Origin: Chloroflexota bacterium
GTDB lineage: Bacteria; Chloroflexota; Anaerolineae; Aggregatilineales; J027
DNA length: 48,548 bases
Direction of reading: 5' to 3'
Assembly (NCBI GenBank): GCA_003697365.1
Contig: RFGP01000077.1
Span: forward strand, 1-48,548
Positions 1 to 48,548 of this stretch are shown here, one piece after another. The translations under genes were made by a program, and so were the position numbers. The notes under the pieces are model-generated. The model did not search any database and was not told the DNA's origin. It was given only the letters and a program-made list of their open reading frames with translations. Numbering within the stretch: the stretch's first letter is position 1; the number at the start of each line of letters is the position of its first letter.

Positions 1-1
1 A

Positions 2-118
2 GGGGTTCGCAATGCTAGTGAATCTAGTCGTTATCTTGTTGGGGGGGGTATCTATGTTTATGATACGGCTACAGATGCTGATTGGGATGCTTTTGCCGCG
101 TTTTGGTTGGATGAATAG
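2..118 (+). CDS. 3' end of a CDS truncated by the window edge
   Basis: Frame 2 is open from base 2 (GVRNASESSRYLVGGGIYVYDTATDADWDAFAAFWLDE) to TAG at 116-118, 12 nt before the rpe start. Confidence 0.5.
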   Translation, partial: GVRNASESSRYLVGGGIYVYDTATDADWDAFAAFWLDE

Positions 119-130
119 GATGTATGCATC

Positions 131-787
131 ATGACTTTATATAAAATTGCGCCCTCTATTTTGTCTGCTGATTTTGCACAATTAGGGATTCAAGTGAAAA
201 AAGCTATAGAACATGGGGCCGATCAAATTCATATTGACGTGATGGATGGGCGTTTTGTGCCTAATATCAGCATGGGAGCATTGGTTGTTTCTGCATTACG
301 TCCTCATACAACGTTACCACTTGATGTGCATTTAATGATTGTAGAGCCAGAGCGTCATATAGAATCTTTTGCAAAAGCAGGCGCTGATATTATTACGGTG
401 CATTTAGAAGCAAGCCCTAATTTACATCGTACTTTGCAGTATATTCGTGATTTGGGAGTAAAATCTGGTGTGGCTATTAATCCTCATACTCCCGCTGATC
501 ACATCGCTGAAGTATTGCATATGGTTGATAATATTATTGTGATGACGGTGAATCCGGGTTTTGGTGGACAGGCGTTTTTGCCTGAAATGATGCCAAAGGT
601 CACTCTATTACGTGAACGATTACAAGGGCGCAATGTAGACATTACCGTAGATGGTGGCATTGATGATGAGACAATTGCTGTTGCGAAAGATGCTGGGGCA
701 AATGTCTTTGTAGCAGGTAGTGCAATTTTCAACGCGCCAGAAGGCATTGGCCAAGCATTATCACGCTTGAAGAGCGCTATCGGATAA
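131..787 (+). CDS. rpe: ribulose-phosphate 3-epimerase
   Basis: Motifs IAPSILSADF, IHIDVMDGRFVPN, DVHLM, MTVNPGFGGQ, VDGGI, VAGSAIF. Confidence 0.97.
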   Translation: MTLYKIAPSILSADFAQLGIQVKKAIEHGADQIHIDVMDGRFVPNISMGALVVSALRPHTTLPLDVHLMIVEPERHIESFAKAGADIITVHLEASPNLHRTLQYIRDLGVKSGVAINPHTPADHIAEVLHMVDNIIVMTVNPGFGGQAFLPEMMPKVTLLRERLQGRNVDITVDGGIDDETIAVAKDAGANVFVAGSAIFNAPEGIGQALSRLKSAIG

Positions 788-797
788 AACTAAGATG

Positions 798-829
798 AAA
801 CTCGCCCAAATAAGGTTTTGGGCGAGTTT
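798..829. terminator. bidirectional intrinsic terminator between convergent rpe and ileS
   Basis: Perfect 13-bp inverted repeat AAACTCGCCCAAA / TTTGGGCGAGTTT with a 6-nt loop. Confidence 0.85.
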
Positions 830-838
830 TGTTAGCTA

Positions 839-3800
839 TTAAATGCGTTTAATAGCGAGCTTCAGCGTTTCCCCATCAAGTTCTAATGTCTCGATTCTGT
901 CGGCATCGTCATATAATGAGCTTTGCCATACTTCAGCGAGTGTTTCGCCCATAATGTAGTCTTTATGCACTTCTAGTGCTTTCTCAGCTTGGCCTTTTGC
1001 TTCATAAGAAAGTGCAATGCGATCACTGAGATCGTAATTGGCATCCTTACGCATATTTTGAATCGCTCGCACAATCTCACGTGCATAACCTTCTAGGATC
1101 AAATCTTCTGTTAGCTCTGTGGTCAGTGCTGCCATATAACCATGATCAGCAGCGACTGCGTAGCCTTCTTGCCCACTTTGGCTAACAATGACTTGTTCGG
1201 CTGAAAGAGAAAATGTCTTGCCATTTACTGATACTTCAATTGATTCGCCACTGAGTAAGGCTTCTCCCCATTGGCGTGCTTGTTCACCTTCAGCACTGAC
1301 GATTGCTTGCCGCACGGCGGGGAAATCGCCGCGCAATTCACGCCCTAAAGTGTCAATGGGCTTGAGCGAATAATTGACCATGCCCGCACTACTTGCTAGA
1401 TCAAGCACGCGCACTTGCTTGACGTTTAATTCATCGGCAATCATATCTGTTAGTTGCAGGATTTGCTCTGGGTCTTCATCAGAAGGCAGACCAAAACTCA
1501 CTTCTTTAAGTGGTTGACGAACTTTTAGCTTAGCATTGTTGCGTGCGGCGTGCCCTAAACTAACTACGCGCTTGACAACAGCCATTTGATGATTCAGTTT
1601 TGGATTAATCAGTGCTTCATCAAATTCTGGCCACATCGCGAGATGCACACTTCTGCTTTCATCGCCTTCTGTTGATAGGTTACGGTATATCGCTTCTGAC
1701 AAGAAAGGCATGGTTGGGGCCAATAATTTAGCAATCGTCAACAAACACTCATAAAGTGTCTGATAGGCCGCCAATTTATCTTGGCTATTATCGTTTTGCC
1801 AAAAGCGCCGCCGTGAACGACGAAGATACCAATTGCTTAAATTATCAACAAAACCTTCTATTGGTCGTGTTGCGCCTAGCACATCATAAGTTTCATAGGC
1901 TTGGGTTACATCACGTACAAGTGTATGTAACTCGCTAAGAATCCATTGATCGAGGAGATCGCGTTCAGCAACAGGAATTAAAGGCGTTTGAGGATCAAAT
2001 TGATCGACGTTGGCATACGATACGAAGAAGCTGTAAACATTCCACAAAGTCAAATAAAAGTTACGCAAAACTTCAGTGATGCCGGGAATGTCTTTGTTGC
2101 CTTTATTGTCATAACGCCAGCCAAAACGCTTTTGATCGCCCGGTTGGCTTGCTGTGAACATATACCAGCGCATAGCGTCTGCCCCATATTTTTCGATAAC
2201 TTCCCATGGGGAAACGGTGTTGCCTCGACTCTTCGACATTTTGCTGCCATCATCAGCCATAATATGACCTAGACAGATCACATTCTTATAAGCAACAGAG
2301 TCAAATACCATTGTTGCAATGGCATGTAGGCTATAGAACCATCCGCGCGTTTGATCCACAGCTTCACAAATATAGTCTGCGGGGAATTGTTCTTTGAAGA
2401 TTTCTTGATTATGTCGTGGGTATCCCCATTGAGCAACAGGCATCGCACCACTATCGAACCACACATCAATCACTTCTGGTACGCGGCGCATTGTTACGGT
2501 TTTACCGTTAACGGTTTCTTGCCAAGTGATCTCATCAACATAAGGGCGATGTAAATCTAGATCGCTAAGATCGCGGCCCACTTTTTGTGATAATTCTTCT
2601 ACACTGCCGATGCAAACAGCATAGTCAACTTCAGGATCATCAGCTACCCAAACTGGCAAAGGCGTTCCCCAATAACGCTCGCGTCCTAATGCCCAATCTT
2701 TAACATCGGCTAACCAGTTTCCGAAGCGTCCTTCTTTTACATGCTCAGGCACCCAGTTGATGGTTTGATTGAGTTCGACAAGTCGATCACGAAAATCTGT
2801 GGTGCGGATGAACCAAGTATCACGTGCAAGATACATCAATGGGGTTTTGTCGCGCCAATTATGAGGGTAATTGTGCTTATATTTGGTGAGATGGAAGACA
2901 AGCCCACGTTCACGTAAATCGCGTGCGATCACGTCATCCGCATCTTTAAACCACATACCCGCCACCAATGTAACTTCATCTTTAAACGTGCCATCAGAAT
3001 TTACAGTGACGATCACGGGTAAGTCATATTTTTGGGCGGAGGCCATGTCATCTACACCAAAGGCAGGTGCTGTATGAACAATCCCTGTACCATCTTCAAT
3101 GCTTACATAATCCGCAGCAATAATGCGATAGGCCTTGTCTTCATCTACTGGGAAGAAAGTATAAAGCGGTTCATAGCGTCGACCGACAAGGGCTTCACCC
3201 TTCATCTCAGCGACCACTTCATACCCACCATCTTCTTGAACAACTGGCCCAAGAACTTGTTCCACAAGGTTTTTGGCAAGATATAAATATTCTTCGGGGG
3301 CATCAGCTGACACTCGCCCTTTTAGTTTTACGTAATCAATATCGGCCCCTACTGCAAGTGCAACATTTGCGGGCGTTGTCCATGGGGTTGTTGTCCAACC
3401 AAGATAGTAGGTATTTTCTTCATCAACCGCTTTGAAGCGGATATAGATGCTTGGGTCTTCAATTTCTTCATAACCTAATGCAACCTCATGGCTAGAAAGT
3501 GCTGTTCCGGACGTAGGAGAATAGGGCACGACCTTATAGCCTTTATAGAGAACACCCTTATCCCACAGTTGGCGCAACAGCCACCACACGCTCTCAATAT
3601 AATCATTGGTCAATGTGGCATAAGCGTTTTCTAGATCAACCCAAAATGCGATGCGTTCAGTGAGTTCATTCCATTCTTTGATATAGGTGAAAACACTTTC
3701 ACGGCATTTAGCATTGAATTCTGCGATACCATAGCGTTCAATTTCGCTTTTTTGTTTGATGCCTAGTTGTTTTTCTACTTCAATTTCAACAGGCAGACCG

Positions 3801-4063
3801 TGAGTGTCCCAGCCGCCTTTGCGCAAGACGTAGTAGCCACGCATTGTGCGATAGCGCGGAAACATATCTTTAAACGAGCGTGCTAGAACGTGGTGACTGC
3901 CCGGCCGACCATTTGCTGTTGGGGGGCCTTCATAAAATACGTAGCGCGGCCCAGATTCCCTTTCGTGCATAGTACGTCGAAAAATATCATGTGCTTTCCA
4001 AAAAGAGAGGACTTCTTCCTCTAAGGCAGTAATATTGACATTCGGTGATACCGACTTGAACAT
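839..4063 (-). CDS. ileS: isoleucine--tRNA ligase, type 2 (IleRS2)
   Basis: YEGPPTANG followed by GSHH (HIGH-equivalent), GWDTHGLPVE, WTTTPWT editing motif, GTGIVHTAPAFG, DQTRGWFYSL, KMSKS; long type-2 C-terminus; RBS AAGGAGG. Confidence 0.97.
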   Translation of the reverse strand: MFKSVSPNVNITALEEEVLSFWKAHDIFRRTMHERESGPRYVFYEGPPTANGRPGSHHVLARSFKDMFPRYRTMRGYYVLRKGGWDTHGLPVEIEVEKQLGIKQKSEIERYGIAEFNAKCRESVFTYIKEWNELTERIAFWVDLENAYATLTNDYIESVWWLLRQLWDKGVLYKGYKVVPYSPTSGTALSSHEVALGYEEIEDPSIYIRFKAVDEENTYYLGWTTTPWTTPANVALAVGADIDYVKLKGRVSADAPEEYLYLAKNLVEQVLGPVVQEDGGYEVVAEMKGEALVGRRYEPLYTFFPVDEDKAYRIIAADYVSIEDGTGIVHTAPAFGVDDMASAQKYDLPVIVTVNSDGTFKDEVTLVAGMWFKDADDVIARDLRERGLVFHLTKYKHNYPHNWRDKTPLMYLARDTWFIRTTDFRDRLVELNQTINWVPEHVKEGRFGNWLADVKDWALGRERYWGTPLPVWVADDPEVDYAVCIGSVEELSQKVGRDLSDLDLHRPYVDEITWQETVNGKTVTMRRVPEVIDVWFDSGAMPVAQWGYPRHNQEIFKEQFPADYICEAVDQTRGWFYSLHAIATMVFDSVAYKNVICLGHIMADDGSKMSKSRGNTVSPWEVIEKYGADAMRWYMFTASQPGDQKRFGWRYDNKGNKDIPGITEVLRNFYLTLWNVYSFFVSYANVDQFDPQTPLIPVAERDLLDQWILSELHTLVRDVTQAYETYDVLGATRPIEGFVDNLSNWYLRRSRRRFWQNDNSQDKLAAYQTLYECLLTIAKLLAPTMPFLSEAIYRNLSTEGDESRSVHLAMWPEFDEALINPKLNHQMAVVKRVVSLGHAARNNAKLKVRQPLKEVSFGLPSDEDPEQILQLTDMIADELNVKQVRVLDLASSAGMVNYSLKPIDTLGRELRGDFPAVRQAIVSAEGEQARQWGEALLSGESIEVSVNGKTFSLSAEQVIVSQSGQEGYAVAADHGYMAALTTELTEDLILEGYAREIVRAIQNMRKDANYDLSDRIALSYEAKGQAEKALEVHKDYIMGETLAEVWQSSLYDDADRIETLELDGETLKLAIKRI

Positions 4064-4167
4064 AATCTCCTCCTTATTAAGTTAACCGTATATTTGATAG
4101 TTGGTAAAAATTAGCTTGTCCAACTGTCAAAATCGCTGCTCAAAACCTGTGTACTGGAAACATACAC

Positions 4168-4656
4168 CTAGTCATAAACGAGTATCCGAAACCGAGTAAA
4201 TGGCCCTTCAGGATAGTTGGTTGCAATATAAACTTCCCAACTATAACCTGTGACATCTTCATCTTTGGTGTAGCGGCACGAACCTAACGTTACAAAACTC
4301 TCTGTGGAATTTTGTGTGCCGTCAGGGTTACAAATGAAAGGTTGTGTTGTACAGCGTGCCCCATGTTCATAATAAAATGAGGCAATTTCGCACCCGCTTT
4401 TTTCAGTAGTGTAAAAGTAAGTTCGGCTTGCAGAGCCACTTTGCCCTTCTTCCTTTTCTAGTACGACATCATCTGGGATAGGGATTTCAGGATCACCGCC
4501 TAATACAATCTCAGAAAGCGGCCCAGCAATTTGTGTGAAGATATATGCAGTTATGATTAAGGCTAGAATGCCAAACGCTGCTATAACCCATAATGGTAAA
4601 AATGACGAACCTTGCGGTGCCTGTTCTGGTGAAGGTGAAGATTGCGTATTATCCAT
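4168..4656 (-). CDS. hypothetical single-pass membrane protein with Cys-containing extracytoplasmic domain
   Basis: TM segment FLPLWVIAAFGILALIITAYIF and four Cys. Start placed at MDNTQ (4656); the ORF track start is 4674. Confidence 0.75.
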   Translation of the reverse strand: MDNTQSSPSPEQAPQGSSFLPLWVIAAFGILALIITAYIFTQIAGPLSEIVLGGDPEIPIPDDVVLEKEEGQSGSASRTYFYTTEKSGCEIASFYYEHGARCTTQPFICNPDGTQNSTESFVTLGSCRYTKDEDVTGYSWEVYIATNYPEGPFTRFRILVYD

Positions 4657-4661
4657 GATTT

Positions 4662-5171
4662 TTATCCTTGCCACTGATCATTGGTGATGACAACAACTTC
4701 ACCTGTCAAAATACCATTTTCATCACGTATTGGCTTAATTTCTACTCGCGTGAATTGTGTGAACCCCAATAGTTCGTGTGATCGATCTTTTTGACAGACG
4801 TTAGTATGGAATTGTTCTGGGGTGGGCTCTGTTTGTTCGGACAAGCGAATGCAAGAATCCATCTGTTCAAGATAGAAAGCCTCAATATCCGCAACAAGCG
4901 AAGGACTCATACCAGCGAAAACCCCTTCATAGCGTTGTGTTCTTTGGGTGTCAGATATTTTCTCTTCACTAATGAGCTGTAAGCCCGGATAGTGGCGTAA
5001 GCGAATGGGCTGGCTTCGATCATTGCGCGCATCAATATATACGAATGCTGATATAAGCGTCACAACACCGATAAGGACAAGTAGGCCGAGTGTAATACGA
5101 ATGATCCAACTATCAAGACAGTTATAGCGCTCAATTTGTTCAACTGTGTTTGAAGTACGAACGTTACTCAT
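4662..5171 (-). CDS. hypothetical single-pass membrane protein
   Basis: TM segment IIRITLGLLVLIGVVTLISAFVYI; tightly packed with both neighbours. Confidence 0.75.
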   Translation of the reverse strand: MSNVRTSNTVEQIERYNCLDSWIIRITLGLLVLIGVVTLISAFVYIDARNDRSQPIRLRHYPGLQLISEEKISDTQRTQRYEGVFAGMSPSLVADIEAFYLEQMDSCIRLSEQTEPTPEQFHTNVCQKDRSHELLGFTQFTRVEIKPIRDENGILTGEVVVITNDQWQG

Positions 5172-5178
5172 AAAAAAT

Positions 5179-5961
5179 TTATACTTCCTTTTTTAATATT
5201 TCGCGCATTTTGACAACATCACTTGCAATACGTCGTCCATAGTCGCTGTTGGCATGACGACGCGCTTCTGTCTGCCAATAAGCAAGACCTGCAGCGTTTT
5301 TTTGCATGATGTTATAAGCGCCGAGCTGTTCTTCCTCTACTAAATTGTAGAGTAGATAGTTGATAAACAATGTTCGGTATTGTTCTAGGTTCAAAACACG
5401 AGCTGCGGATTGTGCTGTTCGGATAACGTCCTCTTCAGGGGCTTCTTGTAAGTGTAGGGCAAGCGCAATATCTGCTCGAATTGCCTTACGGCCGCCATTT
5501 TCTAATGCTTGTTGGAGCAACTCAATAGCTTTATCGTATTGACCTTGTACCATGCGGGTTCGCCCTAAGCCGAATAATGCTTGAACATGTTTAGGATCAT
5601 ACGAAAGTGCTTTTTCAAGATATGCAGCACTTTTTTCTAATTCTCCCATTTGCCGATAGGTATTTCCTAACAGCGCCAAAGCATCTGCAGAAATGTTTTC
5701 TTCGGGGATTGTCGATAGTAAATTCGCAGCAGCTTCAAAGTCGCCTTGTAAATAATATCGGCGAGCAGTTGTAATTGTTGAGGAATGTTGCCCCCAACCG
5801 AAAAGTATCCATAATTGCAGTGCCGCCATCAACACCCCTAATCCTATGACGATAGGCAGCATTTCTTCAGGGTCACGACCGCGTGTGATGAGAAAAATTG
5901 CGCCGCTAATAAGGGCGGTAACAATGAATGCTAAACGTAGGCGTGGGTCTTGTAAAATCAT
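5179..5961 (-). CDS. membrane-anchored TPR protein
   Basis: Two N-terminal TM segments; TPR patterns ALALLGNTYRQMGELEKSAAYLEKAL and ALFGLGRTRMVQGQYDKAIELLQQAL; ATGA overlap with the upstream gene. Confidence 0.85.
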   Translation of the reverse strand: MILQDPRLRLAFIVTALISGAIFLITRGRDPEEMLPIVIGLGVLMAALQLWILFGWGQHSSTITTARRYYLQGDFEAAANLLSTIPEENISADALALLGNTYRQMGELEKSAAYLEKALSYDPKHVQALFGLGRTRMVQGQYDKAIELLQQALENGGRKAIRADIALALHLQEAPEEDVIRTAQSAARVLNLEQYRTLFINYLLYNLVEEEQLGAYNIMQKNAAGLAYWQTEARRHANSDYGRRIASDVVKMREILKKEV

Positions 5962-6959
5962 TGTGCTGCCCCAAAGATTTTTTCGATAGAAATCTGATGA
6001 AATACAATGACCCGTTCTGCTAGATGAATATCTTCAGCGTATATGTGGCGCACCGTTTCCGCTTGTGAATCTTCAAGAATATTTTGCCATTCTTTTAGAC
6101 CGCGTTTTTGTTGTGCCACTTTTTTAAGGGTATTTTCGGCTTTTTCAGTTTGACCAAGTGCTGCATAGGCGCGTGCTTGCCATAAATAGCCTAACAATAA
6201 TAGGCGGCTCTCTCTTAAACCATGTGCAATGGCACGATCAATATAATCGATAACACTTTGATAGTTACCAAGTCGATCTTCGATTAGGGCTAAGTCATGT
6301 AATAATGCCGGGCTTGTTTGCGAACGTTCAAAAGCTAATAGGCTGTAATACCGTGCTTTTTCAAAATTCCCCATCTGCACATAAATAGCAGCTAAACCAC
6401 TATATCCACGCGGATCATTTTCATCTAGTGCGATCATTTTTTCATAGTCTTGAATTGCTGCTTGGGTTTGACCATCTAACTGAAATAAGCGCGCGCGGAA
6501 ATCTAGATGCTCAAGAACCTTTGGTTCAGCACGAATTAGTTCACTGATGGTATTGATTGCGGCTTGGTAATCTTGGTTGCGCATGTGCTTAATGGCTGTT
6601 TTGTATTCCATGATAGTTGGTTCACGGATGAAAAATTGGGCAGCTAATACCCATCCAAACGCGCCACCAAGCAGGAATGGCAACCAAGCGCTTGGTGCGA
6701 TCACTGCTAAAATGGCTAAGCCGAGCGCAGGTAAAATGCTAAAAAACAAACGGCGTTGACCATAAGGCCCTAATTTGCGCCCGATGATGATCGTCGCAGA
6801 TGCGAGAAACACGATGAATAGCAAGCTCTGGACTGTTATAACCCAGTCACCATCTGCTACAAATCCGAGCACAGCGCTGACAAGTCCTGTAAAAATCAAA
6901 GCAAGTATAAGGGCACGCACGTTGGCTGGCCCTAGCCATTGTTGAAAATCTCGTAACAT
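5958..6959 (-). CDS. multi-TM TPR protein
   Basis: Four hydrophobic N-terminal segments, then TPR repeats (GYSGLAAIYVQMGNFEKA, LLHDLALIEDRLGNYQSV). Confidence 0.85.
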   Translation of the reverse strand: MLRDFQQWLGPANVRALILALIFTGLVSAVLGFVADGDWVITVQSLLFIVFLASATIIIGRKLGPYGQRRLFFSILPALGLAILAVIAPSAWLPFLLGGAFGWVLAAQFFIREPTIMEYKTAIKHMRNQDYQAAINTISELIRAEPKVLEHLDFRARLFQLDGQTQAAIQDYEKMIALDENDPRGYSGLAAIYVQMGNFEKARYYSLLAFERSQTSPALLHDLALIEDRLGNYQSVIDYIDRAIAHGLRESRLLLLGYLWQARAYAALGQTEKAENTLKKVAQQKRGLKEWQNILEDSQAETVRHIYAEDIHLAERVIVFHQISIEKIFGAAQ

Positions 6960-6960
6960 A

Positions 6961-7440
6961 TCACTTCAACCGATACCAAAAATGATCGATAAATTCAGAG
7001 GCTCCCTTAGCTCGCCAAAATGCTTGTGCCATAGGGTGCAAATGCATAACCGCCACTTCTACTACTTTAATGTCTTGGGCAAGGAACCACTCTCGCATTG
7101 GGTTCAGCAGTGCCGTTCCTACGCCGCCAACATGAGCATGGCCATCAACACCCAGTTCGGCAATGTAGCCATATTTTTGTTGATAGTAGAATAATGGGCG
7201 TTCAAGAATAAGGCCGATCATAAATCCAATAATACGACTGTCTTTTTCTGCTATTAAGACGTGTGCAGCGGGGTCATCTAACCATGTATGAACTTGTTGC
7301 CGCCATAATTGCGGTGCATGAGATGTTATCCGCAAGCGCGGGTCCATCGTGGTTGCGATTTCATCCATAATGTCCGCCCACAATCCCTCTAACTGTTCTA
7401 GATCAGGGTGCATCGCGGGCCGTACTTGAAACGATGCCAT
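6961..7440 (-). CDS. GNAT family acetyltransferase
   Basis: IAELGVD..HVGGVGTALL motif A and AQAFWRAKG. ATG at 7440 follows GAAGGAG; the ORF-track start at 7470 lies inside the T-box terminator. Confidence 0.85.
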   Translation of the reverse strand: MASFQVRPAMHPDLEQLEGLWADIMDEIATTMDPRLRITSHAPQLWRQQVHTWLDDPAAHVLIAEKDSRIIGFMIGLILERPLFYYQQKYGYIAELGVDGHAHVGGVGTALLNPMREWFLAQDIKVVEVAVMHLHPMAQAFWRAKGASEFIDHFWYRLK

Positions 7441-7468
7441 ATCGTTTATTTGCTCCTTCGTTACCATC

Positions 7469-7503
7469 AAAAAAGCTCCCGTCCTTCAAGGGACGAGAGC
7501 TTT
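7469..7503 (-). terminator. T-box terminator hairpin
   Basis: AAAGCTCTCGTCC-cttgaa-GGACGGGAGCTTTTTT; mutually exclusive with the antiterminator AGGG-TGGAACC-GCGAGA...TCTCGT-CCCT. Confidence 0.9.
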
Positions 7504-7728
7504 CGGTCTCGCGGTTCCACCCTAGATTCTTCGTACCTAGTAGAAGTGTACGAAGCACTCAGGTCACTAAGATAACGGTCTAGTCGCCGCCGACGCTTAC
7601 TAGCGCAACAACGCGCGTTCGGGTCGGAACTCCGAAAGGATAACCAACAACCGTACTATGCTAGGCTTACACCGTCCCTAGCTCGCTGAAATAGCCATTA
7701 GGTTTGTTGGTCGTGTTTTCATCATCGT
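7469..7728 (-). promoter_or_regulatory. T-box riboswitch (transcriptional attenuator), probable Ile (AUC) specifier
   Basis: On the minus strand: Stem I with CAGCGAG AG-bulge and a GGTG-containing apical loop, ATC at 7641-7639, Stem II with GAA/AGTA, GACCGTTAT, Stem III, T-box AGGGTGGAACCGCG (7523-7510), and an overlapping terminator with a U6 tail. Confidence 0.92.
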
Positions 7729-7751
7729 TTTTTTGGTTCTATATGGTTTTT

Positions 7752-7780
7752 ATTCTAAATGAGAGATGTCTTACAGGCAA
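7752..7780 (-). promoter_or_regulatory. sigma70-type promoter for the T-box leader
   Basis: TTGCCT-17 nt-TAGAAT on the minus strand, about 25 nt upstream of Stem I. Confidence 0.7.
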
Positions 7781-7930
7781 TATCTTTTGGGCATTAAATT
7801 TTAGGGAAAGTGTTTTTGAGGTATTTTTTCGGTACAATACATTATTAGTAACTTGCATAGTTGATGTAAAATGGATGAAGCATTAAACCCTTGAGTTGTC
7901 TTTACAGAATAAGACAGGATGATTTAACTC

Positions 7931-10084
7931 ATGTCGTTATTGAAATACGTTGTGTGTCGTAATTGTGGGCATAAAATGCCCCCTGATCCACTAACTAAAA
8001 AATGTGATCAATGTGAAGGGCAATGGCTCATTGCAGAGTATGATCTCGAACAGGCAAAAGAAATTTGGCGTTCTGATGCTTTTCAAGGGCGGGAACTATC
8101 CTTATGGCGTTATATGGAGTTATTGCCTACTTCAGACCCGGGATTTGATGTTTCTATGGGGGAAGGCTGGACTCCTCTAGTGAAAGCGGCTCGTCTGCAG
8201 CAAGAATTAGGGTTGGCGAATTTATGGATCAAAGATGAGCGTCAAAGCCCAACGGGATGTTTCAAGGATCGGCAAGCTGTTTTGAATATTGCTCACTATA
8301 AAAAAGTGGGTATTGAAGAGGTGGTGTTGGCTTCAACAGGAAACAAAGCGACAGCTTTTGCGGCATATTGCGCGCGTGCCAATATTCGCGCATGGGTTTT
8401 TTTAACCAGTGCTGTGCCTAACGAAAAATTAAGAGAATTAGGACTTTATGGGGCTGAGGTTGTCAAAATCGCTGGCACCTATGATCAAGCCAAGCAAGTT
8501 GCTAAAGATTTTGCGGCACGTCGTAATTTATTACTAGAGGGAGGAGCCAAAAGCATCTTAAGCCAAGATGGCATGAAAACCCTTGCTTTTGAAATTGCCG
8601 AACAGCTAGCACGTTATGCACCTGTTGAAGATGGAAAATGGCGTGCTCCTGACTGGTACATTCAAGCGGTAAGTGGTGGCATCGGCCCAATAGCAGTTTG
8701 GCAAGGGTTTAAGGAACTGTTGGCTATGGGGCTGATAGATCGCTTGCCCAAGATTGGCGTAGTGCAAGTTGAGGGATGTGCACCAATGGTAACGGCGTGG
8801 CAACAAGACCTAGAAGAAGCTGAGCCTGTGGTGCCACGTACAAGAATTGCGGTATTGGCAACAGGTGACCCCGGACAAGGCTATAAAATATTGCGTCAAG
8901 CCTGCAAGGAAGGTGGCGGTACGATGATCTCAGTGAGTGATGGCGAAACATTTCGCGCGATGCGTCGCCTAGCACGGGTAGAAGGATATAGCATGGAACC
9001 CGCCACTGCGGTTGCTTTTGCTGGGCTTGAAAAATTGGTGCAAGAGGGGCTTATCCAAACTGATGACTATGTAGTAGTTAATTGTTCTGGACATACTTTC
9101 CCCGCAGAAAAACATGTTCTAGAGGATCAGTATGTTCTTGACTTGCAGTTAGGACAATTAGACGAGGATACGCAAGCAGTTTCGCACCGCAGTATTGAAG
9201 AAGGCATTGAGTCTGCTCTTGCTACGCTTGATGAACAAGTTACTACTGTTGTGATTATTGATGATAACCCTCAAGATAGCCGACTTATTCGGCGTTTGCT
9301 TCAAACCTATAAGAATTATCGTGTTTTTGAGGCGAATGACCCACGCGATGGCTTCGAGTTGATTAAGCAGCGTAAACCCGATCTTATTGTGACGGATTTA
9401 ACTATGCCTGATATGGATGGCTTTGAGCTGATCGATGCTTTGAAGCAAGACCCTAATGTTCGTGATATTCCGGTTGTTGTCATCTCTGCAAAAACGTTGA
9501 CCCCAGAAGAGCGCCAAAAACTGGAAAGCCAAACAGAATCACTTTGGCAAAAGGGCAGTTTTAATACACGAGAACTGGTCGATCATGTCGTGAAAACTTT
9601 GGGCGTAGAAAATGGGGAAGAAATACCTTCTGAAGATACCCCCGTCACAACTACAGTTGGGAAGATTGCTAGTGGAGTGCAACAGGTTATTGAGCAAATA
9701 ACCCCTTCTACAGTTATGGTAATCGATGATAACCGACGCGATGCGCGTCTTGTGCGGCGTATTCTTGAGGCAACGAAGCGCTATCATGTCATTGAAGCCT
9801 ATACAGCTGAGGAGGGCCGTCAGCTAATTGACGAACATCACCCACGTTTAGTAGTCTTGGATATACTATTACCTGATTTAAATGGGCTCGATTTCTTAGC
9901 TCAATTACGCCAAAACGAGAAACATAAGCAATTGCCTGTCGTAATTTTAACGGCTAAGGAATTAACAGCTGACGAACGAGAGCGCTTTGAAAAACTGAAT
10001 TGTTCAATTTGGTATAAGCTCCAATTAGATCGTCAACAATTGGTGGAGCATGTCGACAAGATTATAAATATGCTTAAGTCATAA
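7931..10084 (+). CDS. threonine-synthase-like PLP enzyme (fold type II) fused to two C-terminal receiver domains
   Basis: N-terminal CxxC...CxxC, SLWRYMELLP, SMGEGWTPL, PTGCFKDR (PLP Lys), ASTGN, MEPATAVAFAGL. REC1: IIDD, VTDLTMPDMDG, ISAK. REC2: VIDD, VLDILLPDLNG, LTAK. Confidence 0.9.
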   Translation: MSLLKYVVCRNCGHKMPPDPLTKKCDQCEGQWLIAEYDLEQAKEIWRSDAFQGRELSLWRYMELLPTSDPGFDVSMGEGWTPLVKAARLQQELGLANLWIKDERQSPTGCFKDRQAVLNIAHYKKVGIEEVVLASTGNKATAFAAYCARANIRAWVFLTSAVPNEKLRELGLYGAEVVKIAGTYDQAKQVAKDFAARRNLLLEGGAKSILSQDGMKTLAFEIAEQLARYAPVEDGKWRAPDWYIQAVSGGIGPIAVWQGFKELLAMGLIDRLPKIGVVQVEGCAPMVTAWQQDLEEAEPVVPRTRIAVLATGDPGQGYKILRQACKEGGGTMISVSDGETFRAMRRLARVEGYSMEPATAVAFAGLEKLVQEGLIQTDDYVVVNCSGHTFPAEKHVLEDQYVLDLQLGQLDEDTQAVSHRSIEEGIESALATLDEQVTTVVIIDDNPQDSRLIRRLLQTYKNYRVFEANDPRDGFELIKQRKPDLIVTDLTMPDMDGFELIDALKQDPNVRDIPVVVISAKTLTPEERQKLESQTESLWQKGSFNTRELVDHVVKTLGVENGEEIPSEDTPVTTTVGKIASGVQQVIEQITPSTVMVIDDNRRDARLVRRILEATKRYHVIEAYTAEEGRQLIDEHHPRLVVLDILLPDLNGLDFLAQLRQNEKHKQLPVVILTAKELTADERERFEKLNCSIWYKLQLDRQQLVEHVDKIINMLKS

Positions 10085-10135
10085 GTAGAAGCGAAATGCT
10101 TTGTTATGTACTTCGGTTGAAAGTTGAGAAGGATT

Positions 10136-10504
10136 ATGCCAAAACGCATTTTGTATGTTGAAGATAACTTACACAATAAACGCTTGGTCAGAAAAATCTT
10201 GCAGTCACGTGGGTATGAAGTTTTAGAAGCCGAAGATGGACATACTGGCGTTGAAATGGCAATGTCAGAATTACCTGATCTGATCTTGATGGATATAAAT
10301 ATTCCCGGCCTTGATGGTATTGAGGCCACGCGCATGATTAAGGCCTATCAGCAAACAGCGCATATACCAATTATTGCCTTAACTGCAAATGCAATGCGTG
10401 GAGATCGGGAACGTTTTATATCAGCAGGATGTGATGACTATTTACCCAAACCCATCAGTACGGCAGATTTGCTGGCATTAGTGAAACAATATTTGAGCGA
10501 ATAA
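10136..10504 (+). CDS. single-domain response regulator (DivK/CheY-like)
   Basis: ILYVEDN, DLILMDINIPGLDG, IIALTANAMRGD, DYLPKP; ATG at 10136 after GAAGGA. Confidence 0.93.
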   Translation: MPKRILYVEDNLHNKRLVRKILQSRGYEVLEAEDGHTGVEMAMSELPDLILMDINIPGLDGIEATRMIKAYQQTAHIPIIALTANAMRGDRERFISAGCDDYLPKPISTADLLALVKQYLSE

Positions 10505-10645
10505 GGGCGTGAAATCCTACTTTGTAGCGTATTAAAATAGGTGATTTGGCGTACATTGTGTCGGTCTTTTGTATGATAAGATAAAATATAGACCGAAAAT
10601 GGATTGTAATTATCTTACATTATTTAAGAGTGAAAGGAACGCGCC

Positions 10646-12160
10646 ATGCTTCAACGTCGCTCTCATTATATCTTGATAGCTGCGTTTTGCGTTTTGGCGC
10701 TTGTGGCGACTGGGAGCACGGCTTGGCTCGCGACTCCGTCACAAGCTCTTGCCCAACAAGGCCCCATTTGTGGAATTGGGCTTTGGGATACACAATATTA
10801 TAACAACACCGTTTTTAGCGGAGCTACGCAAACATTTTGTACTACGAGTAACCAATTGAATTTAGGCCTTAATTGGGGGGCAGCAGGGCCTATTGCTGGC
10901 GTAGGGCCAGATAATTGGTCAGCAAGTTTTGTGACAAATTTGTCGTTTGCAACTGCTGGTACCTATCGTTTCACAACTACCTATCAAGATGGGGTACGTT
11001 TGTACGTAAACGGCCAGCTAATTATTAACGCAATAACCACGGATGTTGCGACTTCACAGACAACCACAGGTGATTTTTTCTATAGCTTGGCAGGAAGCAC
11101 AGTTCCAGTTCGTTTGGAATATGTGAATTTTACTGGCAATGCAAATGTGAGCTTAAATTGGTCACTTGTGCAAGGTGGGGGTGGCACGGGCCAAACAGGT
11201 GGTGGCAACCCATGGACAACGGAATACTTCAATAACCGCACATTTACTCCTCCTAGCATTATTGGGGCCACTTTTCCTGCGGGGCCGCTCGCGGTTGATT
11301 TTGGCTTTAATGCTCCTGCACCGGGTGTGGCTGCAGATAATTGGTCTGGACGCTATACACGTGTAGTGAATTTCCCAACTGGTGGCGTGGTGAATTTTGA
11401 GGCGCGCGCTGATGATACTGTAACCGTGTACGTCAACGGTACTCCTGTTACTGCTTCAGCACCTTATTTTGCGGGTGAAGGCGTTGTTTATCGTGGCTCA
11501 ATTACCGTTCCAGCGGGCTTGAGTACAATTGTCGTGGAACATACAGATATTGTTGCTCAGGCTTATGTATATGTGAGCTGGTCTGGCGGTGGCGATACTA
11601 GCGGTGGTGGTTCAACAAGTGGTGGCGGAACTACTGGGGTTACATCTCCGACGGGGGTTACGGCCACAGTCAATACAAGTGTGTTGAACGTGCGAGATGC
11701 GCCTAGCCTTTCTGGGCAACGTCTTACTCAAATTCGACGCAACGAAGTATACGCTGTATTAGGTAAAAATAGCGCAGGTACATGGGCACTCTTGCAAGTT
11801 GGTGATATACAAGGATGGTCATTTGCACAATATTTGACCTTTAGCGGTGATTTTAATAGTGTGCCCGTAGCTGATGGTTCTGACCAAACGCCCGCACCTA
11901 GTGGGGATATTATCGGGCAGGGCCGCCCTGTTGGTAATATGCGCGTGCGAGAATGTCCCAGTTTCAGCTGCAAGAACTTAGGTTTTGTCCCTTGGGGAGA
12001 TACCGTAGGGATTTATGGCCAAAGTGCAGATGGCCGTTGGATCAAGATTCAATATGTGACCGCAAGCGGTGAGGTGCTAGTAGGGTGGTCATATAAGATT
12101 TGGTATCGTACCCTCAATAGTCTGGAAGAACCGCTTCCACAATTCCCTGTTGTGAATTAA
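10646..12160 (+). CDS. secreted protein with 2x PA14 and 2x bacterial SH3 domains
   Basis: Signal peptide; PA14 motifs DNWSASF..YQDGVRLYVNG and DNWSGRY..ADDTVTVYVNG; Gly/Thr linkers; SH3 motifs LNVRDAPS..GW and MRVRECPS..GRWIKI..GW. Confidence 0.85.
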   Translation: MLQRRSHYILIAAFCVLALVATGSTAWLATPSQALAQQGPICGIGLWDTQYYNNTVFSGATQTFCTTSNQLNLGLNWGAAGPIAGVGPDNWSASFVTNLSFATAGTYRFTTTYQDGVRLYVNGQLIINAITTDVATSQTTTGDFFYSLAGSTVPVRLEYVNFTGNANVSLNWSLVQGGGGTGQTGGGNPWTTEYFNNRTFTPPSIIGATFPAGPLAVDFGFNAPAPGVAADNWSGRYTRVVNFPTGGVVNFEARADDTVTVYVNGTPVTASAPYFAGEGVVYRGSITVPAGLSTIVVEHTDIVAQAYVYVSWSGGGDTSGGGSTSGGGTTGVTSPTGVTATVNTSVLNVRDAPSLSGQRLTQIRRNEVYAVLGKNSAGTWALLQVGDIQGWSFAQYLTFSGDFNSVPVADGSDQTPAPSGDIIGQGRPVGNMRVRECPSFSCKNLGFVPWGDTVGIYGQSADGRWIKIQYVTASGEVLVGWSYKIWYRTLNSLEEPLPQFPVVN

Positions 12161-12165
12161 TACTG

Positions 12166-12196
12166 AGAGGCTTGGGCATGTTTTGCTCAAGCCTCT
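12166..12196. terminator. intrinsic terminator between convergent genes
   Basis: AGAGGCTTGGGCA-tgttt-TGCTCAAGCCTCT followed by a T-rich tract. Confidence 0.8.
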
Positions 12197-12203
12197 TTGG
12201 TTT

Positions 12204-13394
12204 TTAATCCCAAGTGCGCTTATCAACGATCATACGTTCGCCTTCAACTGTATCAACGAACTTAATTTCATTGATGGATAGACGCGCAAATTGTTGAAGG
12301 GCGCTTTTAATTGCATCACGCTTATTTTCTAAATTGGCGTTACCATCTGCCGTTACTACATGCAGGGTTACTATATCACGAACGCCATCACGGGTGATGA
12401 TTGCTTGCATATTTTTCACTTCGGGAAAGTTATTCATGACCGCGCGAATTTGATTAGGATGTAGGAACATCCCTCTTACTTTAATAGCATCACCGCTACG
12501 ACCAACTAGACCATATAAACGTCCTGTTCCCGGAATCATAACCGCCATATCACCAGTGCCAAAGCGCAATAGAGGGTAAACACGATCAAATTTCGTGACC
12601 ACAACTTCGCCCGGTGTACCTTCTTCAACGGGTTCGCCTGTATTGGGGTCAACAAGCTCCACAATTTGGTTGTCAGGGATGGTGAAATCTTGTTGTCCGA
12701 AAAGTTGATACGCAATAATTCCTAAGTCTGCTGTGGCATAGGCCTGTGCGGTTTGCAAGCCATAGGTCTGCTCAAATTTCTCTCGCAACGAAGGTGGGTA
12801 AGGTTCAGCGCTAAAGAATGCTTTTTTTAAGGCTAATTTTTCTTTGGGAATCCCCATTTCTGCCGCTTTATCGAGGATGATGGATAAGAAGCTAGGCGTG
12901 CCTACATAACCTGTAACTTGTAGATCAAGCATGACCTTGACATGTATTTCAGTGTTACCCGGCCCTAATGGAACAACTGTTGCGCCTGCTGCAAGAAGTG
13001 CCTCATCAAACAATAAACCTGCAGGCACAAGATGATACAGAAAAGCATTGATCACAATGTCGCCTTCGCCAAATCCTGCAGCTTTCAATGTTACAGTTGC
13101 ATCATCACCTACAGCACTGGATTTTCCACTGTGTGGATCATAAATAGGGCCCGGAGACATATAGATACGATCCAACTGTGATAATGGAACAGCTAGCCAT
13201 CCACCAAAAGGCGGGTGTGCTTGTTGCATGGCTGAAAAATCATCTTTACTAATGATGGGTAATTTAGCTAAGTCGGCTACTGTTTGAATATCAGTAGGGC
13301 GAAGGCCGCGTTGGTCAAAGATGTTTTTTACAGCGGGCGCGTTTTCGTAAGCATAGGCAAGATGTTCACGCAGACGATGATCTAAATCGGTCAT
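12204..13394 (-). CDS. phenylacetate--CoA ligase (PaaK)-like adenylating enzyme
   Basis: LPIISKDD, VPLGPGNTE, YVGTPSF, FSAEP, AYATADLG, PLLRFGTGD, GRSGDAIKVRGMFLHP. Confidence 0.85.
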   Translation of the reverse strand: MTDLDHRLREHLAYAYENAPAVKNIFDQRGLRPTDIQTVADLAKLPIISKDDFSAMQQAHPPFGGWLAVPLSQLDRIYMSPGPIYDPHSGKSSAVGDDATVTLKAAGFGEGDIVINAFLYHLVPAGLLFDEALLAAGATVVPLGPGNTEIHVKVMLDLQVTGYVGTPSFLSIILDKAAEMGIPKEKLALKKAFFSAEPYPPSLREKFEQTYGLQTAQAYATADLGIIAYQLFGQQDFTIPDNQIVELVDPNTGEPVEEGTPGEVVVTKFDRVYPLLRFGTGDMAVMIPGTGRLYGLVGRSGDAIKVRGMFLHPNQIRAVMNNFPEVKNMQAIITRDGVRDIVTLHVVTADGNANLENKRDAIKSALQQFARLSINEIKFVDTVEGERMIVDKRTWD

Positions 13395-15157
13395 GGATTG
13401 CTCCTTGGCTTTAATAGTGGTGAAAATTTCCGTTTTGGGGAAGGTTTCTGAGCTTTTGTAATAGTTTCCAGATTAACCTTTCCTCCATGTAAGTATAACG
13501 CAGATAAGAGCGCCAGAAAGCTAATAATAGCACCAATAACGAACAACTCATTAATTTGATCAAAAGTTGCTATCAAGTAGGCTTCTTGACGCGCTGTCAC
13601 TTCTTCAAAGGTTCCTAAGGCGGAAATACGTTGCTCTACACGATATAGTGCATAAGCTGTCATACCGGGAATGGCAAGCGTCATACCGATAAGGCGTAAT
13701 ATGAGAACGAGTGCCGCTGAAACACCGCGTTCGTCATCATCGACTTCATTGATGATTGCTGTGGATACAGGCGAAACTGTGAACCCTAGACCAACGCCTA
13801 TGATAGCCATTTCAAGTGCCATCACCCATTCTGGTATATCAACATTCCATGTTAAGCTACATAAAATGAAGCCAAGCGTGGCGAGGCCCATTCCGCCAAC
13901 TGTGACATACCGATACCCAAAACGATCACTTAGCCACCCGCCCGGCACTGCAGCAAGTGCCATCGGGATTGTTAGCCCAGACAAAACGATACCTGCAAGC
14001 AGTGCAGCTGTCTGCACACCATTGTCTTCAGTAGTATCTGCCCGTAAGTTAATAACCAAAGGCACACTCACTAGACCAAGAGCCAATACGAAGCCAACGC
14101 AAAAATTGGTAAAACCTGATGCACTATAATTGCGCCTTAAAAATAGATTCAAGTCAATGAGCGGATAGCGATAATATTTTTCCCATGCGATAAAGGCACA
14201 AAATGCGATCAAGGCGGTAACAAGCAAGGGGTACATATAATCGGCAGGGCCATTATTCACAGCATTATCAGTAAGATCAATTGCTTCGCTGCCAAAAGCT
14301 GAGGCCGGGCTAAGACCATTAATGCCAACACTCAAGCCTATTAGTGCCATAGAAATAAGCGCTATGCCAACAATATCGAAGCGTCCGCTCGTATCATGTG
14401 GTTTTCTAAAACGCTCACCTCGCAAGGCAAGCAATGCACCTAGTAGTGCAATGACACTAAAAGGTAGATTGAGGACAAATAATGTTCGCCAAGATGGCAC
14501 AGAAACAGTAAGTCCAATATCTGCAAGCGTATTCGCAATGTCCTCTCCATAGTCGGCAAATAGCTTTACCATCACGCCGCCGTATAGATGACCTAGCACC
14601 CAGCCCGAAGTATCAATTGCGCCCACGAGTCCAAGCGGTTTAGCGCGTCTTTGTGGCGGGAACATATCGCTAACAATGGCCATCGTAACAGGAACTATAG
14701 CGCCTGCTCCTGCAGCTTGGATTGTACGTCCAAAGATGATCATATACAGCTCGCGCATTTCTGGTGGTGGTGGGATATGTTTATCGGGATCGGGGTAGAT
14801 TTGTCGGTATATGTCAAGATATAAATCTGTGGGCCATGTATGAGCAATGGAAACAAACCATGAACCCCCCATGAAGATCAATAAACAAAGGATATAGACC
14901 CAGCGTCTCCCTACCATGTCAGACAAGCGTCCCATAAAAGTCATGCTGATAGTGTAGGACAATAGATAAGCGGCAACCATCCAAGAGGCATCATCTAACT
15001 TAGAATCAATCGGCAGCCGCAGTTGATTGATAATTTCGGGCAAAATGGCAGAGACTATCGTTAAGTCTAGCGAGCCTATAAACACTGGCAAACATAGTAC
15101 CGCTAGGATAAGCCAAGGTCTTTTAACCAAAGTTTGGTTATCAGCATCAACTTGCAT
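13391..15157 (-). CDS. MFS transporter, DHA2/P55 (Rv1410c)-like
   Basis: LDLTIVSAILP, MGRLSDMVGRR (motif A), GRTIQAAGAG, GGWLSDRFGYR; about 14 hydrophobic segments. Confidence 0.9.
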   Translation of the reverse strand: MQVDADNQTLVKRPWLILAVLCLPVFIGSLDLTIVSAILPEIINQLRLPIDSKLDDASWMVAAYLLSYTISMTFMGRLSDMVGRRWVYILCLLIFMGGSWFVSIAHTWPTDLYLDIYRQIYPDPDKHIPPPPEMRELYMIIFGRTIQAAGAGAIVPVTMAIVSDMFPPQRRAKPLGLVGAIDTSGWVLGHLYGGVMVKLFADYGEDIANTLADIGLTVSVPSWRTLFVLNLPFSVIALLGALLALRGERFRKPHDTSGRFDIVGIALISMALIGLSVGINGLSPASAFGSEAIDLTDNAVNNGPADYMYPLLVTALIAFCAFIAWEKYYRYPLIDLNLFLRRNYSASGFTNFCVGFVLALGLVSVPLVINLRADTTEDNGVQTAALLAGIVLSGLTIPMALAAVPGGWLSDRFGYRYVTVGGMGLATLGFILCSLTWNVDIPEWVMALEMAIIGVGLGFTVSPVSTAIINEVDDDERGVSAALVLILRLIGMTLAIPGMTAYALYRVEQRISALGTFEEVTARQEAYLIATFDQINELFVIGAIISFLALLSALYLHGGKVNLETITKAQKPSPKRKFSPLLKPRSNP

Positions 15158-15168
15158 GACAATATCCT

Positions 15169-15927
15169 TTAATTTTCAAGGGTAGGCTCATCGATGTTTA
15201 CTTCTTGATTATACCCCTCAAAATCAATTTCCCATGTCTTAGACAGGTCTTCTTCTGTGTCAGGTGGGGAAGGTTCAATAAGCTCTATTCTGGAAAGATG
15301 GCGTGTTCCTTCGCGGCGAATGTAAATATCAATTTGAATATTTCCGGAAGCTGTAGACATTAAACCGAAAGTCACTGCACGTGCCAATTGTGCATCTACC
15401 ATACCCTGTATATGGTAGACTGGAATTCCTTCGATTTCTGTGTTGCCGATGAGGGTAGGGTTTTGTATTGAGCGCAAAGCGGTTCCGATACCGGTTTGTT
15501 CAGATACAAGGTCAGATGGCTCAAAATCAGCAACTAAACTTTCTTGTACCCATTCGCCACCTGTGAGCAGGGGATGATTATAGTATTGGCGATCCTCAAC
15601 AGCAATAATGCCAATTTTTTGTGTGACATCCTCTATGGCAACGCTGATGTCTGCTCGAACGCTATTCGGACTCTGGAAGATAGCTGTGGCACTGTTGAGT
15701 GTAATATCAAGGTCTTCAAAGCCTTCAAAATTTATGTAGATGGGTGCGCCACGTTGACGAAGTTCAAAACGAAAAGACTCTGCCTGTTCAAAGTTGTTAG
15801 CGGCTTCTGAGAGTAGGGCTTGCGTATCGGGAGGTGTTTCTTCGTTATCGTTGCTATTGTTATTACAAGCAGCTAGTGCAAACAATGCTATCAGCAATAC
15901 ATACCCTAAAAAGCGATGTGGTTTCAT
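15169..15927 (-). CDS. LppX/LprAFG family lipoprotein
   Basis: Lipobox LAAC; LLSEAANNFEQAESFRFEL, FEPSDLVSEQTGI, GNTEIEGIPVYHIQG, YNQEVNIDEP fit the family pattern. Confidence 0.8.
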   Translation of the reverse strand: MKPHRFLGYVLLIALFALAACNNNSNDNEETPPDTQALLSEAANNFEQAESFRFELRQRGAPIYINFEGFEDLDITLNSATAIFQSPNSVRADISVAIEDVTQKIGIIAVEDRQYYNHPLLTGGEWVQESLVADFEPSDLVSEQTGIGTALRSIQNPTLIGNTEIEGIPVYHIQGMVDAQLARAVTFGLMSTASGNIQIDIYIRREGTRHLSRIELIEPSPPDTEEDLSKTWEIDFEGYNQEVNIDEPTLEN

Positions 15928-16042
15928 TAAAGTGTACCCTCTAGCTTCATTATGAATGGATTAATCATATACTACCACTACGTCACAGTATGTGTGTAGT
16001 TCTTATAGAAAAAGATTAGAAATTATAGAGAGATGTTTATTA

Positions 16043-16061
16043 AAGAGCCAATAAGGCTCTT
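16043..16061 (-). terminator. short terminator hairpin after the cupin gene
   Basis: AAGAGCC-aataa-GGCTCTT immediately past the stop codon. Confidence 0.5.
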
Positions 16062-16064
16062 CAA

Positions 16065-16412
16065 TTAAACACCTGTGGTAGCAGGTGCGGGGGTACCTTC
16101 TAAGCAAGTTGCGCCATAGCGCCCAACGGTGATGCTATGACGTGTGCCTTTAGGAATGTCAATACGATCACCACTCTTTAACTTATGGCGCTGGTGGAGA
16201 TCGGGGAATACAACTTCAATACTACCTTCTAGGCAGTACAAGGTTTTATCAAAGCCATGACTGCGTACACCAAACCGATAATTGGCATGTTGATGCCAAC
16301 GAAAGGGACGCATTCCTTCATCAAGAAGTTGGCGTTTCATAAGTTCAAGTGTGGGGTGTTGTCCGCCACGCCATCGGGTTAAACGGACTTGTTGCTGTCT
16401 ATTAGTGTGCAT
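16065..16412 (-). CDS. cupin-domain protein
   Basis: RSHGFDKTLYCLEGSIEV and LKSGDRIDIPKGTRHSITVG cupin motifs; ATG at 16412 chosen as start. Confidence 0.8.
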   Translation of the reverse strand: MHTNRQQQVRLTRWRGGQHPTLELMKRQLLDEGMRPFRWHQHANYRFGVRSHGFDKTLYCLEGSIEVVFPDLHQRHKLKSGDRIDIPKGTRHSITVGRYGATCLEGTPAPATTGV

Positions 16413-16521
16413 TGTTTGCCTTTTTGCATATGATGAATACTTATTTTGGGATGATAGCATCTTCACACCTAATTAAACAGATATTCGATTTTTAATCAAG
16501 TGATGGTTTGATTCTGTCAGA

Positions 16522-17046
16522 TTATCGCAGATTTTTCTCTAATATCCAACAAGGCTCGTGCATTTGCACAACTTCGCCACGATGGTTCATGTATTGCCAG
16601 CGTCCTTCATCTTCACCTATAACATGATACCCCAACCTTTCATAAAGTTGACGGGCACGAATATTGGTTTTTGCTGCTGAAATCATAGCGATTTCAAAAT
16701 CACGTTCAATAAGATTTTGTTCAGCATAGTGAATGAGACGAGTGCCAATACCAAGTCCTTGCAAATGTTCCATAACGCGCAATGCATAAAGATAGCCGCG
16801 CTTATGCTTTTCTTGGTTGTGCCCTAAGGCGAGATGTAAAAATACTTGCCCTATAGGAAAGTTGTTTAATACTGCAACTAACATGAGCCGCCGACCGATA
16901 CAATGTTCTTCATATGTCCGCGCATAGACGTTGCGGAAATGTGTATACTGCCCATACCACTCAAGTTTAGGTAAGTCTTCTGGCACGAGGGGGCGCAAGG
17001 TGATCATCAAATTTATGGAAAAGATACTAGCTTGTTGTGCCATCAT
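16522..17046 (-). CDS. GNAT family acetyltransferase
   Basis: LYALRVMEHLQGLGIGTRL and NIRARQLYERLGY. Confidence 0.88.
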   Translation of the reverse strand: MMAQQASIFSINLMITLRPLVPEDLPKLEWYGQYTHFRNVYARTYEEHCIGRRLMLVAVLNNFPIGQVFLHLALGHNQEKHKRGYLYALRVMEHLQGLGIGTRLIHYAEQNLIERDFEIAMISAAKTNIRARQLYERLGYHVIGEDEGRWQYMNHRGEVVQMHEPCWILEKNLR

Positions 17047-19679
17047 AATTTTTGGTGTTTGTTAATCAATTGCTCTAAATATGCTGTTTCTTCATCAACC
17101 GATTGAATTTCACCATCTAACCAAGCACTGCGTAGGCGGCGTAATATATCACCAATAATTGGGCCGGGCGGTATCCCCATAGCTTTTAAGTCATTACCAT
17201 TAACAGTTGGGTGAACATATCGCCATGTTGTTATATATTGCTCAATAGAATAGCGTTGCACATCGTTTTCAGCAATTGTCCATAAAACTATCCATGCGAG
17301 AGGGGGTAATGAACCTAAATATTCGACAACTTGACTAGGATGCATATTAGGTAGTTGGGAGAGCTGAGGTATCGCTTGGTGAATGGCGAGCAGTGTATTT
17401 TCTAATGTACGTCCAATCATCAAGCGTTCTGACCATGCGCGGATTTGATCAGAAGAACATCGAATGATCAATAATGTGGCTTGGGCAGCGATCCAGTCAA
17501 TATTTAGTTCTAACCAAGAGGGTTGAGTCTGTGCGCTGCGCAATAGGTTATATTTTTCGATAAACCAATCATCGATATGTATGTTTGGAAAAATAGTATT
17601 TAAAATACCTAGTTGCTCTAAGCGTTGTAAACCACGTAAGGGCTCTTTTTCCTCTAATAAATGCCAAAGTTCATTGCGAATACGTTCGCCTGTGACACGA
17701 TCAAGAAAAGGAAGCGCATTTTCTAAAAGGTTTAATGTGCGGGGTTCTATGTTGAAATTGAGCCGCTGCTCGAAGCGAACTGCCCGTAACATGCGAGTAG
17801 GGTCATCAATAAAACTATGGCTATGAAGTACACGGATAATTTTATTTTTGAGATCGCGCTCTCCATTATAAAAGTCTATGAGCATTCCCATTGGCGGAGG
17901 CGATAAGCGAATCGCCATGCTATTAATAGTGAAGTCACGCCGATGTAGGTCTTGTTTAATAGAGCTTTGGCGTATGGTGGGCAATACGCTAGGTTCTTTA
18001 TAAAACTCTGCGCGTGCAGTTGCGAAGTCAATGAACTCAACGCCGCCTGTGTTATCATCTAAGCTCAGGTCAAGTGCCTTTATGACATCTCGATTAATGA
18101 TCCATTTTGCCGTGCCAAATTGGCGATGAATATGTAAATGTCCACCTAATGCTTTTTGTATGCTATCAGCAAAGGCGATAGCATCACCTTCAATAACAAT
18201 GTCAATATCAAGATTGGGAATATCTAACAGTAAATCGCGAACGAGTCCACCCACTAAATAAATATCTAGATCATCAGCCTGAGCTTTATGGGCAATATAC
18301 GTCAATAATTCCCACAGTGCTAATGGCAGCATATTTTGTAAACGTGACATGAGCATATGTTGTTGATGTTGGCTGCGTGGCGGCATTCCCCATCGGCGAA
18401 TGAGATCAGTGCGTGTAACAATGCCGACTAAACGCTCATTTTCATCGAGGACAGGCATTTGCCCCCAACCCGTATCCATCATTTTTTGACGCAAAACTTC
18501 TAGTGAGTCATTAGGATGTACGTAGATGTTAGTCCCTGCTTCCATCAAATGTCGGACTGGCTGCTGTGGCATATGATGGGCGAGTGCTCGATCTACAGCT
18601 CTACGAGTTAATAAACCCACTACACGCTCACCATCCAAAACTGGATAGCCTTCATGACCCGATATTTGCATCTTTTTTGCTGCTTCTTCGGCAGTAGCGT
18701 CAATGTTAATTGTTTCAATTGGGCCAACAGACATGAGATCTGCAACAGTTATGCTAGGCGTAATGACTTTAGGGAGAGTTTCGCGCACCTTCTTTAAGGC
18801 AGCGTTCAAATCCGTTTGGCGTAATAAGGCAGCTGCTGCGCGTACATGTCCACCACCGCCTAAGGCTTTTGCTAATTGCCCAACATCCACTTCATCAATC
18901 GTACTTCTGGCAACAAGTTGTACATCATTTCCCATTTGAATGAGCAAAAACAAGGCATTAGGATCATAAAGATTCATCATATGATGAGCAAGTCGAGAGA
19001 CCCCTTCTACTTGTTGCTCAACTTTTGCTGTTGCGAGCAAAACAACATGACCGCCAATGATCTCTATTGTTGCTGATTGCCGAAGCTGATCGTAGATATG
19101 CCAATGGGTTTCTTCAAGCGGATAAGTTAAAAATTCACGCAAAATATCAAGGCTTGCATTATTTTCTAGCAACCATGCTGCTGCTAAGACATCACGCACT
19201 GTGGTGCCGCCATAGGTTAGACTACCGGTATCTTCATAGATTCCTATTAGCAACATTGTTGCTTCAAGCGAGCTAAGCTCAATATTTTGTTGGCGAATGA
19301 GTTCAACAAGTAAGGTTGTTGTTGCACCTACTTCATCAATGAGCGTTGTATAGTGTGGGGGCAAATCCTCTCGACGTTGATGATGGTCGATAATATGAAC
19401 GGGTGTTGTATCTTTCAGGTGGGGGATAGTATGGAGTTTTTGAGTATCGACAAGATAAGCATATGTAAGTTCTAAATCGTCAGGTAATTCTGAATGTTGA
19501 ATCGCTGGCATGATGCCAGCATAAAGCGTTAAGAACTTTCGCACGTTTTGACGTAAGCGATGTGGCAATACAGGCACTGCAGTAGGATCAAGGCGATGCA
19601 TTGCCATAAGCGATGCCACAGCATCAAAATCTGCATTATTGTGCGTAAAAATCAAGCGTCGTAAATTCATTAGAACCAA
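17043..19679 (-). CDS. DHH/DHHA1-CBS-tRNA nucleotidyltransferase (A-adding-type architecture)
   Basis: HNNADFDA, IIDHH, GGGGH (DHH/DHHA1); a CBS pair; YLVGGLVRD..DIDI, DFATARAEFY, RRDFTINSMA, DDPTRMLRAVRF. Confidence 0.9.
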   Translation of the reverse strand: MVLMNLRRLIFTHNNADFDAVASLMAMHRLDPTAVPVLPHRLRQNVRKFLTLYAGIMPAIQHSELPDDLELTYAYLVDTQKLHTIPHLKDTTPVHIIDHHQRREDLPPHYTTLIDEVGATTTLLVELIRQQNIELSSLEATMLLIGIYEDTGSLTYGGTTVRDVLAAAWLLENNASLDILREFLTYPLEETHWHIYDQLRQSATIEIIGGHVVLLATAKVEQQVEGVSRLAHHMMNLYDPNALFLLIQMGNDVQLVARSTIDEVDVGQLAKALGGGGHVRAAAALLRQTDLNAALKKVRETLPKVITPSITVADLMSVGPIETINIDATAEEAAKKMQISGHEGYPVLDGERVVGLLTRRAVDRALAHHMPQQPVRHLMEAGTNIYVHPNDSLEVLRQKMMDTGWGQMPVLDENERLVGIVTRTDLIRRWGMPPRSQHQQHMLMSRLQNMLPLALWELLTYIAHKAQADDLDIYLVGGLVRDLLLDIPNLDIDIVIEGDAIAFADSIQKALGGHLHIHRQFGTAKWIINRDVIKALDLSLDDNTGGVEFIDFATARAEFYKEPSVLPTIRQSSIKQDLHRRDFTINSMAIRLSPPPMGMLIDFYNGERDLKNKIIRVLHSHSFIDDPTRMLRAVRFEQRLNFNIEPRTLNLLENALPFLDRVTGERIRNELWHLLEEKEPLRGLQRLEQLGILNTIFPNIHIDDWFIEKYNLLRSAQTQPSWLELNIDWIAAQATLLIIRCSSDQIRAWSERLMIGRTLENTLLAIHQAIPQLSQLPNMHPSQVVEYLGSLPPLAWIVLWTIAENDVQRYSIEQYITTWRYVHPTVNGNDLKAMGIPPGPIIGDILRRLRSAWLDGEIQSVDEETAYLEQLINKHQKL

Positions 19680-19682
19680 ATA

Positions 19683-20516
19683 TTATTGCGGAGTTGGTGG
19701 TCGATGGGGCTTTATGGGCGCTTGATTCGATTTAGTACTGCCAGTATTAGATTCCTCATCTGTTACTGATTTATTTTCTGTAGAAGGACTTGCTTCTGTT
19801 TTCTCTTCTTTGGCAACCTCAGGTTCACTAGATTTTGCGCTTGATGAAGAGGTTTTTTCCTCCTCTGCTGATTTACCGTTACTTTTGTCGCCTTTATCAA
19901 CAGCTTCTGGCTTTGTTTTTGTGTCTTCAGTAGCTGTTGGCGCTGATGTTGATTTTGGTGTTTCAGGTGTTTCAGGCGTTAAAGGTTTAGCAGATTCGCT
20001 TGCTTGTGTTGTTGCCGTTGTATCTACTGGCGCTGATGTTGCTTTTGGTGTTTCTTGAGCTTTGGGCTTTTCCGCCGTCGATACAGGTTGTTTATCTTCT
20101 GGTGATGTTTCAGTTGATGGTGGAGGGGTATGATTAGTTTTGGCTTGTTTCTTTTGCTGAATATCGTTAATTACGTCTGTAAGCAGATCTATATTGATCG
20201 GCTTATGTACAACATGATCAGCGCCCACTTCTTTACGACGATCTTCTAAATCTAGCGCATCATAAGCTGTGACAAAGATTATCGGCAAATCCTTTAATGT
20301 TTGATGTTCGCGCATCATCCGACATAGCTGAAAACCATCAAGTTGTGGCATCATGATGTCTAAGAGAGCGACATCTACTTGTTCTATCTCTGCAAGTGTG
20401 ATGGCTTCGGTTGAATTTAACGTTGTAACGGGCTCAAACCCTGTTAATTCTAACAAAACACGTAACAAGTTGAGCGTATCTAATTCATCATCTACGACAA
20501 GTACTTTGGTAGCCAT
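19683..20516 (-). CDS. response regulator receiver with about 150-aa low-complexity C-terminal tail
   Basis: VLVVDD, LLDIMMPQLDG, FVTA, HKP; tail rich in T/P/S/E/K with no recognisable output domain. Confidence 0.88.
   Translation of the reverse strand: MATKVLVVDDELDTLNLLRVLLELTGFEPVTTLNSTEAITLAEIEQVDVALLDIMMPQLDGFQLCRMMREHQTLKDLPIIFVTAYDALDLEDRRKEVGADHVVHKPINIDLLTDVINDIQQKKQAKTNHTPPPSTETSPEDKQPVSTAEKPKAQETPKATSAPVDTTATTQASESAKPLTPETPETPKSTSAPTATEDTKTKPEAVDKGDKSNGKSAEEEKTSSSSAKSSEPEVAKEEKTEASPSTENKSVTDEESNTGSTKSNQAPIKPHRPPTPQ
19938..20054. repeat. 27-bp direct repeat within the response regulator tail
   Basis: TGGCGCTGATGTTG(A/C)TTTTGGTGTTTC at 19938-19964 and 20028-20054; one mismatch, 90-bp period; encodes ETPK(A/S)TSAP. 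Confidence 0.85.
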
Positions 20517-20527
20517 GCATTATTCCT

Positions 20528-20908
20528 TCAATATAGTAGCGATTGTGCACGATAAGCAGCTGCTGAATTGAAAAGCGCTACAATGCCAAAAGCTAAAGCT
20601 GCATTTCGATTATCGTTACCTTGCATAATAGCATAAACGCCCGGCAAGCTGATCGCAAAATAAAATGTATAGAGATAGTATACCGTTCGTTGTGGTGGTT
20701 CGCCGAGCAGGCTTAATATTATGGTGACAATAAAAACAGCGCTTGCTAGAAAGGTGTTCGTCCACATTGCCCCCCAAAAATTTCCGCTAAGTGCTTGATT
20801 TTGCCCCGCTAAAACAGCCGCGTAAACGCCTAGTATTGCGCTGAATAAAATATAGGCTGTGCTAAACCCTCCATGCACAATAAGCAGAAAATCGGTCATT
20901 GATGCCAT
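20528..20908 (-). CDS. small hypothetical membrane protein (about 4 TM)
   Basis: Four hydrophobic segments; ATG (MASMTDF) follows GAAGGA. Confidence 0.7.
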   Translation of the reverse strand: MASMTDFLLIVHGGFSTAYILFSAILGVYAAVLAGQNQALSGNFWGAMWTNTFLASAVFIVTIILSLLGEPPQRTVYYLYTFYFAISLPGVYAIMQGNDNRNAALAFGIVALFNSAAAYRAQSLLY

Positions 20909-21014
20909 GATCCTTCTATTTCGCAAGATTAATGACGGTCTATGATCTTAGTAGTTTTGGCTCAAATGTCCATAGAATTTTCGATAAAGGATTGAAGAGG
21001 TTTTTTGCTATAAC

Positions 21015-21047
21015 AAAAGCAGAAGAGTTAAAAGCTCTTCTGCTTTT
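21015..21047 (-). terminator. intrinsic terminator of the sigma factor gene
   Basis: Perfect 13-bp inverted repeat AAAAGCAGAAGAG / CTCTTCTGCTTTT. Confidence 0.85.
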
Positions 21048-21060
21048 AAGATCGTATGCT

Positions 21061-22542
21061 TTATAAATAGTCTCGAAGATTATGGGCAATGCGTGGATGA
21101 CGCAGGCGGCGTAAAGCCTCTTTTTCCAATTGGCGAATGCGTTCTCGGCTAAGCCCAAATTTATTAGCGATTTCTTCAAGCGTATGCGGCTCGCCTCCGC
21201 CCAAGCCAAAACGTAATCGGAGGATATGGCTTTGGCGTGGCGTTAATTCACTCAACACTTCTTCGATAGTTTCTTGTAACAGGTTTTGTGTTGCCACTTC
21301 AACGGGGCTGGGCGAATCTCGATCCTCGATGAAATCGCCAAATTCACTATCACCATCATCGCCTACAGGGCGCTCTAGGGCGATGGCATGTTGGCTAGCA
21401 TCCATCATTGCACGCACATTTTCAGGCTGAACTTGCATAGCGCTGGCTATTTCCTCAGGTGTTGGACGACGGCCAAGCTCTTGTTCCAGTGTTTGAGCAA
21501 CCCGATACATCTGACGAATTCGCTCGGTCATGTGTAGCGGTATCCGAATGGTACGTGTTTTTTGTGCTAGGGCACGAGTGATGGCTTGGCGTATCCACCA
21601 AGTGGCATAGGTGCTAAAGCGATTGCCACGTTTATAGTCGTATTTATCAACAGCGCGCATTAAGCCAACGTTACCTTCTTGAATTAGATCAGGAAAGGGG
21701 AGCCCTTGCCCCATATAACGTTTCGCTATGCTGACAACAAGGCGCGTGTTGGCGCGTCCTAAATGTTCACGTGCTGCTTGGCCATCTTCAATGAAAACTT
21801 TAAGTAATCCCTTACTTTTTTCGATACCAATCAATGCAGCTTCAAAACCCATCGGCGCAAAAACACCATTTGATAAATCTTGTCGCAATAAATGATCGTG
21901 TGCCATTTCAACCCACATAAACTCATGACGGATGGGTTGAAGCACTGTATCTATATCTTGTAAGAGAGTATCGAACTCTTCTGCTACCCAAGGCGCTAAT
22001 TCGATGTCGTTGACATTTTCTACAATTTTACGAACTTCATCAAATACCCGTCTTATTGCGAGAATGTCTGCGCATACGGTAATGAATTCTTGTCGAAACT
22101 CTGTATGATGATGAAGAAGATGTATTTGGTTAAGAAGCGTATTGAGGCGGTGAATGTGGCCGAGTAGGTGATTGAGGTTGTCTTCTAGCTCAAATGCCAT
22201 TCTGCCTATTTCGATGCGTTTTGCTAATGAAATCTCGTCATCTGCAGTCAGAAGTGGCTCTTGAGCCATTTGTCGAAAATATAACCCTACAGGATCATCG
22301 GGAGAGACAGCATTAATATCGCCAATGTCAGGATCACGGAGGGCTTCACGATCAAAATCTTCGTCTAGCTCGATACCCGGATCGTCTTCATCCTGCCGTA
22401 ATTCGATCCCTAAATCATCTAATTCATCAAGGAGCGCTTCAATGGCAGCAACATCGTCCCCGTCTCCCTCTAATAATTCCAGCACGTCTTCGAGGGTTAC
22501 AAAGCCGCGCTGATCAGCTCGGTTCATGAGTTCTTGGATCAC
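21061..22542 (-). CDS. RNA polymerase sigma-70 factor, RpoD/SigA family
   Basis: Region 1.1 (RGFVTLEDV), 1.2 (DPVGLYFRQM..LLT), 2 (NTRLVVSIAKRY, DLIQEGNVGLMRAVDKYDY, FSTYATWWIRQAITRA), 4 (TLEEIANKFGLSRERIRQLEKEALRRLR). Confidence 0.93.
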   Translation of the reverse strand: MIQELMNRADQRGFVTLEDVLELLEGDGDDVAAIEALLDELDDLGIELRQDEDDPGIELDEDFDREALRDPDIGDINAVSPDDPVGLYFRQMAQEPLLTADDEISLAKRIEIGRMAFELEDNLNHLLGHIHRLNTLLNQIHLLHHHTEFRQEFITVCADILAIRRVFDEVRKIVENVNDIELAPWVAEEFDTLLQDIDTVLQPIRHEFMWVEMAHDHLLRQDLSNGVFAPMGFEAALIGIEKSKGLLKVFIEDGQAAREHLGRANTRLVVSIAKRYMGQGLPFPDLIQEGNVGLMRAVDKYDYKRGNRFSTYATWWIRQAITRALAQKTRTIRIPLHMTERIRQMYRVAQTLEQELGRRPTPEEIASAMQVQPENVRAMMDASQHAIALERPVGDDGDSEFGDFIEDRDSPSPVEVATQNLLQETIEEVLSELTPRQSHILRLRFGLGGGEPHTLEEIANKFGLSRERIRQLEKEALRRLRHPRIAHNLRDYL

Positions 22543-22794
22543 GAGCGTTCCTGCCTCCCTTTTAATGTATATATAACAGGGAAAAACTTGCCCATAAAAA
22601 AATCAACGTTCCAATATTTTTTTAGTACAATCAAAAATCATTGTAGCATAGTTTTAAAAGCAGGTGAAACTACTCTCACTTTGCCTCTCATTCTATATTC
22701 ATTTTTGTTGTGTGAAGAATTGGGTATTTATGCGGCAAACAGGCTATAATCGAGAACAAAATTTTACAAAAATTATGAATGAGGAAATTTCGTT

Positions 22795-23634
22795 ATGGAT
22801 ATTCGCGCTGTCAAGTTAGATGTTGCCGCATTACGCAATGGCCTAGCATGGGCACAAAGTTGGACCCATCAGCACATTCTTTGTCGTATTGGTGAAGGCC
22901 AGCTAACTTTTATGGTTGCTGAACGCGATGGTTTCTTGGCAGCTTGGACATGGAATGCTCCTGATCTGAGCAGTTCAGCATTTTTTCTCATTCCTCCATT
23001 TATTGCAAAGCTCCTTTCTTCGCGTGCTATGTGGGATGTGCGAGAACTGAAAGTAATGACTTATCGTAATGCTGTCGGTATGCTTTTGTCTGCGGACCAA
23101 CGCCAGCCTTTTCGACTGCAATGGCACTGGCACGCAACAGATTTCGCGAGCCCACCATACTTTAAACTAATGAGTCGTTTGCCTGATATGATGATCAGCG
23201 CGCCTTATGTCAATTTGGCAGATGTCATTCATCTTGCCATTGCCAATGTGTTGACTCCTAGCATTAATGAAGAAGGTGAGCCAGAACCAATGCCAAATGG
23301 CATTTTGATAGACTTTATGCCCGGCCAAATTAATATTGATGGAGAATCAATACATAGCCACACACAACAGCAGGCACGATATTATTTTAACCCCAAGATG
23401 TTAATTCGTGGCTTAGAAATTGTGCGTTCTTCACACTTAAGTTTTGCGATTCGTGAAGCTAAGCGAGCACAAAATGCTGTTTTGTACATGGCTTGCCAAC
23501 GTGAAGGTTGGCAAATCCATTGCGCGATTCAATCTGTGGGCGTAAGCCGCACAGCTACCCCGCCGCCTGTACAAATTCGTGAAACACGTCCCCCGATGCA
23601 AGGTGGCTCTTGGTTTAGAGGACGCGGTGACTAG
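22795..23634 (+). CDS. hypothetical protein, possible divergent two-domain DNA sliding-clamp fold
   Basis: Good RBS (GAGG). By-eye similarity to DnaN segments (ILCRIGEGQLTF, LIP, ATDF, NGILIDF, FNPKMLIRGL). The ORF is solid; the fold call is inference. Confidence 0.55.
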   Translation: MDIRAVKLDVAALRNGLAWAQSWTHQHILCRIGEGQLTFMVAERDGFLAAWTWNAPDLSSSAFFLIPPFIAKLLSSRAMWDVRELKVMTYRNAVGMLLSADQRQPFRLQWHWHATDFASPPYFKLMSRLPDMMISAPYVNLADVIHLAIANVLTPSINEEGEPEPMPNGILIDFMPGQINIDGESIHSHTQQQARYYFNPKMLIRGLEIVRSSHLSFAIREAKRAQNAVLYMACQREGWQIHCAIQSVGVSRTATPPPVQIRETRPPMQGGSWFRGRGD

Positions 23635-24526
23635 GCGATTTTTGCGTCGACGCTGGCGACTTTTAATGCTATTTATTGTTTTATCTTTAGGGCTTAGTAT
23701 TTGTGTCTCATGGAGCATCGGGGCGATTTCGGCTACAGCTTTAGTATATGCACCTTGCAATAATAACGGTATGTCACTTGATGACACGTATGAATGGGAA
23801 TCTTTCACGCTTTCGGCCCGCGATGGAGGACGTTTTAGAGGGTATTTCATACATGGCACGAATGGGGCAACGGTCATTTTTCCGCCTAATTTTACCGCTG
23901 GACGCAATAGTCGCCTTTTTGAAGCCTTGCCTTTTGTGGACGCTGGATATAACGTTGTAGTATATGAGTCAAGACGCTGTGCAAATATGGGGCCTTTGAG
24001 CTTAGGGTATGAAGAGGTCTCTGAAGTGGCCGATGTGCTTGATTATCTCGCGTTGCGTGGTGATGTTGATATGGCTCATATTGGGGTACATGGTTTTTCT
24101 TCTGCTGGGGCAACGGCGATTATGGCTGCTGCACAATATCCGCAAATTAAAGCAGTCGTTGCTGTAGGCAATTATGCAGATATGAATGCTATCCTAGATG
24201 CTGATGTTGAAGGGGTTCGACATTTTTTCTATATGTTATATCAACATGGCTTCCGTTTTACTTATCAGCTATGGGTTGGTAATTCACTTGATACTTTGAA
24301 GCCCATCGAAGTGATTGATCAAATTTACCCGCGTCCTATATTACTGATTTATGGTTCAGAAGAACCGGGCGCTCTCACAAGCGAAGCGTTGATGATGCGC
24401 GCCGATGAAAATGCTACACTGTGGATTCTTGAAGGAGAAGGGCATGGTAGCTATCGTAGGCGCACTGATTATAGCCAACGTACTATCGCTTTCTTCGATC
24501 AACATTTATTGGATACATTGCGCTAG
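23627..24526 (+). CDS. membrane-anchored alpha/beta hydrolase
   Basis: N-terminal TM; GVHGFSSAG nucleophile elbow, PRPILLIYG, GEGH; GTG at 23627 after AGAGGA. Confidence 0.85.
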   Translation: MTRRFLRRRWRLLMLFIVLSLGLSICVSWSIGAISATALVYAPCNNNGMSLDDTYEWESFTLSARDGGRFRGYFIHGTNGATVIFPPNFTAGRNSRLFEALPFVDAGYNVVVYESRRCANMGPLSLGYEEVSEVADVLDYLALRGDVDMAHIGVHGFSSAGATAIMAAAQYPQIKAVVAVGNYADMNAILDADVEGVRHFFYMLYQHGFRFTYQLWVGNSLDTLKPIEVIDQIYPRPILLIYGSEEPGALTSEALMMRADENATLWILEGEGHGSYRRRTDYSQRTIAFFDQHLLDTLR

Positions 24527-24531
24527 ATTGC

Positions 24532-25863
24532 ATGTTTAAAGAATCTCAACTTAATTATCTTTCTGCATTGATTGAGGCTCGTACAGGCTTAGATACTTTT
24601 ACACGCTATCGTCAGACTTTGATTGAGGCTCTGCAACAGGATCATATCGAAAATTTAGATGCCTATATCGCCCATTTAGAATTACTAGATCATAGCCATC
24701 CTGTTTGGCAAGCATTGCTGAATGATTTAATAATTGGCGAAACATATTTTATGCGAGATCAGCAGCAAATCTCATTACTGCGAGAGCTGGTCTTACCTGC
24801 TATTATCCAACAAAAACGACATACTACACGCCAAATACGTATATGGAGTGCTGGTTGCGCTACTGGCGAAGAAGCCTATACGCTCGCCATTTTGCTTTAT
24901 GAGTTGCTACCCGATCATAACAAGTGGGATATTTTGATTTTAGGAACGGATATTAATTGGGCAGCAATTCAGGTAGCACAAAAAGGAATTTATAAAGCGT
25001 GGTCTTTTCGTAATACTACCCCTACTTTTCAGCAAAAATATTTTATTCCACGCGCGAATGCCTATGAAATTCGCTCAGATTTGCGTCATAACGTGCGTTT
25101 TGAGCAGGCCAACCTTGTTAGTGTGAATGTGCCGCAGCAAGATTTAATTGTATGCCGTAATGTTTTATTTTACTTTACCCCTTCGCAGGCAGCAGTGGCT
25201 GAAAAACGTTTACTCCAATGCTTACAACCAAGCGGTTGGCTTTTGCTAAGTCCAGCAGAAACGCTACATCACACACGCCAACATTTTGAGATTCATACTC
25301 ATGCGCAAACGATAGTTTTTCGTAGGCGCGCAGAATCAACAACTTCAGCCTCATATCTCCCTCAACCGCTAATCCAAAACCTAGAAGATATTTATCAATC
25401 TGCTGTAGAGGCTTTTCAAACGCATCAATTTGAACTTGCGGAAATTTACTTAAATCAAATTAGTCACTTACAGATACCGAAGATTGCGTGTCTACAAGCA
25501 AGTTTGGCATTGAGCAAGGGCGACTGGGATGGTGCGAGGGTAAAACTAAATGAAACGCTTCATCTTGATCCTTTTTGGGCAGAAGCGCATTATTTGTTGG
25601 GATTGTGGCATATTCACCACGATGATCTTATTGCGGCATACACATCGCTACGCGCCGCAATTTATAGCGAACCTCGTTTTGCACTAGCATATTTGCTAAA
25701 GGGCGACTTAATGATGAAGCAGGGTGATTATAATCGGGCAACGCGCGCTTGGGAAACCGCACGACAGCTGGCGTTGGCCTTCGATATAAATGCTTATCTC
25801 AGCGATATTGCTGACGTAACCGCAGGGCAGCTTATTAATTTAGTTGAACATCGCTTGAATTAG
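24532..25863 (+). CDS. cheR: CheR-type methyltransferase with C-terminal TPR
   Basis: IGETYFMRD, RIWSAGCATGEEAYTLA, ILGTDIN, DLIVCRNVLFYF; TPR region AEAHYLLG. Confidence 0.9.
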   Translation: MFKESQLNYLSALIEARTGLDTFTRYRQTLIEALQQDHIENLDAYIAHLELLDHSHPVWQALLNDLIIGETYFMRDQQQISLLRELVLPAIIQQKRHTTRQIRIWSAGCATGEEAYTLAILLYELLPDHNKWDILILGTDINWAAIQVAQKGIYKAWSFRNTTPTFQQKYFIPRANAYEIRSDLRHNVRFEQANLVSVNVPQQDLIVCRNVLFYFTPSQAAVAEKRLLQCLQPSGWLLLSPAETLHHTRQHFEIHTHAQTIVFRRRAESTTSASYLPQPLIQNLEDIYQSAVEAFQTHQFELAEIYLNQISHLQIPKIACLQASLALSKGDWDGARVKLNETLHLDPFWAEAHYLLGLWHIHHDDLIAAYTSLRAAIYSEPRFALAYLLKGDLMMKQGDYNRATRAWETARQLALAFDINAYLSDIADVTAGQLINLVEHRLN

Positions 25864-25877
25864 GATATGGAAAACTT

Positions 25878-26798
25878 ATGAACACACAGGCTCAACCTTC
25901 AGTGCTTATGAGATGGTATATGGCTAGCCGACCTCGTAGTCTTACAGCAACCTATGTTCCGATTGGGCTTGGGGGGGTATTGGCTTATCAGGATGGTGTA
26001 TTTGATTTTATTGCTTTCGTATTGGCGTTGTTAGGTACGCTGATGTTGCAAATCAGCGCAAATTTATTCAATGAATATTACGATTTTCGCAAAGGGTCTG
26101 ATAAGAAAAAAACACATGGTTTAGGCATGATCATTGCGCGCGGACTGCTAACGCCACAACAAGTGTTTATTGGTGGTATCTTAACGCTTATTTTTGGCAT
26201 TCTGATCGGATTATATTTCGTATGGTCTGCAGGCTTGCTGGTGTTTTGGATTGGCTTGGGCGGCGTGTTAGCAGTGATACTTTACACTGCGGGACCATAT
26301 CCATTAGCGTATATTGGTCTGGGGGAAATAACAGTCTTTGTGTTTATGGGGCCTGCTATTGTCATTGGAGCATATTACGTACAAGCTAAGACGGTGAGCA
26401 CTGAGGCCATCTGGGGAGGGATACCGATAGCTTTTCTTGTTGCCAATATCCTTCATGCGAATAACCTGCGTGATCTAGAAGCAGATAAAGCCGAAGGAAA
26501 GCACACGCTGGCTACTATCTTCGGACGACAATTTGCGCGCCATGAATATCTAGTATTAACAGCAGGCGCTTTTGTATCTACATTTATTTTGTGGCTACTA
26601 GGGATTGCGCCTCTATTGACGGTAGCGGTTGTTATCTTGTTGCCAGAGGCTTTTCAGCTCATTCGCACAGCATATGCGACTGTTGATGCAGGAGAACTAC
26701 ACCAAGTGCTATTGCGGACGGCGCGACTACATCGTTGGTTTGGCATTGTATATGTAGGGGCATGGTTGCTCGCAATTTTAATAAATGACCTAATCTGA
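25878..26798 (+). CDS. menA: 1,4-dihydroxy-2-naphthoate prenyltransferase
   Basis: ASRPRSL, ANLFNEYYDFRKGSD, YTAGPYPLAYIGLGE, ANNLRDLEADKAEGKHTLA. Confidence 0.92.
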   Translation: MNTQAQPSVLMRWYMASRPRSLTATYVPIGLGGVLAYQDGVFDFIAFVLALLGTLMLQISANLFNEYYDFRKGSDKKKTHGLGMIIARGLLTPQQVFIGGILTLIFGILIGLYFVWSAGLLVFWIGLGGVLAVILYTAGPYPLAYIGLGEITVFVFMGPAIVIGAYYVQAKTVSTEAIWGGIPIAFLVANILHANNLRDLEADKAEGKHTLATIFGRQFARHEYLVLTAGAFVSTFILWLLGIAPLLTVAVVILLPEAFQLIRTAYATVDAGELHQVLLRTARLHRWFGIVYVGAWLLAILINDLI

Positions 26799-26873
26799 AC
26801 CTTAGCCATTGTAAAATAAACGTAAAAATGCATAATAAGAATCTCATGAAAGCAATGAAAGTATGAGTGTTTG

Positions 26874-28208
26874 ATGCCAATTCAATTGCATAATGGCTTG
26901 ATTTTACGTTCTCTACGTGAAGGCACCCCTGAAGATCGAGAACATTTGGTGCAATTTTACGTCGATGTTTTTACAGATCAATATGGCCCAGAAGATCGAA
27001 TATTAGCAGAGTGGATTCCTGATCTGCTCTCAGGTAAGCATCCTACTGTGACTGCGGATGATGTTTTTATGGTTGTTGATCCTGAAAACGAGGATCAAAT
27101 TGTGTCGGCAACATTATTGATTCCGCAAACTTGGCATTATGGAGGGATTCCTATTCCCGTTGGTCGCCCTGAACTGGGCGGGACACGTCGTGAATATCGT
27201 CGGCAAGGGTTGGTGCGCGCATTATTTCAGCGTGTACATGAGCGCAGCGCTGAATTGGGACATATGATGCAAGTGATAACGGGAATTCCTTTTTATTATC
27301 GCCAATTTGAGTATGCAATGGCTATTGATCTTGGGGATTGTGCAACTTTGGCTTTGGGCGCATTAAAGTCATTAGAGCCAAAGCCTGATACACCCCCAGC
27401 TTTTCGTTTACGTAATGCAGTATTAGATGATATTCCTCAAATAATGGCGTGGGAACGCGCTTTTAATGAGCATCAATTATTGGGGACGATTCGTGATAGG
27501 AATTATTGGGAATTTGAGATGAACTATCGTAACCCTAAGTCTCATCATAAGCGCCATTTTATGATCATCGAAAATGCTAATGGTGAAGCTGTAGGATATG
27601 TGGTGACGCGCTCTATGACTATGTGGGGGACGATAGGTATTTTTGAGTATGTCGTAGGGGATAAAGCATCTTATTTAGAAACGTTGCCATATGTATTGCT
27701 GGCAGTGCGTGATTATGCCTTTCAGCATGTATACGGAGAACAACCACCATATGGCATGTGGTTTGATGCAAGCCTGTATTCTATTCTTGCGAAACTATTA
27801 CGTGGTTTTCCTTCGGCAACAGTTTTGGCCGATGATTATGCATGGTATGTGCGTGTTCCGCATTTATATGATTTTATTCGTCATATCCAACCTGTATTAG
27901 AACAACGCCTTGAAGGGTCGCTTGCTCATCGTTATACAGGTAAGTTGCATATAGGCTTCTATACAAAACAAGGGTTGCTCTTACGCTTTGAACAGGGGAA
28001 GATCGTTGAAATAAGCGATGAAGAACCTGATCTTGGCAAAGCTGATGCTCTTTTTCCATATCTCACTTTTTTAAATGTACTCTTTGGTTATAGAACCCCG
28101 CGCGAGTTGCAACATGGGTATCCTGATGTACGTTTTGATTATCGTTCTGAAACCTTGTTGAACATTCTCTTTCCAAAACAACGAGCATGGATACATCCTC
28201 AACAATAA
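26874..28208 (+). CDS. Eis-like tandem GNAT protein with C-terminal SCP2-like domain
   Basis: GRPELGGTRREYRRQGLVRALF, ITGIPFYYRQFEY, WYVRVPHL; size fits an Eis-type protein. Confidence 0.75.
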   Translation: MPIQLHNGLILRSLREGTPEDREHLVQFYVDVFTDQYGPEDRILAEWIPDLLSGKHPTVTADDVFMVVDPENEDQIVSATLLIPQTWHYGGIPIPVGRPELGGTRREYRRQGLVRALFQRVHERSAELGHMMQVITGIPFYYRQFEYAMAIDLGDCATLALGALKSLEPKPDTPPAFRLRNAVLDDIPQIMAWERAFNEHQLLGTIRDRNYWEFEMNYRNPKSHHKRHFMIIENANGEAVGYVVTRSMTMWGTIGIFEYVVGDKASYLETLPYVLLAVRDYAFQHVYGEQPPYGMWFDASLYSILAKLLRGFPSATVLADDYAWYVRVPHLYDFIRHIQPVLEQRLEGSLAHRYTGKLHIGFYTKQGLLLRFEQGKIVEISDEEPDLGKADALFPYLTFLNVLFGYRTPRELQHGYPDVRFDYRSETLLNILFPKQRAWIHPQQ

Positions 28209-28301
28209 TCCTACGTTGAGCCGATGCTTTTATGTCCTAAATCGTTGCCTGTGGTAAACTAAGCGCTGCTGTTTATTGAAAAGTTGATGCGCTAATCTGG
28301 A

Positions 28302-29075
28302 ATGCTTCAAAATCGATTTAGTATTTATACAGTAGGCTTGTTGCTATTTTTCGCGGGGTTGGCATGTTCATTGGTTCCAGACGGAACGGTGACCGATGAT
28401 CAGCGCCTTGTGCGCCCTGAGCGGCCAGCGCTTTTGTTGTTAACGCCACAGCAAGGAAGTCGGTATGCATTAGGCACACCGGTTATTTTCCATGCTATCG
28501 CTCAAGATGCGGTTGGGATCAATCGCTTAGAGGTTCACATCGATCAACCTGAAACGCCACTTGTTCTGACGCACGTCATTGATCCACCAGCTACTGAAGT
28601 GGAGGTGTTGTTGCCTTGGATGCCACCTAATAGCCAACTCTATCTAATTAGCGTTTTAGCTTTTCGTGAGGCAGGATCGCCCTCTGATCCAAGTGATGAT
28701 ATTCCGAGTAATGAAATCTTACTTTCAATAGATGTGCTGCCAAGTAGCCAAGTTGCGCCACCACCTCCCTTTACTCCAGAAGTTGTGCCCAGCTCTACTA
28801 TAACCGTTGATAATGCGCTACCATCGATAAGCGCAGTCATTACCAGCACTGACTCTGTCCTTGTGCGGCAAGGGCCGGGCATACAATATCAAGCTGTACA
28901 AACACTCAATAATGGCGATATTTTGTCTGTTGTGGGGCGTAGCGAAGATGGTATTTGGCTGGTGATAGAACTGCCAAATGGTTTTGGATGGATTATTCGG
29001 GAGGCTGTCGTTTTGAATGGCGCAATTGAAGATTTAGCGGTTGTTGCTGCGCCTCCCTTAACAGAAAATGAGTAA
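28302..29075 (+). CDS. lipoprotein with Ig-like and SH3 domains
   Basis: Lipobox GLAC; AIAQDAVGINRLEV (Ig-like); VLVRQGPGIQY..VVGRSEDGIWL..GWI (SH3). Confidence 0.8.
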   Translation: MLQNRFSIYTVGLLLFFAGLACSLVPDGTVTDDQRLVRPERPALLLLTPQQGSRYALGTPVIFHAIAQDAVGINRLEVHIDQPETPLVLTHVIDPPATEVEVLLPWMPPNSQLYLISVLAFREAGSPSDPSDDIPSNEILLSIDVLPSSQVAPPPPFTPEVVPSSTITVDNALPSISAVITSTDSVLVRQGPGIQYQAVQTLNNGDILSVVGRSEDGIWLVIELPNGFGWIIREAVVLNGAIEDLAVVAAPPLTENE

Positions 29076-30006
29076 GGTAATGATAACGTTAAACATTTCT
29101 GCTGAAGTACAAGCTGCACTCAAAGAAAAACGCCCTGTTGTAGCGTTGGAATCAACAGTTATTTCACATGGGTTGCCATGGCCTGATAACCTCGAACTAG
29201 CGCGTACACTTGAAGCTATTATAAGGGAACAAGGCGCTGTACCTGCGACTATCGCGCTAATAGCTGGTCAGCCAACGATTGGCTTAGATGACAAACAACT
29301 AGAGTTATTAGCTAATGGCCGCGTTTCTGTTGAAAAGATAAGTCGCCGTGATTTTGGCTATGCAATCGCACGCAAACTGTATGGTGCAACGACAGTAGCC
29401 GCAACAATGATTCTAGCGCATAAAGCAGGTATTGATGTTTTTGCAACTGGTGGCATTGGGGGTGTACATCGTGGGGATAGTAACGATATTAGTGCTGATT
29501 TGCCCGAATTTGCCCAAACGCCTGTTGTTGTCGTTTCTGCTGGTGCAAAGGCCATTCTTGACTTGCCACGTACATTAGAGTGGCTAGAAACATATGGGGT
29601 TCCAGTTATTGGCTATGAAACGAATGAGTTCCCCGCTTTTTATACACGTGCTAGTGGCTTATCTTTGCCTTATCGAGCTGATACGCCTGCTGAGGTGGCG
29701 GCTATTATTTCTGCTCAGTGGTCATTTGGACTCAAGAGTGGCATCCTTGTAGCGAACCCTGTGCCACATGAAGCCGCCTTGCCTTTAGATGAAACAGAAC
29801 GCTATATTCAACAAGCGTTGCTAGAAGCCCAGCATCAAGGTGTACACGGCAAAGCGCTCACACCATTTTTATTGGCTTATTTAGCCGACATCTCTGATGG
29901 CAAAACCAAGCAAACAAATTTGGCGCTATTGAAAAACAACGCCAAAGTTGGTGCACAAATTGCCATAGCCCTTAAGGAACAACGCGAAATGTTGCTTGCT
30001 CAATAG
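29068..30006 (+). CDS. psuG: pseudouridine-5'-phosphate glycosidase
   Basis: PVVALESTVISHGLPWP, GATTVAATM, FATGGIGGVHRG, DISADL, GAKAILD, GKALTPFLL. Confidence 0.96.
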   Translation: MSKVMITLNISAEVQAALKEKRPVVALESTVISHGLPWPDNLELARTLEAIIREQGAVPATIALIAGQPTIGLDDKQLELLANGRVSVEKISRRDFGYAIARKLYGATTVAATMILAHKAGIDVFATGGIGGVHRGDSNDISADLPEFAQTPVVVVSAGAKAILDLPRTLEWLETYGVPVIGYETNEFPAFYTRASGLSLPYRADTPAEVAAIISAQWSFGLKSGILVANPVPHEAALPLDETERYIQQALLEAQHQGVHGKALTPFLLAYLADISDGKTKQTNLALLKNNAKVGAQIAIALKEQREMLLAQ

Positions 30007-30955
30007 GGGAGGTTTCTTCCCCTATGAACAGCTGTAACTCATAGTTGCCCGCATCGAAGCCTTTTTGTTGGCCGATAAAGAAAGATGTCTCGCCATTTCC
30101 AGCAGGGCCCCAAAGCGTGAATTGTTCAGCGACAAGGTTATTGTCTTTTAGCAATCGCCATCCCCAAAGCACACCTGTATTCATATTTTGATAGTGCATA
30201 AGAAAGAAAATGCGCCGAATGCCTACACTGAATGTAGCATTGGGTTTGTTTTCTTCTTCGCTTATCATGGTTTCTGTAATACCAATGATCCTTAGTTGGG
30301 CAGATTCAAGCGGCGTAGCGCGCGGGGTAACCCGTACAACACTAGATGATAAAGTTGGCAATGAGGTTTGTGTAGCAGTAGCTGTTGGGGTTATCGGAGA
30401 AGGCGTGGATGTAGCGCTGGCTGTTGGCGTTGAGCTCGCCGTCATGGTGAGAGTTTGAGTGAGCGTTTCGGTAGGCGAGGGAAGCGCTGTTGTTGAAGTG
30501 ATCGTAGGCGATGGGGTTGGGCTAGAAGTGCGCTCGTTTGTGTTGGTTGGTGTTAGTGTGCTGGTATGGCTTGGCTGGGTAGTTGCGCGACCTTGTTGTG
30601 TTGGCGTATGAGTAGGGCTCAGGGTTTCCGACGGTGAAATTGTTGGAGCTTGGGTCGTTGGTTCTGAGGTTGCCGTTGAGTTCATCACAACTTGTGTTGG
30701 TGTATCGGGTTCTGTTTCAATAGCATTGAAAATAAGAGTAGCAATGCACAGACCAAAACTCAAACTCAAGAAAAGCATTGCAAAGATAAGCATACGAAAT
30801 CCCCGTTGGCTTGCTCTGCGCCGATAAATCCAATATCGTGCACCCCGACTGCGCCGAAAAAGCCGCAATGCTAGGATGAGCAAAATAAGTCCAATTGTGA
30901 AAACGCTTGCTGTAATGACTGGTAAACGTTCAGTAAGTTCTTCTAGGGTTATCAT
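29972..30955 (-). CDS. hypothetical 2-TM protein with Thr/Pro/Ser stalk and C-terminal beta domain
   Basis: Two TM segments around an Arg-rich loop, about 120-aa T/P/S linker, C-terminal DAGNYELQLFIG. Confidence 0.75.
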   Translation of the reverse strand: MITLEELTERLPVITASVFTIGLILLILALRLFRRSRGARYWIYRRRASQRGFRMLIFAMLFLSLSFGLCIATLIFNAIETEPDTPTQVVMNSTATSEPTTQAPTISPSETLSPTHTPTQQGRATTQPSHTSTLTPTNTNERTSSPTPSPTITSTTALPSPTETLTQTLTMTASSTPTASATSTPSPITPTATATQTSLPTLSSSVVRVTPRATPLESAQLRIIGITETMISEEENKPNATFSVGIRRIFFLMHYQNMNTGVLWGWRLLKDNNLVAEQFTLWGPAGNGETSFFIGQQKGFDAGNYELQLFIGEETSPIEQATFRVVP

Positions 30956-30979
30956 CTGCTTTTTTGCTCAATTTCAGTC

Positions 30980-31008
30980 TTGCCAACAACATCAAAACTC
31001 TTTATACT
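30980..31008 (+). promoter_or_regulatory. sigma70-type promoter of tRNA-Val
   Basis: TTGCCA-17 nt-TATACT, 16 nt upstream of the tRNA. Confidence 0.7.
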
Positions 31009-31024
31009 GTAAACATCAATTTAT

Positions 31025-31098
31025 GGGGTGTTAGCTCAGTTGGCCAGAGCGCTTCGTTGACATCGAAGAGGTCAGAGGTTCAAGTCCTCTACATCCCA
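31025..31098 (+). tRNA. tRNA-Val(GAC), CCA not encoded
   Basis: Acceptor stem GGGGTGT/ACATCCC, D-arm GCTCAGTTGGCCAGAGC, anticodon arm CTTCG-TTGACAT-CGAAG, T-arm AGAGG-TTCAAGT-CCTCT, discriminator A followed by CAT. Confidence 0.96.
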
Positions 31099-31105
31099 CA
31101 TCAAC

Positions 31106-31132
31106 ATCAGCCACCACACTAGGGTGGCTGAT
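31106..31132. terminator. hairpin between tRNA-Val and the convergent kinase operon
   Basis: ATCAGCCACC-acactag-GGTGGCTGAT followed by ATTTTT. Confidence 0.8.
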
Positions 31133-31144
31133 ATTTTTATAAGA

Positions 31145-33622
31145 TCAATCTACTGGTGGGCATGGTGGGTCAAATTCGCCTACGACTGTATCCGCAACCC
31201 ACCCTTGAATGAGCTCGCCATCGCGTGTGAGCTCAATAAAGTACCACACGACCCCGTTTCTGTCGCGCTGCTGCTCGTATACATCTCCTCTTTCATTAGG
31301 GAAGAATGTTCCAATTACTGTGCCATTAGGGGTTTCGCGAATATTCACGCCACCCACCGATGATGTAAATACTTGGCAAATATACGTTCGTGGCGTAGCC
31401 GTTGCCGTAGGTGTAAAAGTACGTGTAGGGGTGGGCGTGCTTGTGGGTGGTCGATTTGTCGCCGTTAATGTTGCTTGTGCTTGCTGCGTTTGAACGAAAA
31501 ATCCTGTTGCTGCGGCGAAGGTTTGGCTAGCAATTTGAGTGCGTACCGCTGCTGTACTGGTTTGTTGACTTAAGAATGCGTCGCGTGTAGCCGTTAGATC
31601 GATTGCGCGTTGTTCAGTTGCACGCTGATTGGCTAGGTTGATCTCTTCTTGTGTAGCAGTATTGATCGCAGCCAAAGTTTGGGCCGTACTCGTGGCAAGG
31701 GCAAAAGCCGTTGCGGTTTGCTCTTCAGGGCTAAGCGGCGTATTTGTTGGTGTGCTAGTTGCGGTTGCGGTTGGTGTATCGCTCGGCGTACTGGTAGGTG
31801 ATGGTGTATCTGTGGCCGTTGCCGTAGCTGTCGCCGTGAAAGTCATCGTTCCAGTAGGGCTTGGGGTATCGGATGGGGCAATGACACCTAAAATGGGGGT
31901 GCGATTGATATAGCCAATTGCAGCTAGAATCATTAATAAAATAATCCCTGCTGCACCCCAACTCAAGAACCGTCGTTGACGCAATGCGCGCAACTCATTT
32001 TCTAGTCGTAAGATTTCGGTGCGTCGTCCCAATACGCGGAAAGGTTCTTCTTTACAAATAGCTAGCCAGCGAGCGGCCGCTTCTATGTCACGCCGATCTA
32101 AAGCTAACTCTACGCGCTCAATATGCCGACCTAATAGCTCACCCACAAGGTTTTGGTAGCGCGGGTCTTGGGCGAAATGGCGTAATCCCGATAGCATTTG
32201 CCTTGCTTGTGCAAGTTCATTGTCAAAATTTTGAGCAATAAGTCCTGATGCGCGTTCGATGATTTGCCGTCCTTCTCGCAATTCAGTTACTAGTTGCTCT
32301 GCTTGGCGTTTGCCAGCTATTGCTTCGCTGTCGGTTGGGTCAAGCCGCGTAGCCATTGTGAATAGCTCTAGGCTTTCTTCTGCTAAGCGATATTTATCTT
32401 CTAAGGAAGATACGCCTTCGATTCGAGAAAGAGTTGCTTGGCCTTGATCAATAAGTTGTGCCTTCACATTTTGTAGATGCGCATTTGTGTCATTGACCAT
32501 TTGTTGTAAGCGCGCGCTGCCGGGTAGAACTTGTCTTAGATTAGATAAGACCGTTAATAAGTTGACTAAGCCATCAGCACGTTCCATTAAAGAGCCGCTG
32601 ATCGTACTTAGGCGAATGTTGGCTTGGTCATATTGCTCTTGAATACGCTTGACGAGCTTTATACGCTCTTCGGCTTCAGGATTATTAGGCACTACTCGTA
32701 GCGAGCCTTCATATTTACTAAGCGCTTCTGACCATTCATCTGCTGCCAATAGCCGATCCCCGTCTGCCAAAAGCTGACGCGCTAACACGAGGTCTTGGAT
32801 TTCAAGCAGTGCTTGCTCTACATCTTTCCAACTACGAATGCCGCTGCGTTCGGCAATTTCGCGCGCTTCGCGATACAAACGTTCTGCTTCTTCATAGTTG
32901 CCAGCACGGACTAAAGAATTGGCTCTGTTATAAGCAACGCGCGCATCAAAAGGGATACGATGGTCAGGTACAATGCCCCGCATTAAGTTGTCTTCAGCTT
33001 TTTGTTTAAACTCTTGCGCTTGTTCGCTTTGTGGAAGTTGTTCTGCTAATTCAATAGTTCGCTCATAGTCGCCTGCGTAATAAGTAGAAGCAATTTCATT
33101 CAATAATTCTGCTTCATTTGTGGCATCTATAGACGTTGTGTTGGTTGAAGTTGTTGGGTCGGATGCTGAATCAGATGTTGTATCTTCACTTAATGTAAAG
33201 CCATAGCGTGTTGCCAGCCCTTGCACTTTAAGCATGTGTTGAGCACTACGTTGTGCTGCTTGGTGTAATAGCTCATGAATTTCGATGTTTTCAGGATCAA
33301 GCGCAAGAGCTTCGGCTAGAATGTCAATCGCTTCATCTAAATCGCGATCGTCACCCGCTATTTCAATGCGAATGCGCGCTTTTCTTATCAAACTGCGGAC
33401 TTGCCCTACGTTTGGGTTTGTTGCTGGAATTGCGCTGCGCTGTGCTAATTGACTGAAGAGCTCACGTGCTTCTGCTTCAAAGGGCGTATTTTTACTTTGT
33501 GTGAGTAAGTTACGCGCGAGTGCTTCTAGGTCTGCGACTAGCGTTGCTGAAGGTTCAGCTGGCATCATTTCAATTTGTTGACGTAATTCATTTAATGCTT
33601 GGCGTAAATCGCTCATTGACAT
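31145..33622 (-). CDS. TPR/helical-repeat protein with one TM, Thr-rich stalk and C-terminal SH3-like domain
   Basis: AIDILAEALALDPEN, YNRANSLVRAGNYEEAERLY; TM WGAAGIILLMILAAIGYI; TPTATAT repeats; VNIRETPNG..WYFI..GWV. Start is ATG 33622 or 33616; the ORF track gives GTG 33640. Confidence 0.82.
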   Translation of the reverse strand: MSMSDLRQALNELRQQIEMMPAEPSATLVADLEALARNLLTQSKNTPFEAEARELFSQLAQRSAIPATNPNVGQVRSLIRKARIRIEIAGDDRDLDEAIDILAEALALDPENIEIHELLHQAAQRSAQHMLKVQGLATRYGFTLSEDTTSDSASDPTTSTNTTSIDATNEAELLNEIASTYYAGDYERTIELAEQLPQSEQAQEFKQKAEDNLMRGIVPDHRIPFDARVAYNRANSLVRAGNYEEAERLYREAREIAERSGIRSWKDVEQALLEIQDLVLARQLLADGDRLLAADEWSEALSKYEGSLRVVPNNPEAEERIKLVKRIQEQYDQANIRLSTISGSLMERADGLVNLLTVLSNLRQVLPGSARLQQMVNDTNAHLQNVKAQLIDQGQATLSRIEGVSSLEDKYRLAEESLELFTMATRLDPTDSEAIAGKRQAEQLVTELREGRQIIERASGLIAQNFDNELAQARQMLSGLRHFAQDPRYQNLVGELLGRHIERVELALDRRDIEAAARWLAICKEEPFRVLGRRTEILRLENELRALRQRRFLSWGAAGIILLMILAAIGYINRTPILGVIAPSDTPSPTGTMTFTATATATATDTPSPTSTPSDTPTATATSTPTNTPLSPEEQTATAFALATSTAQTLAAINTATQEEINLANQRATEQRAIDLTATRDAFLSQQTSTAAVRTQIASQTFAAATGFFVQTQQAQATLTATNRPPTSTPTPTRTFTPTATATPRTYICQVFTSSVGGVNIRETPNGTVIGTFFPNERGDVYEQQRDRNGVVWYFIELTRDGELIQGWVADTVVGEFDPPCPPVD

Positions 33623-33626
33623 TTCC

Positions 33627-34745
33627 CTATGGGATAACACGCATATTCAAATAATCATTGATTGCTTTCATCAAGCGTCGGAGTTCAAATTCCATGTCTT
33701 CATTAATACCTTCAAGAATAGCAGCATCAGTGAGTAGATCGCGAGCTTCGCGAGCTAGCTCTGCGCTTTCACGCAATTTGCTTAGCCCATTACGAACGTA
33801 TTCACGCGCTTGGATAAGGGCAGGGTGGGTGACTTGAAAACGGAACTCCCATCCAAAATGAACTGCTGCTTGTTCTACGGTTTGCAAAAATTCCTCTGCA
33901 TTCGCAAAGTCTTGATGCGCCCCACGTTCTAATAGATCAATAATGGGTTGACTGAGCATCTCTCCCGAAAAGTCGAGATGTGTGACATCATTATACCGAG
34001 TGTCAACTTCCTGTTGGCTAGCAGGTTGTGGGCGCAATTCCCCACGTTGTGGCGACATGCCTGTGAAAATTGGGTATAGGATGCCAACGCATAGATTGTG
34101 AAGGTCTTTTCGCCTGAGGTTGTTTATTTGGGCATCATGTTGCTCTAATTGTTTTGAGCTATTCCAATCAATCACTCTTAACTTTTTACCATCCCAATAG
34201 ACATGCTCCAATTTGTGATCCATGTAAAAAATATAGTTTTCATGTGCTTCTAGGAGCATGTGGCCAAATTGCATCGCTAAATTTAAGCCCTCTTCAATAG
34301 GCAAGCGACGGCGTTGCCCACTGTTGTTTGTTTTCATGACATATAACAAATTCTGCTCACGTGGCAAGTATTCTAGGGCAATATAGGGTCGCCAGCCTTC
34401 ACTGTTGCGCGGAAAAAGATTTTCTTCAAAAGCGCGCCAGTCAGTACGTAGAGAGATAATCTCGCCATCAGGATATTCATTTGAGGATTGTATATAGCCA
34501 CAATCGTAATAGCGAATAGGTACAGGATTACGATCCAAGTTTTTTAATAGTCGCACTTCATGCGGAAAGGCTTTTGCCTCCCAGCGTGGAGCTTCATCTC
34601 TGGCGATGTGCTCTGGGCGCATAATTTTGAGGGCAACCTGCCGACCGTCGCGCAAGTCATGCGCTTCAAGGACTCGCGCATAGTGACCTAGAGCAAAAGT
34701 ATCAATAAAGTTGCCGAGTGCATAAACTTCTGTAATGGTTGGCAA
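33627..34745 (-). CDS. soluble atypical Ser/Thr kinase-like protein
   Basis: LGHYARV, VALK, HEVRLL, YIALEYL, catalytic loop YMDHKLEH, VIDWN; TTG start after AAGGAAG. Confidence 0.8.
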   Translation of the reverse strand: MPTITEVYALGNFIDTFALGHYARVLEAHDLRDGRQVALKIMRPEHIARDEAPRWEAKAFPHEVRLLKNLDRNPVPIRYYDCGYIQSSNEYPDGEIISLRTDWRAFEENLFPRNSEGWRPYIALEYLPREQNLLYVMKTNNSGQRRRLPIEEGLNLAMQFGHMLLEAHENYIFYMDHKLEHVYWDGKKLRVIDWNSSKQLEQHDAQINNLRRKDLHNLCVGILYPIFTGMSPQRGELRPQPASQQEVDTRYNDVTHLDFSGEMLSQPIIDLLERGAHQDFANAEEFLQTVEQAAVHFGWEFRFQVTHPALIQAREYVRNGLSKLRESAELAREARDLLTDAAILEGINEDMEFELRRLMKAINDYLNMRVIP

Positions 34746-34763
34746 AGTTTGCTTCCTTTACGA

Positions 34764-37700
34764 CTATTCAGCAGCAAATGTAAATTGCATGTCGAGAACA
34801 ATCACATATATACCACCGCGCGATGTATATAACACTGGTATCAGCGGCGTTCCTATTGGGTAGTTGGGCTCTGAAGTGCCTAATAATTGATCTTGGATAT
34901 ATAAGGACACTGTTCCATCGTCGTTACGTTCGATACGAATGTCAACGGTTACGCTTTCATCAGTAAAACTAGTACGTTCTCGATATTGATCATTTTCACG
35001 AATGCCCCATTCAATAACATTTGCGCGCGGTATGCGAATTTCAGCAGAAACACGTTCACGCTCTGTATTTTCTACACCCAAGCCAAAATGAATGCCATCT
35101 CCAATTCCTTGAGCATCACTTGGTAATGGTAAGGCAAGATTCATCTGTGCCTCAACAACCATTAAACGATTTGCCGCGTTCTCTGTCCCATAAAGGAGCG
35201 CAATATCGGACTGTTCTATTTTTACAACAACAGGGCCGCTTTGCCGACCTTCTGCTGAATAAAGCTGCCACGGACCACCTACGCTGGCGATAAAGCGCTC
35301 TTGTCCCCAACTATAAATGCCAGCATCACTTTGATTCAGCAATGCTAGTACATCAATTGTGAGGGAGTCAGTGGTTATGGGCACACTTTGCGTGGGAATG
35401 GGCGGGGGCAATGTTTGCGTGGGCGTTGCCGTAGGCACTGTTGCTGTTGGTGTGAGGGTTTGTGTGGGTGTTGTTGTTGGCAAATCTGTTGCCGTTGCCG
35501 TAGGAGAGATGGGCGTTTCTGAAGCTGTAGGCACTATGGTAGGAATATCTGTATTGGTAGGTACTATGGCAATTTCTACTTCTTTGGTGCTTGTGGGCGA
35601 AGTGATGACAGCTATATTAGATGAACCTTCATTTTTATTTGTATCATCACTGCTTCCGAAGCCTCCTAATCCTACAAAAGCGACAATTCCCAATAATACA
35701 ACAACAACAGCAATGATAATGCCATACGGTAGGTCATTACCTGTGGACTCATCGGTGAACTCTACGTCAGCGATAGGTTCATTTGCTATAAAAGCTGGTT
35801 GATCGGGTTCTTGTGGTGATTGATTGCTTCGACGTTGCCTACGTGGTTTAGGTTGTGTATCCAATTTTTCTGTTTCTGACACTTCTGGCTGGGCGATGGC
35901 AACGTGTCCTATTTCAGTATTAGTTGGTGGCGTTTCTGCTAGATTTTGCGTGACTTCGCGCCAAATTTGGTATAGGCGATAGATTGGGTGCCGATTAATG
36001 AACAAATTAGCAAAATGATTTTTAAAATCATTTAGTTTTTCTATTTTGGTAAGGGTTTCATCTGTGTATGTATTTTTCACAGCACGATACGTTGAAAGCC
36101 ATTGCTGGACTTGATGAGCATGGCTTGGCCCTAATTGTTGTTCTGTAGCAGAAACAATTCCGATGAGCGTTTCTTCAATGGTTTCGTTGGGCGGAATATA
36201 CTGACCGGGAGGCGGAACTTTGGTCGTGTGTGCAATTTCCTCTAAGCGCAGCTTAGCTGCTTGTAAATCGGCAGCAGTATCTCGTAAGCGCCGAAGTTTG
36301 ATACGCAAGTTATCGGTATCTATAGCGCTATTGGTATTTTCTTCTAGTTGTGAAATAGCTGTATCTAGTGCATCGCGTGCTGCCTTGAATTCCCCATCTT
36401 CCCAATGCCGAACGGCAACATCAAGTTGCCGAATGGCTAGCTGAAACTGAGGCACCCATTTTTCGGCAAGGGGTGTGTTCAGTAAGGCGCGAATCTTCAA
36501 TAAATCACTAACCGTTGTTGCATTCTCAAGGGCATTATGAAGCTGACTAACTAAAGTTTGCCCTGCTAGCTGCTCTTCTAAAATTTGAAAAAGTATATTG
36601 CTCTCAACATTAGGCAATGTTTTTTGAGCCGCATTTTGCCAAAAACGGGCACTATCAAGATCGTGTTCTTGAATAGCCATCATGCCCTGAAAAACATAAT
36701 GAAGGAACAAAATACGTATACTAATACTGCTATACTCTCGTAACGATTCTAGCAAGTCATCATTAAGAGATGCGAGATAATCTTGTTCGCTACGCATCTT
36801 TGCCGTGAATTGTTCAAGCGCTTGTTGTTCTTCTCGCGTAAAGAGTTCAACAACTGCTTGTTCGGCACGACGAGTACGCTCAAAACTGGTTTGTCCTTCT
36901 TGCTCTAGCCAGTGTATAGGAATTTTACAAAGCTCTGAGAGGCGTTTAATGGTTTGTGTCTCGCCGACTGAAGTGGTTAGTGAGAAAGCTCCTTCTGTTT
37001 TGTATTCAGCATCTCGAAACTTACCTTGATCCCAAAGTTGGTAGATTTCGATGAGCTTCGCCGAAAGTTCCACATTAGGGCCCAATTGTTCTATTTGAGC
37101 AGTTGTGCGGACTACATCAGCACGTTGACGTGCCCACTGCGCGATTTTTGTATTATAAGGAGCAATGAGGCGTGCTAGTCTTATGAGATTGGCTTTGGTG
37201 GCGGCGCGGTGTCCACTGATTAAAGCATCGCTTATTTGCTGCCATAATTCGGCGCTGGTTTGTAGCGTATTTAATGCTTCATTCAGTGCTTCATCTCTTA
37301 AATCCTGCGCGTAGGGGGATAAAATCCCGATGACGCGCTCAAACCAATCACCTAAGTTTGTGCCCTCAACATCTGGAGTAAAGTTGGCAACAGCTTCAAT
37401 TGCAAGGTGAATTTCTTCAAAATAATCATGTAGTTGTTTGAATAAGTTTTGCTTGGGGTCTAGCTGATATGCTGTTTCTAAGGACTCTGTTGCTTTATCA
37501 GGTTGGCTATAAACATTTTGCGCCGCAATATCTAAATTTTTGATAATGTATGTGATGATCTCTTGAGCGCGTGCTAAAACATCTAAAGTGCGTTCATGTC
37601 CAGCATAGACAATTGGTAACGATTCTAGCTGGTGATAACCATACGTATATATATCACGTACATATGTTAGGGTTAACTCTTCTGGAACAGTGTTTAGTTT

Positions 37701-39083
37701 TGTGAGTATTTGACGCAATGTTGTTTTGGCTGAAGTCCCATCTCCCAACAGTTCTGCATCAAATTCTAAACGAGTGAGTAGTGGCCTCAATAATGCCACA
37801 TTCGGAATCATTGCTGTTAAGCGTTCAGCCAATAGTTGATTAATGAGCGTTGGGCTATTGTGTAGTAATAATGCTGCTTGATAGGGTTCGTCCTGTTCTA
37901 GCAAGTGGATAGCTGATGCCAACTCGGACGGTGGTTCATTTAACCCACGTTGTTCAAGTAATTCTGCAGCAGCTACGATGAAACGAATAACAGGGGCTGT
38001 TTGTTCATCTGCTGTATCCAACAGCGCCATCATCGTTTCCATTGCACGATACCAATTGCCATTGTCTAAGTAGATCAAAGCTGCATCAATATCTGCTAAG
38101 GTTCGTAGGCGTTGCATTTGAATTTCAATTTCACTTTGCAGAGCAGCAACTTCAGGGTAACCACTATCCATTTGACGTGCTTCATCTAGGCGTTTGGCAA
38201 GGGATTCTAGCTCTTGTTGACTGTTACGAGTGGATAATTTTTGTTTTATTTCTTGTAAAATGGCATTGCGCTGTTCTTGAAGCGGGCGACGAATTTCGCT
38301 TAATTGTTGACGCAACTCGGCTATGGTTGCATAGCGTTTGCGTAAATTGGGATGTGTGGCACGAGTGATAACTTGTTGCAAACTTGCTGGAACGTGTGGG
38401 GCATCCAGTCCAAAAATAACAGCATGTTCTCCGTCAGGACTCGTTTCACTTTCAAATCTTTTGCCACCAGTCACAATAAAATAAAGCAGTTCACCTACTT
38501 GATAAATGTCAGTTTGTCGTGTGACTTGATTGGTACCTTGTTCATCTAATAAAACAGCATTGCCCCAATCGATTACTTTCAAGCGATAGTGTTCGCGATC
38601 CCAAAAGAGATGTTTAGCGTCGACATCGTTATAAACTACTTGTTGGTCATGCGCTACCATTAACAAATCCAAGAGTTCATCAACAATGACGAGGGTCTCT
38701 AATAATGGCAGACGCTCACCTTTGCTTGCTAGCTCGCGCACTAAATCTGCGACAATTTCACCATGAGCACGGTCTAGTACAATATATTCATGCGTTTGTC
38801 CCCCCACTCGAAAAGTTCCAACATAGCGCAATTCGACAAGGGCAGGATGCCCACTCAAACGTTCAAGCGCTTTGCGTTCTGTGCGTATGCTAATTTCTTG
38901 AGCGGCGCGCATCGGGGGGGCATCTTGAGGTGCGGGGCGCTTGATTACTAACAAAATATGAGGATCGTTTATATCCCAAGCGCGCAATGTTTCGCCTGAG
39001 CGCCCACGTGGAAATATGTAATCATATTGATAGCGACCGTCAAACGTTCCAATCCGTCCACTTGAAGGTGGTGTTTCTGTCAT
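34764..39083 (-). CDS. membrane-spanning atypical Ser/Thr kinase-like protein (kinase, long helical region, TM, Thr stalk, beta domain)
   Basis: RGRSG, VIK, TERKAL, YNDVDAKH, VIDWG, DIYQVGELLYFIVTG; about 800 aa helical region; TM IIIAVVVVLLGIVAFVGL; beta-rich C-terminus (VDIRIERNDDGTVSLYI). Confidence 0.85.
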   Translation of the reverse strand: MTETPPSSGRIGTFDGRYQYDYIFPRGRSGETLRAWDINDPHILLVIKRPAPQDAPPMRAAQEISIRTERKALERLSGHPALVELRYVGTFRVGGQTHEYIVLDRAHGEIVADLVRELASKGERLPLLETLVIVDELLDLLMVAHDQQVVYNDVDAKHLFWDREHYRLKVIDWGNAVLLDEQGTNQVTRQTDIYQVGELLYFIVTGGKRFESETSPDGEHAVIFGLDAPHVPASLQQVITRATHPNLRKRYATIAELRQQLSEIRRPLQEQRNAILQEIKQKLSTRNSQQELESLAKRLDEARQMDSGYPEVAALQSEIEIQMQRLRTLADIDAALIYLDNGNWYRAMETMMALLDTADEQTAPVIRFIVAAAELLEQRGLNEPPSELASAIHLLEQDEPYQAALLLHNSPTLINQLLAERLTAMIPNVALLRPLLTRLEFDAELLGDGTSAKTTLRQILTKLNTVPEELTLTYVRDIYTYGYHQLESLPIVYAGHERTLDVLARAQEIITYIIKNLDIAAQNVYSQPDKATESLETAYQLDPKQNLFKQLHDYFEEIHLAIEAVANFTPDVEGTNLGDWFERVIGILSPYAQDLRDEALNEALNTLQTSAELWQQISDALISGHRAATKANLIRLARLIAPYNTKIAQWARQRADVVRTTAQIEQLGPNVELSAKLIEIYQLWDQGKFRDAEYKTEGAFSLTTSVGETQTIKRLSELCKIPIHWLEQEGQTSFERTRRAEQAVVELFTREEQQALEQFTAKMRSEQDYLASLNDDLLESLREYSSISIRILFLHYVFQGMMAIQEHDLDSARFWQNAAQKTLPNVESNILFQILEEQLAGQTLVSQLHNALENATTVSDLLKIRALLNTPLAEKWVPQFQLAIRQLDVAVRHWEDGEFKAARDALDTAISQLEENTNSAIDTDNLRIKLRRLRDTAADLQAAKLRLEEIAHTTKVPPPGQYIPPNETIEETLIGIVSATEQQLGPSHAHQVQQWLSTYRAVKNTYTDETLTKIEKLNDFKNHFANLFINRHPIYRLYQIWREVTQNLAETPPTNTEIGHVAIAQPEVSETEKLDTQPKPRRQRRSNQSPQEPDQPAFIANEPIADVEFTDESTGNDLPYGIIIAVVVVLLGIVAFVGLGGFGSSDDTNKNEGSSNIAVITSPTSTKEVEIAIVPTNTDIPTIVPTASETPISPTATATDLPTTTPTQTLTPTATVPTATPTQTLPPPIPTQSVPITTDSLTIDVLALLNQSDAGIYSWGQERFIASVGGPWQLYSAEGRQSGPVVVKIEQSDIALLYGTENAANRLMVVEAQMNLALPLPSDAQGIGDGIHFGLGVENTERERVSAEIRIPRANVIEWGIRENDQYRERTSFTDESVTVDIRIERNDDGTVSLYIQDQLLGTSEPNYPIGTPLIPVLYTSRGGIYVIVLDMQFTFAAE

Positions 39084-39223
39084 AGAAAGCTCCAGCTAAT
39101 CTCTAAAACCACTGCTAATTGTACTAGTGCGATATTTTTTTTCAACTTCACTATTAGCCTATTGATGCTATAATTTCTCGATAAGATGTTAAAAGGTTTA
39201 GTGTAAAAGGATACCAAAACCCC

Positions 39224-40186
39224 ATGAGTGCAGCTGCTTTACCGCGCAATGCGGGTATTCCACTAGATTTATCATGGGTCGAAAGTGTGCGCGTCAATAC
39301 AAGTGCAATTGAACGACGAACTGCCACTTTGACCAAGCGACGCTCTGTCAAAAAAGATTGGCAGGCAGCATGGCTGTTAAAAGCCATTACTATGATCGAT
39401 TTAACAACGCTATCAGGAGATGATACTCCCGGTAATGTCGCGCGTTTATGTGCAAAAGCGCGCACACCGCTTCGGCATGATATGCAATCAGAACTAGGCT
39501 TGCAAGTTGGCACATTGCATACAGCTGCTGTATGTGTATATCATGCACGTCTTGCAGATGCGATTGCAAATTTGAAAGGCACAAATATTACCGTTGCCGC
39601 TGTTTCAGCAGGATTCCCCGCTGGACTAAGTCCTTTTCCACAACGTATTGCTGAAATTCATGCAAGTGTTGCTGAAGGCGCTGATGAGATCGATATTGTT
39701 ATTACTCGTGAACATGTTTTGCGGGGGAATTGGAAGGCTTTATATGACGAAGTGCGCCAAATGCGAGAAGCATGTGGAGAGGCACACATGAAAGCCATTT
39801 TAGCAACAGGTGAACTGGGCACATTGCGCAATGTAGGCAAGGCGAGTTTGGTCTGTATGATGGCTGGGGCTGATTTTATTAAAACTTCGACAGGAAAAGA
39901 AACTGTCAATGCAACGCTAGAAGTTGGTTTGGTCATGGTTCGTGCGATTCGTGAATATTGCCAACGCACAGATTATCGTGTCGGATTTAAGCCAGCAGGA
40001 GGTATCCGAACGGCGAAGGATGCACTGAACTGGTTGATCTTAATGAAAGAAGAATTAGGTGACGAATGGCTGAGACCTGATTTATTTCGTTTTGGTGCCA
40101 GCAGCTTGCTAACGGATATTGAGCGCCAACTATCGCACTATCTAACAGGGCGTTATGCGGCTCGCCATCATATGCCAATGGGATAA
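39224..40186 (+). CDS. deoC: deoxyribose-phosphate aldolase (long form)
   Basis: IDLTTLSGDDT, AAVCVY, GADEIDIVI, HMKAILATGEL, ADFIKTSTGK, GFKPAGGI, FRFGASSLL. Confidence 0.96.
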   Translation: MSAAALPRNAGIPLDLSWVESVRVNTSAIERRTATLTKRRSVKKDWQAAWLLKAITMIDLTTLSGDDTPGNVARLCAKARTPLRHDMQSELGLQVGTLHTAAVCVYHARLADAIANLKGTNITVAAVSAGFPAGLSPFPQRIAEIHASVAEGADEIDIVITREHVLRGNWKALYDEVRQMREACGEAHMKAILATGELGTLRNVGKASLVCMMAGADFIKTSTGKETVNATLEVGLVMVRAIREYCQRTDYRVGFKPAGGIRTAKDALNWLILMKEELGDEWLRPDLFRFGASSLLTDIERQLSHYLTGRYAARHHMPMG

Positions 40187-40239
40187 GTGTTGACGATCAC
40201 AATGCAAAATTGAGTGTGTATTCTGAAAGGTCGTATCTT

Positions 40240-42660
40240 ATGGACGTTTTAAAGTTAATGCAGACAATGGAGTATGGCCCTGCGCCTGAATCACCTTCAG
40301 CGGCGTATGCTTGGCTTGATGCTCATCAACGTAAGTTTGATCTCTTCATCAATGGAACGTGGGTAGCCCCTTCTAGTAATCAATATCTAAAAGCAATCAA
40401 TCCTGCAAAAGATGAATTGCTTGCAGAAGTTGCAGATGCTAATGCAGAAGATGTCGATGCTGCGGTAAAGGCTGCTCGCGCAGCTTTTGAGACGTGGAGC
40501 AAGACAAATGGACATCTTCGTGCTCGTTATTTGTATGCGATTGCGCGAAATATCCAAAAACACCAACGTTTACTTGCTGTTGTTGAAGCTCTGGATAATG
40601 GAAAATCAATCCGTGAAACACGCGATATTGATGTTCCTTTGGTGGCGCGACATTTCTACCATCATGCTGGTTGGGCACAGCTAATGGATACCGAGTTATC
40701 ATCGTATCAGCCCGTAGGTGTGGTGGGCCAGATTATCCCTTGGAACTTTCCGCTCTTGATGTTGGCTTGGAAAATTGCGCCTGCACTTGCAATGGGGAAT
40801 ACAGTTGTGATCAAGCCTGCACCCCATACAAATTTGTCTGCTTTACTATTTGCTGAAATCATTAGCGAGGTTGGTCTACCCGCAGGTGTGGTTAATATTG
40901 TAACTGGTGGTGATCAGACTGGGGCTTTCATCACAGAGCATCCTGATTTTGACAAAATCGCTTTTACGGGCTCAACTCATGTAGGGCGAATTATTCGGCG
41001 CGTGACAGCAGGCACGGGCAAGAAACTTTCATTAGAACTAGGTGGCAAGTCGCCTTTTATGGTTTTTGAAGACGCTGATCAAGATAGCGCCGTAGAAGGT
41101 CTTGTTGATGCTATTTGGTTTAATCAAGGGCAGGTTTGCTGCGCTGGGTCACGCTTGCTTGTACAAGAAAGCATTGCGGATGGGTTTTTGGCAAAAGTAA
41201 AAGCGCGTATGAAAACCTTAAGAGTTGGGGATTCGCTTGACAAAGGCATTGATATGGGGGCAGTGGTTGCGCCCGTACAATATGAAACGATTGATCGCCT
41301 TGTGAAAGTTGGCGTAGCAGAAGGTGCCGATTTATTCCAAGCCGATACGCCTATCCCTACTAAAGGTTGCTATTATCCACCGACCTTGCTCACTAATGTA
41401 CAGCCGTCTTCTACGGTAGCACAAGAAGAAATCTTTGGCCCTGTTTTGGTGGCCATGACTTTCCGTACTATTCGTGAAGGCATTGAACTTGCGAACAACA
41501 CCCGTTATGGCTTAGCTGGTAGTGTTTGGAGTGAGAATATCAACCTTGCTTTGTATGTTGCTCAACACATTAAGGCGGGCAGCATTTGGATAAACTGTAC
41601 TAATTTATTTGATGCCGCAGCGGGTTTTGGTGGCTATCGAGAAAGCGGCTTTGGCCGTGAAGGTGGCCGCGAGGGTTTATTAGAATATGTGCGTCCTAAG
41701 TGGGAAGAGCGTCCTCGTCCTAGTTTTACGCCTAACCCAGATTGGGGAAAGCATATTCCACCCTCTCCTAAATCGTTAAATGGTGCTGCACCTTCGCAAA
41801 ATGGATTGCCAGCTATTGATCGCACGCCAAAGCTGTATATTGGCGGCAAGCAGAAGCGTCCAGATGGTAACTATACGCGCGCGGTGATGAATCCAAAGGG
41901 CGAGCTAGTTGGGCAAGTGGGCGATGGTAATCGTAAAGATATTCGTGATGCCGTTGAAGCTGCTCATAAAGCTCTAGCAGGATGGGCAGCACGTGATGCT
42001 CATAATCGCGCTCAAATTCTCTATTATATTGCTGAAAATTTGGCTGCACGTGAAAGCGAATTTGTTGCGCGGCTGCAAACAATGATGGGAGTAAGCGCTA
42101 AGCAAGCAGCCCAAGAATTTGCTGCGAGCTTAGAACGTTGGTTTATTTATGCGGCATGGGCAGATAAATATGGCGGCACAATCCAAGAAACACCTTTGCG
42201 TGGCGTTACAATGGCTGTGCATGAACCCATAGGGGTGGTTGGGATCGCGTGCCCTGATGAATATCCGTTACTTGCATTTTCATCATTAGTCGCCCCAGCA
42301 ATTGCGCGTGGTAATGCGGTTGTTGTTATACCATCATCTCAATATCCTCTCAGTGCCACAGATTTTTATCAAGTGCTCGATACATCAGATGTGCCGAGTG
42401 GTGTAGTAAATATTGTCACAGGAGACCGCGATCATTTGAGTAAGACTCTTGTTGAGCACGATGATGTTGATGCCATGTGGTATTTTGGTAGCGCGGAAGG
42501 TAGCTATGCGATTGAATATGCTTCGGCATCAAATATGAAGCGCACATGGGTGAATTATGGGCAATCTCTCAATTGGCTTGATGTTACTCAAACAAGCGGA
42601 GAAGTTGTCTTGCACCATGCAACTCAGGTGAAGAATATTTGGGTGCCAACGGGAGAGTAG
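40240..42660 (+). CDS. double-length aldehyde dehydrogenase (ALDH16-like)
   Basis: IIPWNFP, FTGST, LELGGKSP (Glu), QGQVCCAG (Cys), EEIFGPV, then a second partial ALDH module; ATG at 40240 after GAAAGG. Confidence 0.93.
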   Translation: MDVLKLMQTMEYGPAPESPSAAYAWLDAHQRKFDLFINGTWVAPSSNQYLKAINPAKDELLAEVADANAEDVDAAVKAARAAFETWSKTNGHLRARYLYAIARNIQKHQRLLAVVEALDNGKSIRETRDIDVPLVARHFYHHAGWAQLMDTELSSYQPVGVVGQIIPWNFPLLMLAWKIAPALAMGNTVVIKPAPHTNLSALLFAEIISEVGLPAGVVNIVTGGDQTGAFITEHPDFDKIAFTGSTHVGRIIRRVTAGTGKKLSLELGGKSPFMVFEDADQDSAVEGLVDAIWFNQGQVCCAGSRLLVQESIADGFLAKVKARMKTLRVGDSLDKGIDMGAVVAPVQYETIDRLVKVGVAEGADLFQADTPIPTKGCYYPPTLLTNVQPSSTVAQEEIFGPVLVAMTFRTIREGIELANNTRYGLAGSVWSENINLALYVAQHIKAGSIWINCTNLFDAAAGFGGYRESGFGREGGREGLLEYVRPKWEERPRPSFTPNPDWGKHIPPSPKSLNGAAPSQNGLPAIDRTPKLYIGGKQKRPDGNYTRAVMNPKGELVGQVGDGNRKDIRDAVEAAHKALAGWAARDAHNRAQILYYIAENLAARESEFVARLQTMMGVSAKQAAQEFAASLERWFIYAAWADKYGGTIQETPLRGVTMAVHEPIGVVGIACPDEYPLLAFSSLVAPAIARGNAVVVIPSSQYPLSATDFYQVLDTSDVPSGVVNIVTGDRDHLSKTLVEHDDVDAMWYFGSAEGSYAIEYASASNMKRTWVNYGQSLNWLDVTQTSGEVVLHHATQVKNIWVPTGE

Positions 42661-42669
42661 GGGGTAAAA

Positions 42670-42701
42670 TTTATCAGCCACCAGAAATGGTGGCTGATAA
42701 A
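42670..42701. terminator. hairpin between convergent ALDH and pilin-adhesin genes
   Basis: TTTATCAGCCACCA-gaaa-TGGTGGCTGATAAA, a perfect 14-bp stem. Confidence 0.85.
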
Positions 42702-42721
42702 CTTAACTTGTGAAGGCAGAT

Positions 42722-45700
42722 TTATTCAATAATACGAATATTATCAATCCACCAACCTTCTCTTGGCCCATCACTTGTTAAGGCATCAAGCCGGAATCTG
42801 AATGTCACCAAATTACCCGCATAAGGTGTGAGGTCTGCAGTCATTGTTTCCCAATTGAGATCTGTTCCACTTGTTCTTTGGTAAATAGTTGTCCAAGTGA
42901 AACCACCATCGGTTGAGACATCAAGGTTAATACGATGATTATTGCCCAGATCGTAGCGCTGATCCCAATACAGCGTATAGTTACTACTGGCAGGAATGTT
43001 GACAAGCCCTTCAAGTTCAACAACGGACTCTGTGCGTCGGTCATAATTTCCTGATGGGCTATCGGTGAACATCTTGCTTTCACCTTCGATATTGAAGATG
43101 AAGTCCGATGAGCCCTTGTTATGGATGAAGTGTACCATCACCGTCACATTGCCAGCTGGGAAATTGATAGGTGGAGAAGTAAAGCTCTCTGAAACACCGC
43201 AATTAAACCATCGATGTTCATAGGTGGGGTTACTAAGGTCCGGCAATGTTCCAGTAGGATATACCCAAACGCGCACACCATCATCAGATAGACCTGAAAA
43301 TTGGTACGTTGTCGCTGCTGGAATATAGAAGTTACGAATGAACACTGCTCCCCAACGGTTATCTACAGTGATACCATTGCTTGAAGGTGTGCCATCACTC
43401 CAAGTGAAGTTGATTTCATCAAGTGTAGATGTTCCTACTTGAGAGCCGAAGTCTATATAGGCACTACCACTGCAACCTCGACCGTTATCATACCATTCAA
43501 CATCCCATTGACCGGGACCAAGCGATGGGCCACTTCCAAAGCTGCGATATTCTGTAACAACATCCCACTCGTGCTCAAGGACAAACTCACCGGGATTGAG
43601 AGCCTCTATGTCCTCATTGTAGGGGGGGATATAGGTAGCTTCTTCAGTACGACTGATAATTTGAACATCGTCTAGATAAGCACCATCTCTACCGCGGTTA
43701 TTAAGGCTTTGGGCTTGCCAACGCACACGGATGTTTTGACCGATGTAAGGCCGTAAGTCAACTTCCATGCGATGCCAGCCATCGTTGCGTACATTTTCTA
43801 ATTGTGTACTCGGAACTGCTGTCCAGTCAGAGAGCAAGCGCCCAGCGGCATCTGCAAGTGCAATTTCTACTTCCCAATGTAATCTGTTGCGACTAATGTT
43901 ATATTTTGTCCAATAGTATAGTGCGGGATCAATGGCTCCTGTCAGGTTTACAGTCGGACGAAGCTCTATGATGCCAGTTTCATCAACTTGCATATTGCCC
44001 GGTGTGTCTTCCCAAGAATAGGTACCGCTATGAGCTGTTGAGCTTGTGATTTGCCATTTTCCGCTTGTATACCAGTTGAAAGTTCCCGCTTCCATATCAT
44101 CCGCAAATGGTAGGGTGATAAGTGGTTCTGGCATGTCTAAGAAACAGAAGGTATCAATGTACCAACCGTCTTCTTCGACGCTACCATTGGCAAATAGGCG
44201 GAAGCGTATCTTAAGGCCGGGTACACCGGGGGCTGTTGTACCAATATAAGGCGTTAGGTCAATGACTTCACGCATCCATGATTGAACTTCATCGAGTCTT
44301 TCATCATATTGCGGAATTGAGACATCCCAATATGGATATGGATCAAGTTTGTTTTGCCCCGCGAAGTTATTATCATTGTCAATAAAGCTGAAGACCTTTG
44401 TCCATGAGAAACCATCATCGGGCGAAATTTCAACGACAAGCTCGTCATCCGAGTCGTCACCTTCTCTGATGTCCCATTGATGGTAGAAGGTCACTACAGG
44501 GCGTGTCATAGAGTCAATCTCAAGGTATGGAACGAACTCAGCTGTATAATTCGAGTTTCTCGCGTAGTACCCTGAGGGGCTATCTGTTAAGGCAAATGCG
44601 CCGTCTCGAACAATACTGCTGGTAAGTCCCCAATTTCCATTGAGTACCCAATTGGCTGTTCCACCGTCAAAAGTATCACAGTCTCCTACACCTGCTGTGA
44701 CAGTTGGCTTATTACGGAACTCAATATCATCGATAACCCACCCTTGATCGGTGTTGCTGCCATCTGTCTCTAGGCGGAAGCGAATATAAACGCGGGATTG
44801 CCCGATGTAAGAAGCAGGGATTGTTGCGACTGCTTGTGTCCAGCTTTCAACAGCAATATCACCAGTTGCCATTGGGCCGGGAGGTTGATACCCAAAAATG
44901 GAACGGGTTTCAAGAGGTGACCAATTTATTTTATCGGTTGAAATTTCAACATAGATACGATCAACAGGGTCAAGATCAACATACTGCCAAAATACTACTT
45001 CAGGCGCAGTCACAGGTACTGGACTGCTGGAAGACAAATCCAAGCGTCCATTTAGACGTATGCTGGTGTTGGTATTGTTTTGGTAGTTTGAACCCGGGCT
45101 GTCATCCCAAGCTGTACCAGAGCGTGCTCTAGCATTAGAGACTGTCCATGTGCCTTCTGGTATCCAGTGATCAGCAGTATCAACAGGGTCTTGGAAGCCT
45201 AGATAGTAGGGTGTTTCAGGGATTTCTCGAATACTAATATCATCGATCCACCATCCATCACGTTCATTACTATTGTCGCTTCGCATGATAAAGCGCAATT
45301 CAATGCGATTTCCGCGGAAGTCAGTTAAACCACCTAGATCATCGGCAAAGCGTGCCAAGTCAATACGCTGACGAGTAAATGTCCAATTAGTGACAGGGCC
45401 GTCATGAACAGTAAGGAATTTCCAATCATCAGTGCCCTCAATGGCGATTGCAACTAAGGCTTTGTCAAAGCTATTGATGTCATAGCGATCATAGAATTCA
45501 AGATAAGGTTCTACGGCACCTGTTAGATCAACAGTACCGCGCAGACGCATCACACATTCTTGGTTACGGAAGTAATAGCGTCCGACACTGTCATGCCATG
45601 AGGGTGGTGATGTATTACCTGTACCGCTGTCTAGTTCCCAATTACAGGCTGGTGTAGTGTTTTCTGTGCTCTTGTTCATCGTTACGGTGAGGCGGCCAGC

Positions 45701-46663
45701 ACCCCCAGTATCGCGGAATACAATGCGGAAGTAGTACGTTCCTGCAGATGGAGGAGTATAGTCAAAGGATGCCCCAGCAATATCTTCTTGATAATTATAA
45801 CTCCAGCGATCTAGCAACTTTGTCCATGTGGAGCCATTCGGGCTGACATAGATGCGAACACCGTCATCTTTTTGGTAGTTGATGGTATACGTTGTTGCTT
45901 CCAGTGCAACTGTTCCTGAATAACGCGCACAGAAATTGTCACTAGGTAGGCTCGGATGCGCTTTATCGTTATCTGTTTGCCAGTAATCATCGGGATAACT
46001 GGCATCTGGAAACTTAATACGCGGCACTGAAATTGTAGCAATCGGCGGATTTGCAATATTACCATTGCTACTATTGAAGAAGTTTCCCCAATTACAACCA
46101 TTACCAGATGAATTTGTCCAGTTAATATCCCAATATTCTGCCGTCCATGGGCCGCTCATCCAAAATTCATCTGCTATATCCACATGGAAAGTATCAGGAT
46201 CAGAACCATCATCCGCGAAGGGATAAGTGTATTCTGTGTCTGGTGGTGTTGGGCTGGGTCCGAAAGTCGCCGTTGTCGTAGGTGTCGGTGTATCAGACGG
46301 CGTTGATGTATTGCTCGGTGTGGGCGATGGCCCAGCGGTGTTCGTAGCGGTTGGTAGGGGAGTTGCCGGCAGCGGCGTATTGGTCTGCAAATCTGGCGAT
46401 TCAGGTGTATAAGAGGCGACTGCCGTTACAATATCCCAAAACTCGGTTGGATCGAGAGGTTCTTGAGGGGTGGTCGTTTGACCTAAAAGATTATAAACAG
46501 TATTGCTAAATACGTTGCCAACCGCTGGTGCAAGAATCACTAAGATGGCTATCAAGCCAATTACACCCAATACAAGGATGAGGACATATTCAACTAATGC
46601 TTGCCCTTGTAGGTGTTCATTATGTGATCGCAACATGCGGTTTGTTGGTACTTTTCTTTTCAT
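42722..46663 (-). CDS. Flp/Tad-type prepilin fused to PA14 and repeated jelly-roll (MAM/InhA-like) domains
   Basis: G|QALVEYVLILVLGVIGLIAIL..PAVGNVFSN; T/P linker; two DDGVR PA14 motifs; five repeats ending in GWxIDD-like motifs; ATG at 46663 after AAAGGA. Confidence 0.85.
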   Translation of the reverse strand: MKRKVPTNRMLRSHNEHLQGQALVEYVLILVLGVIGLIAILVILAPAVGNVFSNTVYNLLGQTTTPQEPLDPTEFWDIVTAVASYTPESPDLQTNTPLPATPLPTATNTAGPSPTPSNTSTPSDTPTPTTTATFGPSPTPPDTEYTYPFADDGSDPDTFHVDIADEFWMSGPWTAEYWDINWTNSSGNGCNWGNFFNSSNGNIANPPIATISVPRIKFPDASYPDDYWQTDNDKAHPSLPSDNFCARYSGTVALEATTYTINYQKDDGVRIYVSPNGSTWTKLLDRWSYNYQEDIAGASFDYTPPSAGTYYFRIVFRDTGGAGRLTVTMNKSTENTTPACNWELDSGTGNTSPPSWHDSVGRYYFRNQECVMRLRGTVDLTGAVEPYLEFYDRYDINSFDKALVAIAIEGTDDWKFLTVHDGPVTNWTFTRQRIDLARFADDLGGLTDFRGNRIELRFIMRSDNSNERDGWWIDDISIREIPETPYYLGFQDPVDTADHWIPEGTWTVSNARARSGTAWDDSPGSNYQNNTNTSIRLNGRLDLSSSSPVPVTAPEVVFWQYVDLDPVDRIYVEISTDKINWSPLETRSIFGYQPPGPMATGDIAVESWTQAVATIPASYIGQSRVYIRFRLETDGSNTDQGWVIDDIEFRNKPTVTAGVGDCDTFDGGTANWVLNGNWGLTSSIVRDGAFALTDSPSGYYARNSNYTAEFVPYLEIDSMTRPVVTFYHQWDIREGDDSDDELVVEISPDDGFSWTKVFSFIDNDNNFAGQNKLDPYPYWDVSIPQYDERLDEVQSWMREVIDLTPYIGTTAPGVPGLKIRFRLFANGSVEEDGWYIDTFCFLDMPEPLITLPFADDMEAGTFNWYTSGKWQITSSTAHSGTYSWEDTPGNMQVDETGIIELRPTVNLTGAIDPALYYWTKYNISRNRLHWEVEIALADAAGRLLSDWTAVPSTQLENVRNDGWHRMEVDLRPYIGQNIRVRWQAQSLNNRGRDGAYLDDVQIISRTEEATYIPPYNEDIEALNPGEFVLEHEWDVVTEYRSFGSGPSLGPGQWDVEWYDNGRGCSGSAYIDFGSQVGTSTLDEINFTWSDGTPSSNGITVDNRWGAVFIRNFYIPAATTYQFSGLSDDGVRVWVYPTGTLPDLSNPTYEHRWFNCGVSESFTSPPINFPAGNVTVMVHFIHNKGSSDFIFNIEGESKMFTDSPSGNYDRRTESVVELEGLVNIPASSNYTLYWDQRYDLGNNHRINLDVSTDGGFTWTTIYQRTSGTDLNWETMTADLTPYAGNLVTFRFRLDALTSDGPREGWWIDNIRIIE

Positions 46664-46839
46664 CAACCGCTATCCTTTATCTCAAAATTCGTTTATTTTC
46701 GGAATGAGGTCTCGAAAATCTATACTAATGTTACCTGACCCCTGCTAAAATTTGAGCCATAAATTTGTCGGCATTTGTAGGAACTCTTTTACAAAAGCCG
46801 TTTTGCTAAGATTTCTGAACAAATTGGGGACAATATATT

Positions 46840-47712
46840 ATGCCTATTTTAGATGGAAAAGCTATCGCTGAGCAAATGCGACAACAAATCGCTGCTGATG
46901 TGGAGGCGTTAGTACAAAAAACGGGCGTTCGTCCGGGATTAGCAGCTGTATTGGTGGGAGATAATCCAGCATCTCAAACCTATGTACGGATGAAACAACG
47001 TGCTTGTGAAGCGGTTGGTATTCATTCTGTGTTGCACGAAATCCCCGCCGATGTGGATCAAGCCACTTTAGAATCTTTGATACAAAAATTAAACGCCGAT
47101 CAAACAATTCATGGTATCTTAGTGCAATTACCTCTACCCAAGCATCTAGATGAACAGCGCATACTTGATCTGGTTCGCATTGAAAAAGATGTTGATGGCT
47201 TTCATCCACTGAACATGGGACATTTGGCGATGAAAGGGCGCGAACCTTTATTTATGCCCGCCACACCCGCTGGCTGTATGGTGTTACTTGAAAAAGCAGG
47301 TGTGAAATTTTCAGGTGCTAATGCCGTAGTGATTGGACGAAGTAATATTGTAGGATTACCCGCTGCTCTAATGCTTCTTAAACGCGATGCAACCGTAACG
47401 ATTGTGCATAGCCGCACGCCTGAGCCGTCATCTATTGTTCGCCAAGCTGATATAGTGATCGCTGCTGCAGGACGTGCAGCAATGGTTAAGGCAGATTGGA
47501 TTAAGCACGGTGCTGTAGTCATTGATGTAGGAACAAACCGCGTTGATGATCCAACTGCGAAACGTGGGTATCGCTTGGTTGGAGATGTTGATTTTGAAGC
47601 TGTGAAAGACAAAGCATTGATTACACCTGTACCCGGTGGTGTGGGCCCTATGACGATAACAATGTTGTTGAGTAATACACTCAAAGCAGCGCAATATAGC
47701 GTGGCTCGATAG
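46840..47712 (+). CDS. folD: methylenetetrahydrofolate dehydrogenase/cyclohydrolase
   Basis: ILDGKAIA, YVRMK, GILVQLPLP, KDVDGFHP, VIGRSNIVG, ITPVPGGVGPMT. Confidence 0.97.
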   Translation: MPILDGKAIAEQMRQQIAADVEALVQKTGVRPGLAAVLVGDNPASQTYVRMKQRACEAVGIHSVLHEIPADVDQATLESLIQKLNADQTIHGILVQLPLPKHLDEQRILDLVRIEKDVDGFHPLNMGHLAMKGREPLFMPATPAGCMVLLEKAGVKFSGANAVVIGRSNIVGLPAALMLLKRDATVTIVHSRTPEPSSIVRQADIVIAAAGRAAMVKADWIKHGAVVIDVGTNRVDDPTAKRGYRLVGDVDFEAVKDKALITPVPGGVGPMTITMLLSNTLKAAQYSVAR

Positions 47713-47794
47713 GGGGTGTGCTTTCTATACTTCCGTTTATATCACCGTATTTGGGCGTATTATCGTCCGCACGCCAGAAGGGCATGAAGCCATT

Positions 47795-48481
47795 ATGAAG
47801 CGTGCGCTTGAGATGTTAGAACAAGAGGGGATTCTGCTACCCTCATCGGTTGATGCTACATGGCTCACGTTGGGGAATGTCCGCACAGATATGCCAAATA
47901 TTGGCGTTGATAGACGCGCTACATGGCTAGAGGTTGCAAAGCTAGTGCTTGCGGGGATGGGATGTCCTCCTCAACATCATCCTTTTCATGCGATGCGCTG
48001 TCGCCAACAAACTGTGGCACAAGCCTATGCATTGATGCGAGAGCGATTAATATATTGTTTTTCACGTGGTTGTGATGCTCATCTAAGTTGGCAAGAACGA
48101 GCACTAGCTTTTGGCAGCGGTCTTCATACTCTTCAAGACAGTTATTGTATTGGGCATTGCTCACGCATTGATAATGGTGATCCACATTCCCCAATTGTAG
48201 ATATGCATACTTACCCTAGTCGTCAGCATCCAATTACTACTAAGCGAGATGCTGTTTGGGCTGATGAACAACAGACCGCATTTCGTGCTGACGCAGCGGC
48301 AGCAATTACAGCAACCGTTGCTGCACTAAAAATTTTTGTGGCACAAAAGGCAACATTGATAGAGCCTTTTTTGTCGCAATATGTCTCGATAAGGGCAGAT
48401 ATTGCTGAACATTTATCGATAATCGCGCCCAAAGCCCCTTGCTTTAGCGATGGGGATGTAGGGCGCTTGCTTATGGTATAA
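47795..48481 (+). CDS. hypothetical protein, possible Zn-dependent phospholipase C/P1 nuclease-like fold
   Basis: GNVRTD, FHAM, FGSGLHTLQDSY..H; His/Asp spacing resembles the PLC/P1/Het-C group. The true start may lie upstream. Confidence 0.55.
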   Translation: MKRALEMLEQEGILLPSSVDATWLTLGNVRTDMPNIGVDRRATWLEVAKLVLAGMGCPPQHHPFHAMRCRQQTVAQAYALMRERLIYCFSRGCDAHLSWQERALAFGSGLHTLQDSYCIGHCSRIDNGDPHSPIVDMHTYPSRQHPITTKRDAVWADEQQTAFRADAAAAITATVAALKIFVAQKATLIEPFLSQYVSIRADIAEHLSIIAPKAPCFSDGDVGRLLMV

Positions 48482-48482
48482 T
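48474..48482 (+). promoter_or_regulatory. extended -10 promoter element for a gene beyond the window
   Basis: Perfect TGnTATAAT (TGGTATAAT) overlapping the stop codon of the last ORF. Confidence 0.45.
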
Positions 48483-48548
48483 ACAACCTAAGCGCATTGC
48501 TGATAAGCGCAAGGACTATTTCTTCAAGCTGGCACATCAACTCTGTGA

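Follow-up and report, generated by a model that had tools for sequence, protein, structure and literature searches.

The T-box leaders of the isoleucyl-tRNA synthetase gene (ileS) in Bacillota such as Bacillus subtilis and Staphylococcus aureus combine a Stem I, a specifier loop and a bulge with competing antiterminator and terminator structures, and they adjoin the ileS gene that is their target. Their specifier codon is AUC, and the base that follows a T-box specifier is usually a purine. Control of a different kind is found in ermC-type systems, where a leader peptide mediates translational attenuation. The membership of S. aureus ileS in the T-box family is stated in a paper title in the reference list of PMC2494555. 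As a passage of PMC1262725 describes, T-box hairpins in Actinobacteria sequester the Shine-Dalgarno box in place of forming terminators, and pheST-like leader peptides occur before aminoacyl-tRNA synthetase genes.

Here we describe an Ile T-box at the head of six co-oriented genes, the last of which is ileS, in a 48,548-nucleotide stretch of DNA from a Chloroflexota bacterium (hereafter the window). The leader shares with those of Bacillota the Stem I, specifier loop, bulge and competing antiterminator and terminator, as well as an Ile specifier and ileS as its target. It differs from them in that 3.4 kb and five unrelated genes intervene before ileS, and in that the host belongs to the Chloroflexota and carries a type-2 IleRS. 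We consider it probable that one promoter and one T-box set the transcription of the whole six-gene operon according to the charging of tRNA-Ile.

7752-7780, minus strand: promoter-like pair TTGCCT-17-TAGAAT, 9/12 consensus matches
7486-7734, minus strand: full-length T-box leader of the transcription-attenuating type (Rfam RF00230)
7639-7641, minus strand: AUC specifier codon (Ile), with a C between it and the lower Stem I helix (sequence and aligned leaders)
7516-7519, minus strand: T-box bulge UGGA, partner of the tRNA 3' end (sequence)
7469-7504, minus strand: intrinsic terminator, a 14-pair hairpin plus U run (folding against shuffles)
6961-7440, minus strand: GNAT acetyltransferase, 159 aa (Pfam Acetyltransf_1, PF00583, 42 bits, cut-off 20.7)
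5958-6959, minus strand: TPR1, 333 aa, N-terminal hydrophobic segments and then TPR repeats (many TPR families)
5179-5961, minus strand: TPR2, 260 aa, two N-terminal hydrophobic segments and then TPR repeats (many TPR families)
4662-5171, minus strand: M1, 169 aa, a small protein with one hydrophobic segment (translation)
4168-4656, minus strand: M2, a small protein containing a single hydrophobic segment and four Cys (translation)
4064-4167, minus strand: gap before ileS, with TTGACA at 4130-4125 and a short frame from ATG 4163 to TGA 4140
839-4063, minus strand: ileS, 1074 aa (tRNA-synt_1, Anticodon_1, DUF5915; TIGR00392 951 bits)
798-829, strand unassigned: 13-pair hairpin between the convergent genes ileS and rpe (terminator scan)

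The preliminary description of this DNA had claimed a complete T-box with an AUC specifier, and both parts of that claim were borne out. The Rfam model RF00230 matched over its full length (model positions 1-219, 93.0 bits, E 3.6e-19), a score exactly at its gathering threshold of 93. The AUC at 7641-7639 stands one base ahead of the lower Stem I helix, ATC occupies the aligned position in 14/14 leaders and in 33/33 of a larger set drawn from five families of the order, with flanking bases that vary, and ileS lies in the operon. Unlike in Bacillota, the specifier is followed by C and not by the usual purine. The antiterminator helix is visible in the RF00230 alignment, and its 3' arm overlaps the 5' arm of the intrinsic terminator, the strand CUCUCGUCCC being common to both, so that the two structures are mutually exclusive. 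The terminator stem (7504-7471) has 14 pairs and a folding energy of -22.7 kcal/mol (z -5.25), none of 200 shuffles being as stable, and its U run extends to 7469. The leader resembles the translational ileS T-boxes of Actinobacteria as an Ile-specific T-box before ileS outside the Bacillota, but its terminator with a following U run and its full match to the Rfam model set it apart from them, and it is not adjacent to the ileS ribosome-binding site.

A promoter before the T-box had also been proposed. A 9/12 pair is in place, ending about 18 nt upstream of the T-box match, but promoter-like sites in the region were no more numerous than in shuffled sequence (14 versus a mean of 14.3) in a scan that covered sigma-70-type consensus sites, and so only its position supports this pair. 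The gene further upstream (7931-10084) is on the plus strand, divergent from the operon. From a promoter near 7750-7780, a single minus-strand transcription unit of about 7 kb would be expected, and the first 250 nt of its RNA would form a canonical T-box with an AUC specifier to pair with the tRNA-Ile(GAU) anticodon. Uncharged tRNA-Ile would stabilize the antiterminator and let RNA polymerase run on, while with charged tRNA-Ile the 14-pair terminator at 7504-7469 would form. Readthrough would then extend transcription through GNAT, TPR1, TPR2, M1 and M2 into ileS, on whose account the switch is presumably retained. The five front genes would come under the same control by virtue of their place in the ileS operon. 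The T-box with its specifier and terminator, and the gene order with its conservation, are observed directly; co-transcription across the gap before ileS, for which gene spacing and synteny speak indirectly, and the response of the operon to tRNA-Ile are inferred.

The gene order and spacing described earlier agree with the coordinates as we re-read them. GNAT and TPR1 are separated by 1 nt, TPR1 and TPR2 overlap by 4 nt, and 7 nt lie between TPR2 and M1. M1 and M2 are 5 nt apart if M2 starts at ATG 4656, the likely start, and overlap by 13 nt if it starts at GTG 4674. M2 ends at 4168, 104 nt before ileS, and 3,422 nt separate the end of the T-box from the start of ileS. The further claim that no terminator intervenes held at the level of a consensus scan only, since four weak minus-strand terminator-like sites with stems of 5-6 pairs are listed within coding sequence (6653-6637, 6205-6189, 4438-4424 and 4022-4006); the region as a whole contains nine such sites, against a shuffle mean of 6.6 (sd 2.7). 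The hairpin at 798-829, which has a T-rich tail on its plus-strand side, is likely the end of the operon.

Relatives with the cluster belong to the Chloroflexota, most of them under the label Anaerolineae or Aggregatilineales. The cluster is conserved in these relatives and ends with ileS, and the Ile T-box, where present, stands at its head. The complete order from T-box through GNAT, TPR1, TPR2, M1 and M2 to ileS recurs in four same-genus and at least eight same-family genomes, and other families of the order have shortened or altered versions. M1 and M2 homologues hold the same position in relatives. Around GNAT, ileS lies downstream on the same strand at 17 of 20 relatives' loci; two of the remaining three reach a contig end, and G025 has ileS on another contig. 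A T-box precedes GNAT at 13 of 19 relatives' loci at E <= 0.001. Among 80 loci found via TPR1, ileS follows on the same strand in 61, and for 15 of the 19 others the contig has less than 4.5 kb left; a T-box occurs in 20 of the 80 and invariably heads the cluster, with a single GNAT after it in 18 and TPR1 in two. In a tree of IleS, the T-box is found in four of five deep ingroup clades and in the outgroup. These shared gene orders show that the layout is inherited across an order of Chloroflexota and is not a local accident.

That five foreign genes were recently inserted between the ileS leader and ileS in the lineage of the window, one of the two possibilities raised in the preliminary description, is therefore extremely improbable. 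A T-box does lie directly before ileS in three genomes of family f5 (G022, G028, G040), which makes an ancestral leader-ileS pair conceivable; however, the f5 IleRS is only about 34% identical to that of the window. The recurrence of the six-gene order with its T-box, the variants in other families and the wide spread of the cluster without a T-box all speak against a recent event, as does the stretch itself, in which we saw neither repeats nor mobile-element genes and which contigs of two runs cross whole without joints. Insertion is contradicted as a recent event, and an ancient insertion could be told from an ancient operon fusion only with a rooted species tree.

The second possibility raised earlier was that an acetyltransferase/TPR membrane module is induced by uncharged tRNA-Ile. 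Since GNAT is the first gene past the T-box, induction would follow from the anatomy, but any functional tie of the module to isoleucine is hypothetical. The start of GNAT at ATG 7440 is fixed by alignment with relatives, with AAGGAG at 7456-7451. Its predicted structure (pLDDT 88.7) gave hundreds of GNAT matches in Foldseek, with BH1408 (4e0a, TM 0.80) as the closest solved chain, and its likeness is to generic small-molecule acetyltransferases only. TacT, AtaT and ItaT are GNAT toxins that acetylate aminoacyl-tRNA; we rejected such a role here, as no title of this kind appeared among the 18 PDB profile matches (E <= 0.01) or the Foldseek matches listed, and the gene next to GNAT encodes a membrane TPR protein, not an antitoxin. 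TPR1 has Chloroflexota TPR proteins as its nearest Atlas clusters and a relative at 216 places in the genome contigs searched. M1 and M2 matched no family in Pfam or NCBIfam, and the membrane segments of TPR1, TPR2, M1 and M2 were read by eye from the translations. Many relatives have the cluster with ileS yet no T-box, and so the cluster does not need the switch. The five front genes would be co-regulated passengers or partners of ileS, and probably passengers rather than isoleucine-related genes.

An internal ileS promoter had been offered as a caveat to this arrangement. Its TTGACA is present, but the 104-nt gap holds no promoter-like pair at 9/12 or better in the sigma-70-type consensus scan. 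The caveat stands for the window but is weakened by G008 and G010, where a T-box still precedes GNAT and only 1 nt (G008) or 33 nt (G010) separate ileS from the end of the preceding gene, so that a separate promoter would have to lie within coding sequence. The gap measures 108-214 nt in same-genus and g5 relatives, and most relatives have directly before ileS a conserved short reading frame and hairpin with an invariant AUU codon. Of 75 unique relatives' loci, 46 showed a Shine-Dalgarno sequence, a start and the motif R-x-I, and 45 of these had ATT. The hairpin is supported by covariation, and a second helix (p < 0.05 in 9 of 41 leaders) connects the 3' part of the frame with sequence around the ribosome-binding site of ileS. 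No Rfam family matched this leader. It resembles pheST attenuation and ermC-type translational attenuation, in the relatives only, in its strongly initiated frame with one sensor-like AUU codon and in the helix that joins the frame to the ribosome-binding-site region. It is unlike them in having a single Ile codon and no run, and the AUU of genus g5 does not share the reading frame of the predicted start (partly a by-eye reading). Judged from these features, it could be a leader-peptide attenuator. Our model of the leader (R1) did not match the window, where the short frame sits inside a 5-pair hairpin and a small hairpin is followed by four U; by eye, the gap resembles the relatives' leader in a decayed state.

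These observations bear on the idea, which we regard as unlikely, that the T-box mainly serves the front genes and that ileS is largely self-regulated via an internal promoter or its own leader. Uncharged tRNA-Ile would then induce an acetyltransferase/membrane TPR module with its own role in isoleucine or aminoacyl-tRNA biology. The length of the gap here and in relatives would fit this idea, and the AUU leader could give ileS separate control in most relatives. It is further favored by the retention of an Ile T-box before GNAT across long evolutionary distances, by the AlaX-like gene for aminoacyl-tRNA editing that T-box-less relatives carry within the cluster and, as a lead only, by NCBIfam NF040702, a family of IleRS with a GNAT domain. 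However, in the same-genus relatives G005 and G001 the Shine-Dalgarno sequence of the short-frame leader lies only a few bases after the M2 stop, which places the leader within the long transcript unless M2 itself contains a promoter, and G008 and G010 combine a T-box with almost no gap before ileS. The T-box also heads operon versions without GNAT (G006, G011), besides standing directly before ileS in f5, and the generic character of GNAT also speaks against the idea. In G021, G033 and G039, from other families, the same Ile T-box is followed by an AlaX-like gene, two unknown genes and then ileS. Control of the entire operon by the one T-box remains the reading that we prefer, although the TTGACA and the small hairpin with four U in the gap count against it, as do the threshold score of the T-box and the many clusters without one. 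A possible but rather doubtful further reading is that Ile-tRNA supply in this order is sensed twice per operon, the head T-box gating transcription and the AUU leader with its short frame and hairpin gating ileS translation. If so, the T-box would be kept partly for the front genes, making GNAT, the TPR proteins, M1 and M2 a tRNA-Ile-controlled function, and the window would be a natural variant without the second sensor that relies on the T-box alone.

The bulge is the one part of the T-box that departs from its relatives; the specifier, distal loop motifs, antiterminator and strong terminator are intact. It reads UGGA in the window versus UGGU in 19 of 21 relatives' leaders, and contigs of runs X1 and X2 contained no alternative letter at this site. 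The last base of the bulge faces the tRNA discriminator. In two same-genus genomes tRNA-Ile(GAU) carries A73, which suits UGGU and not UGGA, and an A-A mismatch at the discriminator would result if the same tRNA is present here; the source genome's own tRNA-Ile is absent from its assembly. It is conceivable, if quite improbable, that the switch is weakened or decaying and that the mismatch causes poor antitermination or a constitutive leak, with the operon held at a roughly fixed level. In keeping with such decay, the T-box score is at threshold, the genome is smaller than others of its genus (3.1 Mb versus 3.8-4.9 Mb) and the leader before ileS looks decayed by eye. On the other hand, A73 is known from the same-genus genomes and not from the source genome, A or C occurs at the same bulge position in two other leaders of the order (L093, L098), and a dead switch with such a terminator in an otherwise intact T-box would shut off the only ileS.

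The IleRS of the window has DUF5915 at residues 873-1073, a long C-terminal domain that we take to mark the type-2 enzyme, and ileS is present as a single copy in the genome. MupA/MupB-type models were the best exception models but scored far below their cut-offs, and resistance is not claimed. The genome contains eight other T-boxes, whose first or second downstream gene is valS, trpE, aspS, thrS, pheS, trpD, leuS or serS, and none of them therefore serves ileS. With its T-box at the head and the synthetase further down, the ileS cluster is comparable to other T-box operons that do not begin with the synthetase gene, although here that gene comes sixth and the five ahead of it show no obvious connection with the amino acid. 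In the same genome, valS lies second behind a methyltransferase gene in an operon that is likewise headed by a T-box.

Across an order of Chloroflexota, a long conserved operon with ileS as its last gene has an isoleucine (Ile) T-box at its head; the arrangement is more general than the preliminary description saw, which placed an Ile T-box 3.4 kb and five genes upstream of ileS, in front of a GNAT gene. The switch mechanism itself is textbook, and what is unusual is its position and the genes carried along. A full-text literature search, of limited coverage, found no published description of a T-box before a GNAT or TPR ileS operon.

The proposed leader is confirmed by Rfam: positions 7486-7734 on the minus strand cover the T-box model RF00230 at full length (93.0 bits, exactly the gathering score; E 3.6e-19). 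At the leader 3' end lies a terminator hairpin of 14 pairs (7504-7471; -22.7 kcal/mol, 0 of 200 shuffles as good) with a U run after it. In the Rfam alignment the antiterminator is closed by the very strand that forms the 5' arm of this hairpin, and the Ile leader is therefore of the transcription-attenuating kind. The T-box and the surrounding stretch recur in contigs of two public runs with no joints and no alternative letter in the leader. Rfam matches the 48.5 kb at just one further place, a tRNA gene (31025-31098, plus strand; 68.4 bits), whose anticodon we read by eye from the alignment as GAC (Val).

On its 3' side the specifier loop has the sequence UUAUCC, followed by the lower helix UUUC, which leaves AUC and one base (C) before the helix. 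A, T and C of the specifier are invariant in 14 aligned leaders located before GNAT homologues, with variable neighbouring bases, and ATC occupies the specifier in 33 of 33 aligned leaders from five families of the order. The T-box bulge of the window (7516-7519) is UGGA; 19 of 21 relatives' leaders carry UGGU, which would pair with A73 of tRNA-Ile. In two same-genus genomes the rRNA spacers encode a tRNA-Ile(GAU) whose discriminator is A73, and against it UGGA would be mismatched at the discriminator pair. Among the 40 tRNA genes assembled in the window's own genome there is none for Ile; that gene probably belongs to the rRNA operon, which is missing from the assembly.

Upstream of the T-box, a promoter-like pair TTGCCT-17-TAGAAT ends at 7752. 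Such sites are equally frequent in shuffled sequence, so that for the promoter described previously only the position counts. The upstream neighbour (7931-10084, plus strand) is divergent from the operon, and the transcription unit therefore starts in the intergenic region that holds the T-box. The product of this neighbour is an unusual fusion of 717 aa, in which a PLP-dependent enzyme domain (PALP) is joined to two response-regulator receiver domains.

Six genes follow the leader, with hydrophobic segments assigned by eye:
6961-7440, minus strand: GNAT, 159 aa
5958-6959, minus strand: TPR1, 333 aa, N-terminal hydrophobic segments and TPR repeats
5179-5961, minus strand: TPR2, 260 aa, same build as TPR1
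4662-5171, minus strand: M1, roughly 165 aa, one hydrophobic segment
4168-4656, minus strand: M2, roughly 165 aa, one hydrophobic segment
839-4063, minus strand: ileS, encoding an IleRS of 1074 aa with a C-terminal DUF5915 (TIGR00392 at 951 bits)

The gene order, orientation and spacing reported earlier were correct: from GNAT to ileS the genes are separated by 1 nt, a 4-nt overlap, 7 nt, 5 nt and, between M2 and ileS, 104 nt. The statement that no terminator intervenes needs a qualification, as a scan of the operon (minus) strand returned four weak sites, all within coding sequence and in total near chance. M1 and M2 have no family in Pfam or NCBIfam, and the matches of TPR1 in the protein Atlas are Chloroflexota TPR clusters only.

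Conservation of this cluster was followed in relatives that are Chloroflexota, mostly labelled Anaerolineae, Aggregatilineales or Aggregatilineaceae. A GNAT homologue is present in 32 of 41 genomes (40 relatives and the window's own). In 17 of 20 loci fetched around GNAT matches, ileS follows on the same strand, mostly within the full order GNAT-TPR1-TPR2-M1-M2-ileS; two of the other three end at a contig edge, and one genome (G025) has ileS on another contig. A T-box precedes GNAT in 13 of 19 loci (E <= 0.001). The Rfam gathering score missed the relatives' Ile T-boxes, which scored 68-95 bits in 15 loci, and E-value searches and an nhmmer profile of 14 leaders (alignment A1) were used instead. 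Variants of the arrangement were drawn from whole-genome T-box lists of 20 further genomes and gene maps of 18 further stretches.

Gene orders in families (f) and genera (g) of relatives.
Family f2: T-box, GNAT, TPR1, M1, M2, ileS
Genus g2: T-box, TPR1, TPR2, ileS, without GNAT
Family f4 (genomes G021, G033, G039): T-box, AlaX-like editing protein, two unknown proteins, ileS
Family f5 (genomes G022, G028, G040): T-box directly before a divergent IleRS, no accessory genes
Families f6, f7, part of f8, and genus g3: cluster with ileS, no T-box nearby

The preliminary description had raised the question of whether the T-box abuts ileS in relatives; it does so in f5, and elsewhere it stands at the cluster head. 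The f5 enzymes (L059:503-3958, L060:591-3992 and locus L061) are 1133-1151 aa long and about 34% identical to the window's IleRS, and their match to the IleRS model begins only near residue 190. Two loci of genus g3, L041 and L042, share the window's order of six genes, lack a T-box within 1.5 kb and are a natural T-box-less control in the window's own family; the distance from the preceding gene to their ileS is -8 nt (an overlap) and 8 nt.

A broader survey used a seven-row TPR1 alignment to search one-genome-per-species contigs and returned 216 places, the best 80 of which were analysed. Among these best 80 of 216, ileS lies downstream on the same strand in 61; of the 19 others, 15 have under 4.5 kb of contig left and 4 have room yet no ileS. 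The nhmmer profile found a T-box at 20 of the best 80, always at the cluster head, before a single GNAT in 18 cases and before TPR1 in 2. T-box-less loci with enough upstream sequence, again among the best 80 of 216, carry two tandem GNATs (36), one (5) or none (6). Their commonest pattern is completely represented by locus L088, with GNAT, GNAT, AlaX-like, TPR1, TPR, TPR2, M1-like, M2-like and ileS.

How old the arrangement is can be approached from a FastTree of 70 unique IleS rows (89 rows, less six partial and 13 duplicates), with the divergent f5 as outgroup. The T-box occurs in four of five deep ingroup clades and in the outgroup, and in none of the 34 rows of one clade. Well-supported branches force at least 5 changes in T-box presence, and gains and losses are not separable because the root is insecure. 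An insertion of five genes between leader and ileS, one of two explanations offered earlier, is contradicted as a recent event, since the spread of the T-box over this sequence-based tree rules out a recent, local origin.

Does the T-box reach ileS in the window? A single transcript from the T-box through ileS is probable, judging from gene layout. The tight gene spacing argues for it, as do two relatives with a T-box before GNAT (G008 and G010), in which 1 nt and 33 nt, respectively, separate the last front gene from ileS. In same-genus relatives a conserved leader element follows the M2 stop immediately, so that there is no free room for a promoter. Transcription of ileS from a start of its own would draw on the window's M2-ileS gap, where a TTGACA (4130-4125) and a 5-pair hairpin with four U behind it are present; the fold of this gap is not notable (z -1.14), and the promoter scan was tuned to the sigma-70 consensus and would miss other types. 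The rest of the genome (3.1 Mb, 220 contigs, 43% G+C) also bears on a single operon under the T-box. It holds one ileS copy and nine T-box matches, the other eight of which front, in one case, a methyltransferase with valS behind it and, in the others, trpE, aspS, thrS, pheS, trpD-trpC, leuS and serS; no further synthetase remains as a target of the Ile leader.

The contribution of the front genes was approached through GNAT, whose model (pLDDT 88.7) is an ordinary member of the GNAT fold. Among solved chains, BH1408 of Bacillus halodurans (TM 0.80) and meta-AAC0020, an aminoglycoside acetyltransferase of metagenomic origin, come closest to it. NCBIfam gave weak, mixed matches only, and a search for the substrate through NCBIfam, PDB profile, AlphaFold model and Foldseek returned generic GNATs, with no nameable substrate. 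A role as a toxin-antitoxin component, akin to toxins that acetylate aminoacyl-tRNA, was considered and rejected, as no such toxin is among the 18 PDB profile matches (E <= 0.01) or the Foldseek matches listed, and the neighbouring gene encodes a membrane TPR protein. Two leads could connect the module with aminoacyl-tRNA. One is NF040702 of NCBIfam, a family of IleRS with a GNAT domain. The other is the AlaX-like protein (tRNA_SAD and AlaRS editing region) encoded within T-box-less ileS clusters (L088:7093-7971). In f4 an AlaX-like gene is the first behind the Ile T-box (L052:487-1206, L053:560-1282), just below the AlaXM cut-off (283.6 of 300 bits). The window's cluster has no AlaX-like gene, and the only match genome-wide, on contig C122, is 29% identical.

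Most relatives, T-box or not, have a different leader in the about 90 to 160 nt before ileS, and this may be a more novel object than the T-box arrangement. It consists of a Shine-Dalgarno sequence (GGAGGUG), 3-5 nt, and a GUG or AUG start inside the 5' arm of a G+C-rich hairpin, directly followed by codons for (S/P)-R-x-I, in which the Ile codon is an invariant AUU, placed two codons past the hairpin. Examples, with the window's counterpart, are:
L088:11736-11855, leader before ileS
L141:11384-11530, leader before ileS
L031:4274-4397, leader before ileS
4064-4167 of the window, counterpart

In most loci the predicted peptide is 16-27 residues long, MAVGELLTPRVIVGLLRIR being one example. A scan for Shine-Dalgarno, start and R-x-I succeeded in 46 of 75 unique loci, and the Ile codon is ATT in 45 of these 46 despite the G+C-rich genomes, with a variable Arg codon. 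Hairpin pairing holds in 85.5% of cells versus 26-50% when slid, with 22 double changes versus 3-10. A covariance model built from 23 leaders gave 37 matches in 84 sources (1.05 Mb), every one just before ileS. Rfam returned nothing for this leader at E <= 10 (L088, 11640-11870) or at gathering score (15 loci), and our full-text search, limited in coverage, found no published description of an Ile-codon leader before ileS in Chloroflexota.

A second helix pairs the 8-13 nt after AUU with a segment that ends 10-28 nt before the ileS start, at or beside its Shine-Dalgarno. Tested leader by leader, it reaches significance in 9 of 41; its positions are consistent and its sequences change. A ribosome paused at AUU would keep this helix open, and the layout suggests a putative Ile-dependent translational control of ileS. 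The predicted start and AUU do not share a frame in genus g5, and this would favour a role of the leader at the RNA level. The covariance model has no match in the window; it also misses same-genus forms, so that its silence is weak on its own. RNAalifold of the M2-ileS gap in 8 genomes recovered only the hairpin base, and the window did not align to it. The window's counterpart offers only AGGUG and a frame (4163-4140) that runs from an AUG inside the 5-pair hairpin through Arg and Phe to a stop, which by eye looks like a decayed copy of the relatives' leader and not functional.

The AUU leader found in relatives qualifies as a candidate for a new regulatory RNA of an essential synthetase. 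Clusters with and without T-box, with and without the leader before ileS, and with different passenger genes form a natural comparison set on why the switch is kept. The order-wide conservation shows that a riboswitch can persist at the head of an operon with its plausible target gene several kilobases further down, a placement that would put unrelated membrane and acetyltransferase genes under amino-acid-charging control. Targets of T-boxes are usually assigned from the gene just downstream. TBDB, for one, is described as considering features up to 500 nt from where the T-box ends (10.1101/2020.06.17.157016). Under a nearest-gene rule the Ile T-box would be filed as an acetyltransferase regulator and its link to ileS missed, and the same applies to this genome's valS T-box, with a methyltransferase just downstream of it.

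The window's DNA is carried by 5 public runs from 2 studies, all hot-spring metagenome DNA contigs and none of them an RNA run. The valS T-box lies on contig C219 of this genome, at the high end of fetched locus L148, and between leader and valS stands a gene for a 270-aa SAM-dependent methyltransferase:
L148:5161-5973, minus strand: methyltransferase
L148:2534-5152, minus strand: valS

Follow-up and report, generated by a model that had tools for sequence, protein, structure and literature searches.

A threonine-synthase-like PLP domain joined to two receiver domains in a Chloroflexota bacterium: a candidate response regulator with a PLP enzyme as output

In the 48,548-nucleotide stretch of Chloroflexota DNA analysed here, hereafter the window, an open reading frame on the plus strand (7931..10084) encodes, in one frame, a protein of 717 amino acids composed of a Zn-ribbon, a PLP domain with the threonine synthase (ThrC) fold and two receiver domains, REC1 and REC2. 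We propose, with modest confidence, that this protein is a response regulator of a two-component system and that its output is a PLP enzyme other than the threonine synthase of the cell. The initial annotation had described a ThrC-like enzyme running on into two receivers, and the coordinates found for REC1 and REC2 agree with it. The architecture is not unique: the protein belongs to a large family in which the form with one receiver is the commoner.

Domain layout and conservation of the fused protein

The Zn-ribbon has four cysteines, C9, C12, C25 and C28 (7955..8017, plus strand, as are all features below); over the 76 rows of an alignment C9 and C28 never vary, and C12 and C25 show at least 90% conservation. 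The PALP (fold-type II PLP) domain at residues 74-387 (8150..9091) was found with Pfam at 215 bits against a cut-off of 35; the PLP lysine K112 (8264-8266) lies in TGCFKDRQ, and STGNK and NCSGH are located at residues 135-139 and 384-388. REC1 (residues 438-558, 9242..9604) and REC2 (residues 590-717, 9698..10081) were delimited by Pfam, in which Response_reg matched two stretches with 130.4 bits against a cut-off of 30.2, by residue conservation and by an AlphaFold2 model. The phospho-site of REC1 comprises D444, D445, S519, K541 and the predicted phospho-acceptor D489 (9395-9397), and that of REC2 comprises D599, D600, T674, K696 and the predicted phospho-acceptor D644 (9860-9862); proline is absent after K541 and after K696. 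The acidic pair, phospho-Asp, Ser/Thr and Lys that the initial annotation had ascribed to both receivers are thus all present, and they are conserved.

The AlphaFold2 model contains three confident modules, residues 1-390, 436-558 and 590-717, the latter two being (beta-alpha)5 folds, with strand-helix alternation at 438-556 and 593-716 and pLDDT mostly above 80. Since the linkers (391-435 and 559-589) have pLDDT below 50 and the pTM of the whole model is only 0.61, the model does not predict that REC1 docks onto the enzyme.

Residue counts were made over 116 rows, the window protein and 115 full-length homologues. K112, N138, D444, D445, D489, S519, K541, D600, D644 and K696 are invariant in all of them; position 599 is occupied by D in 113 rows and by E in 3, and position 674 by T in 106 and by S in 10. 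A reading of the domains as pseudo-receivers lacking the aspartate was rejected. In the 76-row alignment S135, G137, the 248-252 loop (S248, G250, G252) and the NCSGHT motif at 384-389 are invariant as well, and the PLP cofactor site is, to judge from the alignments, under selection. The most conserved stretch of the protein is the segment at residues 391-405 (..PAEKHVLEDQYVLDL; 9101..9145), with a mean majority frequency of 0.95 despite its pLDDT below 50. Among the modules REC1 is the best conserved (0.82, and 0.85 on its beta5-alpha5 face), followed by the PLP core (0.77) and REC2 (0.59). Among the 12 receiver sequences in the comparison, REC1 is the nearest to REC2 (38.5% identity, 105 bits).

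Kinases and receivers around the fusion gene

A domain scan of 35 of the 47 window ORFs of at least 100 amino acids (the other 12 overlap longer ORFs in other frames) found no hom, thrB or histidine-kinase domain, in agreement with the initial annotation. Related loci present a different picture: in 26 of 36 the gene immediately upstream, on the same strand, encodes a GAF-HisKA-HATPase_c kinase, namely in 8/15 loci with two receivers and 18/21 with one; three of the 10 loci without it have less than 800 nucleotides of upstream sequence. No kinase adjoins the fusion gene in the window or in its closest long relatives, loci L009 and L013. In the source genome (G000), however, a kinase on contig C207 (5714-7156) is the reciprocal best match of the kinase adjacent to two-receiver genes in all four genomes tested, and we take it as an unlinked orthologue of the adjacent kinase that the genome has kept. 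As no kinase is adjacent, it is solely through this orthology that phosphorylation of the 717-residue protein would be expected. A connection to phosphotransfer, proposed in the initial annotation, is strengthened by the 26 upstream kinases and by the C207 orthologue, and these data are compatible with both the gated enzyme and the sensor that it had offered as readings. For a one-receiver paralogue on contig C189, the multi-GAF hybrid kinase at the end of contig C106 was considered as an upstream neighbour. The sequence that the two contig ends have in common, in opposite orientation, recurs across the genome as a dispersed repeat (32 matches, many of them at contig ends), and adjacency of C189 and C106 is not inferable from it.

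The gene downstream in the 36 loci encodes a receiver in 10 (and in the window), a REC-HisKA-HATPase_c kinase in seven and an EamA transporter in 10. In the window the stand-alone receiver that the initial annotation had reported extends from a TTG at 10124 to 10504 (126 amino acids) and is a complete REC at 98.1 bits in Pfam. The ATG at 10136 behind GAGAAGGA is the likelier start; the protein would then have 122 amino acids, as do its orthologues in L008, L009 and L013. Orthologues lie directly downstream of the fusion gene in L009 (73% identity), L091 (63%) and L104 (47%), and the REC of the downstream REC-HisKA-HATPase_c kinase has 45% identity to the window's stand-alone receiver. Beyond it, at 10646..12160, Pfam identified a PA14 and SH3_3 protein with an N-terminal hydrophobic leader; its gene also follows in L009 and L013, a linkage kept in the closest relatives only, and it may be co-transcribed with the genes upstream. 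The only long terminator-like hairpin (14 pairs, 12165-12197) stands after this gene, and an intergenic hairpin within 10070-10135 was no better than those of shuffled sequences (z -1.1).

These surroundings also bear on a reading that we consider unlikely but of some weight, in which the ThrC-fold domain senses a ligand by means of PLP instead of turning it over, and formation of an external aldimine with an amino acid changes how the receivers take up, hold or transfer phosphate, feeding metabolic information into a circuit of kinase, receiver and receiver-kinase. Amino acids are bound in this way by the aminotransferase-like domains of MocR/GabR regulators, which provide a precedent for reuse of a PLP-enzyme fold as a ligand sensor in signalling, although theirs is a fold-type I domain joined to a DNA-binding domain and, unlike the window protein, takes no part in phosphotransfer. 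Most loci place the fused protein between an upstream kinase and a downstream receiver or receiver-kinase, the position of a modulator or shuttle; REC2 keeps its phospho-site while the remainder drifts, as would suit an intermediary or sink; the number of receivers varies among one, two and three; and the catalytic phosphate site of canonical ThrC has been lost. The PLP-binding residues would be expected of a PLP-dependent sensor just as of an enzyme, and loss of the phosphate-binding motif could equal loss of catalysis, both of which are unfavourable to an output enzyme. Against a sensor, the scanned neighbouring proteins contain no Hpt domain, so a classical multistep relay would be without its carrier; the small-molecule transporter EamA that adjoins in 10/36 loci accords with a substrate or product more than with a sensor alone; conservation of the PLP core is high throughout; and other ThrC-like proteins with C-terminal regulators resemble regulated enzymes.

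The PLP domain compared with threonine synthase

The fold-type II PLP fold and the Schiff-base lysine are present, K112 in FKDR aligning with the lysine of ThrC, and the best Foldseek matches are threonine synthases (TM normalized to the target, 0.80-0.84; 30-32% identity). Short bacterial ThrC proteins (Thermus thermophilus 1UIM/1V7C, Aquifex 2ZSJ, B. subtilis 6CGQ, M. tuberculosis 2D1F) share the fold, the FKDR lysine, the S-T-G-N loop and the C-terminal (S/T)GH; in contrast to them, the window protein has about 310 additional C-terminal residues with two receivers. Its scores fall below the curated limits for threonine synthase, both for TIGR00260 (151.6 against 167.1) and for the 'threonine synthase' model NF006050, its best NCBIfam match (285.3 bits against 303). 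Among the four best matches in the whole genome, only the gene at 7931..10084 falls under the threonine synthase cut-off.

The divergence includes the site at which ThrC would bind the phosphate of its substrate, which we take to consist of T88, N154, S155 and R160, of the loops NS.NP.R.EGQKT and GNxGN and of the Thr that follows STGN. In the window protein the loop with N154, S155 and R160 (in what we take to be the ThrC numbering) is replaced by ..EGG.AKSILSQDGMKT, the GNxGN loop by SGGIGP, and T88 by K139, which follows STGN where the canonical enzyme has Thr. The canonical motifs are kept in the ThrC encoded on contig C158 of the same genome, in the printed alignments of three solved ThrC sequences, and in the proteins P0163, P0186, P0259 and P0266. 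The initial annotation had pointed to deviating motifs; the three that it listed (TGCFKDR, STGNK and NCSGH) are present, but it understated the extent of the change, as whole loops are replaced. Given that both the NS..NP.R loop and the GNxGN loop have been exchanged, 'ThrC' names the fold and not the likely activity, and the PLP domain is probably not a threonine synthase. A 'charge swap' between Lys139 and Arg204 was considered and rejected: over 162 rows, 96 with Lys139 lack Arg or Lys at 204 and seven have it, as against 45 with and 14 without among the other rows, but Lys139 has a single origin on the tree, and the rows therefore amount to one independent pair and carry no statistical weight.

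A complete canonical threonine pathway is encoded elsewhere in the genome, with ThrC on C158 (261 bits, above the cut-off, and with the same CxxC...CxxC Zn-ribbon), thrB on C142 and hom on C118. A search for a separate thrC, suggested by the initial annotation, thus found one, and identity of the fusion gene with the housekeeping thrC was rejected. That the protein is a second genuine threonine synthase tuned by a two-component signal, much as the plant enzyme is tuned by S-adenosylmethionine, would accord with the nearness of its NF006050 score to the cut-off, with its best solved relatives, which by sequence and by fold are threonine synthases, and with the label 'threonine synthase' that several sources give its homologues. 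We nevertheless regard it as improbable, as the scores lie below both curated cut-offs, the NS.NP.R.EGQKT and GNxGN motifs are replaced, the clade is separate from the canonical enzymes and the source names are automatic.

Other chemistry on this fold has a precedent in cysteate synthase (TIGR03844; CapA2 of Alistipes finegoldii, 9K3C), likewise a ThrC-like PLP enzyme with a changed substrate and the next-best solved neighbour, which indicates that the ThrC fold supports non-threonine chemistry. The window protein does not belong to that group (TIGR03844, 131.8 bits against 324.9; match to 9K3C, 61 bits and 24% identity), and cysteate synthase, unlike it, is without receivers.

Family distribution and proposed mode of action

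Of 301 sampled genomes in the class Anaerolineae, 82 contain the fused form, mostly with one receiver, and the full architecture is common to at least 120 protein clusters, so that the taxonomic survey called for in the initial annotation uncovered a large family in filamentous Chloroflexota that is inherited family by family. For the Atlas, in which 12 clusters have at least 50 members, a homologue of 59% identity served as query in place of the window protein; a single-protein query for related loci returned six full-length proteins among 80, the others matching the receivers alone. One homologue, P0064, comes from the cultured Aggregatilinea lenta. On the tree the family forms a separate clade of ThrC-like proteins (support of 99 for the 21-row signature clade), which also has unfused members (P0126, P0128, P0130, P0133, P0134 and P0142), and the two-receiver form groups as one clade; P0059 has three receivers, and in the database record of P0137 HATPase_c and the PLP domain occur in a single polypeptide. 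Other ThrC-like clades carry C-terminal regulators of other kinds, LeuA_dimer in P0165, P0173 and P0212 and PadR in P0185, indicating that a C-terminal regulator is a recurring design on this catalytic fold. No paper was found in the literature on a ThrC or PALP domain joined to a receiver, and the earlier statement that no ThrC-REC-REC protein has been characterised accords with this search.

That the fusion is an artefact of assembly or gene calling, or a decaying gene, can be set aside with near certainty: the source genome is a metagenome draft of 220 contigs, but a 9741-nucleotide contig from a second sample, taken in the same study as the probable source, matches 7700-10061 without a single difference and spans both junctions, the frame is free of stop codons with its functional residues all conserved, and the same fusion recurs in the clusters and genomes counted above. 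Misassembly was rejected on the strength of that contig, and neither the stop nor the misassembly at the junction for which the initial annotation had advised a check was found. Two further runs gave short contigs over 9052-9269 and 8942-9217.

Response regulators with enzymatic outputs include the CheB, PleD, RpfG and RssB/PP2C types, and their known outputs are cyclic-nucleotide turnover, methylesterase and phosphatase chemistry. Like the window protein, regulators of the CheB, PleD, RpfG and RssB type combine an enzyme with a receiver whose phospho-site is complete, and are encoded beside a histidine kinase; the window protein differs from them in that its output is a PLP enzyme and is N-terminal, with the receivers C-terminal. 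The initial annotation had remarked that the receiver is normally N-terminal. The inverted order does hold here, but a C-terminal module is no anomaly for the ThrC fold, as the LeuA_dimer and PadR proteins illustrate. Threonine deaminase IlvA and cystathionine beta-synthase are fold-type II PLP enzymes with C-terminal regulatory modules, and they share with the LeuA_dimer and PadR proteins and with the window protein the same order, catalytic domain first and regulator last, with flexible linkage. Their regulators bind small molecules or DNA; that of the window protein would be a phosphorylation switch.

For the regulated output enzyme that we favour, we propose that a cytoplasmic GAF histidine kinase, here the unlinked C207 orthologue, phosphorylates D489 of REC1, and that phosphorylated REC1 would use its conserved beta5-alpha5 face, together with the conserved segments 391-405 and 424-437, to alter the activity of the PLP domain, perhaps by way of the oligomeric state of the enzyme or access to its active site. 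REC2 would be a later internal duplicate of REC1, and the downstream single-domain receiver the other receiver of the module; both may accept phosphate in addition to REC1, whether to provide a second input or to act as a phosphate sink shaping the response. The substrate would be not O-phosphohomoserine but another amino acid, probably carrying an anionic group on its side chain. More speculatively, and we hold this extension to be doubtful, the family might represent a new class of two-component output, in which a phospho-aspartate-gated PLP enzyme makes or destroys an amino-acid-derived small molecule that the adjoining EamA carrier transports through the membrane. In filamentous Anaerolineae the GAF kinase would then control a diffusible signal or metabolite, and the two-receiver form would integrate two phospho-inputs on a single enzyme.

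The family marks a ThrC-like clade that is automatically annotated as 'threonine synthase' and for which a different substrate is predicted. It offers a natural case in which to ask how a receiver regulates a domain N-terminal to it and, having a defined partner kinase, should be experimentally tractable once one member is expressed. If our proposal is true, a PLP amino-acid enzyme as output extends two-component control directly to amino-acid and metabolite chemistry, and the fused family would probably place an amino-acid reaction under the direct control of a sensor kinase.

Reading frame, authenticity and conservation of the fused protein

A single uninterrupted reading frame at 7931..10084 (+) encodes a 717-aa protein in which Pfam placed PALP at residues 74–387 (215 bits) and Response_reg twice (130.4 bits). 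All four Cys of the N-terminal ribbon are there, the PLP lysine is retained as K112, and the phospho-site is complete in both REC1 (D444/D445, D489, S519, K541) and REC2 (D599/D600, D644, T674, K696). A separate, complete single-domain receiver gene, recognized by Pfam, begins 40 nt past this frame; translation more likely begins at the ATG at 10136, preceded by GAGAAGGA, and then yields 122 aa, the length of its orthologues. Thus, the initial annotation was right, coordinates included, in describing a threonine-synthase-like (ThrC-like) enzyme fused in one frame to two intact receivers and followed by a third. The AlphaFold2 model, made from a 76-row family alignment, had a mean pLDDT of 81.7 and a pTM of 0.61, with confident modules at 1–390, 436–558 and 590–717, the last two showing regularly alternating strands and helices; pLDDT fell below 50 in the linkers 391–435 and 559–589, and at this pTM the inter-domain geometry is a low-confidence prediction.

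A stop or misassembly at the junction, which the initial annotation had named as an objection to the fusion, was looked for and not found: a contig of 9741 nt, from another sample of the same study as the probable source, spans 7700–10061 with 0 differences. The PLP/REC1 junction region is also covered by short contigs from two more runs, one of them from another study, and the samples in which the stretch occurs were all hot-spring metagenomes. In the probable source sample, a contig of 11.5 kb (run X1, record 2) matches only 8573–8598 and 10148–10167, with 1475 other letters between; the simplest account is that it carries a paralogue, or a related gene from a different organism. The search for architecture and taxonomic range that the initial annotation had proposed, carried out in a clustered protein collection, gave at least 120 clusters, all those listed having PALP plus Response_reg, nearly all with full-length coverage, at 53–84% identity; their named sources were Anaerolineae, Aggregatilinea lenta, 'Thermofonsia' and other Chloroflexota. 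The identical contig and these homologous clusters of the same architecture exclude an artefact.

In 116 rows of 680–760 aa (the window's protein and 115 of the 119 other listed matches), K112, D444, D445, D489, S519, K541, D600, D644 and K696 were invariant. The majority-residue frequency was 0.77 in the PLP core, 0.82 in REC1, 0.59 in REC2 and about 0.3 in the two linkers, and reached 0.95 at residues 391–405 and 0.88 in the helix 424–437 ahead of REC1. REC1 was the most conserved module, its beta5-alpha5 face included, on which Trp539, two residues N-terminal to Lys541, is invariant. Judged from the contigs, the clusters and these alignments, the fused gene is real and under selection.

Relation of the enzyme domain to threonine synthase

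Among solved structures, bacterial threonine synthases ranked first in the sequence comparison (150 bits, E 7.5e-43) and in the fold comparison (TM 0.80–0.84), followed by cysteate synthase CapA2. The protein scored 151.6 with TIGR00260, under the curated cut-off of 167.1, and 285.3 with the best model, NF006050, under the curated cut-off of 303. When we aligned it to the canonical ThrC of the same genome and to the three solved ThrC sequences whose alignments were printed, the PLP-binding elements FKDR, S-T-G-N and (S/T)GH were kept in common. The loop (L/V)NS.NP.R.EGQKT of true ThrC was replaced by EGG.AKSILSQDGMKT, and the GNxGN loop by SGGIGP. A Lys directly follows STGN. The motif deviations noticed at first reading were therefore confirmed and extended to two whole loops, at positions which we take to be those holding the substrate phosphate in Thermus thermophilus threonine synthase. 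The replaced motifs are common to the fused proteins and a handful of unfused relatives, which together formed one clade (support 99) separate from canonical ThrC.

A separate canonical thrC, which the initial annotation had suggested looking for, was found in the same genome on contig C158 (261 bits), with pheA and cmk as neighbours; thrB is on C142 and hom on C118, so that threonine synthesis has no need of the fused gene. With the ThrC motifs lost and the scores under the family cut-offs, it is unlikely that the fusion is a regulated true threonine synthase, close as it stands to solved ones; the PLP domain has the ThrC fold but is probably not a threonine synthase. Most of the family has Arg204, and the subclade containing the window's protein has Lys139, an apparent swap that rests on a single evolutionary event; either residue would suit an anionic group on a substrate that we leave unnamed. 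Other ThrC-like clades carry a C-terminal LeuA allosteric/dimerisation domain (proteins P0165, P0173 and P0212, 611–633 aa), a C-terminal PadR domain (P0185, 499 aa) or an N-terminal RNase H/RVT_3 domain (P0250, 571 aa).

Distribution, gene neighbourhoods and a candidate kinase

Requiring a match of E <= 1e-120 that reached from the PLP domain into REC1, we found the fused form in 82 of 301 evenly sampled genomes of the class (66/217 high-quality genomes, 46/176 genera), counts that are drawn from samples of related genomes and are not independent. By family it was all-or-none (for example 8/8, 10/10 and 6/6 versus 0/10, 0/10 and 0/9), and in the order to which the window belongs every one of the 10 genomes carried it; a phylum sample had it in 40 of 401 genomes, including 8 from two families that are not part of the class. 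Copies with a single receiver (~550–565 aa) are in the majority. The two-receiver form occurred in 13 of the 301 class genomes, with a one-receiver paralogue alongside in 8 of the 13, the window's genome among them; its paralogue, on contig C189 (334–1968 of the fetched locus L002), has 545 aa, one receiver and 49% identity. An EamA transporter gene lies 11 nt past this paralogue (L002 1980–2972), and the contig begins 333 nt upstream. A dispersed repeat of ~90 nt with 32 matches in the genome (L002 1–90, C106:9332–9421 and about 30 others), several copies of which are 96–100% identical and at contig ends, is the probable cause of many breaks in the assembly. Of its copies, one is ~250 nt upstream of the paralogue, and that on C106 is just past a hybrid kinase with multiple GAF domains (an open frame of 2260 aa) and one C-terminal receiver within the 1003 residues read.

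In a tree of the PLP domain only, 18 two-receiver proteins and one 564-aa record formed one clade (SH-aLRT 96; support 98 in a FastTree run on all columns). Because the closest of 12 receiver sequences compared with REC2 was REC1 (38.5% identity, 105 bits), the comparison points to REC2 being an internal duplicate and not a capture of the downstream receiver. One record, P0059 (844 aa), has three receivers with the PLP domain.

We compared 36 related loci, of which 29 came from the class search, 6 came from named genome records and one was the paralogue in the window's own genome; L093 and L110, which the motif filter had not caught, were added by hand. A HisKA-HATPase_c kinase lay directly upstream on the same strand in 26, nearly always with GAF domains and often with one or two C-terminal receivers. 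Among the other 10 loci, three had <800 nt of upstream sequence; in the remaining seven the upstream gene encoded a solute-binding protein (L009, L013 and L113), AMMECR1 (L108), a REC-cyclase (L097) or a protein with a weak family match or none (L090 and L092). On the downstream side there was a receiver-only protein in 10/36, as in the window, a REC-HisKA-HATPase_c kinase in 7/36, REC-GAF in 1/36, an EamA transporter in 10/36 (three convergent), a second ThrC-like (PALP) gene in 4/36 (directly downstream in L094, L095, L096 and L114, each running off the fetched stretch), and nothing assignable in 4/36. The window's receiver is orthologous to downstream receivers at other loci (73, 63 and 47% identity) and 45% identical to the REC of the downstream kinase type. 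No Hpt domain was found among the neighbouring proteins scanned. One 492-aa fragment, P0137, has HATPase_c and, directly after it, the PLP domain in a single polypeptide; this is either a genuine fusion to a kinase or the result of a gene call that read through.

The 35 ORFs scanned within the window contained no kinase domain, in agreement with the first reading. Its closest long relatives, L009 and L013 (65–66% identity), are arranged likewise, with a receiver and a PA14-SH3 gene downstream and no kinase upstream. For the kinase upstream of the two-receiver gene in a same-order genome, the clear best match in the window's genome was at C207:5714-7156 (52% identity, 431 bits; next best 262 bits), an orphan GAF-HisKA-HATPase_c kinase of 480 aa (L124 5714-7156, minus strand). 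Its gene starts 2 nt from the end of the contig and converges with a gene of the histone-deacetylase family. In the back-search its top match was the kinase adjoining the two-receiver gene in 4/4 genomes, and its second-best, in 3/4, the kinase beside the one-receiver paralogue. By these reciprocal matches the unlinked C207 kinase is the orthologue of the adjacent kinase elsewhere and a candidate partner, the pair having been separated in this lineage.

Other features of the window were also recorded. The PA14-SH3 gene that follows the receiver gene here (10646–12160), as in L009 and L013, encodes an N-terminal hydrophobic leader as well as two PA14 stretches, and the region's sole long terminator-like hairpin (12165–12197) comes after it; a second bacterial SH3-domain protein is at 28302–29075. 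A T-box leader at 7486–7734 (-) scored 93.0 bits, exactly the Rfam gathering score (E 3.6e-19), between the ThrC-like gene and a divergent GNAT gene (6961–7470). Past it on the minus strand, all co-oriented, are GNAT, two TPR proteins, two ORFs without assignment and an isoleucyl-tRNA synthetase-like gene (839–4063), so that ~3.4 kb with five ORFs separates the leader from the synthetase; the specifier region of the leader has a possible AUC (Ile) in a low-confidence alignment. A 277-aa response regulator at 19683–20516 (-) has a C-terminal half without a Pfam match, and a CheR methyltransferase with TPR repeats at 24532–25863 (+) was the only chemotaxis gene seen in the window.

Possible role of the fusion

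We lean, by a little, toward the fused protein being a response regulator with a PLP-enzyme output, the most economical proposal from sequence comparison. The GAF kinase would phosphorylate REC1, which would act on the catalytic domain via the conserved, poorly modelled segments 391–405 and 424–437; REC2 and the stand-alone receiver, since they keep the phospho-site while the rest varies, may be auxiliary acceptors that serve as a phosphate sink or add a second input. The catalytic-first, regulator-last order is unusual among response regulators but usual among enzymes of the same fold, such as the ThrC-like clades with LeuA_dimer or PadR; in threonine deaminase and cystathionine beta-synthase the regulator is likewise C-terminal. 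The frequent EamA neighbour suggests a small molecule moved across the membrane; characterised EamA members are exporters of amino acids and their relatives. A PLP-based sensor that tunes how phosphate passes between the kinase on one side and the receiver (or receiver-kinase) on the other would fit both where the gene sits in the cluster and the drift of REC2, and we consider it a doubtful second choice to the response regulator with an enzyme output.

Public-database names of the architecture are automatic ('pyridoxal-phosphate dependent enzyme', 'threonine synthase'), and PALP occurs together with Response_reg in 12 Atlas clusters that have >=50 members. The initial annotation knew of no characterised ThrC-REC-REC protein, and our full-text literature search, with most subscription journals outside its scope, likewise found no description of such a fusion. 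What would be new for a response regulator with a PLP-enzyme output is the output type and the domain order; the kind of system itself is already known.

Follow-up and report, generated by a model that had tools for sequence, protein, structure and literature searches.

The locus and the gene family

The gene described here lies on the forward strand of a Chloroflexota contig of 48,548 nt, the whole of which was analyzed and is called the window below. It encodes a genuine conserved protein of 279 aa (P0001), and the limits of the gene, listed in Table 1 with those of its parts, are exactly those given in the preliminary description of the window. The folded core (model residues 1-251) has about the 250 aa that had been proposed. 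The source genome (G000) carries a single copy.

Table 1. Features of the gene encoding the predicted clamp-fold protein P0001 (positions in the window)
Feature	Position	Strand	Basis and remarks
Shine-Dalgarno-like GAGGA	22781..22785	+	9 nt 5' of the ATG; read off the sequence directly
Whole ORF, predicted clamp-fold protein P0001	22795..23634	+	279 codons plus stop, ATG start
Predicted clamp-fold domain 1 (residues 1-112)	22795..23130	+	two beta-alpha-beta-beta-beta units; DSSP of the model, pLDDT 84-97
Inter-domain connector (residues 113-133)	23131..23193	+	putative counterpart of the PCNA IDCL or DnaN FPDY linker; model and alignment
Predicted clamp-fold domain 2 (residues 134-251)	23194..23547	+	model and conservation
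Disordered C-terminal tail (residues 252-279)	23548..23631	+	pLDDT 53-56
Conserved tail motif RETRPPMQGGSW (family consensus IRETRPPMxDGSW)	23578..23613	+	alignment

The gene is flanked by a hydrolase gene and by a divergent sigma-70 gene (21061-22542, - strand). The preliminary description had remarked on this sigma factor gene, and the arrangement is as it said, but it carries no functional weight: the synteny occurs only in the four closest loci (53-83% identity) and is absent in ten more distant loci, so a functional link by analogy with T4 gp45/gp55 was rejected. An operon partner conserved across clades was not found in the loci compared, and there is no defence context. A phage or mobile origin was discarded as well, because no relative occurs on viral contigs and nothing phage-like or mobile lies within the window, which agrees with the absence of a phage context noted earlier. 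A convergent downstream gene pair in distant loci (L008, L010, and L017), considered as RNase Y and RecX, corresponds by Pfam to Trypsin_2 and an unknown protein.

Searches with P0001 gave 34 matches in a set of 5.8 billion clustered proteins and 28 representatives in another of 1.84 billion, and the named matches were from Anaerolineae MAGs in every case. Within the class Anaerolineae, 401 genomes were sampled and 16 of them, the source genome included, carry the family, or 7 of 274 when only high-quality class genomes are counted; in a sample of the phylum, the one positive genome among 401 was G000 itself, the other 400 being without the family. Two copies, the maximum seen, occur in 2 of the 16 positive genomes, and the pair in G091 is 40% identical. 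Because only 16 of the 401 class genomes carry the gene, the family is accessory; it is rare and patchy and, as far as sampled, restricted to class Anaerolineae. Alignment A1 of the family omits P0002, an exact duplicate of the query, together with the fragments P0010, P0023, and P0035, and alignment A2 omits fragments shorter than about 200 aa. P0059 (477 aa, E 8.5e-5, matched over five short stretches), a Big_7 Ig-domain protein, was treated as a false positive and kept out of the alignments.

Sequence comparison and predicted fold

No known clamp is recognizable in the sequence. At E<=10, the query matches no model of Pfam or NCBIfam, PCNA and gp45 models included, and none of 31 family members matches the DnaN models. 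Among PDB sequences too, neither phmmer nor a profile search found a match to P0001 at this threshold. Since no Pfam family matches, nothing points to an enzyme. With BLASTP, the best E value was 0.27 against Escherichia coli DnaN and 0.081 against the DnaN of the same genome, and hhalign against a DnaN profile gave a probability of 1-1.4%. The weak hhalign alignment is collinear (query 23-219 to DnaN 149-350) and sets the connector on the DnaN II-III linker FPDY..IP. In a domain-wise hhalign comparison, the best pairs were domain 1 with DnaN-II (P 0.0025 over 75 columns) and domain 2 with DnaN-III (P 0.045), the former only slightly ahead of what the best reversed-profile control reached (P 0.017). 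Homology to DnaN is thus not significant at the level of sequence. The empty searches are not evidence against homology, however, because true DnaN domains fail the same domain-wise test in two of three pairs (I-III, P 0.073; II-III, P 0.47).

The preliminary description had arrived at a two-domain, PCNA-sized derivative of the beta clamp by matching five peptides of the query to five peptides of DnaN. The five query peptides stand at the places given for them (residues 6-17, 27-39, 106-117, 168-179, and 196-210), and E. coli K-12 DnaN does contain the five peptides cited for it (at residues 3, 32, 106, 156, and 317). The likeness between them is another matter. Ungapped BLOSUM62 scores of pairs 1 to 5 were -1, 22, 0, 15, and 7, with identities of 2/12, 3/13, 3/11, 3/12, and 3/15, and of 200 shuffled DnaN sequences, 200, 3, 200, 58, and 194, respectively, held a window scoring as high or higher. 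Only the second pair stands out; the other four are at chance level. All five peptides nevertheless fall on matching elements of the predicted model (strand plus helix, hairpin, last strand of domain 1 plus connector, hairpin, and strand plus helix), so that the topology had been read correctly from likenesses without statistical significance.

An AF2 model of P0001 built with a 31-sequence alignment (pLDDT 81.7, pTM 0.78) contains four beta-alpha-beta-beta-beta units. A second AF2 model, of a member that is approximately 25% identical and was modeled from a separate 15-sequence alignment, has unchanged topology (pLDDT 86.4, pTM 0.83), and the domain 2 region that is weak in the first model reaches pLDDT 85-94 in the second. 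Foldseek against the PDB gave a best E value of 3e-8, and the 38 matches listed were DnaN, PCNA, UL44, or 9-1-1 proteins, one with an uninformative title excepted. VIA-align against 48,161 chains placed the P0001 model on residues 127-374 of 8dt6_A (Z 16.4, rmsd 4.7, 218 residues aligned); ranks 1-39 were all clamps, and the score fell to Z 7.0 at rank 40. For the second model, the best match was again DnaN domains II-III (Z 16.7), and the next non-clamp had Z 4.5. A search of BFVD returned viral and phage clamps exclusively, with a best E value of 6.7e-10. The TM-scores are moderate (0.41-0.55), with rmsd values of 4-6 A. In an ESM Atlas feature search, the rank-1 cluster (score 0.91) has PF00712 in 33% of its members, which serves as a lead only.

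From these models, the core very probably consists of two DNA-clamp-fold domains in tandem, with a conserved connector between them. Each predicted domain has two beta-alpha-beta-beta-beta units, as in the DNA-clamp fold superfamily, and the predicted chain, with two such domains and a connecting loop, corresponds to PCNA and gp45, matching one protomer of either in size and curvature. The two-domain, PCNA-sized clamp fold put forward in the preliminary description is thereby supported by two agreeing models and both structural searches. The origin suggested with it, in which the front half of domain II would have been joined to the rear half of domain III, is unsupported, because both structural aligners place residues 1-250 contiguously on DnaN residues ~122-374 (domains II-III) or on a whole PCNA, and the weak profile alignments keep the same register.

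Conservation is uneven along the predicted fold. Domain 1 carries the motifs RxGLxWAQSW, FFLIP and, on its last strand, FRLQW.W, the most conserved element of the family (0.88). In the connector, F117, P120, F123, and M126 are invariant and P130 is nearly so. Domain 2 has a strand and helix with YYFNP..RGLE and last strands with HCA..S, and its residues 154-190 combine low model confidence with poor conservation. The segment between strands C2 and E2, also of low confidence, is the least conserved part (0.36); the hairpin before it is shortened by 7 residues in 5 of 31 members, and a third strand between C2 and E2 is predicted by neither model.

The C-terminal motifs are clade-specific and stand behind low-pLDDT linkers: IRETRPPMxDGSW, DTQKLYPLP, or long Pro/acid-rich linkers ending in FDVPLD. 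In distant clades, the tail that directly follows the last strand is DTQKLYPLP or DTQLLLPLSP. The tail motif of the query, RETRPPMQGGSW, gave one match among 5,824 ORF pieces and has no second occurrence in the genome, and a common docking tag was rejected on account of this single occurrence.

Comparison with known clamps

DnaN domains II-III are the best structural match of the query (about 220 residues in both models), and motifs of DnaN are echoed in an IP-plus-helix element of domain 1, an FPDY-like connector, and an FN-plus-helix strand of domain 2. Both proteins are bacterial and chromosomal. DnaN chains, however, have three clamp-fold domains in about 366-381 aa, whereas the query has a 251-aa core with two, and an additional disordered tail with its own motif. 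DnaN is also encoded by a universal single-copy gene, typically in a dnaA-dnaN-recF neighbourhood; the gene of the query is not beside dnaA or recF, and it is rare and patchy. The presence of a canonical dnaN elsewhere, which the preliminary description had named as a point to check, is confirmed on another contig (C47), where a 381-aa protein has PF00712, PF02767, and PF02768. Because the genome has this three-domain DnaN, the two-domain protein is not the replicative clamp. A DnaN-style dimer of the query could not give a six-domain ring, since two copies total four domains.

PCNA and T4 gp45 resemble the query in domain count, size, and whole-length structural alignment: whole PCNAs align to the P0001 model with Z 13.6-14.2 over 206-218 residues, and with up to Z 15.0 to the second model, and gp45 aligns with Z 9.9-10.7. 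They are proteins of archaea, eukaryotes, or phages, whereas the query is encoded in a bacterial chromosome, has no sequence match to them, and has no RFC or gp44/62-type loader in the window. PCNA and gp45 form homotrimeric rings; for the query, a trimer is a candidate, and the region of its C-terminal domain that would close the ring is poorly conserved.

Two groups of clamp proteins show other uses of the fold. The herpesvirus factors UL42, UL44, BMRF1, and PF-8 share the two-domain clamp fold (Z 10.4-13.0) but score below the ring clamps against the query; they are viral partners of specific polymerases, whereas no polymerase gene is linked to the query. The herpesvirus factors bind DNA without a loader, as monomers or C-shaped dimers, and they show, by a passage of PMC9690074, that proteins of this fold need not be closed, loaded rings to function. 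The 9-1-1 proteins Rad9, Hus1, and Rad1 (Z 12-14) are, like the predicted protein, accessory, non-replicative two-domain clamps beside a replicative one, but 9-1-1 needs three different paralogues per genome and a dedicated loader, whereas G000 has one copy and its relatives two at most.

Possible roles and significance

We tentatively favor, at a little below an even chance, a mechanism in which the protein would be a DnaN-derived accessory platform of the clamp type, rather than an enzyme, with a tethering tail. It would descend from a DnaN-like ancestor that retained two domains. The connector and the inter-domain cleft may offer a surface for a partner peptide, the helix face of the clamp-fold body may offer one for DNA, and the C-terminal tail motif could tether the protein to a partner or to a second copy of itself. 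The invariant residues of the connector and the clade-specific C-terminal motifs speak for such a platform with a tail; the single occurrence of the tail motif in the genome and the want of a neighbor shared by the clades speak against it. As to how it acts, we give more weight to a non-replicative adaptor or a role like that of a processivity factor, not necessarily as a closed ring, than to a trimeric sliding clamp dependent on a loader.

The alternative that survives best, though we consider it rather unlikely, is a PCNA- or gp45-style clamp, homotrimeric (heteromeric where there are two paralogues), assembled head-to-tail round duplex DNA as a specialized alternative beside DnaN. A trimeric ring was the main idea of the preliminary description, which also named a clamp mimic. 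The protomer size and two-domain curvature fit such a ring, as do the alignments to whole PCNAs, and the two copies found in some genomes recall heteromeric clamps. In both structural searches, the ring clamps (Z 13-16.7) rank above the non-ring herpesvirus factors, and conservation is highest in the last strand of domain 1; both observations favor a ring over a non-ring adaptor. In PCNA, the equivalent of that strand closes the ring and takes part in the inter-subunit sheet. The strand it would meet, however, lies in the region of domain 2 that is poorly conserved and of low confidence: the C2-E2 segment, which we take to be the counterpart of the ring-closing strand in the C-terminal domain of PCNA, adjoins the hairpin deletion, and this argues against a strictly conserved ring-closing interface. 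The two candidate ring-edge elements are thus discordant in conservation (0.88 versus 0.36). Also against such a clamp, no clamp-loader gene lies in the 48.5-kb window or the flanks of related loci, no DNA-metabolism gene is linked to the family in the window or related loci, and clamps of replication or repair do not usually show so patchy and accessory a distribution. A homotrimer prediction (three copies, alignment A1) gave scores of 0.01 and 0.22 where the mark is 0.42; being without controls, it counts neither way.

The charge of the helices had been considered as an argument against DNA binding. The four helices of the family have a net charge of approximately +2.5, and those of domains II and III in the DnaN of the same lineage have 6.7 K/R versus 7.6 D/E (helix windows set by eye). 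The argument was dropped after this comparison, since the helices of the lineage's own DnaN are no more basic, so that helix charge does not speak against encirclement of DNA.

A quite improbable alternative makes the protein a client of the beta clamp, its tail docking in the DnaN cleft, or a decoy whose own cleft sequesters clamp partners. That DnaN domains II-III are the best structural match is in its favor, and so are the tails of distant clades, DTQKLYPLP or DTQLLLPLSP; the QLLLPL of the latter fits the hexapeptide clamp-binding consensus, QLxLxL. The tail of the window's clade, RETRPPMxDGSW, is unlike a clamp-binding motif. Clamp partners bind at the IDCLs and in the pockets below these, according to passages of PMC9690074, where a pentapeptide motif, QL(S/D)LF, is also quoted; in DnaN, motifs of this type are bound in the cleft between domains II and III.

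Less probable still is a signaling adaptor that has lost its DNA role, the clamp-fold body being a scaffold in two-component signaling. In one distant sub-clade, a gene for a cytoplasmic GAF-HisKA-HATPase kinase directly precedes the family gene on the same strand, separated from it by ~0-25 nt (L030, L033, L036, and L040). Where the ORF map has a gene upstream of the match, as it does for 15 loci of the sub-clade, the gene directly upstream belongs to cluster c1 in 14, and more PAS/GAF kinases and a receiver follow downstream. In the window itself, a receiver protein is encoded two genes away, and a CheR-TPR gene lies two genes downstream. The linkage is limited to that sub-clade (51-99% identity to P0039), however, and other sub-clades adjoin unrelated genes; cluster c1 mixes kinases, receivers, and PAS/GAF proteins; kinases and receivers are very abundant in these genomes, with at least four receiver proteins in the 48-kb window; and in the window's clade the plainly incidental synteny with the sigma factor gene persists at equal depth. 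That the clamp fold is an artefact of prediction and the true fold a different one we think very improbable: the lack of a significant sequence match to any clamp family and the low-confidence part of domain 2 in the first model could be cited for it, but two models from separate alignments agree, that part is well predicted in the second model, and two comparison programs with three libraries return clamps alone, with a sharp drop after them.

Clamps of bacteria are described in a passage of PMC9690074 as dimers of three-domain chains and those of eukaryotes and some bacteriophages as trimers of two-domain chains, the latter architecture being given for archaea in a passage of PMC3201878. A two-domain protein of predicted clamp fold, encoded in a bacterial chromosome and missed by every sequence model, would depart from this scheme. 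We found no paper on such a protein in the open-access full texts searched, and we regard this sequence orphan, predicted to be a variant of the clamp fold that has the size of PCNA and is encoded in a bacterial chromosome, as new. On the boldest reading, which we think unlikely, some Anaerolineae would have a second clamp of PCNA architecture derived from DnaN domains II-III, forming a trimeric or mixed ring on DNA, with the tail recruiting a lineage-specific partner. If true, it would be, among cellular bacterial clamps, the first of 2x3 architecture and a living example of the transition from a dimer of three domains to a trimer of two, so far only inferred by comparing bacteria with archaea, eukaryotes, and phages.

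If the protein does form a ring, bacteria would have arrived at the PCNA architecture independently, and the evolution of clamp stoichiometry would have an accessible model; if it does not, it would be either the cellular equivalent of the non-ring processivity factors of herpesviruses or a scaffold derived from a clamp, and either outcome would widen the known uses of the clamp fold. Its importance is limited by its presence in a few percent of Anaerolineae genomes, by its uncultured hosts, and by the lack so far of a functional link. A profile could be built for this new family, whose members are now called 'hypothetical' in databases or left unnamed.

Predicted fold and its relation to DnaN

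An AlphaFold2 model of the 279-residue clamp-fold protein (P0001), built from a 31-sequence alignment, has a mean pLDDT of 81.7 and a pTM of 0.78. Residues 1-112 and 134-251 form four beta-alpha-beta-beta-beta units in succession, with a connector between, and confidence is low for residues 154-190 and for the tail, residues 252-279. The distant-clade member P0039 (approximately 25% identical), modeled as a replicate from its own 15-sequence alignment, has the same topology (pLDDT 86.4, pTM 0.83), and the region that is weak in the P0001 model reaches a pLDDT of 85-94.

Foldseek comparison of the P0001 model with the PDB gave at least 500 matches at E ≤ 0.001; 37 of the 38 listed are named DnaN, PCNA, UL44 or 9-1-1 entries, the other (5x06_A) is titled "DNA replication regulation protein", and query-normalised TM-scores among the matches listed are 0.41-0.54. 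With VIA-align, a method independent of Foldseek, 48,161 representative chains were compared. The P0001 model aligned to residues 127-374 of a DnaN chain with a Z of 16.4 (rmsd 4.7 Å, 218 residues) and to whole PCNAs with a Z of 13.6-14.2; the first 39 rows are all clamp-fold chains, followed by a de novo design at Z 7.0 and then by values below 5. The P0039 model matched the same DnaN chain (residues 123-374) at Z 16.7, again with 39 clamp rows first and Z ≤ 4.5 thereafter. Matches in a viral structure library were phage DnaN, viral PCNA, herpesvirus processivity factors and poxvirus VLTF-1, none of them close (TM ≤ 0.55, approximately 10% identity). A language-model feature search, used as a lead only, ranked first a DnaN N-terminal-domain cluster (score 0.91; PF00712 on 33% of members). 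The two-domain, PCNA-sized clamp fold suggested in the preliminary description is borne out in two models whose top structural matches are clamps. As far as prediction allows we consider it established with high confidence, and a prediction artefact is very improbable.

The preliminary description also listed five DnaN peptides as similar to the query. All are present in E. coli K-12 DnaN, at residues 3, 32, 106, 156, and 317, but their likeness to the query is mostly at chance level: an equal or better-scoring stretch occurs in 194-200 of 200 shuffled DnaN sequences for pairs 1, 3, and 5, and in 58 of 200 for pair 4. Pair 2 alone stands out (query 27-39 versus DnaN 32-44; 3 of 200 shuffles). 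Each peptide falls on the correct kind of structural element in the P0001 model. BLASTP of P0001 gave nothing significant against E. coli DnaN (E 0.27) or the genome's own DnaN (E 0.081). The chain had further been proposed to join the first half of domain II to the second half of domain III. Such a jump is unnecessary, because both structural aligners map the protein contiguously, on DnaN domains II-III, on whole PCNA or, in one row, on DnaN domains I-II, and a weak profile-profile alignment is likewise collinear (query 23-219 to DnaN 149-350). The strongest pairings in a domain-by-domain matrix were those of family domain 1 to DnaN-II (P 0.0025 over 75 columns) and of family domain 2 to DnaN-III (P 0.045); six reversed-profile controls gave P 0.017 at best, and true DnaN domains compared with each other gave 1.4e-5, 0.073, and 0.47. 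The contiguous structural register and the domain-wise matrix thus favor a DnaN II-III-like origin, which sequence alone cannot prove; the silence of sequence comparison is uninformative here.

The family and its distribution

The clamp-fold ORF is a real gene, with an ATG start, 279 codons, and GAGGA 9 nt 5' of the start. Of 565 candidates from a word-indexed search through 5.8 billion clustered proteins, 34 are relatives at E ≤ 0.001, mostly of 264-285 aa and from 83% down to 34% identical; source names, given for only some, are all "hypothetical", and the organisms named are Anaerolineae. Exhaustive HMMER searching of 1.84 billion representatives found 28, 19 of them at E ≤ 1e-10, including a set approximately 25% identical (257-272 aa) and a few of 320-417 aa, lengthened by a low-complexity C-terminal extension. 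P0059, an Ig-repeat protein, was judged spurious as a family member. In the 31-sequence alignment, 27 columns are invariant, with Trp, Phe or Arg in many, and its motifs include RxGLxWAQSW, FFLIP, RLQW.W, AP..F..M...P, D..HLA.AN, YYF.P....RG.E..R, and HCA..S. P0001 had no match at E ≤ 10 in Pfam-A or NCBIfam, the 31 members had no clamp or meaningful match in Pfam (five unrelated families, best E 0.048), 16 distant members scanned gave none above noise, and neither phmmer nor a profile found anything among PDB sequences. By these searches the proteins belong to no known sequence family.

The host assembly (3.12 Mb, 220 contigs, 95.9% complete) contains a single copy of the family. A canonical dnaN elsewhere in the genome, which the preliminary description proposed to confirm, was found on contig C47, with all three Pfam domains and thousands of orthologues; the listed ORF encodes 394 aa from the first TTG, and the database cluster form has 381 aa. 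With this gene in the same genome, the clamp-fold protein is not the replicative clamp. On another contig, a 210-aa ORF piece ends exactly in QLSLF, the canonical clamp-binding pentapeptide; from this ending it is likely a client of the genome's real DnaN.

In a sample of class Anaerolineae, the family occurs in 16 of 401 genomes, the window's included (7 of 274 among those of high quality), with two copies in each of two genomes (G091 and G162), and in none of the 15 sampled genomes that represent the two remaining families of the window's order. A phylum-wide sample contains it in 1 of 401 genomes, the window's own. Of 14 loci on genome contigs, 12 are titled Anaerolineae, Anaerolineales or Aggregatilineales, one Ardenticatenia, and one only Chloroflexota. 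The G091 paralogues share 40% identity and fall into two "distant" sub-clades, which places the distant clades in class Anaerolineae as well.

Conserved core, tails and possible roles

Within the window's clade, conservation peaks in the final strand of domain 1 (FRLQW.W, mean column conservation 0.88), with values of 0.65-0.76 for the four helices. In the connector, F117, P120, F123, and M126 are invariant and P130 nearly so; the inter-domain connecting loop of clamps and the pocket beneath are where partners bind, according to a review (PMC9690074). Conservation is lowest (0.36), and model confidence low, in the segment between strands C2 and E2 of domain 2; a third strand is predicted there in neither model, and the preceding hairpin is shortened by 7 residues in 5 of 31 members. 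In PCNA, the counterpart of this segment would be the strand paired with the final strand of the neighboring protomer's N-domain. The strongly conserved domain-1 strand and the poorly conserved C2-E2 segment therefore pull in opposite directions on ring closure. On average, the four helices that correspond to the channel-lining helices of clamps carry 5.3 K/R and 2.8 D/E; helix 3 is nearly devoid of basic residues, and its Asp143 and His146 are invariant. This charge is not evidence against DNA binding, because the domain II+III helices of the lineage's own DnaN carry 6.7 K/R versus 7.6 D/E (helix windows chosen by eye).

Every clade has a low-confidence tail ending in its own conserved tip: IRETRPPMxDGSW in the window's clade, where the window's own motif is unique in its genome, and DTQKLYPLP or DTQLLLPLSP in distant clades. 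The G091 paralogues differ in this respect (...DTQKLYPLPP versus ...DTQLLLPLSP). The long forms P0046, P0052, P0054, and P0057 (374-417 aa) have a disordered Pro/Ala/Glu-rich (Pro/acid-rich) linker of 100-150 residues and a conserved ...FDVPLD tip, a core-linker-acidic-tip layout reminiscent of the SSB C-terminal tail. The QLLLPL of the DTQLLLPLSP tail would fit the hexapeptide beta-clamp-binding consensus, QLxLxL. Such a tail would suit a client or decoy of DnaN; the other clades end in tips of their own, and we hold this role to be quite unlikely.

The picture is of an accessory protein with a predicted two-domain clamp fold and a tail motif, co-existing with DnaN. From its models it may be likened to a clamp protomer in fold and working. 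It is not a DnaN, from which it differs in domain count, sequence-model matches and genomic role, all of which were tested; nor is it a demonstrable member of PCNA/gp45, whose sequence models it does not match and with which it is compared here from single-chain predictions. That a two-domain clamp fold can function with no ring is seen in the herpesvirus factors (PMC9690074; PMC3201878). We propose that the protein descends from a DnaN-like ancestor and is a clamp-type platform, not an enzyme; its connector and cleft, possibly with the helix face, would bind a partner and/or DNA, and its tail tip would serve tethering. A non-replicative adaptor or processivity-factor-like role, with no obligatory loaded ring, is our tentative reading, at a little under an even chance. 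A true PCNA-style ring we hold to be unlikely. Full-text searches of open-access papers turned up no account of a bacterial, chromosomally encoded family with the two-domain clamp fold; mention elsewhere is possible.

Gene neighborhoods

No neighbor is common to all clades in the loci compared, and the clamp-fold gene is read as a stand-alone accessory gene. Synteny with sigma-70, hydrolase, CheR, and UbiA genes is limited to the four closest loci (53-83% identity). Members at 35-40% identity lie between SerRS and M20 peptidase genes and a convergent RNase Y, RecX, receiver, and Lon group, and other loci on genome contigs adjoin a PP2C phosphatase or unrelated genes. The distant clades were compared at 46 metagenome loci. 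In one distant sub-clade, a cytoplasmic GAF-HisKA-HATPase kinase gene (approximately 430 aa) directly precedes the clamp-fold gene in the same orientation, ending 0-25 nt before it, and downstream lie additional PAS/GAF kinases and a receiver; other sub-clades adjoin a STAND-subtilase-PD40 protein, an FGE-sulfatase-type protein, a trypsin-like protease, or ThyX and MiaA. The kinase linkage would suit a signaling scaffold but is a lead of limited weight, because it is no deeper than the incidental synteny of the window's clade and signaling genes are very common in these genomes; this role is improbable.

In the window, the gene is divergent from a full-length sigma-70 gene, as the preliminary description had it, at a distance of 252 nt, and is followed 3' by an alpha/beta-hydrolase ORF and a CheR-TPR methyltransferase gene. 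The scan of the 48.5-kb window covered 31 other ORFs, all ordinary chromosomal genes (IleRS, Rpe, FolD, a DHH-CBS-CCA-adding fusion, kinases, receivers, transporters), none of them phage-like, mobile or defence genes, and viral contigs encode no relative of the protein, in agreement with the phage-free context described earlier. The genomic region is present in hot-spring metagenome runs.

Coordinates of the clamp-fold gene, other window features and loci in related or separate contigs
Feature	Contig or locus	Coordinates	Strand
Clamp-fold ORF (exact bounds)	window	22795..23634	+
Sigma-70 factor, 493 aa	window	21061-22542	-
Alpha/beta-hydrolase ORF, Peptidase_S9/S15-like, from first GTG	window	23579-24526	+
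Receiver (residues 5-116), then ~160 residues of Pro/Thr/Ser/Glu/Lys-rich low complexity, no output domain	window	19683-20516	-
717-aa fusion: PLP-dependent enzyme domain (PALP, 74-387) and two receiver domains	window	7931-10081	+
Stand-alone receiver, 3' of the PALP-receiver fusion	window	10124-10501	
878-aa fusion: DHH-DHHA1, two CBS domains, poly(A)-polymerase/CCA-adding head domain	window	17046-19679	-
Three large genes: 831-aa TPR protein, 372-aa and 1439-aa kinase-like (Pkinase matches weak only)	window	31148-39083	-
ORF piece ending in QLSLF	C12	~8991	-
G091 paralogue	L066	1998-2777	
G091 paralogue	L067	1983-2786	
Upstream kinase locus	L030	4684-6789	same as clamp-fold gene
Upstream kinase locus	L033	24-2120	same as clamp-fold gene
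Upstream kinase locus	L036	3439-5642	same as clamp-fold gene
Upstream kinase locus	L040	91-2270	same as clamp-fold gene

If it begins at its first GTG, the hydrolase ORF shares 56 nt with the 3' end of the clamp-fold ORF; its true start is uncertain, as alignment begins only at residues 23-37 for three of four relatives and at residue 2 for the closest. The sigma-70 factor has Pfam regions 1.1, 1.2, 2, 3, and 4, with approximately 145 residues between region 1.2 (83-115) and region 2 (263-331) that lack a Pfam match.

Follow-up and report, generated by a model that had tools for sequence, protein, structure and literature searches.

Two divergent Hanks-type kinases and a TPR membrane protein as a candidate envelope-signalling triad of Anaerolineae

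What could two atypical kinases and a TPR membrane protein, encoded one behind the other, be doing in a Chloroflexota bacterium? The Anaerolineae are filamentous and abound in sediments, hot springs and wastewater sludge, and to our knowledge almost no molecular cell biology exists for them. The three genes, here called A, B and C, lie in a window of 48,548 nt (the whole stretch analysed, contig RFGP01000077.1), and an initial annotation had presented them as a receptor kinase operon that it did not recognise as a described system. Our literature search agreed, as it returned no published description of an A-B-C triad. We give a probability of roughly 0.55 to the reading that a membrane signalling module of Anaerolineae (Chloroflexota), lineage-specific and chromosomally fixed, is built from A, B and C as its three subunits.

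The three minus-strand open reading frames share one orientation, and their coordinates and overall architectures were confirmed: gene A at 34764-39083 (1439 aa, ATG), gene B at 33627-34745 (372 aa, TTG) and gene C at 31145-33640 (831 aa, GTG). All three have full-length orthologues in dozens of genomes, so the triad is not due to chance. The 18 nt gap between A and B stood as annotated, but the gap of about 4 nt given for B and C is obtained only from a Met two codons upstream of 33616. The longest C frame opens with the GTG at 33640 and shares 14 nt with B; because both the alignment of C orthologues and the public record of the protein begin at its ninth residue, we place the start of C at 33616, 10 nt past B, which leaves a protein of 823 aa (31145-33616).

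Upstream, the divergent gene at 39224-40186 (plus strand) belongs to the DeoC/LacD family (E 4.5e-22), in line with the deoC boundary proposed earlier. Ahead of A, a consensus scan found a candidate operon promoter, a sigma-70-like site with TTGAAA, 16 nt and TACAAT (39145-39118, minus strand), which is a pattern match only, at 10 of 12 positions. The 3' end of the operon is bounded by a convergent tRNA-Val(GAC) detected by ARAGORN (31025-31099, plus strand), and the same antisense tRNA adjoins C in 7 of 10 orthologous loci. A hairpin at 31106-31132 had been taken for the terminator of the operon. The hairpin lies 7 nt after the tRNA, with its T-run on the plus strand, and it is therefore the terminator of tRNA-Val(GAC); for A-B-C it is at best a hairpin lacking a U-tract, not a canonical terminator. 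The window surroundings are housekeeping genes (DeoC, aldehyde dehydrogenase, FolD, sigma-70, tRNA), and no transposase gene was found among the window ORFs scanned.

Protein A combines an atypical Hanks-type kinase-like domain, a long helical region, a TM segment, a Thr/Pro stalk and a lectin-like ectodomain. The kinase-like domain (about residues 1-300; 38184-39083, minus strand, as for all parts of A, B and C) matches Pfam Pkinase over residues 60-200 with 37.5 bits, against a cut-off of 31.7. Its motifs do not vary among 13 orthologues: K48, Y-N-D153-V-D-A-K157-H158 as the catalytic loop, and D172-W-G. When residues 64-265 are aligned by profile to PknB, D153 falls on the catalytic Asp and H158 on the Asn. 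The cytoplasmic helical region that follows (residues 300-1060; 35904-38186), about 750 aa long, belongs to no recognised family and is possibly TPR-like: no Pfam family matched it in the window protein and no PDB sequence did so below E 0.02, weak TPR matches appeared in two of 13 orthologues, and the Atlas gave only weak TPR leads (score <=0.88). A single TM segment (residues 1121-1139; 35667-35723) has a Kyte-Doolittle mean of 3.15 over 19 residues, and a composition scan delimits the Thr/Pro/Ser-rich stalk beyond it (residues 1158-1252; 35328-35612).

The C-terminal ectodomain of A (residues 1228-1439; 34767-35402) has no Pfam match. In its model (pLDDT 84.3) it is predicted to be a ConA-like beta-jelly-roll of two curved antiparallel sheets. 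Foldseek retrieved GH16 lichenases, legume lectins and CBM66 at E ~5e-7 to 1e-5 (3d6e at 4.8e-7), which gives the extracellular beta-sandwich noted initially a predicted carbohydrate-binding or carbohydrate-processing fold. VIA-align returned 50 entries with Z 13.3-10.7 and 144-187 aligned residues, nearly all of them carbohydrate-active or carbohydrate-binding domains (lectins, CBMs, GH16, PL7 or the beta-sandwich of GH43 enzymes). The fold is thus shared with the ConA-like lectin/glucanase superfamily, which includes GH16, legume lectins, CBM66 and the GH43 C-terminal beta-sandwich (5joz_B: Z 13.3, rmsd 3.9 Å over 170 residues), while sequence identity to it is 5-17%. Only eight columns of the ectodomain alignment are invariant, and a lectin/glucanase fold, here a modelled one, does not by itself show that A binds sugar.

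Gene B encodes a soluble atypical Hanks-type kinase, and a hydropathy scan detected no hydrophobic segment in it. Its Pkinase score of 30.2 bits is just below the Pfam cut-off of 31.7. The motifs are K40, invariant in 15 sequences (17 when those of the more distant family f10 are added), D176-H-K178-L-E-H181 and D193-W-N195. B is predicted to have a bilobal kinase fold (model pLDDT 89.1), and its closest solved folds in Foldseek are PknB and PknA (E 1e-9, TM-score 0.72-0.77 on the target). The alignment and the model also delimit a C-terminal three-helix tail (33630-33848). Its helices (308-326, 328-342, 349-368) are modelled with confidence throughout 308-368, and the last three residues have pLDDT <50. 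The tail ends in R-(V/P/A)-I-P; its I-P never varies, and 12 of 15 orthologues read RVIP.

Of special interest are the active sites of these two proteins. A Pkinase search of the genome gave 24 matches, 22 of them between 85.7 and 202.8 bits, with A at 38.9 and B at 27.5; by this sequence measure A and B are the most divergent of the genome's 24 kinases. Neither domain type shows any change at the β3 Lys, the catalytic Asp or the DFG Asp, even where the lineages compared share 25-27% identity. The HRDxKxxN consensus of the catalytic loop is found in neither protein: an invariant His replaces the Asn in both (H158 in A, H181 in B), and the Lys at +2, kept in B as K178, is D155 in A, where an invariant K157 stands at +4. 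The activation segment is also shortened and lacks the full length ending in APE. The DFG Asp is separated from the helix-F Asp by 20 residues in A and 21 in B, and the profile alignment shows about 21 residues between DFG and helix F of PknB that A lacks. Because of these departures from the catalytic consensus, A and B may be weak kinases, kinases of non-protein substrates or pseudokinases.

Gene C encodes a cytoplasmic TPR/helical region (31961-33616), a TM segment, a stalk and an ectodomain. Four TPR families score above their cut-offs: TPR_11 (33.2 bits, cut-off 26.8), TPR_1 (32.1, 27.8), TPR_2 (31.7, 27) and TPR_19 (28.9, 25). The cytoplasmic core is near-invariant across orthologues, including the run V-P-D-H-R-I-P-F. 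Counted from the GTG, a hydropathy scan places the TM segment at residues 558-584 (31889-31969), and a Thr/Pro/Ser-rich stretch covers residues 576-772. The TPR, TM and Thr stalk assignments made initially were upheld, but the SH3 domain is a weak match: the last 95 residues (31148-31432) reach 18.7 bits against SH3_3 (PF08239; cut-off 27, E 0.002, residues 27-80). Two invariant cysteines, C747 and C819, bracket this small SH3b-like ectodomain. In profile searches, A, B and C gave no match to a phosphatase, FHA or PASTA family, as had been noted, and the PASTA kinase model NF033483 scored 57.4 bits with A and 19.9 with B, covering kinase positions only, against a cut-off of 450. Elsewhere in the genome there are 29 FHA and three PP2C matches.

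We examined the distribution of the triad in 41 related genomes of the Anaerolineae order that contains Aggregatilinea. B was detected in 32 of them (E<=1e-3), in 31 cases at full length with E<=1e-108, the remaining one being a weak match in G008, a genome that is 69% complete. The helical region of A was found in 32 genomes and the cytoplasmic region of C in 31, and all three genes are absent from the same nine genomes (families f3, f4 and f5). Apart from G008, the presence/absence profiles of A, B and C are identical over the 41 genomes: the genes occur in every genome searched of five families (f1, f2, f6, f7 and f8; 31-32 of 41 genomes), and A and B in 18/18 genomes of f1. Queries with A and C gave one match in most genomes and two where the gene was split between contigs or matched in pieces. 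Within its own genome, B matches only itself and A. These related genomes are not independent, and as few as one or two gains or losses may account for the co-occurrence.

Among 14 fetched loci, A-B-C are contiguous in ten, A-B only are adjacent in two, and B stands alone in two. A-B gaps range from -4 to 97 nt in 12 of 13 loci and B-C gaps from 10 to 148 nt in 11; in locus L018 the longest B frame begins 31 codons ahead of the aligned start and so runs 83 nt into A. In families f6 and f8 the order is disrupted. In one genome (G035) all three genes are retained unlinked, at ~70 kb, 283 kb and 2705 kb of a single contig. The genes flanking the triad vary and give no consistent functional hint.

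The same arrangement recurs in distant relatives. Family f10 has the order A' (932-969 aa), B' (336-415 aa) and C' (605-663 aa), and Chloroflexi bacterium CFX6 has an A-type gene of 599 aa, a B-type gene of 395 aa and a C-like gene of 463 aa; in the CFX6 group, an A-type kinase match precedes the B-type gene in 10 of 11 loci. Two kinase stretches were found in 25 of the 150 best representatives, each protein being 980-1079 aa long, and the two of these that were read carry A-type motifs in the N-terminal half and B-type motifs in the C-terminal half. In G401 a C homologue lies 7 nt after such a fused A-B gene (hhalign 99.8%, E 2.7e-28), and protein P0154 consists of two B-type domains followed by the C core and a TM segment (hhalign 86%, E 5e-6). 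In the tree, the fused N-halves group with A' of f10 (100/100) and the fused C-halves with B' of f10 (100/99), and the A and B trees branch in parallel. Some accessory parts vary: A' of f10 has no TM segment or ectodomain, B' of f10 has no C-terminal tail, and the A-type protein of CFX6 has no long helical region. Because the anchor and ectodomain of A, its helical region and the tail of B are all inconstant, a mechanism that needs them cannot be general. In G401 a MurJ gene lies upstream in divergent orientation, and two genomes from a single genus of f10 have a Mur ligase gene downstream; such cell-wall neighbours are not conserved from one lineage to another.

The co-occurrence of the three genes, their contiguity in most fetched loci, the recurrent order of A-type, B-type and C-like genes in distant lineages, and the fusions bear out the conserved neighbourhood expected of an operon, and indicate that the triad is one functional unit. 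Its core would be a pair of very divergent Hanks-type kinase domains, A-type and B-type, acting together. The third part would be the bitopic TPR protein C, whose conserved cytoplasmic core may lie beside the B-type kinase. In the order of the window, A carries its own membrane anchor and ConA-like ectodomain, and C carries the SH3b-like one. These ectodomains may bind an envelope carbohydrate (peptidoglycan, sheath or surface polysaccharide), and the state of the ligand could alter the arrangement of the cytoplasmic helical and TPR scaffolds of A and C. Such a rearrangement would control an A/B kinase heterodimer held at the membrane, where B may dock via its tail and conserved C-terminal end. 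The pair would then phosphorylate cytoplasmic targets. The many FHA proteins of the genome could recognise these, and PP2C phosphatases encoded at other loci could return them to the unmodified state. We infer a physiological role in the control of envelope or filament growth.

The departures at the active sites raise a somewhat unlikely, though credible, alternative: the module could be a non-catalytic scaffold or switch in which at least one of the two kinase domains is a pseudokinase, confined to binding nucleotide or partners. In one variant the A-type domain would regulate the B-type domain, and the output would be assembly of envelope machinery and not phosphorylation. The His in place of Asn in both proteins, the Asp at the Lys position in A, the shortened activation segment, the lowest Pkinase scores of the genome (below the Pfam cut-off for B) and the dominance of large TPR/helical scaffolds in A and C all fit this reading, and a bacterial kinase atlas includes conserved pseudokinase families, one with an attenuated activation loop (bioRxiv 10.1101/2025.01.12.632604). 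However, in each of the seven pseudokinase families in the accessible text of the atlas the β3 Lys is replaced in at least some members, whereas this Lys and both Asp are invariant in A-type and B-type domains alike across 25-27% identity. In addition, His can in principle bind metal. The shortened segment, which positions peptide substrates in protein kinases, could also mean that the kinases act on a small molecule or a lipid-linked envelope precursor, making the module a membrane-bound complex that modifies surface polysaccharide; the glycan-type ectodomain of A and the peptidoglycan genes near the triad in two distant lineages (MurJ in G401, the Mur ligase in f10) would suit it. We consider this quite improbable, since in A and B the C-lobe helices are kept and can be aligned with those of PknB as far as the domain end, the closest folds are protein kinases and not aminoglycoside- or choline-kinase-like enzymes, and the adjacent cell-wall genes are not the same from lineage to lineage.

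A kinase-based anti-phage defence or another conflict system along the lines of PD-T4-6 or Stk2, a role mentioned by the initial annotation, is very improbable. A multi-gene kinase operon with no assigned function invites the idea, and A matches the PADLOC model PD-T4-6 at 8.4e-17 while B matches PD-T4-6 at 2.4e-8 and mad6 at 2.9e-8. Yet two ordinary kinases of the same genome match the same models at 1e-82 and 1e-77 (272.6 and 255.7 bits, against 59.7 at best for A and 32 for B), so the matches of A and B are generic to the kinase fold, and C has no PADLOC match. The genes are not patchy, being found, mostly as one match, in every searched genome of five families; their surroundings are housekeeping genes with no transposase gene among the ORFs scanned, and the A and B trees branch in parallel. 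The triad looks like a lineage-core envelope-signalling module and not a defence system. There is an equally small chance that A, B and C share a locus only as syntenic neighbours and function independently. The broken order in f6 and f8 would agree with this, but the reading is already disfavoured by the shared presence and absence over 41 genomes (G008 excepted), by the recurrence of the order in lineages at ~25% identity and by the A-B and B-C-core fusions.

Returning to the signalling module, the closest known counterparts are the PASTA receptor Ser/Thr kinases (PknB of Mycobacterium tuberculosis, StkP, Stk1; NF033483). They share with A an N-in bitopic layout: the Hanks-type kinase lies in the cytoplasm, and a single TM segment separates it from an extracellular domain of an envelope-glycan-binding type. 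PknB and PknA also give the closest solved folds for B and, by sequence, the top PDB matches for A (E 2.4e-12). Unlike them, A has a ConA-like ectodomain instead of PASTA repeats and a helical insert of ~750 aa between kinase and TM segment, A and B have the His substitution and the short activation segment, and the triad adds an obligatory second kinase and a TPR membrane partner.

In the plant receptor kinase system, a membrane kinase with an ectodomain works with a receptor-like cytoplasmic kinase and a co-receptor that has its own ectodomain. The comparison made initially with receptor kinase plus cytoplasmic kinase logic is a fair analogy: the logic resembles that of A, B and C, with no homology beyond the kinase fold. 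In contrast to the plant system, the topology of A is inverted (kinase N-terminal, ectodomain C-terminal), the third component C has no kinase, and no activation-loop phosphosites are evident. Tandem kinases and kinase-pseudokinase proteins are known from JAK (JH1-JH2) and plant tandem kinase proteins. As in these, the fused forms of A and B carry two divergent kinase domains per chain, and the tree indicates that the two types were kept distinct over a long time; they differ in being bacterial, in having a helical region of 400-700 aa between the domains, and in that both domains keep the Lys and both Asp. A literature search returned no paper on a Hanks-type tandem kinase in bacteria. A bolder and unlikely proposal would make the A-type and B-type domains an obligate heteromeric 'split tandem kinase'. 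It would have a new loop chemistry, with His for the metal-binding Asn and the loop Lys of A moved two residues along; C would clamp it at the membrane, and a lectin-like and an SH3-like ectodomain would gate it by sensing the condition of the sheath or cell wall. Such a kinase might act as the master checkpoint of growth or septation in filamentous Anaerolineae, a position occupied by PASTA kinases in Firmicutes and Actinobacteria.

A kinase domain followed by TPR-like helical repeats is also found in PknG and in the atlas families Strep1, Strep2, GN-NS1 and Myxo1, whose C-terminal TPR regions are thought to mediate protein contacts (bioRxiv 10.1101/2025.01.12.632604). As far as the accessible text of the atlas says, these families have a canonical catalytic triad and loop, unlike A and B, and that text names no paired second kinase and no separate partner with TPR, TM and SH3 parts; nor do the terms DWG, lectin and tandem appear in it. 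Membership of A or B in one of the 42 families of the atlas is possible. We rate the triad as a putative undescribed variant of Hanks-type receptor-kinase signalling and a probable cell-surface unit of filamentous Chloroflexota.

Kept together, variously fused and fixed in whole families, the triad is a strong candidate for a core envelope-signalling device of Anaerolineae, and would be a non-PASTA counterpart of the PknB-type wall sensors. If A and B prove to be ordinary kinases with an ordinary role, the finding would be a new family annotation and no more. Because the Lys and both Asp are kept while Asn is replaced by His and most of the activation segment is gone, the pair is a test case for a minimal or altered Hanks-type active site. 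A B orthologue is present in the cultured Aggregatilinea lenta, which makes experiments feasible.

Beyond C in the window lies gene E (29972-30955, minus strand), which encodes a protein of 327 aa with two TM segments by hydropathy, a Thr/Pro stalk and a small beta-rich C-terminal domain, and matched no Pfam family. It sits in this position in 7 of the 14 fetched loci and is a frequent neighbour, with its own transcription unit, and a possible accessory component of the triad.

The best-supported statement of our analysis is that A, B and C, three neighbouring minus-strand genes encoding two kinases and a TPR membrane protein, form one functional unit, because they share a presence/absence profile, keep their gene order across about 25% identity, and occur in two kinds of fusion. 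Gene A (34764-39083, minus strand) is an ORF of 1439 aa, B (33627-34745, minus strand) one of 372 aa, and C (31145-33640, minus strand) one of 831 aa counted from its GTG. The initial annotation described them as an operon with an A-B gap of 18 nt; in the ORF list they are co-oriented and have this gap. It also placed about 4 nt between B and C; the close spacing stands, and the distance is likely 10 nt, with C starting at 33616, since the alignment of C orthologues begins at the ninth residue of the 831-aa ORF and the public record of the protein has the same start. The gene proposed as the upstream boundary is indeed divergent from A and of the DeoC/LacD family, and a consensus scan finds a sigma-70-like site ahead of A. 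The terminator thought to close the operon was not borne out: the hairpin at 31106-31132 carries a plus-strand T-run, lies 7 nt past a tRNA-Val(GAC) (31025-31099, plus strand) that is convergent with C, and is therefore the terminator of the tRNA rather than a canonical operon terminator. All six sequencing runs containing the stretch are of DNA; the label is hot springs metagenome for five and wastewater for one.

The same antisense tRNA-Val(GAC) sits between C and the following gene, E, in the window and in seven of the ten orthologous loci scanned (L018, L019, L020, L022, L023, L026, L027), which are exactly those with E; it is an unusually stable convergent insertion within a block of co-oriented genes. 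Gene E (29972-30955, minus strand), which has no Pfam family, encodes a protein with two TM segments, a Thr/Pro stalk of 150 residues and a beta-rich domain of roughly 100 residues at its end. It comes next after C in 7 of 14 loci and may be a fourth surface component, transcribed separately.

Neighbourhood conservation, proposed as a check of the triad, was assessed in 41 genomes of the Anaerolineae order that has Aggregatilinea among its named members. The B query matched in 32 of them (31 full-length at E<=1e-108, and a weak match in the 69%-complete G008), the A helical region likewise in 32, and the C cytoplasmic region in 31; none of the three was found in families f3, f4 and f5 (nine genomes). 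Most genomes gave one match per query and some gave two, where a gene lies across two contigs or is hit in two segments. In the window's own genome the B query matched only B itself and A. We fetched 14 loci picked to span the families: A-B-C are contiguous in ten, an A-B pair lacks an adjoining C in two (family f8, with C elsewhere), and B is by itself in two (family f6). In genome G035 all three are retained, though far apart on one 3.6-Mb contig. Between A and B, 12 of 13 loci have a gap of -4 to 97 nt; the exception is L018, where the longest B ORF begins 31 codons before the aligned start and so overlaps 83 nt of A. B and C are separated by 10 to 148 nt. Contiguity in these ten loci and co-occurrence across the 41 genomes uphold the triad, with the limit that related genomes are not independent, so that the shared profile may be the product of few evolutionary events. 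Samples of the phylum gave matches in at least 8 of 301 and 9 of 401 genomes, and a sample of the class in at least 18 of 401; this census is a lower bound only, since divergent forms such as the triad of Chloroflexi bacterium CFX6 escape its strict E-values and, in the class sample, its limit of four scored candidates per genome.

These divergent forms show which parts of the module vary. A more distant family of the same class (f10, genomes of 2.0-2.6 Mb) has the same gene order and much shorter proteins: A' (932-969 aa) has the kinase and helical region without a TM segment, B' (336-415 aa) has no tail, and C' (605-663 aa) consists of TPR, TM segment, stalk and small domain. CFX6 carries A, B and C as separate genes in that order; its A lacks the long helical region and consists of kinase, TM segment, stalk and beta-rich ectodomain. 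When 1.84 billion representatives were searched with a profile, 232 proteins matched at E<=1e-10; among the best 150 of these, 25 contain two kinase stretches in 980-1079 aa, and the two fused proteins examined carry A-type motifs N-terminally and B-type motifs C-terminally. In genome G401, a C homologue (hhalign probability 99.8%) lies 7 nt after such a fused A-B gene. Another fused protein, P0154, has two B-type domains, then a stretch aligning with the invariant C core (probability 86%, E 5e-6), then a TM segment; the loci of its relatives have an A-type kinase upstream in 10 of 11 cases and a C-like region downstream or fused in all 11. The variable parts are thus the anchor and ectodomain of A, its helical region and the B tail, leaving a constant core of A-type kinase, B-type kinase, and C core with membrane anchor.

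We built a kinase-domain tree of 32 rows: eight each from the 13 A and 15 B sequences, both members of all three f10 pairs, the separated halves of three fusions, both domains of P0154, and 2 of 22 canonical kinases. An A-type clade (95/88) is separate from a B-type clade (100/98), and f10 A' is joined by the N-halves of the fusions (100/100), f10 B' by their C-halves (100/99). Under the midpoint root the two canonical kinases fall beside the B-type clade, so A-type and B-type need not be sister groups. Two contigs of about 6 kb labelled Flavobacteriales and Candidatus Doudnabacteria (L057, L061) hold an Anaerolineales-type A-type kinase and B-C genes, with 43-52% identity to Chloroflexota proteins; they are probably misbinned rather than cases of gene transfer. 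In family f127, weak B-type matches (E 1e-15 to 1e-17) at G514:C329:6940-7497 and G477:C305:1741-2148 lie in ORFs of 1686 and 828 aa, which may represent another fused architecture.

Profiles and modelling agree with the layout first read for A. Its kinase-like domain scores 37.5 bits against Pkinase (cut-off 31.7) and is followed by about 750 helical residues, a TM segment (residues 1121-1139), a Thr/Pro/Ser-rich stalk (residues 1158-1252) and a beta-sandwich. The helical region has no Pfam family and no PDB sequence match below E 0.02, gives weak TPR leads and nothing stronger in the Atlas, and has no detectable relation to that of C (hhalign probability 6%). The C-terminal domain is modelled as a concanavalin-A-like jelly roll (pLDDT 84.3). 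Its best VIA-align match is the beta-sandwich of a GH43 enzyme (Z 13.3, rmsd 3.9 Å, 170 residues), followed at Z 11-12 by GH16 enzymes, PL7 lyases, legume lectins and CBM66, and the suggested Foldseek comparison concurs. The match to the CFX6-type A ectodomain is weak (hhalign probability 30%).

B, described as a soluble kinase with a helical tail, scores 30.2 bits against Pkinase, just below the Pfam cut-off; its model is a confident kinase fold (pLDDT 89.1), nearest among solved folds to the bacterial kinases PknB and PknA. Its tail forms three helices, which bears out this description, and its C-terminus is flexible. For C, the TPR region (profile matches above cut-off), TM segment and roughly 200-residue stalk stand, and the proposed SH3 domain is a weak call: the small, Cys-bracketed end domain matches SH3_3 at E 0.002, below cut-off. 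Atlas comparisons of the C cytoplasmic region by features and structure return generic TPR neighbours at TM-scores of 0.34 or lower. Consistent with the initial annotation, profile searches found no phosphatase, FHA or PASTA match in A, B or C.

Both kinases have altered active sites. Placed on the HRDxKxxN loop by profile alignments to PKC-iota and PknB, A reads D153-V-D155-A-K157-H158 and B D176-H-K178-L-E-H181. The catalytic Asp is kept in both and the loop Asn is replaced by His; A has Asp where the Lys normally stands, with a Lys two residues further on. The DFG equivalents are DWG in A and DWN in B, and the β3 Lys is present (K48 and K40). No substitution occurs at any of these residues among 13 A and 15 B orthologues, nor at those of B when relatives at 25-27% identity join the alignment. 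Between DFG and helix F, about 21 residues of PknB have no counterpart in A, so its activation segment is largely missing. Among the 24 Pkinase matches of the window's genome, A (38.9 bits) and B (27.5 bits) are the weakest, the rest scoring 85.7-202.8 bits. With 29 FHA and 3 PP2C matches besides, this 3.1-Mb genome has a Ser/Thr signalling network that is dense for its size.

The altered loop and the missing activation segment keep two other readings in play, namely that the module is built of pseudokinases or serves as a scaffold, and that its kinases act on a non-protein substrate. Retention of the catalytic Lys and of both Asp suggests that the module signals through phosphotransfer, and its input, judging from the ectodomain folds, may be envelope carbohydrate; the FHA and PP2C proteins encoded elsewhere in the genome would be possible readers and erasers. 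A cultured relative makes the function, ligand and activity of the module testable.

By architecture, the proposed parallel with a receptor kinase, cytoplasmic kinase and co-receptor holds as a likeness. The layout also resembles that of the wall-sensing PASTA-type receptor kinases, but their defining PASTA feature is absent, and the loop Asn and activation segment depart from the Hanks consensus. A kinase followed by TPR regions is known in several bacterial families (10.1101/2025.01.12.632604), whose description in the text of that paper mentions no paired second kinase, such loop, or lectin-type ectodomain. As the initial annotation supposed, our literature search found no description of the triad family, which the supplementary tables of that paper might list.

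A role in defence signalling had also been suggested, and we rejected a defence system after the PADLOC check: the matches are generic, as on the model that gives A 60 bits ordinary kinases from that genome reach 256-273 bits, and the neighbours of the triad in the window are housekeeping genes. We read the triad as part of the chromosomal core of its lineage rather than as a mobile or defence element. Among 42 flanking ORFs from 11 loci and 11 from two more, no functional neighbour is conserved across lineages; there are isolated hints (MurJ, Mur ligase, LysM-PKD, PP2C, FHA) and, in one genus, a cNMP-binding protein and a HEAT protein directly upstream. In loci L017 (597-4407) and L024 (3-3808) of that genus, which belongs to the same family, two genes on the strand of A lie directly upstream of it with no gap before A. 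One product is roughly 1080 aa long and ends in a cyclic-nucleotide-binding domain, and the other has 187 aa, with a HEAT-repeat match in L024 only; the arrangement suggests a longer operon there.

Nearby in the window, a 257-aa protein with a bacterial SH3 domain above cut-off (28302-29075, plus strand) and a CheR methyltransferase fused to TPR repeats (24532-25863, plus strand) are encoded, neither kept beside the triad in other families. An 878-aa ORF (17043-19679, minus strand) has a fused architecture of DHH/DHHA1 phosphoesterase, CBS, and poly(A) polymerase/CCA-adding head domain with its RNA-binding part. Finally, a 1314-aa ORF (42722-46666, minus strand) combines an InhA-like MAM domain with a reelin subrepeat-B domain at its end, and its product is probably a large secreted or surface protein.

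Follow-up and report, generated by a model that had tools for sequence, protein, structure and literature searches.

A hot-spring Chloroflexota bacterium encodes, in a single open reading frame of 1,313 aa on the minus strand (42722–46663 of the window, that is, of the whole 48,548-nucleotide stretch of DNA analysed), a full Flp pilin module fused to a large ectodomain, a stalk with seven domains of sugar-binding type. The fusion is real and conserved in relatives, and its family, apparently undescribed, is a conserved one. Through the giant protein, thin pili of the Tad kind, or else the surface of the cell, probably become a sticky display. The best explanation, to which we give about an even chance, is that it is a modular type IVc (Flp) pilin and an adhesin of Tad pili, which take it up after cleavage, either at their tip or at low density. 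The original prediction of a giant Flp pilin-adhesin fusion is borne out in its single frame, its Flp N-terminus, its Thr/Pro stalk and its all-beta ectodomain (Table 1). With the alternative TTG start at 46666 the frame covers 42722..46666; the ATG lies three bases in, at 46663, and the database copy (P0002) begins there, with MKRK. An AAGGA motif is found 10–13 nt upstream of the start.

Table 1. Features of the giant gene and its conserved neighbour (residues counted from the ATG)
Feature	Residues	Position	Strand	Remarks
Whole giant gene		42722..46663	-	1,313 codons + stop; stop 42722–42724
Basic leader peptide	1–20	46604..46663	-	ends Gly20; presumed prepilin-peptidase cut G|Q
Flp pilin module	21–62	46478..46603	-	QALVEY, hydrophobic helix, PAVGNVFSNTVYNLLG
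Conserved post-Flp segment	63–88	46400..46477	-	TTTPQEPL..EFW..VTAVASYTP
Thr/Pro-rich stalk	89–145	46229..46399	-	composition kept in relatives
Jelly roll 1 (MAM type)	146–482	45218..46228	-	Pfam InhA-like_MAM; ends GWWIDDI (470–476); appears to hold nested PA14-1
PA14-1	~165–336	45656..46171	-	Pfam PA14; structural match
Jelly roll 2	483–652	44708..45217	-	ends GWVIDDI (641–647); hhalign prob 99.9–100 vs other repeats
Jelly roll 3	653–845	44129..44707	-	ends GWYIDTF (833–839); hhalign
Jelly roll 4	846–1005	43649..44128	-	ends GAYLDDV (994–1000); hhalign
Jelly roll 5	1006–1313	42725..43648	-	ends GWWIDNI (1303–1309); appears to hold nested PA14-2
PA14-2	~1049–1196	43076..43519	-	hhalign vs PA14-1; RsgI3 PA14 match
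folD		46840..47712	+	Pfam THF_DHG_CYH; conserved neighbour, divergent from giant gene

A complete Flp module at the N-terminus

Counted from M1, the N-terminus reads G20|Q21-A-L-V-E25-Y26; past the presumed cut Glu is residue +5 and Tyr residue +6, which confirms the predicted Flp-like start. QALVEY is followed by about 22 hydrophobic residues and then by PAVGNVFSN, and the mean Kyte-Doolittle value over the 18 residues past the motif (3.51) is the highest among 24 genome-wide candidates. A leader Gly with x4-Glu-Tyr (G/XXXXEY) and about 20 hydrophobic residues past it, followed by a short polar helix half, are the marks of Flp/Fap type IVc pilins, and Gln (not Phe) at +1 together with the 20-residue leader points to the Flp and not the IVa/IVb type. 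The small size of that class is exceeded by far at 1,313 aa, so that we file the protein as a fusion containing a Flp module and not as a canonical Flp. By its N-terminal pilin module with class III signal peptide, joined to PA14/MAM-type domains that are foreign to pilus biology, it agrees with the definition of a modular type IV pilin by Raynaud et al (2021).

Profile comparison of the giants' N-termini with the small Flps of the class gave a match over 46 columns with 48% identity (hhalign prob 99.2, E 1.2e-19). Small Flp pilins of related genomes have 48–53 aa. The match runs over their full length, and the module is a complete Flp rather than a mere hydrophobic segment. The top PDB matches of the N-terminus profile are the Caulobacter Tad pilins 8u1k (E 0.043) and 8u2b (E 0.14), the sole Tad pilins among the profile matches listed, with Glu5/Tyr6 in register. 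Of 201 genomes of the class, 134 contain matches to the 86-aa N-terminus, most of them frames of 48–100 aa with 45–67% identity.

Pfam Flp_Fap (PF04964), a scan that the original prediction had proposed, returned nothing at E <= 10 for queries of 63, 86 and 1,314 residues, and the genome scan with the same model did not pick up the giant's N-terminus either. In this clade the model performs poorly: even the 48-aa Flp of a congener scores 25.8 bits, under the cut-off of 32.2. The TadE/TadF pseudopilin model (PF07811) was also considered for the giant and rejected; it gave no hit there, and its matches in the genome scan are two proteins of contig C70 only.

Among 121 family sequences inspected, 119 keep G-x4-E-Y; of the remaining two, one entry is truncated at the N-terminus and the other is a protein that starts differently. 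Over 49 relatives, mean identity is 72% in the Flp module, 64% in the post-Flp segment and 28–42% in the globular domains. It is lowest in the leader (13%), whose Gly is nevertheless invariant. The mature part of the pilin is thus under the tightest constraint. In the post-Flp segment the columns F, W, V, A, V, A, S, T and P hardly vary, and small Flps stop before it.

An all-beta ectodomain on a Thr/Pro stalk

The predicted stalk holds up, with 25 Thr and 21 Pro within residues 61–160. The AlphaFold2 model of residues 146–1313 is all beta (mean pLDDT 87.7). All five jelly-roll end motifs of the original prediction were recovered (Table 1), and the repeats are mutually homologous (hhalign prob 99.9–100, E 1e-34 to 2e-51), as are the two PA14-like parts (prob 99.6, E 4.6e-24, 156 columns). 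Pfam InhA-like_MAM (PF20773) scores 62.6 bits on the giant against a cut-off of 26.9, and Reelin_subrepeat-B reaches 55.6 bits over the full giant and 35.3 bits on residues 1196–1313. Pfam PA14 (PF07691; cut-off 24) gives 23.1 bits for the whole giant and 26.9 for the isolated first segment, and the second PA14 part matches the RsgI3 PA14 domain 6qe7 in sequence (E 1.9e-4).

Structural comparison of the model with VIA-align found meprin MAM at Z 15–16 (rmsd 2.4–3.0, 145–159 residues aligned), so that by model and fold the jelly rolls are of the InhA-like MAM type. Both PA14 parts match RsgI3 6qe7, the RTX-adhesin domain 6m8m and Marinomonas PA14 6xa5 at Z 12–14: PA14-1 (model residues 20–191) reaches Z 12–12.9 to Marinomonas and Kluyveromyces PA14 domains, and PA14-2 (model residues 904–1051) Z 14.1 to 6qe7 and 13.4 to 6m8m. 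Both parts thus qualify as PA14 domains by beta-barrel fold, PA14-1 also by the Pfam model on its isolated segment and PA14-2 by homology. The third jelly roll (model residues 513–700) resembles Kgp adhesin domains and CBMs (Z 12–13) and the fourth (model residues 707–861) LAST-MAM 8a28 (Z 13.8).

The domain plan stood in its count of five jelly rolls and two PA14 domains and did not in its arrangement, which had set the PA14 domains beside the jelly rolls. They look nested within the MAM-type jelly rolls 1 and 5, because residues 1006–1040, the first ~35 of what had been taken as a second "PA14 segment", correspond to the beginning of repeats 2–4 (prob 73–92) and because the meprin MAM match of jelly roll 1 (Z 15.4) spans model residues 1..336 with only 145 aligned. 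By fold likeness to PA14, MAM and CBM domains, Ca2+ and glycan binding of the ectodomain is putative. Another PA14 protein of the window (10646–12160) has an ordinary Sec-type signal peptide, so that a Flp N-terminus is not the default export route here.

Family and genomic neighbourhood

We found 232 relatives of the giant. Within the order, it occurs as a single copy in about 73 of 120 sampled genomes (best E <= 2.6e-13 in genomes scored as giant-bearing, >= 7.7e-10 in the remainder). Of 62 related loci, 28 have its gene beside a divergent folD, as do G115, G029 and G242; folD marks the orthologous locus and is no partner in function. Such single-copy conservation beside folD across several families would suit a core envelope component better than a typical accessory adhesin.

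The original prediction had remarked on the lack of a nearby tad locus, and indeed none of the 34 open reading frames of the window belongs to a Tad family. The same is true of relatives: no tad gene lies within 10 kb of the giant at any of the 62 related loci, and where giant and tad genes share a contig they are separated by at least 26 kb. The small flp genes of relatives likewise stand away from tad genes. An absent tad neighbourhood is normal for the clade.

The Tad system of the source genome

A genome without a tad system, which the original prediction had named as speaking against it, is not what we found. The tad and prepilin peptidase genes that it had proposed to locate are present on three other contigs: C63 encodes a CpaB-like protein, CpaF (T2SSE, 210 bits), TadB and TadC; C70 encodes a TadE of 307 aa, a TadG-like VWA protein of 694 aa and a second TadE of 761 aa; and C121 carries the one Peptidase_A24 gene (prepilin peptidase), which scored 48.9 bits when the genome was scanned and 45.0 as a protein.

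When the six-frame ORFs of the whole genome (3.1 Mb) were scanned for G-x4-E-[YF] with at least 12 hydrophobic residues behind it, four hits came up, of which the giant alone combines E-Y with a position at the start of a long open reading frame. An HMM built from the N-termini of the family matched only the giant's frame (E 1.4e-24); behind it, at E 0.56 and 1.1, came the two TadE-like proteins of the genome. Motif scan, HMM and N-terminus search of the 220-contig assembly all failed to find a small Flp gene, and at the site of a congener's flp gene synteny is intact and flp absent. The four same-genus genomes searched each contain the giant and one to three small Flp matches; in G290, the second such match is a 112-aa frame with 56% identity. 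The assembly is 95.9% complete and comprises 3.1 Mb in 220 contigs, compared with 3.9–4.9 Mb in congeners, so that a 150-bp gene could easily be missing.

TadB/C is present in 72 of 73 giant-bearing genomes, the exception being a 350-contig MAG. TadB/C is missing from six further genomes, none of which has the giant; five of the six are assemblies of 1–2 contigs. This co-occurrence has little power, since TadB/C is found in 114 of 121 genomes and related genomes are not independent.

A modular Flp pilin on Tad pili and its alternatives

In the mechanism we favour, the hydrophobic N-terminal helix would insert the giant in the cytoplasmic membrane, where the single A24 prepilin peptidase would cut off the 20-residue leader at G|Q, as the invariant motif suggests. 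The Tad machine (CpaF, TadB, TadC and the CpaB-like protein) would then take the mature 42-residue Flp helix as an ordinary subunit. Uptake at low stoichiometry might occur early, so that the giant would come to lie close to the tip beside the large TadE/TadG-like proteins, or at scattered points of the shaft. In the portion of PMC10710030 drawn on, the Tad pilin's C-terminal half is the filament surface, so that the post-Flp helix and the Thr/Pro stalk would point outward and hold five jelly rolls and two PA14 domains off the filament; display would be allowed. Judged by fold likeness, the array may act as a multivalent, probably carbohydrate-directed adhesin in hot-spring mat or biofilm life. 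For a pilus speak the presence of the Tad machine, here and in nearly all giant-bearing genomes, and, by analogy, the modular type IVa pilins and the Tad pili functionalised by large minor pilins. Against it stand the distance from tad genes, the silence of Flp_Fap on the N-terminus, the resemblance of a folD-linked single-copy gene to a core envelope component, and an ectodomain of 130 kDa that would have to pass the wall together with the pilus. In addition, since no small Flp was detected, the giant would here be a minor subunit without a major one, unless the 220-contig assembly lost flp.

Some of these observations would suit a bindosome-like membrane anchor (the bindosome is mentioned in the portion of PMC13705601 drawn on), the main rival, a reading we regard as possible but doubtful, in which the Flp N-terminus serves insertion and processing only and the mature helix stays in the membrane without entering a filament, the stalk spanning the wall and the lectin-like array lying on the cell surface. 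A single N-terminal helix followed by some 57 Thr/Pro-rich residues and globular domains is the layout that a wall-spanning stalk would have, and the lack of tad linkage in 62 of 62 loci, the single-copy syntenic core gene and the small Flp not found in the source genome agree with it. Class III signal peptides do occur on archaeal surface proteins outside filaments. A plain membrane anchor, however, requires hydrophobicity only; it has no need of conserved Glu5/Tyr6 or of a pilin surface half, and the mature module is at 72% identity against 28–42% in the globular domains, resembles small Flps over its full length and is accompanied by TadB/C in all but one giant-bearing genome of the order sample. 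Glu5 bonds to the N-terminus of the neighbouring subunit in type IV filaments, according to the sections of PMC10710030 used here. Overall, the sequence evidence leans to a pilus over anchor-only use of prepilin processing. That the Flp-like start is a relic, with similarity serving membrane insertion only and export and anchoring or release proceeding without prepilin peptidase or Tad, seems very unlikely: no curated model matches the N-terminus and the gene is unlinked to tad genes, but Gly -1 and Glu/Tyr +5/+6 are kept over deep divergence while the leader drifts, as expected of a maintained cleavage and assembly signal and not of a relic.

The giant, as the only Flp-type N-terminus in a 95.9%-complete genome that retains its Tad genes, a conserved full Flp module and an intact but empty flp site, might also be the major subunit, at least here. 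Tad would then polymerise it by itself, and the product would be a sheath-like coat or a thick "bottle-brush" fibre in which MAM/PA14 arrays form a corona around a core of Flp helices. We consider this quite unlikely, as all four same-genus genomes searched carry the giant together with small Flp matches and the short flp gene could easily be missing from so fragmented an assembly. By our estimate, moreover, ~1,170 ectodomain residues per subunit at a rise of 4.9 Å would give a fibre tens of nanometres thick, and we know of no structure of a fibre of such thickness. The rise per subunit is that of the Tad pilus in the portion of PMC10710030 drawn on. A broader version, likewise unlikely, would give the Tad machine of the order another conserved task, that of polymerising or at least mounting the giant as a core envelope structure; in the source genome the giant would be the sole filament subunit. 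If true, this hot-spring and sediment Chloroflexota order would make, besides thin Flp pili, a bottle-brush fibre or sheath-like coat with pilin helices at its core and lectin domains as its corona.

Comparison with known systems

With canonical Flp/type IVc pilins (Caulobacter PilA, 8u1k, 8u2b) the giant shares the leader Gly, x4-E-Y, ~20 hydrophobic residues and the short polar helix half, as well as full-length homology to small Anaerolineae Flps. Canonical Flps, however, have 48–53 aa in relatives and 45 aa when mature in solved structures, whereas the giant runs ~1,250 residues further. Archaeal prepilin-type binding proteins likewise combine a prepilin-type N-terminus with a bulk formed by a binding domain, and Tad pili are held to descend from archaeal Epd pili. 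The likeness is by description only, and the archaeal proteins are much smaller and mostly encoded in or near their own type IV filament loci. The ectodomain is similar in fold (Z 12–16) to the Marinomonas RTX adhesin PA14 (6m8m/6xa5), RsgI3 6qe7 and meprin MAM 4gwm, with InhA2 4yu6 and gingipain adhesin domains as further kin among adhesin and protease modules; the giant has no catalytic domain. Delivery of these known PA14/MAM modules relies on type I secretion, on Sec signals or on eukaryotic secretion, and in no case on a pilin.

PilB (vWA) and PilC (lectin), two modular type IVa pilins of Streptococcus sanguinis (PMC8179133, in the sections consulted), also graft an adhesive module that is not pilus-specific onto a pilin module, in a monoderm-type envelope and with a proposed tip or sparse filament location. 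They differ in a type IVa module with globular pilin head and IPR012902 motif, while the giant's carrier is a bare Flp helix. The survey in the same sections (Raynaud et al, 2021) is defined by the IPR012902 N-methylation motif; "Flp" is not mentioned there, and the largest modular pilin cited has 860 residues, compared with open frames of up to 2,159 aa among the giant's relatives. In the Myxococcus Kil Tad pilus, as far as covered by the parts of PMC12075869 used, TadE/F/G minor pilins form tip complexes and KilK and KilO are small Flp-type minor pilins acting as adapters. There, as proposed here, low-abundance pilins with large variable domains give the Tad pilus its function. The large Kil subunits are TadE/F/G-like and encoded in tip gene clusters, whereas the giant has a Flp-type module and stands alone beside folD; shared with the Kil system are the large TadE, TadG-like and TadE genes that the source genome possesses too.

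The gene and its Flp module

The gene of the giant protein carries AAGGA just 5' of its ATG, and a promoter and terminator scan of window 42500-47000 gave counts not above those of shuffled sequences. The protein starts MKRK..HLQG/QALVEY (slash, cleavage site), with Glu at +5 and Tyr at +6 after Gly20, and continues with about 22 hydrophobic residues and then PAVGNVFSNTVYNLLG. Downstream of this Flp module lie a segment that is conserved in relatives (TTTPQEPL..EFW..VTAVASYTP), a Thr/Pro-rich stalk (25 Thr and 21 Pro among residues 61-160) and then the remainder of the protein, which spans about 1,170 residues and is all beta.

Among the six-frame ORFs of the whole 3.1-Mb source genome, G-x4-E-[YF] followed by at least 12 hydrophobic residues occurs four times, and only in the giant does it read E-Y and open a long ORF; in a looser motif scan the giant ranked first of 24 candidates by hydrophobicity. 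A custom HMM built from the N-termini of the family detected the giant among the genome's ORFs with an E-value of 1.4e-24, the next two matches (E = 0.56 and 1.1) being the genome's two TadE-like proteins. In the Pfam Flp_Fap/TadE scan that the original prediction had named as a check, neither model matches: the N-terminus shows no match at E <= 10 to Pfam Flp_Fap or Class_IIIsignal or to NCBIfam, and a TadE-type pseudopilin identity was ruled out by the lack of a PF07811 match. Scanning the genome with PF04964 yielded a single, spurious match of 13 bits within a 363-aa membrane protein on contig C70. The Flp_Fap model is weak for this clade, because a true small Flp of a congener also scores below its cut-off (E = 9.4e-6; 25.8 bits, cut-off 32.2).

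Of 201 genomes in the same class, 134 contain matches to the 86-residue N-terminus when it serves as the query, mostly open frames of 48-100 aa with 45-67% identity over residues 18-60. Six matched genes of relatives were translated and encode proteins of 48-53 aa of the form ML..P.EKG/QGLVEYALILVLVA..LGP.IGNVFS.., referred to here as small Flps. A profile of 11 giant N-termini aligned to a profile of these six small Flps over 46 columns (hhalign probability 99.2, E = 1.2e-19), and this alignment spans the entire small pilin. In the PDB, the top two matches of the giant N-terminal profile were the Caulobacter Tad pilins 8u1k and 8u2b, with Glu5 and Tyr6 in register, at marginal E-values of 0.043 and 0.14. 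From sequence, we conclude that residues 1-62 represent a complete predicted Flp prepilin, to which the remainder of the protein is an extension.

Family and conservation

When 5.8 billion proteins were searched, 7,998 candidates were scored and 232 of them passed as relatives at E <= 1e-5. Those listed (120) have lengths of 958-1,976 aa, and the named ones come from Chloroflexota/Anaerolineae MAGs; several are labelled "Flp pilus assembly pilin Flp" by JGI. This automatic label on some homologues is the only earlier trace of the family that we saw: no description of the family or of any giant Flp fusion was found in full-text searches of a largely non-subscription literature collection.

G-x4-E-[YFWL] is present within the first 90 residues of 119 of 121 inspected sequences, the two exceptions being an N-terminally truncated entry and a protein whose N-terminus differs. 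Averaged over 49 relatives, identity is 13% in the leader, 72% in the Flp module, 64% in the segment directly after it (residues 63-88), 44% in the stalk and 28-42% in the globular domains. When residues 18-100 were searched against proteins of 722-2,300 aa, 58 were returned, of which 56 share Pfam content of the MAM/PA14 type and two have no recorded Pfam domain. Within this size class the N-terminus was not seen on unrelated C-termini, such as the swapped ones that the original prediction had suggested looking for in paralogs. Accessory domains do differ in number and type among relatives (Big_9, Cadherin_5, TSP_3, CBM_6 and BNR).

Domain architecture of the extension

Pfam detects InhA-like_MAM (62.6 bits, cut-off 26.9) and Reelin_subrepeat-B (55.6 bits) on the giant, as well as PA14 with 23.1 bits in the whole protein and 26.9 bits in the isolated first segment (cut-off 24). 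The end motifs of the five jelly rolls proposed earlier were located at residues 470-476, 641-647, 833-839, 994-1000 and 1303-1309. Seven segments of the family alignment were set against each other as profiles: the five jelly rolls are mutually homologous (probability 99.9-100, E = 1e-34 to 2e-51), and so are the two PA14-like parts (probability 99.6, E = 4.6e-24). An AlphaFold2 model of residues 146-1313, obtained from 50 aligned sequences, is all beta with a mean pLDDT of 87.7, and Foldseek matches it best to reelin repeats, neuropilins and enzymes that bear CBMs. In VIA-align, meprin MAM domains reached Z 15-16 (rmsd 2.4-3.0, 145-159 residues aligned), InhA2 Z 12.8, and gingipain adhesin domains and CBMs Z 12-13. 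Both PA14 parts matched solved PA14 domains with Z 12-14, the structures being RsgI3 (6qe7), an RTX-adhesin (6m8m), a Marinomonas protein (6xa5) and the insert of a yeast beta-glucosidase.

One meprin MAM spans model residues 1..336 yet aligns only 145 residues, and by hhalign the start of the second PA14 segment (about 35 residues) aligns with that of the jelly-roll repeats (probability 73-92). This gapped alignment and the profile match together suggest that the PA14 domains are nested inside the first and fifth jelly rolls, one in each. The predicted plan of five jelly rolls and two PA14 domains stands, with the PA14 domains apparently nested and not separate. No catalytic domain was found in the giant. 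A protease identity was ruled out, as NCBIfam M36 models match accessory-domain regions only, with 51-57 bits against cut-offs of 1,500-1,700. A second PA14 surface protein is encoded in the window at 10646-12160 (+): this secreted 504-aa protein (PA14 82.8 bits, two SH3_3 domains) has an ordinary Sec-type signal peptide and not an Flp N-terminus.

Tad machinery of the source genome

Tad and prepilin peptidase genes, whose presence was to be checked according to the original prediction, were found on contigs C63, C70 and C121. A histidine kinase and a LuxR-type regulator precede the C63 genes. The second ATPase, on contig C166, is an orphan with no platform genes alongside, flanked by ABC-transporter genes and an alpha-amylase gene. 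The trio on C70 lies downstream of two response regulators of the OmpR type and a histidine kinase with a GAF domain. It is a candidate for a Tad tip complex, one whose subunits are unusually big. Proposals for Tad pili include large tips of the TadE/F/G type. No secretin was found in the genome, as expected for the envelope of this phylum.

Location of the giant gene, its neighbours and the Tad-related genes of the source genome (C, contigs; L, loci)
Feature	Size	Location	Strand	Evidence
Giant gene, uninterrupted ORF	1,313 codons	window 42722-46663	-	ORF reading
folD, divergent neighbour of the giant		window 46840-47712	+	
Aldehyde dehydrogenase, convergent neighbour of the giant		window 40210-42660		
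CpaB/RcpC-like protein	435 aa	C63		
CpaF/TadA	460 aa	C63		T2SSE 210 bits
TadB	324 aa	C63		
TadC	316 aa	C63		
Second CpaF/TadA-type ATPase	487 aa	C166:14141-15604 (L076:2142-3605)	+	T2SSE 212 bits
Peptidase_A24, the genome's only one	293 aa	C121		
TadE, TadG-like VWA protein, TadE (adjacent)	307, 694, 761 aa	C70:13792-19117 (L073:793-6118)	-	

No small flp gene was found in the source genome by two motif scans, by the custom HMM on ORFs of at least 25 aa or with the 86-aa query, nor in the gaps of the tad loci or at the site syntenic to that of a congener. Small Flp matches, one to three per genome, are present in each of the four genomes of the same genus that were searched. In the congener G242, a 48-aa flp gene lies beside a 602-aa gene; this site is rearranged in the source genome, with the 602-aa homologue relocated to another contig, and flp is absent both from the intact counterpart of the site (C122:4269-4694) and from the DNA beside the relocated homologue (C196:1-3400). 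The source assembly is 95.9% complete by markers, and absence of the gene is not proven, because the assembly is smaller than those of congeners (3.1 versus 3.9-4.9 Mb) and divided into 220 contigs.

Distribution, neighbourhood and co-occurrence with Tad

We searched 121 genomes of the order, including the source genome, with a 340-residue query. The giant is present in 73 of the 120 other genomes (best E <= 2.6e-13), mostly as frames of 785-2,159 aa and in a few cases as short frames that were likely cut by contig ends; in the remaining genomes the best matches (E >= 7.7e-10) are small Flps only. A hand tally by family gave 15/18, 17/22, 1/1, 0/22, 4/4, 12/22, 4/10 and 20/21. A stricter class-wide search with residues 62-1313 in reduced mode returned weak domain matches only and was left out of the distribution. 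The DNA of the window was listed in five sequencing runs, each with the label hot springs metagenome; they belong to two studies, one of them possibly the source. No RNA run was among them, which bears in neither direction on expression.

The giant's neighbours are housekeeping genes. It divergently adjoins folD in 28 of 62 related loci, and this adjacency was also found in three further genomes. A Tad gene lies within 10 kb of the giant in none of the 62 loci, and no Tad family was detected among the 34 ORFs of the window, in agreement with the earlier statement that no tad locus is nearby. The small flp genes of the congeners G242 and G270 and of the relatives G115 and G119 likewise have no tad gene within 10 kb; the absent tad neighbourhood is therefore normal for the clade. 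Elsewhere in the window, an unusual 717-aa fusion at 7931-10084 (+) joins a PLP-dependent enzyme domain (PALP, 215 bits) to two response-regulator receiver domains and is followed by a stand-alone receiver (10124-10504). An 878-aa fusion at 17043-19679 (-) combines DHH/DHHA1 and CBS domains with the head domain of a poly(A) polymerase or CCA-adding enzyme. Three large genes follow one another at 31145-39083 (-), encoding proteins of 1,439 and 372 aa with weak protein-kinase matches only (37.5 and 30.2 bits) and then an 831-aa TPR protein.

TadB/C (PF00482) was detected in 114 of the 121 order genomes, namely in 72 of 73 giant-bearing genomes versus 41 of 47 without the giant. Six of the seven genomes without TadB/C also lack the giant, and five of these six are assemblies of one or two contigs, yet with weak small-Flp-like ORFs; the seventh, a MAG of 350 contigs, has the giant. 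This co-occurrence is consistent with Tad dependence and is weak evidence for it, because Tad is near universal in the order and related genomes are not independent. In the five near-closed genomes (G278, G288, G293, G298 and G311), which have no PF00482 match at E <= 1e-5, the frames of the small-Flp-like ORFs are 51-234 aa long (E = 1e-4 to 2e-6). Either these flp genes are orphans, or the platform protein has diverged too far for the model to match it.

Possible modes of action

The sequence data show the anatomy, homology and conservation of the giant and the presence of the Tad genes; its processing and location are inferred. According to older work on Flp systems, Glu5 is required for assembly and not for cleavage. 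The reading that we favour, which we hold at about even confidence, is that the giant is a modular Flp pilin of Tad filaments, present at low stoichiometry or close to the tip. The single A24 peptidase would remove the leader at G/Q, Tad filaments would take up the Flp helix, and the parts that come after it (post-Flp helix, stalk and domain array) would stand out from the filament surface. The Tad filament described in PMC10710030 has a 4.9-A rise, is about 50 A in diameter and contains a bond from Glu5 to the N-terminus, with the helix's C-terminal half on the surface. We favour a modular pilin because constraint in the protein is highest on the mature pilin module, which keeps residues relevant to a filament rather than to an anchor, because the module is still a full-length match to the small Flps of the clade, and because there are precedents, namely the modules grafted onto modular type IVa pilins (as described in PMC8179133) and the Tad pili to which large minor pilins, with small Flps as adapters, lend a function (as described in PMC12075869). 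Complex predictions of three mature small Flps of a congener with residues 21-88 of the giant, run without controls, scored 0.17 and 0.20 (mark 0.32), a result that weighs on neither side.

The main rival, which we consider possible though distinctly less probable, is that prepilin cleavage leaves a membrane anchor from which the Thr/Pro stalk spans the wall. Such an anchor would fit a gene that is unlinked to tad genes, behaves like a core gene next to folD and occurs in a genome where no small Flp was found. The archaeal surface proteins with class III signal peptides offer an analogy (as presented in PMC13705601); the pattern of constraint in the pilin module points instead to a filament. 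The missing small flp gene is also the sole support for a homopolymer or sheath made of giants, which we regard as improbable. Least probable is a Flp-like start that persists as a relic signal, since the cleavage and assembly motif is invariant.

Relation to known systems

Tad/Flp pili are defined by tiny subunits, and the giant bears on how a bare Flp helix can gain specific adhesive functions: in this family, which is conserved across a Chloroflexota order, lectin-like domains of more than 1,200 residues are attached to the Flp subunit itself. The protein is a candidate for cell-to-cell or cell-to-polymer adhesion of filamentous Chloroflexota in mats and flocs. It would also provide a natural test of the cargo size that an Flp helix can take through the Tad machine and the cell wall, and an order-wide conserved Flp of 1,300-2,000 residues is notable for type IV pilus specialists and directly testable. 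If the N-terminus only anchors the protein, the family would be a bacterial counterpart to the use of archaeal class III signal peptides on non-filament surface proteins. As a modular pilin, it would extend the already established principle of grafting a module onto a pilin to type IVc filaments. The giant resembles the modular pilins in its proposed working and falls outside the set defined by IPR012902; compared with canonical Flps, it contains the Flp module but departs from them in its size and in the lack of a match to the Pfam model.
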